A stretch of DNA of 20,000 bases from an uncultured virus (IMG/VR IMGVR_UViG_3300043777_000336) (taxonomy: Duplodnaviria > Heunggongvirae > Uroviricota > Caudoviricetes), in IMG/VR virus record IMGVR_UViG_3300043777_000336; one strand, written 5' to 3'. Shown one piece after another: positions 1-20,000 of this stretch (position 1 is the stretch's first letter; the number at the start of each line of letters is the position of its first letter). The translations under genes were made by a program, and so were the position numbers. The notes beneath the pieces were generated by a model that saw only the letters and a list, made by a program, of their open reading frames with translations, searched no databases and was not told the DNA's origin.

Positions 1-181
1 GCACGCTCAGGTCCGACTCGATGGACACGACGCGCATCATGACAAGCTCGCGAAGAAATACGGTGGCACCTTCACCTTGCTTCGCGGCAACAAGCCGTAA
101 CGCCTCGAGATCCTGAGGTCGGAAGCGAATGCAGAGCGGCGTCAATGCGCGCTCGGTCACGGTCGGTTTTTTCCTTACCAT
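1..181 (-). CDS. Ribbon-helix-helix (CopG/Arc-like) DNA-binding protein, runs off the left edge
   Basis: ATG at 181, not in the ORF track. Hand translation MVRKKPTVTERALTPLCIRFRPQDLEALRLVAAKQGEGATVFLRELVMMRVV... shows the strand-helix-helix pattern of RHH proteins; no stop before the window edge. Confidence 0.65.
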   Translation of the reverse strand, partial: MVRKKPTVTERALTPLCIRFRPQDLEALRLVAAKQGEGATVFLRELVMMRVVSIESDLSV

Positions 182-189
182 GGGTCACG

Positions 190-218
190 AATCTATCTGG
201 TACACGGGCGTATTGCAA
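190..218 (-). promoter_or_regulatory. Leftward sigma70-like promoter for the RHH gene
   Basis: TTGCAA (218-213), 17 nt, TAGATT (195-190); ATG 8 nt downstream, so probably leaderless or nearly so. Confidence 0.6.
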
Positions 219-244
219 ACCGACGGCCGTGACGTCGATTCGAC

Positions 245-273
245 TTGCATCAGGTTTCCTTTGGATACATAAT
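245..273 (+). promoter_or_regulatory. Rightward sigma70-like promoter for the long + strand run
   Basis: TTGCAT (245-250), 17 nt, CATAAT (268-273). Confidence 0.6.
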
Positions 274-287
274 GCAGCAAGAGCGAA

Positions 288-458
288 ATGAAGAAAACCA
301 TCGATAAGACGGACATCCTAAGGCTCGCCGCCGAAGCGCAGATCGACCCGCGGACCGTGAAGCGCGCTCTCGATAACGGCATCGACTCGCTTCGAGCCGA
401 GGTCGATCGTCAACGACTCCGCGACGCCGCAAAACGACTCGGACTGAGTGTTGGGTAA
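288..458 (+). CDS. Small HTH DNA-binding protein (LacI/Cro-like HTH only), 56 aa
   Basis: Hand translation MKKTIDKTDILRLAAEAQIDPRTVKRALDNGIDSLRAEVDRQRLRDAAKRLGLSVG; LAxxAxIDPRTVxRAL...RxRxxAxxLG resembles LacI-type HTH; below the ORF-track cutoff. Confidence 0.7.
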   Translation: MKKTIDKTDILRLAAEAQIDPRTVKRALDNGIDSLRAEVDRQRLRDAAKRLGLSVG

Positions 459-459
459 C

Positions 460-633
460 ATGAAAAAGACGCTCACCGTGAAGCTCGTACCTACGAGTCG
501 CACCGACCTACCCTGCGTTGCATGCGGCGGTTTCCAGACCCAGTTGGCCGTTATCGTCCCGGGCGTGCCTGTCGAGGATGCACAGAACGGGATTCATCGC
601 GTTTGTCTACCGAGCCGAAAGAGGAAGTCGTGA
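460..633 (+). CDS. Hypothetical protein with CxxC...HxxC, 57 aa
   Basis: ATG 1 nt after the previous stop; TGA overlaps the GTG of rtcB. Confidence 0.6.
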   Translation: MKKTLTVKLVPTSRTDLPCVACGGFQTQLAVIVPGVPVEDAQNGIHRVCLPSRKRKS

Positions 634-2033
634 GCCTCAAATATACTGTCCAGAAGGTCTCCCCCAACCACTACGTACTCCCGAAGACCGGCGGCATGCA
701 GGTGGACGTACACGCGTTTCTGTCCGAGGAGCTCTACAATGCGTCGGAAGAGGGCGTCTGGTCTCAAATCACGAACGGCGCCTCGTTCCCCGGAGTGATC
801 GGCGCGTATCTACTGCCGGACACCCATATCGGCTACGGCATCCCGGTCGGCTCGGTCATCGTCACCGACGAGACGCTCATCCAAGGCGGTAGCGGCTACG
901 ACATTTCGTGCGGCGTACTCGCTATGCGGGCCGACATCAGCGCGAACTCGGTGCGAAGCAAAGAGAAGCGACGTCGCTGGGTTACGGAGGTCGAGAAGCG
1001 CATCGCTACCGGTAAAGGACACCACCGGCCGACGTTCATGCCGTCGTTCACGCGCGCCCAGGGCGACGAAATCCTTCGTCATGGGGCCCTAGCGCTCGGC
1101 GTGAACGCTGAACTCTGCGAGCGCCAGTACATTCCGGTAGCCGACGAAACAGACTTCGCCAAGGTCGAGAAGGCTTACAAGAGCGTCGTTCCGCAGCTTG
1201 GATCCGTCGGCGGAGGCAACCACTTCGTCGAGCTGCAAGCCGATCGCGATACGGGCGAGGTCTTCATCATGGTCCACTGCGGCAGTCGCGGGTACGGCTG
1301 GCAGGTCGCTAATCACTTCTTCTACGAAGGCGCGCTCGTGCGCGGACTATCAAGCAACCGACGCGAGGAATCTTGGCTTCGCGTCAACGAACCGCTCGGC
1401 AAAGAATACTGGGCCTACCACAACAGCGCCGCTAACTTCGCCGTAGCCAACCGCCACATCATCGTCAACGGCATCCGCGAAGCGACCCAAGAGGTCTTCG
1501 GAGCCGACGTGCGCGTGTACTACGAAATCAGTCACAATCTCGTGCAGGAAGAGACGCTCCGACTTCCAGACGGCACGACCAAGCGTGGGTTCGTGCATCG
1601 CAAAGGAGCAACGCGTGCGTTTCCTGCGGGTCACCCAGACCTCGTCGGGACCGTCTGGGAGAAGACGGGGCATCCCTGTCTGATTCCGGGCTCAATGTAC
1701 GAAGGAGCAGCCATCTTGTTCGCGCAGCCGGGGGCGTATGCGACAGCGTGCTCCGTCAACCACGGCTCGGGTCGCATCATGGCGCGCGGAGCGGCGAAAC
1801 GGAAGCTGGAGCATAAGCAGCTACGTATCGACGAGGAGATGGATCGCGTTCAGCGGACGTTCGCTGGCGTATCGATCGAAGGGATTCTCTCTAACCATCG
1901 GCATGTACCCTTGGATGAGTGCGGGCATGTCTATAAAGACCTCGACACCGTTCTATCGGTTCTCGAGGCCGAGGGAATCGCGAAGGTCACGCGGCGGCTC
2001 TATCCGTTGGCGAACGTCAAGGGAGCGGACTGA
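630..2033 (+). CDS. rtcB: RtcB-family RNA 3'-phosphate/5'-OH ligase, 467 aa
   Basis: Motifs PDTHIGYGIPVG, GYDISCGV, QLGSVGGGNHFVELQ, VHCGSRG, SHN, HRKGATR, IPGSM, SVNHGSGR, DECGHVYKD, LYPLANVKG. Start placed at GTG 630 (GAGG RBS, GTGA overlap) rather than 522. Confidence 0.95.
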   Translation: MSLKYTVQKVSPNHYVLPKTGGMQVDVHAFLSEELYNASEEGVWSQITNGASFPGVIGAYLLPDTHIGYGIPVGSVIVTDETLIQGGSGYDISCGVLAMRADISANSVRSKEKRRRWVTEVEKRIATGKGHHRPTFMPSFTRAQGDEILRHGALALGVNAELCERQYIPVADETDFAKVEKAYKSVVPQLGSVGGGNHFVELQADRDTGEVFIMVHCGSRGYGWQVANHFFYEGALVRGLSSNRREESWLRVNEPLGKEYWAYHNSAANFAVANRHIIVNGIREATQEVFGADVRVYYEISHNLVQEETLRLPDGTTKRGFVHRKGATRAFPAGHPDLVGTVWEKTGHPCLIPGSMYEGAAILFAQPGAYATACSVNHGSGRIMARGAAKRKLEHKQLRIDEEMDRVQRTFAGVSIEGILSNHRHVPLDECGHVYKDLDTVLSVLEAEGIAKVTRRLYPLANVKGAD

Positions 2034-2668
2034 TGAAACGCCCCCGGAAACCCGATCCCGAGACCGCCGCTCTCCTCGCCCGTGCACGAGCCGGGGAGTG
2101 GCTTACCGAAGCGGAGAAGCACCAGCTCCTCAGCTTCAACCACGACTACGTCTTCCGTTTCTTCTACAAGGGATCCGACGTTTCGGGGCACATCACGAAA
2201 GAGCAGCTGAGTCCCGATCTCGAGCCGGAAGACGTTCCGTGGCGCATGATCGGCCGAACCGAGCCCATCGTTCACGAGGACGAAGGCTTACTCCTCTCCG
2301 TGTGGAAGGACAGTAAGGGACGCGGTTGGTACTGGGGCGTCATGATCGACGCGTGTGCGGTCGTAGAGGGCTACGAACCAACTCCCGAGGAAGCTGCTCG
2401 TAGAGGCGGTGATGCCTTCGCGATGGAGCTGTTCAAACGAGAGCCTGTCGATCCACCCGACTACACGGCCATCGAAAATGCCAAAAAGAAAGGAGAGCCT
2501 CCGCCTTGCTCCGTCTGCGGAAAGCCTCCTCAATCCTTCTGCCCAAAGTGTTTACACACTTTTTGCGGAACGACCTGCTGTCCGAAGCAACCATTGGCAA
2601 CTCGCGACTCGTGCTTCTTCTGCGACGGTCTCGTAGTCGTCGAGCTCATCAAAGGAGCTGCGGAATAA
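2033..2668 (+). CDS. Hypothetical protein with Cys-rich C-terminal zinc-finger-like region, 211 aa
   Basis: TGATG overlap with rtcB; CSVC..CPKC..CGTTCC..CFFC. Confidence 0.75.
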   Translation: MKRPRKPDPETAALLARARAGEWLTEAEKHQLLSFNHDYVFRFFYKGSDVSGHITKEQLSPDLEPEDVPWRMIGRTEPIVHEDEGLLLSVWKDSKGRGWYWGVMIDACAVVEGYEPTPEEAARRGGDAFAMELFKREPVDPPDYTAIENAKKKGEPPPCSVCGKPPQSFCPKCLHTFCGTTCCPKQPLATRDSCFFCDGLVVVELIKGAAE

Positions 2669-2937
2669 TGATTACCCTCCGCGTGAAAGCCGAAGCGCTT
2701 CTCTTCGCTGCCCAGTCCATCGAGGACGAGAACTATTTCGACGACGTCACTGCCGAAGAGCAGCGCCGCCTCGAAGCGGTCGTGAGTGGGGTTCGTGCGG
2801 CGGCCAACCTGCTCATACTCCACGTCAATGATATCGATCGGCAGGCGGCATCTTTCGACGAGTTCCGGTCGAAGCGCAAGATCCTGCCACGTCCATCGGG
2901 AAAACGAAAGCCAACGAAACTGAGGGTGGTCAAATGA
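2668..2937 (+). CDS. Hypothetical protein, 89 aa (MITLRVK...)
   Basis: TAATG overlap, AAAGGAG RBS, ATGA overlap with the next gene. Confidence 0.7.
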   Translation: MITLRVKAEALLFAAQSIEDENYFDDVTAEEQRRLEAVVSGVRAAANLLILHVNDIDRQAASFDEFRSKRKILPRPSGKRKPTKLRVVK

Positions 2938-3425
2938 AGTACGCCGCGAAAGACCTGCGAGTCCCGATGAAGATTGATTTCGCGCGCCAGGACTATGACG
3001 GAGACCATCTCGTCGAGACGGTGCTGATTCAGATCAGCGGCCCGGGGTTCGGACAGGGCTTCGGTCCCTTCTGCATGAATAGCAAGACCCAGGCTCGACA
3101 ACTTCTCTTGGAGATCTGCGCGACGTTCGACTGCGCCGATCCCGAGCGTATGGCGGGTCAGGAGTGCATCGCGCTCTATTCGGATAGCCCGCACAGCGAC
3201 ATCGAGGGTCTCGAGTCGCCGACGACAGGCAAGCGCTTCACCATCCGAGGCTGGCGGCGCGTGCATTACCCGGATCATGCGAAGACTCCGACCGAAGCAA
3301 GGCGAGAGCAGCTCAAGCGCGATATCTCGCACCACGAATGCCGACTCGCGGATGCCCGCACCGAGCTGGAGAACCTCGGCGAGCTGGTGGACTGGGAGAC
3401 GATGCCTCCATGGACTGAGCCGTGA
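2934..3425 (+). CDS. Hypothetical protein, 163 aa
   Basis: ATGA overlap; coiled-coil-like C-terminus. Confidence 0.75.
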   Translation: MKYAAKDLRVPMKIDFARQDYDGDHLVETVLIQISGPGFGQGFGPFCMNSKTQARQLLLEICATFDCADPERMAGQECIALYSDSPHSDIEGLESPTTGKRFTIRGWRRVHYPDHAKTPTEARREQLKRDISHHECRLADARTELENLGELVDWETMPPWTEP

Positions 3426-3695
3426 TCATCGAGACCGCCATCATTGCCACCGCGGCGGTTATCGTCTCGTCGCTAGGGTTCGCGGACCGCGTACTGAAGA
3501 GGCAAGCAAAGCGAGACGCGGAAAACGACCCCACGTAACGAACGCCGCCGAGTTCTCGAGCGCCAACGTGCTCAGTGGATCAAGGTCGCCAATGATGCCT
3601 CGGCTAGTTACGAGGCAGCTTTTCGACAGCAATATCTCCTGAACGCAGCGGAAATTGATCGAGAGCTCATCAAGCTCGCCGAGGACAACAAATGA
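3422..3695 (+). pseudogene. Small N-terminally membrane-anchored protein split by an apparent +1 frameshift
   Basis: GTG 3422 gives MIIETAIIATAAVIVSSLGFADRVLKRQAKRDAENDP then TAA. Removing one C of the C4 run at 3529-3532 continues RNERRRVLERQRAQWIK...LAEDNK* to TGA 3695, which overlaps the next ATG. Confidence 0.55.
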
Positions 3696-3889
3696 GAGAC
3701 GATCCGAGCCCCAACTTCTGGCACACCACTCGGCCACACGATGACGAGTGCGAAAAGGCACGCGCCATCGCTAAGCAGGCAAGCCTCCCTATGCCTCCTT
3801 GCGTACCTGGCTGCCGCGTAGGTCAGCCTTGGCCGACGTGTCGACTCGACGATGCGCGTCGACCGAAAGACGCACATGACAAAACGTAA
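3692..3889 (+). CDS. Hypothetical Cys/His-rich protein, 65 aa
   Basis: GAGGA RBS, ATGA overlap. Confidence 0.55.
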   Translation: MRDDPSPNFWHTTRPHDDECEKARAIAKQASLPMPPCVPGCRVGQPWPTCRLDDARRPKDAHDKT

Positions 3890-4169
3890 GATCAATAAGT
3901 GCCGGTGCGGGCGCCTACTAGATAAATGGGGATGCCATGACGAAGCGTGTCTGCCCCATATGACCTCTACAGGATGGTGGGACGGGAAGAATCGAATTCC
4001 AATCAACGAATCGCCTCTAGTCACCAATATCCTCGACGCAGCCGAAGCGGTCATCGTTTGGTGGGAAATCGAGTGTGGCTGGGGCAAAGACGGCTACGAC
4101 GCGGTTCCAAAGCAGCTACGGAAAGCTGTACTCGCACTCAAGGCAGCCAAGAAAAAGGTGAAGTCATGA
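3876..4169 (+). CDS. Hypothetical protein, 97 aa (MTKRKINKCRCG...)
   Basis: Fits operon tiling; ends in an ATGA overlap. Confidence 0.6.
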   Translation: MTKRKINKCRCGRLLDKWGCHDEACLPHMTSTGWWDGKNRIPINESPLVTNILDAAEAVIVWWEIECGWGKDGYDAVPKQLRKAVLALKAAKKKVKS

Positions 4170-4579
4170 CCGACATGAAACGCTGGGGACTGAAACATGA
4201 GGGTCGCGACTTCATCGTCTATCAGGAGACGAAAGAAAAGGCCGTCGCGCTCTTCGCGAAGGAGCTCGGCGATGCCTTCCGTCTCACTGCGCCTCCGCTC
4301 ATCGAGGACATCGACGCTGCTATTCACGAACTGGGCCTCCATGAGGGCGAGGGGCGCGTCCTCGTCGACAATAACCCAGCGAGGGAGACGCGGCAGGCGC
4401 ACGTCGAACCAGGGCCATTGGCGAAGATCATCGACAACACCATCACGGCTTGCAACGGCGTCGCTAAGCAACTCGAGGAACATCTGGCTAACGGCACGAG
4501 CGAACATGGACCGCTCGCCAGCATGATGGGCGGTGCGGCGCTTGAACGCATGAAGAATCGAGCCAAGGGCAACCCATGA
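4166..4579 (+). CDS. Hypothetical protein, 137 aa (MTDMKRWG...)
   Basis: AAGGTG RBS, ATGA overlaps at both ends. Confidence 0.7.
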   Translation: MTDMKRWGLKHEGRDFIVYQETKEKAVALFAKELGDAFRLTAPPLIEDIDAAIHELGLHEGEGRVLVDNNPARETRQAHVEPGPLAKIIDNTITACNGVAKQLEEHLANGTSEHGPLASMMGGAALERMKNRAKGNP

Positions 4580-4818
4580 ACTGGGCCGAGATCCTCGAAG
4601 AGAAGAACGCGCTCATCGCGAAACTCGAGGAGCAACTCGCAAATCGACACAAAGAGCCAGTCGCCACCGATACAGAAAAGCAACTTGCCACCGCCAACAA
4701 GCTTATCCAGTGGGCGTTCGACGCGCTGAAACCTCCCATACAAATGACGGCAGACAACAAACTTCCCGCCTTGCGAGCGGTACGTGAACGACTCGGGAAG
4801 TACCTGGAGAAGAAATGA
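4576..4818 (+). CDS. Hypothetical coiled-coil protein, 80 aa
   Basis: ATGA overlaps at both ends. Confidence 0.7.
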   Translation: MNWAEILEEKNALIAKLEEQLANRHKEPVATDTEKQLATANKLIQWAFDALKPPIQMTADNKLPALRAVRERLGKYLEKK

Positions 4819-5309
4819 CTGATAGCGCCGAGACCGAGATAGTGAGGTTGCGCAAGTCTCTCCGGGAACTTGAGGACCGATTCTATCAGACGCTGCTCCA
4901 TGGAGCTCCTCCGGGAGATGTCCTAGGCGAATTGCGTCTACGCGCTCTCTTCTACGAGAGCGTCATGCAGCACCAGCCGCCTCATGAGATAGCCAGCCGG
5001 GAGTGCAAAATCGCCAAGGCCGCCGGACGTACGTGCTGCAATCCCAAGTGCAACGGCGAATGGGGGACCGGTTGCTGGTGTTGCCACGCCTTGAGCTTTG
5101 CCGTCGATGCGGAGCTCGAGACGATGAAAGCTCATCTCGCACTGAGCGCGACTCCCGACTCCAGCGCAGCCACCAAACAGGCAGAGATCGTCGGATGGCT
5201 TCGCGCCCAGGTAGGCAAGTCCAGAAAAGCGGCCGGCGACGGAGCCGCCGACTGGCTTCTTGAGCTCATCGACCGCATCGAAGCGGGCGAGACGAAGAGG
5301 GCACCGTGA
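4815..5309 (+). CDS. Hypothetical protein, 164 aa, Cys cluster
   Basis: GGAG RBS, overlap coupling; C-terminal EIVGWLR...DRIEAG module. Confidence 0.7.
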   Translation: MTDSAETEIVRLRKSLRELEDRFYQTLLHGAPPGDVLGELRLRALFYESVMQHQPPHEIASRECKIAKAAGRTCCNPKCNGEWGTGCWCCHALSFAVDAELETMKAHLALSATPDSSAATKQAEIVGWLRAQVGKSRKAAGDGAADWLLELIDRIEAGETKRAP

Positions 5310-6055
5310 CCGCGAAAGAGTTGACACCGGAACGTCTCGCGTACCTCGACTTGTTGAATGAGGATGAGGTAGACCTACGCGAAGCCCTCGATGGCCTCGC
5401 CTTCGAGCGCAATAGGAACATCTGTGATGCCTGCGCTGGCACTGGTACGCCCACGAGCGGTCCAGGCTGTATGTGCGGCGGCTCCGGTCGCATGAGCGAT
5501 GCCGCGTACTACCTCCGCGAACGGTACGCCGCGGAGAAGATTCGGGCGGACAAGCTCGTGAAAGAGCTGGAAGCGGCGAAGATCGTTGTCACAAACGGCG
5601 CCATGGTGAAGTGCGTGGCATGTGGCTCCGACGCGTTCAATCTGTGCACGCACCTCCTCGCGAATATGGTGGCCGCTCCGGTTGAGCGCGATGCGGCGAG
5701 GAAAGAACTGACGGAGACGAAAGAGCTAGCTGCAACGATCGTCGCCTGCGCAAAAAGTGACGCCGAGACGGCCCGCGCCGAGAACGCGGCGCAGAAGCGG
5801 CTGCTCGAGTCGGACGCACGGTCCAACGATTCTCCAGAGTCCCGTGCGTGGGCTCTTCTTCATCGCATAGGCGCCGACGTCCGAGCTCACGATGACACGT
5901 TGCGAGCCGAAGGCGCCGCCGCCGAGCGCGCCAGGATCGTGGCGTGGATTCGAGGGGAGGTGCTCGACGACATCAACCGTCGACAAGCCGATCCGGAACG
6001 AGGTCCGGTAATGTGGCTAGCCGATATTATCGAGAAGGGAGCCATCCATGGTTGA
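5306..6055 (+). CDS. Hypothetical protein, 249 aa, CxxCxGxG (DnaJ-type Zn-finger-like) motifs plus coiled coil
   Basis: CDACAGTG...CMCGGSG, CVACG; GTGA overlap. Confidence 0.75.
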   Translation: MTAKELTPERLAYLDLLNEDEVDLREALDGLAFERNRNICDACAGTGTPTSGPGCMCGGSGRMSDAAYYLRERYAAEKIRADKLVKELEAAKIVVTNGAMVKCVACGSDAFNLCTHLLANMVAAPVERDAARKELTETKELAATIVACAKSDAETARAENAAQKRLLESDARSNDSPESRAWALLHRIGADVRAHDDTLRAEGAAAERARIVAWIRGEVLDDINRRQADPERGPVMWLADIIEKGAIHG

Positions 6056-6944
6056 ATTCAAAGCGCTGAAAACCTGCGAAGTCTGCGGCGAGACGAGTGA
6101 GGGCGGCCATCTTCATAACCAGACATTTCACCGACTGGACAATCGCATCTCCGCTTTTGAGCGGCCCGGTCCCACGAACGAACCGACCGAAGGGACGGCT
6201 GTGCGTGCCGGATTTCGTCTAGCGCCCGACCTGTTGGGCGTGCCGACGTTCTGGTGCATCGAGTGCGGTCGTGACTCAGGCTTTCATTATTCGAAATGCT
6301 CGAAGTCGTCAGACGCAGAGAAGCACGCAACGGCCGAACGTGAGCGCATCCTCGCACTATTCCTGACCGACGAAGCTAAAGCCGAAGTCGCATCGCGCTT
6401 GAAGCTCGGCGAGGCGGATATCTATCTGCTTATCGCCGCGATTCGGCGGGTCGTTCGCGGTGGACCAGAGGGTGGCCGCCAGTGGAAGGAAACGCGCGTA
6501 GAGCAAACCTCGGTTCCAAATGCCCATCCTTCCCAAGGAGAGCCTGCTCCTCCCGTACGTTGGTTTCACTGGCCGGCAACGTGCTCGTGCCCGCTCTGCG
6601 TACCAGGCAAGCCGATGGGACCCGTCATCGAAGAAGAGCTCGAGTGCTCCGGTTGCGTTGACGCCGCCGGACAATGGATAGGACCGTGCGAGGACGGCCG
6701 CCAACATCGCACATGGTGCAGTACCGGAATTCGCGAACTCCGGAAACGGACCGGATCACCCATGGATGACCTCGTGTGCGCGCCCATGGTACCGAAGCGC
6801 AGGGATCCGGCGCCGAGCCACGTACCCCCTGAACTCGACGCTCTACTTCACGTTCTCTGGACACGCGCCGTCGGGACGCCTGGATACGTGAAGAGCGACT
6901 GGAGAGACCTAGAACACGCCATCTACAAACTGGGCACGCCATGA
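6048..6944 (+). CDS. Hypothetical multi-zinc-finger-like protein, 298 aa
   Basis: CEVC, CIECG..H..C, CSCPLC, CSGC..C..H..C; GGGAG RBS. Confidence 0.7.
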   Translation: MVEFKALKTCEVCGETSEGGHLHNQTFHRLDNRISAFERPGPTNEPTEGTAVRAGFRLAPDLLGVPTFWCIECGRDSGFHYSKCSKSSDAEKHATAERERILALFLTDEAKAEVASRLKLGEADIYLLIAAIRRVVRGGPEGGRQWKETRVEQTSVPNAHPSQGEPAPPVRWFHWPATCSCPLCVPGKPMGPVIEEELECSGCVDAAGQWIGPCEDGRQHRTWCSTGIRELRKRTGSPMDDLVCAPMVPKRRDPAPSHVPPELDALLHVLWTRAVGTPGYVKSDWRDLEHAIYKLGTP

Positions 6945-7333
6945 GCGACCTCGCCAAACGAGCGCGTGACTGGTGGTTACGGGGCGACCCGACGCGTCCA
7001 GACTTCGTGGAGTCCCTCACAGCGCTTCTCGAAAGCGTCGCCGCTGAGGCCGCACCAAAGATAGACGCGACCCACGAAAAGGCAGCGCTTGCCTGGCTGG
7101 GTCCCGATTGGGGCGATCTCGCAGCAGCAGAGTCGCTCGCTGCCTTGCTCGCCGCCAGCGAGGCGCAGGTCGTCTACCGTATCTGCACTCTGCTCGAAGC
7201 CTACGAGACACGGCTGCGACAGATCGTGGATCGTGAAGGCGATTCGAAGATGCGCGCTCGGCTCGGGGTCTACGAAGGTATGGCGCAGGATATCCGCGAC
7301 GGGAAGTGGGCTCATCGGTCACGCACGTCATGA
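6941..7333 (+). CDS. Hypothetical protein, 130 aa, with an internal repeat
   Basis: ATGA overlaps; ESLTALLES and ESLAALLAA repeated internally. Confidence 0.7.
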   Translation: MSDLAKRARDWWLRGDPTRPDFVESLTALLESVAAEAAPKIDATHEKAALAWLGPDWGDLAAAESLAALLAASEAQVVYRICTLLEAYETRLRQIVDREGDSKMRARLGVYEGMAQDIRDGKWAHRSRTS

Positions 7334-7542
7334 AAAAGAAGACTTTCGTACCCGGTACTCACAAGCACTGGCTCAGCTTCAAGCTTTGTCCGAAAGCCTG
7401 CCTTGCCTGCAACGAGTGCGGATACTTCTGGGGTCCCGAGCACGATTACGAGAACTGGCGAGGTAAACCGGCCACGTGGGACTCACCAGGCAACGCCGGA
7501 CGCATCGGACGGCCCGGCGACGGACTCGGAGCCCAGTCATGA
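7330..7542 (+). CDS. Hypothetical Cys-rich protein, 70 aa (MKKKTFVPG...)
   Basis: ATGA overlaps at both ends; CPKACLACNECG. Confidence 0.65.
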   Translation: MKKKTFVPGTHKHWLSFKLCPKACLACNECGYFWGPEHDYENWRGKPATWDSPGNAGRIGRPGDGLGAQS

Positions 7543-7808
7543 ATCTCGGCGACCGAGCCCGACAAGCCGCCAAGGAGCTACGCGCCGCTACGGAGGATCT
7601 CAACGCTCGGCTGCGAGGTCTCGAGGACGCGATGTTTGAGAATGGCACACCAAAAGCGACAACCAAGTTATCTTCCGGCCGCTTGTTGATCTGGGACGGC
7701 CGACATCTCTACATCCAGGTCGGTACCGGTAACCGACAACTTCTCACTCAGTGCTCGCGCAGCCTCCGGGTCGAAGCCTGTCACTCTCTACGGGAGCTCG
7801 TCCAATGA
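7539..7808 (+). CDS. Hypothetical protein, 89 aa (MNLGDRA...)
   Basis: GGAG RBS, ATGA overlaps. Confidence 0.7.
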   Translation: MNLGDRARQAAKELRAATEDLNARLRGLEDAMFENGTPKATTKLSSGRLLIWDGRHLYIQVGTGNRQLLTQCSRSLRVEACHSLRELVQ

Positions 7809-8008
7809 ATTGCCCAACTTGCGGAACCGAGCGCGTGTTCCTTATCACTCCTGATTACGGACGAGGCTCGGAATGGGCCTGCTACCAGTGCAACGTGTAC
7901 GGGGCACGGTTCATTTCAAACTCACCGGAAGGAACGAAGTCGGCCGCGTACGCTCGTGCGGGCGTTGATATCCAAACGATTCTCAAATCAGGAAAGATAC
8001 CGACATGA
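7805..8008 (+). CDS. Zinc-ribbon-like hypothetical protein, 67 aa
   Basis: MNCPTCG...WACYQC; GGGAG RBS; ATGA overlaps. Confidence 0.7.
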   Translation: MNCPTCGTERVFLITPDYGRGSEWACYQCNVYGARFISNSPEGTKSAAYARAGVDIQTILKSGKIPT

Positions 8009-8262
8009 ACGACGCTCAGCGCCGTATCCTCGAAGACTTCGCCGACAAGAATCTCCTGGCGCTTCACCGCCAAGACGGGAAAACACGATCGACTCGAGCC
8101 GAGTGGGAAGCTGAACGCGAGAATCTACTTCAGGCAGGCTGGCTCGAATCCGGCATTGCCATCGCCGGCAACGGGCATCACATCACGGACTCGGGACGGG
8201 CAGCGTTGAAGCTGGAACAAATGAAGGTGCCGATGGATCTCAACGAGGCGGTGACAACATGA
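8005..8262 (+). CDS. Hypothetical protein, 85 aa, possible winged helix
   Basis: MNDAQRRIL...LLQAGWLE...HHITDSGRAAL resembles the wHTH tail (ITxxGxxxL). Confidence 0.65.
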   Translation: MNDAQRRILEDFADKNLLALHRQDGKTRSTRAEWEAERENLLQAGWLESGIAIAGNGHHITDSGRAALKLEQMKVPMDLNEAVTT

Positions 8263-8735
8263 ACGAATCTTCGAAATACGCGACCATCCGCGAGCAAGTC
8301 GCCGAGTTCCATACCGCGTTGGAGGTGAAGGACCCGACAACGCCAACCATCCCGTCCGACGAACGTGTCCGGCTCCGCGCTGCGCTCATCGCCGAGGAGT
8401 TCTTCGAGACGATGCAGGCGATGTTCTCTCGAGTCGAGAGAAACAACATCAGCGACCTACACTCGAAGATGAAGGACATCATCGAACACGGATGGATTCG
8501 GGTAGACATGGTCGAGGTTGCTGACGGCATGGCTGATCTCGATTACGTCGTCGAGGGGACCCGGCTCGAGCTCGGCATCGACGGCGCTCCCGTCGCAGCC
8601 GAGGTCCACCGTTCCAATATGGCGAAGTTCGTCAGTGAGCCCGTCTGGGCGCCTAACGGCAAACGCCTCAAGCCCGCGGGCTGGACACCGCCGGACATCG
8701 CCGGGGAGCTCCGAAAGCAGGGATGGAAGGGGTGA
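8259..8735 (+). CDS. MazG-like all-alpha NTP pyrophosphohydrolase (PRA-PH/DR2231-like), 158 aa
   Basis: VAEFH, LIAEEFFE, EVADGMADLDYV, EVHRSNMAK, GKRLKPAGWTPPDI. Confidence 0.85.
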   Translation: MNESSKYATIREQVAEFHTALEVKDPTTPTIPSDERVRLRAALIAEEFFETMQAMFSRVERNNISDLHSKMKDIIEHGWIRVDMVEVADGMADLDYVVEGTRLELGIDGAPVAAEVHRSNMAKFVSEPVWAPNGKRLKPAGWTPPDIAGELRKQGWKG

Positions 8736-8995
8736 GCGCCACTATCGAAGAGTGTCGCGCCGCGCATAAGCTCAAGGAGGAGATTTACTTCCGCCACGCT
8801 GCCGGGTGTTGCTGGCACGTCGTCCTCGACGACAGGAATGTCGAAAACAGCCACGTCGAATACACAGTCTCCAACGTCATCCGCTGTCCTGATTTCCCGC
8901 GCTTCGACGAGTGCGTCCGCATCGGTCCGTTCATCCTGAAGATGAGTCTCACCCAACGACGGAAACTAGCCGCAGGAGGTTACGAAGGAAAATGA
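8732..8995 (+). CDS. Hypothetical protein, 87 aa (MSATIEEC...)
   Basis: GTGA overlap; GCCWHVVLDDRNVE...MSLTQRRKL. Confidence 0.7.
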   Translation: MSATIEECRAAHKLKEEIYFRHAAGCCWHVVLDDRNVENSHVEYTVSNVIRCPDFPRFDECVRIGPFILKMSLTQRRKLAAGGYEGK

Positions 8996-9600
8996 TCCTC
9001 GACCACGACCAAGTTGCTCAAGACCCAGGCGACGACACGGTCATCCTGCGCACACTCGTGCATTGGGTCGACAGCAATATCGCCGCGACGACGAGCCCTT
9101 CGATGAGCCGACCCTGCGGTCACATCGCTCGAGACGCGAAGGGCGTCTGGCGGCTCGCCATGGCCGTCCAACGCGGCCCGACGAAGCGTCAGCGGCACTT
9201 CATCGACGTGGACCCGATGGGCACGCGCGAAGACCGCTGGCCGCTTCACAAACTCAGTCCAGGCGTCTGGGACATTTCCAAGAGCGTGTACATCGAAGGG
9301 CAGATGCACGCGTTCATTACGGTCGTTGGTATCCCTGATCCCGCGCCATGGGAGGCCGGATACGTACAGAAGTCCGGCACGGTCATCTCAATCAAAGATC
9401 CTACACCTGCGGAGCTTGGCGATTTCGCCGGCATGTGGACCAAGAAGATCATCGAGTCGTCGACGTTCAAGGGCATCACCGGATACGCCGTCGTTCTTTC
9501 CCGAGCGGACACCCTCGTTTTCATGGCCGCGACAGAACCGGGAGGAGGGCCGGCGTTTCGGGCTGCGCTGATGAAACATCTGACGGAGAGGTCAACGTGA
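8992..9600 (+). CDS. Hypothetical protein, 202 aa (MILDHDQ...)
   Basis: RBS GGAGG/AAGGA; overlaps at both ends. Confidence 0.7.
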   Translation: MILDHDQVAQDPGDDTVILRTLVHWVDSNIAATTSPSMSRPCGHIARDAKGVWRLAMAVQRGPTKRQRHFIDVDPMGTREDRWPLHKLSPGVWDISKSVYIEGQMHAFITVVGIPDPAPWEAGYVQKSGTVISIKDPTPAELGDFAGMWTKKIIESSTFKGITGYAVVLSRADTLVFMAATEPGGGPAFRAALMKHLTERST

Positions 9601-10151
9601 AATACTTCCTCGACACCGAGTTCTACGAAGACGGCAAGACCATCGACCTGATCTCGCTTGGCCTCGTCGCCGAGGACGGTCGAGAGTTCTACGCCGTTAG
9701 CACCGAAGCCAGGCTCGATCTTGTGAGCACGTGGGTCCGCGAACACGTCCTCCCGAGCCTTCCTCTCTACAGCGACAAGGTCTGGATGCCTCGAAAAGCC
9801 ATCATGCACGAGCTACTACGTTTCGTAGGCTACTGGCAAGGCGACGGTCCCAAGGACCAATACAAAAAGCCGGAATTCTGGGCCTACTACGCTGACTACG
9901 ACTGGGTCGCCCTCTGCCAGCTCTTCGGTACGATGATGAACCTACCCGACGGCTGGCCGATGTTCTGCCGAGACCTGAAGCAGCTGTCCGTCGACGTCGG
10001 TAGTCCAAGGCATCCACCGAACCCTGCCGACGAGCACAACGCCCTCGTCGACGCGCGCTGGAACCGAGACCTGTACGCGTACCTGAAAGCGTATATCCCT
10101 ATCCCAGGCGGAAGCGCAGCACCAACACGAAGCGAGCCGTGCAACCCATGA
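9597..10151 (+). CDS. DEDDh 3'-5' exoribonuclease, Rv2179c/RNase AS-like, 184 aa
   Basis: Starts at GTG 9597: MKYFLDTEF, LISLGLVAEDGREFY, WVREHVLP, WAYYADYDWV..CQLFGTM..LP.GWP..CRDLKQ, EHNALVDARW. Confidence 0.9.
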   Translation: MKYFLDTEFYEDGKTIDLISLGLVAEDGREFYAVSTEARLDLVSTWVREHVLPSLPLYSDKVWMPRKAIMHELLRFVGYWQGDGPKDQYKKPEFWAYYADYDWVALCQLFGTMMNLPDGWPMFCRDLKQLSVDVGSPRHPPNPADEHNALVDARWNRDLYAYLKAYIPIPGGSAAPTRSEPCNP

Positions 10152-10366
10152 TACCCATGAAATTCGAGTTGCTACAGCAGGTCATCGACAAGGTCTTAGG
10201 CGCTCCGAAGGTTCCGAGGATCACGGTCCGCGACGTGGAGGACGGCCTTCGCGAGGTGTTTCGACACGATCCTCTGCGAGCTGAACGAGCCATCGGCAAC
10301 ATGTACGGGTACATGTTCAAAAAGAAGGAAGCTATTTACGACGCGGCGGGCGGGAGGAGACCATGA
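10148..10366 (+). CDS. Hypothetical protein, about 72 aa
   Basis: ATGA overlap at 10148; start could be a downstream Met. Confidence 0.6.
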   Translation: MIPMKFELLQQVIDKVLGAPKVPRITVRDVEDGLREVFRHDPLRAERAIGNMYGYMFKKKEAIYDAAGGRRP

Positions 10367-10596
10367 ACGTCATTGAGCGGTTGTTCGAGATCGTCAAAAC
10401 AAACAGCTTCATCGGTGGATTCGTTCTACCTGAGGCCGAGTTTGCGAAAGCTCTCGACGAGACTATCCGTCATCCTTTGCCTGAATGGGGCGAACGCAAC
10501 ATCACGATGGGCATAGGCTGCCGCAGGATCGTGGTAGGTAATTCTGCCGGAGGGCCACGGATAACGATCCTTACCATCTTGGACTCGGCGAAATGA
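10363..10596 (+). CDS. Hypothetical protein, 77 aa
   Basis: GGAGGAG RBS, ATGA overlaps. Confidence 0.65.
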   Translation: MNVIERLFEIVKTNSFIGGFVLPEAEFAKALDETIRHPLPEWGERNITMGIGCRRIVVGNSAGGPRITILTILDSAK

Positions 10597-10949
10597 CCAT
10601 CCGTACTCAATTCGTGAAGCGCCCTCGATCTCAGGCGATTGCGGACTTCCTGAACCGATACGGCTTCCAGGTCTGCAAGCACGGTCGATCACCTTGTTAC
10701 GTATTCTGCGGCGTACGTGTCTCTCAGCCTGTCAGCGAGCTGGAGCTACGCCGGAGAGGATCCGTAGGCGGTCAACAGCTACCGTGGGAGCCGATTCCGC
10801 AACCGGAACGGAAACGTTGGCTACATAGAGTCTTGGCTCTCGGTCCTACGCTGCGACGTCGACGTAACCGAGGAAAACGTCACGCCCATTGGATGCGCGA
10901 GAAAGCCTATCGAGTCGCGAGGCTAATCGAGCTCGGAGGACCACTATGA
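10593..10949 (+). CDS. Hypothetical Arg-rich protein, 118 aa
   Basis: ATGA overlaps at both ends. Confidence 0.55.
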   Translation: MTIRTQFVKRPRSQAIADFLNRYGFQVCKHGRSPCYVFCGVRVSQPVSELELRRRGSVGGQQLPWEPIPQPERKRWLHRVLALGPTLRRRRNRGKRHAHWMREKAYRVARLIELGGPL

Positions 10950-11248
10950 AGCTCCGAGGTCGCATAAAACGTCATGAGCTCGTCGAACAGACAGGCGATC
11001 CCGACCTGCTCTTCGCCGACGGTTTCGACGACGCCATCCTCGGCGTGGCGACACGCTGCGGTCAGCCCACCATCGTGGTGTACGACCGGGAGAAGTGCAT
11101 CGAGATCCTGATCGCTGAGGCTCGCATCGGCGGGTCTCGTTTCGATTGGCATCGGGAAGATGCCGAGGAGCATTTCGTGCACAGCGTCGAGGGTTCGTGG
11201 TCTGGGCCGCGGACGCCCGCCTACGTCGCGAAACCCAAAGAATCTTGA
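10946..11248 (+). CDS. Phage-type hypothetical protein, 100 aa (MKLRGRIK...)
   Basis: GGAGGA RBS; LFADGFDDAILGV...VVYDREKCIEIL...AEEHF...G..TP resembles a phage family of unknown function as I recall it (not searched). Confidence 0.75.
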   Translation: MKLRGRIKRHELVEQTGDPDLLFADGFDDAILGVATRCGQPTIVVYDREKCIEILIAEARIGGSRFDWHREDAEEHFVHSVEGSWSGPRTPAYVAKPKES

Positions 11249-11281
11249 CTTCGCCATCTGTTGGAGCATGCTCAGCGCTTC

Positions 11282-11346
11282 CCTTGCCGCTACCGTGGCG
11301 AGGCCGAAGCCGCTCTTCTCCCCCCAGGAGAGCGGCTTCTGTTTTT
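11282..11346 (+). ncRNA. Candidate two-hairpin small RNA or structured 3' UTR
   Basis: Hairpin CCTTGCCGC-TACC-GTGGCGAGG (11282-11303) followed by the terminator hairpin; TTGACT-N16-CATGCT upstream (11245-11272). Confidence 0.35.
11306..11346 (+). terminator. Rho-independent terminator
   Basis: 14-bp stem GAAGCCGCTCTTCT/AGGAGAGCGGCTTC (one G:U), C6 loop, followed by TGTTTTT. Confidence 0.8.
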
Positions 11347-11372
11347 CCGTGAGCCGGGGTAATCTGGCACTC

Positions 11373-12089
11373 ATGGCGCGCGTCAGAGAGCTCCCCACCA
11401 ATCCGGCCGGTGACGAAGTCCTCGGGACCGTCGGCGACGTCGATTTTCCTTCGCACGGCGGAGGTGAAGTCTACAAGAGCGAGCAGGGCTACATGCTCGA
11501 GTTCGTCGTGACACCCGACGGAGACTTCGGTGCACCAGCCGCGCGTTGGCGAGTTTACCAAGTCGAGCTCGTCAAAGGCGTGCCCGAAGGGAGTCTCAAA
11601 CAGGTCGCCAAGTTCGCCGACTGGCGACCGAGCGAGCTCAAGGAAGCCTTCGAGGGCGACGACATCATGGCTCGTGCCGAAGCGTACGTCGACTGGGCCG
11701 GGTACTACGGCTGGGAAATGTTCGATGAGGCACCGCTCGTCCTCGACAAGAGGACCGTCGAAGAGCGCTACGACACCGAGATCGAACCGTACGACGAAGA
11801 TGAAGAGGACGAGGAAGACGAGAACGACGATCCGTTCTCTGACGAAGAATTCAACGAGGGTTACATCATCTCGAACAAGGTGAGTGGCGCCTTGGGATCG
11901 GGCCGTGGAGTCGTTGTGACCCAAGCCAACAAGCGAGTAGGCGTCTATGAAGACAAAGAAGAAGCTATGAAGGCCATCAATAAGCGCATGGAAAAAGAAG
12001 GCTTCTTCCCGAACGTCTATTTCGTAAATGAGCGAGGGAACGTCGACCTGCTCGATGAAAAGGGCAATATCGTCGAGTCACGAGTCTAG
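11373..12089 (+). CDS. Acidic hypothetical protein, 238 aa (MARVRELP...)
   Basis: Start placed after the terminator rather than at 11160; D/E tract DEDEEDEEDENDD; C-terminal FFPNVYFVNERGNV. Confidence 0.75.
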   Translation: MARVRELPTNPAGDEVLGTVGDVDFPSHGGGEVYKSEQGYMLEFVVTPDGDFGAPAARWRVYQVELVKGVPEGSLKQVAKFADWRPSELKEAFEGDDIMARAEAYVDWAGYYGWEMFDEAPLVLDKRTVEERYDTEIEPYDEDEEDEEDENDDPFSDEEFNEGYIISNKVSGALGSGRGVVVTQANKRVGVYEDKEEAMKAINKRMEKEGFFPNVYFVNERGNVDLLDEKGNIVESRV

Positions 12090-12116
12090 TTCTGCACAAC
12101 GCAACAGGAGAATCCC

Positions 12117-12311
12117 ATGGCACGCAGTCTCGATCTCGATGTCGACAGCCCGGACAAGGTGAGCCGCATCTTGCGCAACGCCGCCGAACGTTTCTACGAA
12201 GATGCCGGCGAGCTCGAGGCATCTTGGCAAGATCCGGGAGCCGGTCGTCCATGGACCCTCATCGCCAAGATTCTCGATCGCGCTGCCGACAGCATCGACA
12301 AGAAAATCTAG
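12117..12311 (+). CDS. Hypothetical protein, 64 aa
   Basis: AGGAG RBS. Confidence 0.75.
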   Translation: MARSLDLDVDSPDKVSRILRNAAERFYEDAGELEASWQDPGAGRPWTLIAKILDRAADSIDKKI

Positions 12312-12319
12312 GAGCGGGC

Positions 12320-12514
12320 GTGAATATCGGGAAGTTCGCGTCCTGTATCCGTCAGGCGCGAGACATCTACGTCTGGGTCCCGTATCACAAGGACGACGGC
12401 GTCTACGTCCAGGTCTCGAAGACCAGCGCGAAGCTCATCCTCGAAGATGCTCGCGAAGGGAACGTCATAGAGATTCTTGCCGACATGCGAGCGGACGGGC
12501 TGTTCATCGGATGA
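12320..12514 (+). CDS. Hypothetical protein, 64 aa (MNIGKFAS...)
   Basis: AGGAG RBS then GTG 12320; last gene of the rightward run. Confidence 0.7.
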   Translation: MNIGKFASCIRQARDIYVWVPYHKDDGVYVQVSKTSAKLILEDAREGNVIEILADMRADGLFIG

Positions 12515-12610
12515 CCACCTAAAAAAGTACGCACACGCGCTGTCCCTATTCTGAGCTCGTCTCGTTCGAAGGCTCGCGACTCCTCCGTCCTCTCTTGCCC
12601 CGCGCACACG

Positions 12611-12829
12611 CTACCGCTCCCTGATGGGCGGCAGGTTGTCGCGAACCACCCGTCCCAACCTCTCCCATTGTGAGAGCCGACCTTCTAGCTCGGCGACGTA
12701 GAACCCGGCCTGCTCCAGAAGTTCGGCCGCATCGTCGAGGATCGGAGTGCCGCTCCGACGTGTGCTCGCCGCCGCACACTTCTGCGCCATCTCTACCAAC
12801 GTGTCCCGGGTCACCATGATCTTCGACAT
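12611..12829 (-). CDS. Array gene, hypothetical, 72 aa
   Basis: GAGG RBS; last gene of the leftward run. Confidence 0.7.
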   Translation of the reverse strand: MSKIMVTRDTLVEMAQKCAAASTRRSGTPILDDAAELLEQAGFYVAELEGRLSQWERLGRVVRDNLPPIRER

Positions 12830-12864
12830 CGCCTCTCACCTTCCTCCAATCGCGCGCACCAAAG

Positions 12865-13176
12865 TCACTGGTCAATCAGCGGCGTCATGTGACCAGGCGG
12901 CAGAATCTCCGCCAGCAACGCATCAAGATACTCGTGCGCGCAAAAGTGGTAGGCGATGCACGCCGCTCCGTCCGTCTCCGCCTTCCTGCGATGCTTCAAC
13001 GCCTTCTGCGCGATAGTGAGCAGGCGGTCTCGATACTCCTTCACCGCCTCCGCTTTGACCTTCGCGGCGTGTGCGTGCAGGTCCAGACACCTCGGACAAA
13101 TCTCGGGATACCCTTCACCGCCCTTCGGTATCGGCCTTCCACATCCAGGGGTGTCGCACGTCGGTCGCTTCGCCAT
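12865..13176 (-). CDS. Array gene, zinc-finger-like N-terminus, 103 aa
   Basis: GGAGG RBS; CDTPGC...CPRC; flanked by repeats. Confidence 0.75.
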   Translation of the reverse strand: MAKRPTCDTPGCGRPIPKGGEGYPEICPRCLDLHAHAAKVKAEAVKEYRDRLLTIAQKALKHRRKAETDGAACIAYHFCAHEYLDALLAEILPPGHMTPLIDQ

Positions 13177-13221
13177 GGTTCCTCCGCGTCTCCTTCGCCT
13201 ACGCCTGAATCGCGCGCACGG

Positions 13222-13401
13222 TCATCGAACCTTCGCCAGCTTCCAGAGTGCGACTTCGGCAGACGAAGCAGGTGCGCACCAGTCTCTTCCGGTCAGTCGC
13301 CAGAAGACCTTGCGCTGTATGAGGAGCCGCTGAAGCTCCCAACCTCGACGACGACCGAAGGCCGTCAGCATCTTGAACTTCGTGACCTTCACGCCAGCCA
13401 T
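13222..13401 (-). CDS. Array gene, basic hypothetical, 59 aa (MAGVKVTK...)
   Basis: Lies exactly between repeat copies 13410 and 13211. Confidence 0.6.
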   Translation of the reverse strand: MAGVKVTKFKMLTAFGRRRGWELQRLLIQRKVFWRLTGRDWCAPASSAEVALWKLAKVR

Positions 13402-13421
13402 CCTCTCTTCGCGCGCACGGG

Positions 13422-13538
13422 TCAGCCGCCCCAGAGCGTGACGCATACCCATCGGTATCCGACGTGATCGAAATGCCACCACCGTCGCCTGAATGGCGAC
13501 GAAGCCCCTGTTGGCTGCACATACTCATCCAGCATCAT
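13422..13538 (-). CDS. Array gene, 38-aa Trp-rich peptide
   Basis: MMLDEYVQPTGASSPFRRRWWHFDHVGYRWVCVTLWGG; AAGGAGG RBS within the repeat; stop 3 nt before the next repeat. Confidence 0.6.
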   Translation of the reverse strand: MMLDEYVQPTGASSPFRRRWWHFDHVGYRWVCVTLWGG

Positions 13539-13564
13539 CGTCTAGCCCTCCTTCGCGCGCACGG

Positions 13565-13850
13565 TCACTCGCACGATTGTGACTCGACTGGCGCCGACGT
13601 GACCGCGGGTCGGCATTCCTTCGGCGCATCTGGGCTCGGGATCAGTTCCCACCACACCGTCTTCCCCACCTTGAACGCGCGAAGGCCGGGGATGCGTTTG
13701 TCGATGAGTATGAGCCACCTATCCGCGGTGGGGAGACTGATGCGTCTCGACTCCGCAATGGTCGACCGGCTCACCCGACCACCGGACATAAGCTCGCCGA
13801 CGACTCGTTAGGATGCCGTCAAGCGTTCCCTCATGTTTGTTGACCGCCAC
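13565..13850 (-). pseudogene. Array gene, winged-HTH-like protein with an apparent +1 frameshift
   Basis: GTG 13850 gives MAVNKHEGTLDGIL. Deleting one base of the TT at 13808-13809 joins it to RVVGELMSGGRVSRSTIAESRRISLPTADRWLILI..., an HTH-like sequence. Confidence 0.5.
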
Positions 13851-13888
13851 GTTCCTCACCTCCGTCCAGCCCTCCTTCGCGCGCACGG

Positions 13889-14143
13889 TCACGCGCCGAT
13901 CTTCTTGTCGAGCAATCGCGTCGCCTCTGCAACTGCACCTATCCTACCGTCAAGAAGCGCTGCGATTGCCACCTCAAGCTCAGCGATACGAGCACGGTCC
14001 TCCGTGCGGAGGTCGTCAACCACCTCGGCGAGCAACGTGGTCAAACCGTCCACGTCATCCTGCGACGGGACGCCGTGCAGGTTCGGGAGCGACTTGAGGA
14101 ACTTCCTCGCCCGGTCTCGCATCGGCCCGTAGAGATCCACCAT
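13889..14143 (-). CDS. Array gene, hypothetical, 84 aa
   Basis: Flanked by two full repeats; RBS in the repeat. Confidence 0.75.
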   Translation of the reverse strand: MVDLYGPMRDRARKFLKSLPNLHGVPSQDDVDGLTTLLAEVVDDLRTEDRARIAELEVAIAALLDGRIGAVAEATRLLDKKIGA

Positions 14144-14182
14144 CTAGCCCTCCTTCGCGCGCACATCAATCAGCCTCCGCCG

Positions 14183-14425
14183 TTAGGCGGAGTACCATCC
14201 GGTCCAGTCACGCTCCACACTTGCGTCTGTCTCTGCTCTCGCACGGTCTAGGGCGGCTAGCGACCGACCGAGCACGCGTCCGTCATTGTTGGCCGCGTGG
14301 TACCGAGATCGTTGAAGCCGGGCAGCAGTCCACCCGAGTGTGAACCCGATGACGGTCGAAAAGAGGGCGACCGCTACCATACGAGCTAGGCCGACAATGC
14401 CACCAAAAAAGACGTATTCGTCCAT
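14183..14425 (-). CDS. Array gene, predicted membrane protein, 80 aa
   Basis: Hydrophobic N-terminus VFFGGIVGLARMVAVALFSTVIGFTLGW; GAGGTG RBS. Confidence 0.7.
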   Translation of the reverse strand: MDEYVFFGGIVGLARMVAVALFSTVIGFTLGWTAARLQRSRYHAANNDGRVLGRSLAALDRARAETDASVERDWTGWYSA

Positions 14426-14444
14426 TCGTCACCTCGCGCGCACC

Positions 14445-14624
14445 TCATCGAATGCGCCGTAGAAGATAAATCTCTGAAACCGTTAGCGGTATGATGACGA
14501 CCCAGAAGAGTGGAGCGTCGCGCATCGCTCCGGTTGAGTTGCGCCAACGCAGCGATACCGGGCCGAAAAGGATACACACTGCGAACGTGACCACCGCAAC
14601 CCGGTCGAACCAGCGGCGCCTCAT
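14445..14624 (-). CDS. Array gene, 59-aa protein with two hydrophobic segments
   Basis: Hand translation MRRRWFDRVAVVTFAVCILFGPVSLRWRNSTGAMRDAPLFWVVIIPLTVSEIYLLRRIR; stop 1 nt before repeat 14435. Confidence 0.6.
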   Translation of the reverse strand: MRRRWFDRVAVVTFAVCILFGPVSLRWRNSTGAMRDAPLFWVVIIPLTVSEIYLLRRIR

Positions 14625-14636
14625 CCTCTACCCTTC

Positions 14637-15036
14637 TCAAGTCGCATGAAAACTGTCCTGACATGTCACAATCCCATCAGTATCGAGACCAGCAATGTAG
14701 TCCTTCACCCTGTCGCATGAGGGGCAATGGCGCACCCTATCGAGATGTCGAAGCGCACGCCTGGCGACCGCACCAGCCTCGTCGTCATCGCTGGGCTCAA
14801 GTGACGAGATAAGCGCCAGCGCCTCCCGAGCGAACCCAAGCTCACACGAGTCGGCCGACCTGATCTCGTCCAGGAGAGTCGTGAGGGCCGGTGTCAGTTC
14901 GTCGATTCGGCACCCCTTGATCCTCCGCACTCTTCTGAAGCCAGACACGTAGGGCGTGCCACTGCTCCGTATGCAACTGGATTCCAAAGCCCCGCAAGTG
15001 GTCGATGGTCGCGTTAGCGAAGTTGACCTGACTCAT
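14637..15036 (-). pseudogene. Array gene with an apparent +1 frameshift (or two overlapping ORFs)
   Basis: ATG 15036 gives MSQVNFAN...SAEDQGVP. Deleting one base of the TT at 14906-14907 continues IDELTPALTTLLDEIR...CPSC...CQDSFHAT*. Confidence 0.5.
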
Positions 15037-15075
15037 CTCGTCACCTTCCTCCGTCCAGGCTTCCAAAGCGCGCAC

Positions 15076-15327
15076 TCAAGCCTGCGCAACGTGACTCGTG
15101 GTCCACGGGGGCTCGCCTTGGACGAGCAAGCGGGTCGGCACGAGACCAAGACGCATCGCGAGCGCCTGCCCCTTGACGGTCGCCTCCCAGCCTCCCTCGT
15201 TCGCTCTCCGCGCGAGTGCATCCGCGATGAGGACGCCCACCGCGGGTTGGGCGTGCTTCCGCACCCACTCCTGGGTGCGTGGCTTGCAGGCTAGGGCTCG
15301 TAGCAATTCGTATGGCTTCATGGTCAT
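15076..15327 (-). CDS. Array gene, hypothetical, 83 aa (MTMKPYELL...), possible winged helix
   Basis: AAAGGA RBS; GGWEATVKGQAL; stop directly abuts repeat 15067. Confidence 0.65.
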   Translation of the reverse strand: MTMKPYELLRALACKPRTQEWVRKHAQPAVGVLIADALARRANEGGWEATVKGQALAMRLGLVPTRLLVQGEPPWTTSHVAQA

Positions 15328-15370
15328 CGTCCTTTCGTTTCGGCTGACTACGCTTGAATCGCGCGCACGG

Positions 15371-15712
15371 TCACGCTGGTTCGGAGAGGACGAACGCCCA
15401 TCCGACCCATGACGGCCTGAGCCTCGCCACAGCCCGACCAATGCGGGCCATCATGGTTTCGTCATCGCCGCGCTTCGTCAGGCGGAGCGCCAGCCGATTG
15501 TGAGCCGTCGTACCCACCATCGGATTCTTCTCTTCGACCAAGACTCTAACCTTACCAGTGGGACCGGCGGCCATCGTGTCGGTCACCCAAGGCTTGTATG
15601 CGTTCATGTTGTTTCTCTCCTTCCGTTCCGCCGCGCCCCTGCACGTGCACTCGTAGCTCATGCCGCCGCACTTCGGACACCGCGTCGGCTTGTCTTCCTT
15701 CGTCTCCACCAT
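15371..15712 (-). CDS. Array gene, hypothetical, 113 aa
   Basis: Flanked by repeats; N-terminal CPKC..CTC; possible internal start MNAYK after AAGGAG. Confidence 0.7.
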   Translation of the reverse strand: MVETKEDKPTRCPKCGGMSYECTCRGAAERKERNNMNAYKPWVTDTMAAGPTGKVRVLVEEKNPMVGTTAHNRLALRLTKRGDDETMMARIGRAVARLRPSWVGWAFVLSEPA

Positions 15713-15735
15713 CTAGCCCTCCTTAGCGCGCACGG

Positions 15736-16002
15736 TCAGCCGATCCGAAGCTCTTGCACGATCGCCCGTGCGGCCCCGATGTTCTTCGGCTCGCGAGCGA
15801 TCCTGAGCAACGCGAACTTGTATCGCTCCGCTCGGTCGTACTCCACCTTGAGCGCGTACTGCGCCGCTGTCGTTTCCTTCTCGGCTTGCTCAGCACGCCC
15901 GCGCTGGAACGCCACGTCGACGCGCCACTGCTGTTGCGCCCACACCGGCAGACGTGTCCACCGATCCATATCTTCGTGCTCTGCAAGCTCTGCGGTCGGC
16001 AT
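15736..16002 (-). CDS. Array gene, coiled-coil hypothetical, 88 aa
   Basis: Purine-rich RBS; flanked by repeats. Confidence 0.75.
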   Translation of the reverse strand: MPTAELAEHEDMDRWTRLPVWAQQQWRVDVAFQRGRAEQAEKETTAAQYALKVEYDRAERYKFALLRIAREPKNIGAARAIVQELRIG

Positions 16003-16052
16003 GTCTCTCTTCCTTTCCTGCGTTCAGGCTTTGATCGCGCGCACGGTGGCGC

Positions 16053-16409
16053 TCACGATTTTGACTCTCCGACGTCCGGCGCGCACACGTTACAGCCCTG
16101 GTCCACGCCGTCACCGCACTTCGGGCAGTGTGGGCACGTGGTGACGTCTGAGCCACACGTGCGGCAGATGACGGATGGATCGGGCTCGATCGTGATCAGC
16201 ACGGCACCATCGATTCCGAAGAGCCGGCCGAAGTCACGAATGACGTGCTCCGACTTCTCGCCACACGCTGCACCGGGAACGTTCACAAGCAACCTCTCGT
16301 CTCCGCCGATGACGAACGGTGTCTCGCCGTCCGGTGCGGGGATGAGCCGCAGTCCTACATCGACTGTCGACACGCTCTCCACGGTGGCTCGGTAAGTCAT
16401 CTTCGACAT
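16053..16409 (-). CDS. Array gene with C-terminal Cys-rich region, 118 aa
   Basis: GGAGG RBS; CRTC..CPHCPKC..CNVC. Confidence 0.75.
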   Translation of the reverse strand: MSKMTYRATVESVSTVDVGLRLIPAPDGETPFVIGGDERLLVNVPGAACGEKSEHVIRDFGRLFGIDGAVLITIEPDPSVICRTCGSDVTTCPHCPKCGDGVDQGCNVCAPDVGESKS

Positions 16410-16441
16410 CGCCCGCTACCTCCCTCGTCCCGCGCGCACGG

Positions 16442-16666
16442 TCACGCACCCTTCCGAAGCTGCCGAGCGGCCGAGATGAGCGCGCGGCCCCACCCTTCGA
16501 GCGCCTGGGCCATGGCCTCGATGTCCACCGGCCTCACGTCCTTCCGCACCTTCATCACGAACCTGTCGCGGGCGACATCAACGTCGAACGTCCACGGCAG
16601 CCGCCCACGTAGTGCGCGCTCGACCGTGAAGCTGCGCACGTTGGCGACCTTTCGTTTGCTCATCAT
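16442..16666 (-). CDS. Array gene, hypothetical, 74 aa
   Basis: Flanked by repeats; RBS in the repeat. Confidence 0.75.
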   Translation of the reverse strand: MMSKRKVANVRSFTVERALRGRLPWTFDVDVARDRFVMKVRKDVRPVDIEAMAQALEGWGRALISAARQLRKGA

Positions 16667-16692
16667 CGTCTAGCCCTCCTTCGCGCGCACGA

Positions 16693-17004
16693 TCATCGCT
16701 TCGATTTCCAGTCTGCAAGCGCCGCTTTCAGTCTCGGCACCGACTCTTCCGCAGACATGTACCAAAGCGCCTTCACCGCGGCCCACGTGGGCGTGCCGGG
16801 CTCGATAACCGCGAGCATCTCACCTGGACCGAGACCGCCACGCTCCGCGAGACGTTCGGCGCTCTGGTCGTGGTTTCGGCGACACACATCCTGATGCTCG
16901 CCGATGAAGTCCCATGGTACGGACTTCGGGCAGTCCAACTCCTCAAGTCGGCGCATTCGGTCGCGAGACCCCTGCCAGAGTACGGGGAAGGTTCGTTCGG
17001 TCAT
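16693..17004 (-). CDS. Array gene, phage-type hypothetical, 103 aa
   Basis: VPW...NHDQSAERLAERGGL..E resembles a phage family of unknown function as I recall it (not searched). Confidence 0.8.
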   Translation of the reverse strand: MTERTFPVLWQGSRDRMRRLEELDCPKSVPWDFIGEHQDVCRRNHDQSAERLAERGGLGPGEMLAVIEPGTPTWAAVKALWYMSAEESVPRLKAALADWKSKR

Positions 17005-17034
17005 CTAGCCATCCTTCGCGCGCACCGTGCGCGG

Positions 17035-17244
17035 TCACGATTTCGATCCAATCGTCCCCGGCATAGGGTGGCACCAGTCAGCGCAGCACTTGTCGCACTT
17101 CATGCCAGAGCGCCCGAAACAGGTGGCGGGTTCGCCGCAGTCATCACACGGACCCGGAGGAGGGGTCGCCTGCGGTTGTGGGGTCACCTCTGCGAGCGCA
17201 AGCGCCAACACGGTTGCGAGTGACGCCTTTCTCTCCAAGCCCAT
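17035..17244 (-). CDS. Array gene, Cys-rich, 69 aa
   Basis: CDDCGEPATC...CDKCC..C; flanked by repeats. Confidence 0.65.
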   Translation of the reverse strand: MGLERKASLATVLALALAEVTPQPQATPPPGPCDDCGEPATCFGRSGMKCDKCCADWCHPMPGTIGSKS

Positions 17245-17300
17245 CGTCTAGCCCTCCTTCGCGCGCATTTGTGGGGATGCGCTGCCCGCTTCGCCACGTC

Positions 17301-18086
17301 TCATTTCGTGCCCGGCAAGGTCACCTCTATGACCCCTCCGACCATACTCGGCGATTCGTCTTCGGGGCGCACGACCGGAACGCCCGACCCCTCCACGAGG
17401 GTCATGTTCTCGTCCGCGTCCTCCAGCCCGCAGTCGCCTCGCTCCGTGTGCCTGGAGCAGTACCAAGTAAACTGACCCGTGAAGTCGTACTCGGGCTCGA
17501 CCATCAGGCGCCCGTTCCCGACCTGTAGCTTCTTCAATCGGTAGACGTTCTTCGGGGGCTCGCTGCATCCGACTTGCTGGCAGCGCTCCCGCTCCTCTGC
17601 GTCCGTGAGGTGATGCCAGGGGATGGCCTTGCTGCCCTCGTTCGCAACGGTCACATGCCAGGCCATCCCCATCGCAGCGTCGCCGAACGTTGCAAAGTGC
17701 TGCTGCATCAAAACGACGCCCTTGCGGCGCACCACTAGCCGCGCGGCGGGGGCGTCGAGCACGTACCGGGCTTCCGCGTACAGGAAGTGCGGCGCGTACG
17801 TCAGCAGCATCTTCATCCGGTGGAACTGGTGAGTGAGGAGCTTCGGCGATCCGGTCGTCCCAACTTCGAGATGGGCGCTGATCCGCCACTCGTCGCCGCT
17901 CAAGCCGCTCGTCTTGTACCGAGGGACGATATACGCGCGGAGCTTGGCTCCGGTCGCCTCGACCTCGACGCTGTCCCAGTAATCGTCGTCGTGATGCCGA
18001 TGAAGCGGTCGCTTGGGTTGCTCGCCACCGAGCGACGACTTGAGGTTCTCTCCGAGTCGCTTCATCACGCTTCCGCTGTCGGTCAT
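17301..18086 (-). CDS. Array gene, hypothetical, 261 aa
   Basis: AAAGG RBS; CQQVGC...YCSRH..RGDC possible metal site. Confidence 0.8.
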   Translation of the reverse strand: MTDSGSVMKRLGENLKSSLGGEQPKRPLHRHHDDDYWDSVEVEATGAKLRAYIVPRYKTSGLSGDEWRISAHLEVGTTGSPKLLTHQFHRMKMLLTYAPHFLYAEARYVLDAPAARLVVRRKGVVLMQQHFATFGDAAMGMAWHVTVANEGSKAIPWHHLTDAEERERCQQVGCSEPPKNVYRLKKLQVGNGRLMVEPEYDFTGQFTWYCSRHTERGDCGLEDADENMTLVEGSGVPVVRPEDESPSMVGGVIEVTLPGTK

Positions 18087-18136
18087 AGCCGTACCTTTCG
18101 TCTCAATTCACGTCGTCGGATGGGTCGCGCGCAGCA

Positions 18137-18304
18137 TTAGGAGTGTGCCTCTCCCGGTTTCTCTGTATCAGGTCGAATGTGCGGCTCCGTCCCATTGCCT
18201 TCTACTTCGGCACCATCGGGACAGTCTTCGATGTTGCTTTCAGCCCATTGACCGCACCGCTCGCAGCGAAACGGGATGAAGCCCGGGTCAGTCCCTACGA
18301 GCAT
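18137..18304 (-). CDS. Array gene, 55 aa
   Basis: Hand translation MLVGTDPGFIPFRCERCGQWAESNIEDCPDG...GEAHS; GGAG RBS in repeat 18316; stop 2 nt before repeat 18126. Confidence 0.6.
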   Translation of the reverse strand: MLVGTDPGFIPFRCERCGQWAESNIEDCPDGAEVEGNGTEPHIRPDTEKPGEAHS

Positions 18305-18334
18305 GGTTGAATCTCCGCGCGCATTTTCGGTGAC

Positions 18335-18607
18335 CTAACCGCCATAGGATTTGCGAGGAGGGTAGGGGGAGTCCTCTGTCGGAGGAGGTAGCGGTTTCCG
18401 CGGCTTCCCCGCCCGCACCTTCTGACACCACGTCTCCAGCATCTTAAGGAGGCATGAGTCTGAGCACACGTGCCACGACGATCCGCCCTCGTTGAGCCAC
18501 TCCACGTCAGCTCCGAAGATCGACCCGCCCCTAGTCACACTCTCGCCCACCGGAGGGGTCATCGTCTTTCCGCAAGCGTCGCATTTGTAGATCAGCGTCA
18601 TGCTCAT
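18335..18607 (-). CDS. Array gene, TRASH-like zinc finger (CxxC...HxCSxxC), 90 aa
   Basis: YKCDACGK...HVCSDSCL; GGAGG RBS. Confidence 0.75.
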   Translation of the reverse strand: MSMTLIYKCDACGKTMTPPVGESVTRGGSIFGADVEWLNEGGSSWHVCSDSCLLKMLETWCQKVRAGKPRKPLPPPTEDSPYPPRKSYGG

Positions 18608-18625
18608 GTTTTCCTCCGGTGCCTC

Positions 18626-18787
18626 TCACGCATTCGCGATGCGGATCCGGGCCACACAGTCGTCGTCATCGCAGTAGACACACGGCTCCCAATCGTCCAC
18701 CTCGTACTCGCCATCATCTAGCGGGTCGATGGGATCAATCTCTCCGCAATCAGTGTGCCATTCGAGCTTCGATTTCGTCTCACCCAC
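18626..18787 (-). CDS. Acidic hypothetical protein, 53 aa (possibly the tail of a frameshifted gene starting at 18942)
   Basis: GGAGG, 6 nt, GTG: MGETKSKLEWHTDCGEIDPIDPLDDGEYEVDDWEPCVYCDDDDCVARIRIANA. Confidence 0.55.
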   Translation of the reverse strand: MGETKSKLEWHTDCGEIDPIDPLDDGEYEVDDWEPCVYCDDDDCVARIRIANA

Positions 18788-18938
18788 CGAATTCCTCCGC
18801 GCGTACTTTCGACCCTCAGGGCGCTTCCCGGCACGAAGCCTTTGCTTGTCTGTGATGGAGAGCTTCGACCAACAGAGCCCGCACGACTCTGGATTGTTGC
18901 ATCCGGGGACGGAGGAATGTCCACGGGGAACGGCTTTT

Positions 18939-19208
18939 TCATTCGTCCGGATCCACAGGAACAGGCGGTCGCTTCAACTTCTCGAGAATTAGGTTGACGA
19001 CCTCGATCGCACGCTTACGCGGCAAGCGAATCGCGAACATGTGACCGTCGACCTCGCCGCCCGTCCCATCAGCCCGAATCTGGATCTCGTTCGAGATCCC
19101 ATCCGGAAGCGGACCATTCATGTCGAAGACGAACACGTTGGCGGGGCCCATGCGGATATCCGCCGGTTTGGACGAGGTGGCAATGACAAGCTCGATGGTG
19201 TCTCTCAT
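18939..19208 (-). CDS. Hypothetical protein, 89 aa (MRDTIELV...)
   Basis: GAGGAG RBS before ATG 19208. Confidence 0.7.
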   Translation of the reverse strand: MRDTIELVIATSSKPADIRMGPANVFVFDMNGPLPDGISNEIQIRADGTGGEVDGHMFAIRLPRKRAIEVVNLILEKLKRPPVPVDPDE

Positions 19209-19218
19209 CGCGATCTCC

Positions 19219-19464
19219 TCAATTCGGTGATTCGTTCCGCACAGATTCTCCACCAATGATCTTATCTTCGTAGATGAAGCGCTGACCACAGGAGACGCAG
19301 TTGTCCACGTTGAGCAGCTCGAATGTCTGCGGATGCCGGTGGATGAGCAAAACACCCTTCGGACAGGCAGGGCACTTAGACTTGTACTCGCCTTCGTCGA
19401 AGCGCTCGAGCTTCGCATGAGAGACTTTGATCGCGGGCTTGTCGAGATTCGGATGGTCGCTCAT
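19219..19464 (-). CDS. Zinc-ribbon protein, 81 aa (MSDHPNL...)
   Basis: CPAC...CVSCG; ATGA overlap with the upstream gene. Confidence 0.7.
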   Translation of the reverse strand: MSDHPNLDKPAIKVSHAKLERFDEGEYKSKCPACPKGVLLIHRHPQTFELLNVDNCVSCGQRFIYEDKIIGGESVRNESPN

Positions 19465-19637
19465 GAAGCGATCCACCCTTCCAATTCCACCTCGCGCAGT
19501 TTGAGGCGCAAGAGCTCCTCCACCACGCTCGCTAACGTCGGATCAGGACCACCAAAGAAGCCGGTATGACGCAGCTTCGTCAGAGCCTCCGCTTGGGCCT
19601 GCGAGAGAGTCACGGTCACTCTCTTAGAGCGCTTCAC
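19461..19637 (-). CDS. Ribbon-helix-helix DNA-binding protein, 58 aa
   Basis: GTGA overlap; MKRSKRVTVTLSQAQAEALTKL..TG....TLASVVEELLR. Confidence 0.7.
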   Translation of the reverse strand: MKRSKRVTVTLSQAQAEALTKLRHTGFFGGPDPTLASVVEELLRLKLREVELEGWIAS

Positions 19638-19804
19638 TTCTTCTTCGACTTCTGCGGAACGAGCCCGCGCTTCTTGCACTCGCGTTCGATCTCTTCGCGG
19701 TGCATGTCCCTGACAGGCTCACCGCGCAGGTAACGAGCCACGGTCTTGGGATCGACGCCGGCCGCCACGCCGACCTCGGTGAGGAGCTGGTTCCTTGACT
19801 TCAT
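19634..19804 (-). CDS. Small HTH DNA-binding protein (LacI/Cro-like), 56 aa
   Basis: Hand translation MKSRNQLLTEVGVAAGVDPKTVARYLRGEPVRDMHREEIERECKKRGLVPQKSKKK; similar to 288-458. Confidence 0.75.
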   Translation of the reverse strand: MKSRNQLLTEVGVAAGVDPKTVARYLRGEPVRDMHREEIERECKKRGLVPQKSKKK

Positions 19805-19810
19805 GCCGCA

Positions 19811-19839
19811 TTTCTACATCTTGGAGTATCTCGATGCAA
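19811..19839 (-). promoter_or_regulatory. Leftward sigma70-like promoter for the minus-strand run
   Basis: TTGCAT (19839-19834), 17 nt, TAGAAA (19816-19811); ATG 6 nt downstream with no RBS, so probably leaderless. Confidence 0.5.
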
Positions 19840-19862
19840 CTATTTTTGCCCCCTCTATCTTT

Positions 19863-19899
19863 CTAGTTGACTCGTCTTCCTGAAAGTTGTACCAACTAG
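19863..19899 (+). promoter_or_regulatory. Rightward promoter-like region with inverted repeats (operator candidate)
   Basis: TTGACT at 19867; CTAGTTG (19863-19869) and CAACTAG (19893-19899); AGTTG-TAC-CAACT palindrome 19885-19897. Confidence 0.45.
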
Positions 19900-19937
19900 G
19901 AACCAAGGCCGCACTTCACGGCCAGAAAGAGGCTCAG

Positions 19938-20000
19938 ATGGGATTTCCCAAGAAGCAGGCAGCAGGTCCGGTTCTCGAGCAGTCGCAGGTCGCGCTCCTG
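19938..20000 (+). CDS. Start of a divergent gene, truncated by the window edge
   Basis: AAAGAGG RBS; MGFPKKQAAGPVLEQSQVALL... Confidence 0.6.
   Translation, partial: MGFPKKQAAGPVLEQSQVALL

Follow-up and report, generated by a model that had tools for sequence, protein, structure and literature searches.

We propose that a 9-nt core repeated between the small genes of a phage array is a standard translational-coupling joint that doubles as the crossover point for cassette shuffling, a reading to which we give about an even chance. The core would form the common center of the inter-cistron joint in hypervariable accessory-gene arrays carried by an integrase-encoding clade of soil phages. The window, which is the whole 20-kb stretch analyzed, is contig-level sequence from a DNA metagenome; its array makes up the 3′ portion of a run of leftward genes that starts near 19804.

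Results

A same-strand core at the junctions of a small-gene array

The array and its surroundings comprise the following features.
12599..18324, minus strand: cassette-like array with 17 exact cores, 1 degenerate terminal copy and ~19 small ORFs
18604..19804, minus strand: upstream part of the leftward run, without cores; stops and starts overlap; first ORF 19634-19804
12611..18607, minus strand: whole span of the small ORFs between cores, listed in the next four lines
18335-18607, 18137-18304, 17301-18086, 17035-17244, 16693-17004, minus strand: small ORFs
16442-16666, 16053-16409, 15736-16002, 15371-15712, 15076-15321, minus strand: small ORFs
14637-15036 (apparent frameshift), 14445-14624, 14183-14425, 13889-14143, 13565-13789 (or to 13852), minus strand: small ORFs
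13422-13538, 13222-13392, 12865-13176, 12611-12829, minus strand: small ORFs
14625..14636, minus strand: motif-less junction, TGA, then gaagggtagagg, then ATG

Between 12851 and 18324 the window holds 17 same-strand copies of NTGCGCGC(G/T), where about one is expected, and all 17 lie at gene junctions. Counted as TGCGCGCK over the whole 20 kb, the motif occurs 20 times against a shuffle expectation of 5.74 (sd 2.26, maximum 12 in 200 shuffles): 17 times on the minus strand, always in the array, and three times on the plus strand (146, 7251, and 16613), the copies at 146 and 7251 reading TGCGCGCT. Exact TGCGCGCG is found 15 times on the minus strand of 12591-18330 and never on its plus strand (shuffles: mean 0.85, maximum 4, n = 200), and a search of 1-12590 and 18331-20000 returned none. 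A longer 21-mer is present in three exact copies and four with one mismatch, with 0 expected. Each minus-strand copy sits between successive minus-strand ORFs, with a Shine–Dalgarno sequence and then a start codon downstream. In 8 of 17 copies the stop of the preceding gene lies exactly 2 nt 5′ of the 9-mer, and in the others 0-32 nt away, the frames at copies 17268, 15733, and 13219 having been assigned by eye. An 18th, degenerate copy, GTGCGCGGG, lies at 12599-12607, 3′ of the last array gene.

These counts bear out the first-pass annotation, which had placed the motif in one orientation at 17 of 18 array junctions, 0-32 nt (most commonly 2 nt) past the upstream stop and ahead of the ribosome-binding site and start of the next gene. 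It had also noted that junction 14625-14636 and the rightward run lack the motif, that seven copies are near-identical (the three exact and four single-mismatch 21-mers), and that no attC-like hairpin accompanies it, and had suggested the scan against a null that gave the 20 versus 5.74 above. Its description of the array genes as mutually unrelated likewise agrees with an all-against-all blastp, in which a single weak pair appeared (E 0.002); its total of 19 genes holds only if 14637-15036 is one gene with a frameshift. GC3 exceeded GC2 in 21 of 21 array ORF calls tested, and searches of all array ORFs against Pfam, PHROG, and PADLOC families gave none above threshold.

A predicted mini-ORF opens at the core

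Read as RTG-CGC-GCG, the core is the predicted start of a mini-ORF, a feature new here and absent from the first-pass annotation. In the typical layout this mini-ORF starts 2 nt past the upstream stop, contains the Shine–Dalgarno sequence of the next gene, and stops at the next start. The copies in the window are as follows.
18316..18324, minus strand: core copy 1, ATGCGCGCG with 'type B' flank caccgaaa-ATG; upstream TAG 10 nt 5′; mini-ORF MRAEIQPCS, TAG overlapping the start at 18304 (gap -10)
18126..18134, minus strand: core copy 2, CTGCGCGCG; upstream TAA 2 nt 5′; frame-0 ORF of 8 codons, stop 21 nt 5′ of the start at 18086
17260..17268, minus strand: core copy 3, ATGCGCGCG + AAGGAGGGCTAG, 32 nt past the stop of a 261-aa gene; mini-ORF MRAKEG, TAG 3 nt 5′ of ATG 17244
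17017..17025, minus strand: core copy 4, GTGCGCGCG + AAGGATGGCTAG; mini-ORF TAG adjoins ATG 17004 (gap 0)
16682..16690, minus strand: core copy 5, TGA-TC-GTGCGCGCG + AAGGAGGGCTAG; mini-ORF stop 3 nt 5′ of ATG 16666
16431..16439, minus strand: core copy 6, TGA-CC-GTGCGCGCG; mini-ORF VRAGRGR, TAG 6 nt 5′ of ATG 16409
16036..16044, minus strand: core copy 7; mini-ORF VRAIKA, TGA 21 nt 5′ of ATG 16002, with a separate Shine–Dalgarno sequence between the two
15725..15733, minus strand: core copy 8, TGA-CC-GTGCGCGCT, a synonymous Ala variant; mini-ORF TAG adjoins ATG 15712
15360..15368, minus strand: core copy 9, TGA-CC-GTGCGCGCG + ATTCAAGCGTAG; mini-ORF VRAIQA, stop 26 nt 5′ of ATG 15321
15067..15075, minus strand: core copy 10, TGA-GTGCGCGCT; GTG in frame with the downstream ORF (ATG 15036), of which it may be the gene's own start
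14435..14443, minus strand: core copy 11; mini-ORF VRAR, TGA 3 nt 5′ of ATG 14425
14156..14164, minus strand: core copy 12, GTGCGCGCG + AAGGAGGGCTAG; mini-ORF stop adjoins ATG 14143
13878..13886, minus strand: core copy 13, TGA-CC-GTGCGCGCG + AAGGAGGGCTGG; with the usual TAG lost, frame 0 runs on for 55 codons, overlapping the HTH-like ORF 13565-13789
13554..13562, minus strand: core copy 14, TGA-CC-GTGCGCGCG + AAGGAGGGCTAG; mini-ORF stop 3 nt 5′ of ATG 13538
13410..13418, minus strand: core copy 15; mini-ORF VRAKRGWLA, TGA overlapping the GTG start 13392 (GTGA)
13211..13219, minus strand: core copy 16, TGA-CC-GTGCGCGCG + ATTCAGGCGTAG
12851..12859, minus strand: core copy 17; mini-ORF VRAIGGR, TGA 6 nt 5′ of ATG 12829
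12599..12607, minus strand: degenerate terminal copy, 1 nt past the last gene's TAG; a Shine–Dalgarno-like run comes next, without an ORF

Junctions from the window and other arrays were scored by a rule of our own, which takes as downstream start the first start codon that has a Shine–Dalgarno-like run and opens an ORF of ≥30 aa. Before scoring, 28 of the 114 core instances were excluded for having no Shine–Dalgarno sequence and start within 51 nt. At core position 0 the 86 junctions carried G (64), A (16), C (4), or T (2). Frame 0 reached a stop within 12 codons in 66 of the 86, compared with 27 and 8 for the other two frames. In 51 of 77 junctions the mini-ORF stop fell between -4 and +6 nt from the start of the next gene (control frames, 16 and 4); in 12 further junctions the frame-0 ORF was in frame with the downstream gene (control frames, 10 and 20), and in 14 it was neither. 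Every contig holds at least one MRAKEG-type copy by construction, because the contig search pattern included this commonest leader; collapse to 32 leader sequence clusters, which corrects this bias only partly, left coupled counts of 18, 4, and 1 per frame. The upstream stop ended exactly 2 nt 5′ of RTG in 37 of 80 junctions. Within the window, 4 of 17 mini-ORFs end 21-26 nt 5′ of the start.

The common core variants, GCG to GCT (9/86) and GCC, are both synonymous for Ala, and nonsynonymous variants occur among the rarer degenerate junction copies. The mini-ORF by itself leaves the nucleotide-level fixation of CGCGCG unexplained.

Because the conserved mini-ORF connects the stop of one gene with the start of the next, the motif is very probably an expression signal as well, and not a recombination site alone. 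We infer an mRNA joint in which the stop of gene n would be followed, after ~2 nt, by RTG-CGC-GCG and a mini-ORF of 4-15 codons that carries the Shine–Dalgarno sequence of gene n+1 and whose own stop overlaps or adjoins the start of gene n+1. A ribosome ending gene n would re-initiate on the mini-ORF and reach the next start with the binding site unfolded, so that any gene placed behind the joint would be translated whatever its neighbor.

Motif arrays in other uncultured phages

The motif is a trait of a clade of uncultured soil phages. Three related viral genomes (55-127 kb) have same-strand arrays, and their intervening genes are unrelated to those of the window. G001 (127.5 kb) has 11 exact cores within 6.5 kb on one strand and chance levels elsewhere; G002 (63 kb) and G003 (55 kb) have the same core in the same layout, and the three genomes are mutually related, with ~20 ORFs in common. 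L157 comes from an 87-kb viral contig that also carries a motif array and may be related to these genomes (one weak match), and at least 12 metagenome contigs bear same-strand motif arrays; here too the genes between cores are unrelated to those of the window. Comparison of 27 window ORFs with G001 gave one weak match, and comparison of the window ORFs with all other arrays gave three. Since the window has only three homologous cassettes elsewhere, the evidence for shuffling comes mostly from its relatives.

Homology between arrays is bounded by the core

Where arrays are not near-identical, homology is limited to single cassettes. Among 12 such cassette-type matches, 10 start, in each of the two sequences, 0-21 nt 5′ of the core T, one pairs a start at a core with a start at a degenerate core, and one lies within a gene; three matches have a 0/0 start offset at the core T, and 0 of 12 cross a core into the adjoining cassette. 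At the 3′ side, the L060/L078, L078/L064, and L157/L053 matches end 6-7 nt inside the next core. Core copy 3 of the window is the exact start of homology with contig L051, and homology with L076 (93%, 140 nt) begins 6 nt upstream of core copy 16, the upstream neighbors being different. One gene family has four different upstream neighbors in L059, L060, L073, and L078. A single cassette in L078 is bracketed by a 58-nt perfect direct repeat, and one in L059 is duplicated core to core, non-tandem (231 nt, 95.7%). Between G001 and L072 the flanking integrase is 92% identical and the cassettes that follow differ. In L064 a core is joined to the middle of an integrase gene, at a place where the relative has no core.

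The first-pass annotation had proposed a gene-shuffling platform, with breaks in gene order falling at the motif when relatives are aligned. The breaks do so in 11 of 12 cases (5′ breakpoints at or just upstream of a core), and the units behave as exchangeable cassettes; overall the proposal is partly supported. Comparison of the window with G001 shows genes replaced also in the rightward run, at junctions that lack the motif; mosaicism can therefore arise without it. Any phage mosaicism filtered by selection should likewise break at gene boundaries.

It is possible, if doubtful, that the motif is an expression signal only, serving either to couple translation or as the operator for a regulator that binds RNA, and that ordinary mosaicism is at work with selection keeping the boundary events. 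The mini-ORF regularities indicate an expression role, and both the replacements at motif-less junctions and the L064 event, which has one breakpoint off any core in the relative, fit this account. Against it, none of the 12 informative 5′ breakpoints lies in the leader, the 10-40 nt that separate core and start, 3′ matches end inside the next core, single cassettes are flanked by direct repeats or duplicated from core to core, and turnover is high beside a flank of 92% identity.

Under the favored explanation, in which the coupling joint is also the crossover point, an identical core at every joint would let core–core recombination swap, insert, duplicate, or delete one leader-gene-stop unit with expression intact. 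The most likely route would be short-homology recombination by an exonuclease and a Sak4-like annealing protein, a pair that G001 encodes and that is conserved across G002 and G003.

Recombinase, repressor, and promoter alternatives

An integron-like system, in which an array-linked tyrosine recombinase recognizes the core and inserts or excises circular cassettes, appears unlikely. In G001 (110030-111094) and L059 the array does contain a tyrosine recombinase gene (Pfam Phage_integrase), encoded on the array strand, with a nucleotide-level homolog in L072 (92% identity), and G002 and G003 each encode a tyrosine recombinase 5-12 kb from the array. The core is more sharply conserved than its flanks, and the direct repeat in L078 resembles the product of circle integration. 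However, a search of the 20-kb window for a recombinase found none, the array persists in L064 although its embedded recombinase is truncated, and scores with the NCBIfam integron-integrase profile, whose cut-off is 265 bits, were 38 and 22. The integrases may merely serve lysogeny, and an in-frame mini-ORF is not predicted by this model. A search around the core detected neither hairpin nor inverted-repeat arms, and the motif was rejected as a hairpin or attC site.

It seems quite improbable that a phage repressor binds the motif as a stoperator-like DNA site, of the kind seen in mycobacteriophage L5, or that the motif is an RNA operator timing the shut-off of the whole array. The site is short and asymmetric, has a single orientation relative to transcription, and occupies short intergenic gaps, and the operon opens with an HTH gene (19634-19804; labeled by eye, with no family match). 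Yet the divergent intergenic region 19805-19925, the expected place for an operator, contains no copy, the motif is restricted to arrays rather than spread genome-wide, and the frame regularities go unexplained.

Least of all do we favor a promoter, or a PeSL-like promoter–terminator pair, driving each small gene: the intergenic repeats of T4-type phages (PeSLs) and halovirus HF2 are described as promoters (PMC2839356, PMC8707807), but here the core adjoins the Shine–Dalgarno sequence 2 nt past a stop and thus leaves no noncoding room, the sequence upstream of it is not conserved, and no RNA polymerase appeared among the 94 scanned of 117 G001 ORFs of at least 130 aa. Consensus and terminator scans of 12000-20000, on which the motif was rejected as a sigma-70 promoter or terminator, gave 0 sigma-70-like sites (sigma-70 may not be the host's type) and 6 terminator-like sites on one strand or the other, none a motif-associated terminator for the array transcript.

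Comparison with known systems

Integron arrays consist of co-oriented, promoterless single-gene units with an attC site at every junction, and units are swapped singly; in some cases the upstream gene takes its stop codon from the site. The present arrays are alike in their co-oriented promoterless units, repeated junction site, single-unit swaps, and occasional stop codon within the site; they differ in being phage-borne, with an 8-9-nt linear core and no attC hairpin, GTTRRRY core, or IntI-type integrase. The stoperators of mycobacteriophage L5 are short asymmetric intergenic sites in one orientation that occur genome-wide and match the promoter operator. The sites described here share the asymmetry, intergenic position, and single orientation relative to transcription, whereas they are array-confined and none lies in the promoter region.

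The start-associated sequences (SAS/ESAS) of cluster K mycobacteriophages, themselves compared with L5 stoperators in PMC3203893, are asymmetric one-orientation repeats beside the starts of nonstructural genes of different families. In the passages on them, SAS (GGGATAGGAGCCC; 11-19 copies over half a genome, 3-7 bp from the start) contains or adjoins the Shine–Dalgarno sequence, sometimes holds the upstream stop codon, and has a putative function (PMC3203893). Our core resembles SAS in being an asymmetric, single-orientation repeat beside the starts of genes from different families and in adjoining the Shine–Dalgarno sequence. Unlike SAS, it lies 5′ of that sequence, at a distance of 10-88 nt from the start, is more closely linked to the stop of the preceding gene, and occupies all junctions of a compact array. 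Nothing here corresponds to the 17-bp inverted repeats of ESAS, and the PMC3203893 passages mention neither a mini-ORF nor cassette exchange.

PeSL cassettes have short conserved repeats between small, mostly orphan genes in hyperplastic regions of T4-type phages; related phages differ by indels and replacements whose ends fall at the repeats, homologous exchange between repeats was proposed, and mini-circles were demonstrated (PMC2839356, PMC4122927). A PeSL combines a strong sigma-70 promoter with a terminator stem-loop, each unit having its own transcript (PMC2839356, PMC4122927). Short repeats between small genes, breaks at the repeats between relatives, and a proposed exchange by homology between repeats are common to both systems. 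In contrast to PeSLs, no promoter, stem-loop, or terminator was found at the joint, which would lie inside a polycistronic message and is apparently translational; its core is 9 nt and GC-only, in phages of 60% GC with integrase genes.

The proposed joint itself is matched by the engineered bicistronic design, in which, as described in PMC5995908 (see also the review PMC12548453), a short leader cistron holds the Shine–Dalgarno sequence of the target gene. Its stop overlaps or adjoins the target start, giving context-independent translation (PMC5995908). That design is synthetic and its leader has its own ribosome-binding site, whereas the leader here would mostly re-initiate 2 nt past the previous stop, repeated 17 times in series.

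A single-orientation core marks the joints of the array

The motif TGCGCGCK occurs 20 times in the window, where 5.7 ± 2.3 copies are expected and the maximum across 200 shuffles was 12, and 17 of the 20, all between 12851 and 18323, are minus-strand copies. Within 12591–18330, the exact core sequence TGCGCGCG is present 15 times on the minus strand and never on the plus strand, against a shuffle mean of 0.85 that never rose above 4. No exact copy lies elsewhere in the window; the outside copies at 146 and 7251 read TGCGCGCT. When the minus strand was read directly, each core was found between two successive small ORFs, with junction 14625–14636 the only one lacking a copy. The usual joint has the form TGA-CC-GTGCGCGCG-AAGGAGGGCTAG-(ACG)-ATG. 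The upstream stop codon is exactly 2 nt from the 9-mer in 8 of 17 copies and 0–32 nt away in the rest, and seven copies match a 21-mer with at most one mismatch. A first-pass annotation had described a motif present at nearly every junction in one orientation, absent from the junctions of the rightward run, missing from a single array junction, nearly identical in seven copies and placed 0–32 nt (commonly 2 nt) after the upstream stop; each of these points held when counted. The core sequence alternates purines and pyrimidines. A degenerate copy was also noted:

12599–12607, minus strand: eighteenth copy of the core, GTGCGCGGG, 3′ of the last gene

The element is confined to one group of phages

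No DNA similar to the whole array was found among 50,697 GenBank phages, and a single 43-nt junction gave chance matches only (E ≥ 3) in the same set. An exact 21-mer search identified G001, a complete 127.5-kb viral genome with terminal repeats, in which 12 of the 19 ORFs of the window's rightward run have homologues (41–80% identity, inverted orientation); the 27 leftward ORFs of the window gave one 24-residue match to G001 (E 0.004) and otherwise none. G001 nevertheless has an array of its own at another place in its genome, a 6.5-kb stretch with 11 exact cores, all on the same strand. Core counts in the other 121 kb are at chance level, and avoidance of the core outside arrays was not seen. 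The same layout occurs in the viral genomes G002 (63 kb) and G003 (55 kb); since these two and G001 have ~20 ORFs in common (30–79% identity), the three form one clade. L157, an 87-kb viral contig possibly related to the clade through one weak match to G002, also has a short array. At least 12 metagenome contigs, all ascertained through the motif itself, carry arrays of 3–14 same-strand copies each, with none on the opposite strand.

Scans of viral contigs with 16-mers returned mostly chance matches, the true arrays numbering 4 of 39 loci in one scan (G001 twice and the contigs L042 and L043) and 2 of 57 in a second (L145, which is G001, and L157). A 20-mer had 14 matches in bacterial genome contigs, chance-like single copies by a count of both strands for all 14 and a reading of five in context, and these gave no lead to a prophage or host. 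Nearly all the remaining 16-mer matches, and every one of the 14 bacterial matches, are due to chance. The element is therefore a property of this phage group rather than a general signal. The junction element is real, strongly non-random and clade-wide.

Sequence and folding of the junctions

In a logo of 86 junctions, TGCGCGCG is sharply conserved, with a purine at position 0 and A at +9; TGACC lies directly upstream, and the 15 nt downstream are moderately conserved. Roughly half of the junctions have, in addition, a TCGAAA box ~16–20 nt ahead of the core, and as a result unrelated upstream proteins finish with the same few residues, for instance -SKSGA. This tail may serve as a functional tag; alternatively, the joint may reach into the end of the coding sequence and provide its stop. 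Tails reading -SKS, -SKSGA or -SKAGA before the stop were seen on unrelated upstream ORFs at many junctions, for example at 16045–16065 and 17026–17045 in the window and in the contigs L049, L051, L059, L073 and L080.

Sixty-nucleotide segments centered on the core (−30 to +30; n = 86 junctions) had a mean folding z of +0.24, compared with +0.09 for within-gene controls. They fold no better than shuffles, and the junctions had no match in Rfam; a hairpin, attC site, RNase III site or terminator at the core thus gained no support. The logo likewise contains no GTTRRRY, and the earlier statement that the motif lacks this sequence and an attC hairpin was correct. A scan of 12000–20000 for sigma-70-like promoters, whose consensus may not be that of the host, found 0 sites; a promoter fits poorly as an account of the element, and a sigma-70 promoter at the core is not supported. 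None of six terminator-like sites scanned is a motif-associated terminator for the array transcript.

The core opens a short reading frame that mostly ends at the next start codon

A purine, G or A, occupies position 0 in 80 of 86 junctions, which gives the core the reading RTG-CGC-GCG. In this frame (frame 0), 66 of the 86 junctions reach a stop codon in at most 12 codons (median 7), as against 27 and 8 junctions in the other two frames. Relative to the predicted downstream start, the frame-0 stop falls between −4 and +6 nt in 51 of 77 junctions, as an ATGA/GTGA overlap (16), abutting (15) or at 3 nt (13), 4 nt (4) or 6 nt (3), and in 12 more of the 77 the RTG is in frame with the downstream gene. 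The control frames gave 16 coupled plus 10 in-frame and 4 coupled plus 20 in-frame junctions. When the 58 distinct leaders were grouped into 32 clusters, so that the commonest leader had only a single vote, the coupled counts were 18, 4 and 1. Leaders of 4–15 codons ending in TAG, TGA or TAA all hold the stop-to-start relation, and the CTAG conserved at +18 follows from retention of the leader stop at the downstream start. Of the 17 mini-ORFs in the window, 10 have their stop between −4 and +6 nt from the start and another overlaps the start by 10 nt. Four end 21–26 nt ahead of it, one shares the frame of the gene and one has lost its stop.

At the upstream side, 37 of 80 junctions have exactly 2 nt between the end of the preceding stop and the RTG; in 7 of the 80, the upstream ORF itself continues through the core as far as the TAG of the leader. 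The Shine–Dalgarno sequence of the downstream gene lies inside the mini-ORF. The common core variants, GCG to GCT (9 of 86) and GCG to GCC, are synonymous for Ala, and rarer degenerate junction copies exist, including non-synonymous ones. The fixity of CGCGCG at the nucleotide level is better explained by a role in recombination or by a binding factor than by the peptide.

These features suggest a relay, in which a ribosome finishing one gene would re-initiate at the RTG 2 nt further on, translate a few codons over the Shine–Dalgarno sequence and terminate at the start of the next gene. Such a relay would be a serial version of the engineered bicistronic design (PMC5995908), a resemblance in working, not in family: here too the leader holds the downstream Shine–Dalgarno sequence, and its stop overlaps or abuts the start. 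Translation of the mini-ORFs and their coupling are predicted from the arrangement of codons. The predicted relay through mini-ORFs is new and can be tested.

Cassettes of related arrays break at the core

Arrays were compared all-against-all by blastn. Setting aside the near-identical pairs G001/L057 and L042/L075, the L055/L065/L074 group (no array) and matches of integrase genes left 12 cassette-type matches. In 10 of the 12, the match begins in both sequences at the core T or at most 21 nt ahead of it (offsets 0/0 three times, −1/−1, −4/−5, −5/−5, −6/−6, −8/−8, −12/−13 and −19/−21), although breaks at gene boundaries are expected of any selected mosaic; of the other two 5′ ends, one is inside a gene and one is at a core in L043 whose counterpart in L042 carries a single mismatch. 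No 5′ end fell in the leader between core and start, and no match ran over a core into the upstream cassette (0 of 12 each). Three matches (L060/L078, L078/L064 and L157/L053) end 6–7 nt inside the next core. Indel and replacement breakpoints among relatives fall at the repeats, which supports the first-pass proposal of units exchanged at the motif.

Individual loci display the same pattern. L053 and L066 are 100% identical from the core T on and unrelated before it, and one gene of ~215 aa has four different upstream neighbors in L059, L060, L073 and L078. One cassette of L078 is flanked by a 58-nt perfect direct repeat ending in the core; L059 holds a non-tandem duplicate of a cassette (231 nt, 95.7%) whose limits are 12 nt ahead of one core and 6 nt inside the following one; and a 50-nt core-plus-leader stub is left as a scar in L060. 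G001 and L072 are 92% identical across a flanking integrase gene but carry different cassettes next to it. The L064 integrase is cut mid-gene and joined to a core-led cassette. The window array itself has two nucleotide-level matches at junctions, with L051 at 17267 and L076 at 13224, both starting at the core and both with different upstream neighbors; a third match, to L080 (74.5% over 102 nt), is weaker and falls within the gene 12865–13176. Comparison of relatives thus supports reading the array as a string of probable cassettes.

The window DNA is listed in one sequencing run, a DNA run, and in no RNA run. Assembled contigs of that run break at the repeated junctions. Four core-to-core joints in these contigs were rejected as deletions or circles, with sides of 20–30 nt and a depth above that of the window; they most likely represent other motif-bearing phages in the sample. 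Near the contig end of L043, at 7545–7887, are imperfect tandem repeats unrelated to the core (offsets ~45–60 nt, 84–94% identity).

How cassettes might be exchanged and expressed

Shared cores, often lengthened by TGACC and the TCGAAA tail to ~30 nt, would supply short homology in register, and exchange at the cores would move one leader-gene-stop unit with both neighbors remaining expressed. The most likely catalysts, we infer, are an exonuclease and a Sak4-like single-strand annealing protein that G001 encodes and that are conserved in G002 and G003. Together with the relay, this would amount to a plug-and-play standard for accessory genes, evolved in a clade of soil phages, in which the 9-nt core would serve both as universal crossover point and as the start of a relay mini-cistron that ensures translation of any gene placed behind it: an integron-like arrangement without attC or IntI, a natural bicistronic design chained 10–20 times and a coupling that replaces a common promoter. 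We advance this combined reading tentatively and give it somewhat less than even weight.

A possible alternative is that the core is purely an expression signal in genomes subject to ordinary mosaicism, which by itself would place breaks at gene boundaries. Between the window and G001, gene replacement is also seen at motif-less junctions.

A rival to homology at the cores is a site-specific, integron-like system driven by a tyrosine recombinase. Such a gene resides inside the arrays of G001 and L059, has a nucleotide-level homologue in L072 and lies 5–12 kb from the arrays of G002 and G003, but it is truncated in L064 and there is none in the window. Moreover, the array-embedded proteins score only 38 bits (G001) and 22 bits (L059) on TIGR02249, whose cut-off is 265, and the core has no inverted arms. 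The recombinase loci, in G001 and L059 together with the ORF that precedes the gene, are at 110030–111669 in G001 (L008), 1082–2661 in L059, 155–1177 in L072 and 2568–3145 in L064 (oriented). The array gene follows a "type B" core, and in L064 it is truncated at a core-led cassette; in G001 and L059 a conserved ORF of 181–201 aa, of no known family, precedes it.

A stoperator-like site fits poorly: the operator at an early promoter and the genome-wide spread of the L5-type stoperator were not seen, there being no copy in 19805–19925 or elsewhere outside the window array, and G001 copies outside its array being at chance.

Comparison with known systems

Botstein's modular theory is said to have foreseen that phages exchange genes at short linker sequences. 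Few clear examples exist, and the best known are the PeSLs of T4-type phages; the array adds an unusually regular case in a different phage group. PeSLs (PMC2839356, PMC4122927) share the evolutionary role of the present element and differ from it in anatomy. Breakpoints fall at the repeats in both systems; however, neither the strong sigma-70-like early promoter of a PeSL (with the reservation that the host consensus may differ) nor a motif-associated stem-loop terminator was found here, and the signal lies inside the message, not in a promoter-terminator pair.

The arrays resemble integrons in having co-oriented, promoterless single-gene cassettes that are swapped singly. The layout matches, yet both defining parts fail: the R″-L″...L′-R′ organization of attC with GTTRRRY and a hairpin is absent, and no IntI adjoins the window array. 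The start-associated sequence of cluster K phages is a 13-bp consensus, GGGATAGGAGCCC, located 3–7 bp upstream of the start (PMC3203893), whereas the core here is (R)TGCGCGCG and lies 10–88 nt from the start. Both occur in one orientation, with non-structural genes only and across mixed families; placement is thus alike, sequence and spacing differ, and the accessible part of PMC3203893 draws no link to shuffling. Among the matches listed for the 9-mer together with phage, all papers were unrelated, and literature searches on intergenic repeats and translational coupling in phages yielded no description of this element.

If the relay operates as proposed, it would show how a phage keeps captured genes expressed whatever their neighbors, would bear on the fast turnover of accessory genes, possibly including anti-defence genes, and would offer a natural, portable design rule for operon building. 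The motif is also a simple marker for hypervariable gene arrays in metagenomes.

Genes in and around the array

The array ORFs have coding-like GC3. All-against-all comparison revealed no paralogy among the cassettes, in agreement with the earlier description of unrelated genes; searches of Pfam, PHROG and PADLOC, and of NCBIfam for the 261-aa ORF only, gave nothing above threshold. The earlier count of 19 genes is retained only if 14637–15036 (minus strand) is one frameshifted gene. This gene is seemingly split near 14915–14925, one frame encoding the N-terminal part, MSQVNF...AEDQG, and another a plausible C-terminal part, ...IDELTPALTTLL...HAT before a stop; the split could be an assembly error or a genuine shift. 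Gene calls are uncertain in two further minus-strand regions. At 18626–18942, a long open frame (18626–18940) with many Cys pairs, …GCNNPESCGLCW…CVYCDDDDC…, lacks any start codon until 18787, and two weak ATG ORFs overlap it. At 13565–13892 there are two competing, overlapping frames; loss of a mini-ORF stop (CTAG to CTGG) has opened one of them.

The AT-richer gap at 19805–19925, between the first leftward ORF (19634–19804, HTH-like by eye) and a rightward ORF starting at ~19887–19925, looks like a divergent control region; the scan placed no consensus promoter in it. A neighboring 309-aa gene has no relatives among viral contigs. The 261-aa array protein (17301–18086) gained no support as a recombinase, having no family match and a 57%-identical homologue at 8001–8630 of L098; as this 36-kb viral contig lacks a motif array, the family exists outside such arrays too.

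The rightward run (1–12.5 kb) encodes RtcB (522–2033, plus strand; Pfam E 3.9e-87), a MazG-like pyrophosphohydrolase and an Rv2179c-like exoribonuclease. In place of RtcB, G001 has an RNA-ligase-family gene as an array cassette, with two tRNA-Arg genes (anticodons GCG and ACG) just upstream; these features are at 111972–112550 and 114791–114959 (L008). RtcB or the RNA ligase with tRNA-Arg may constitute an RNA-repair and tRNA-replacement kit against host anticodon nucleases. Beside these tRNA-Arg genes, we note that CGC is the second codon of every mini-ORF.
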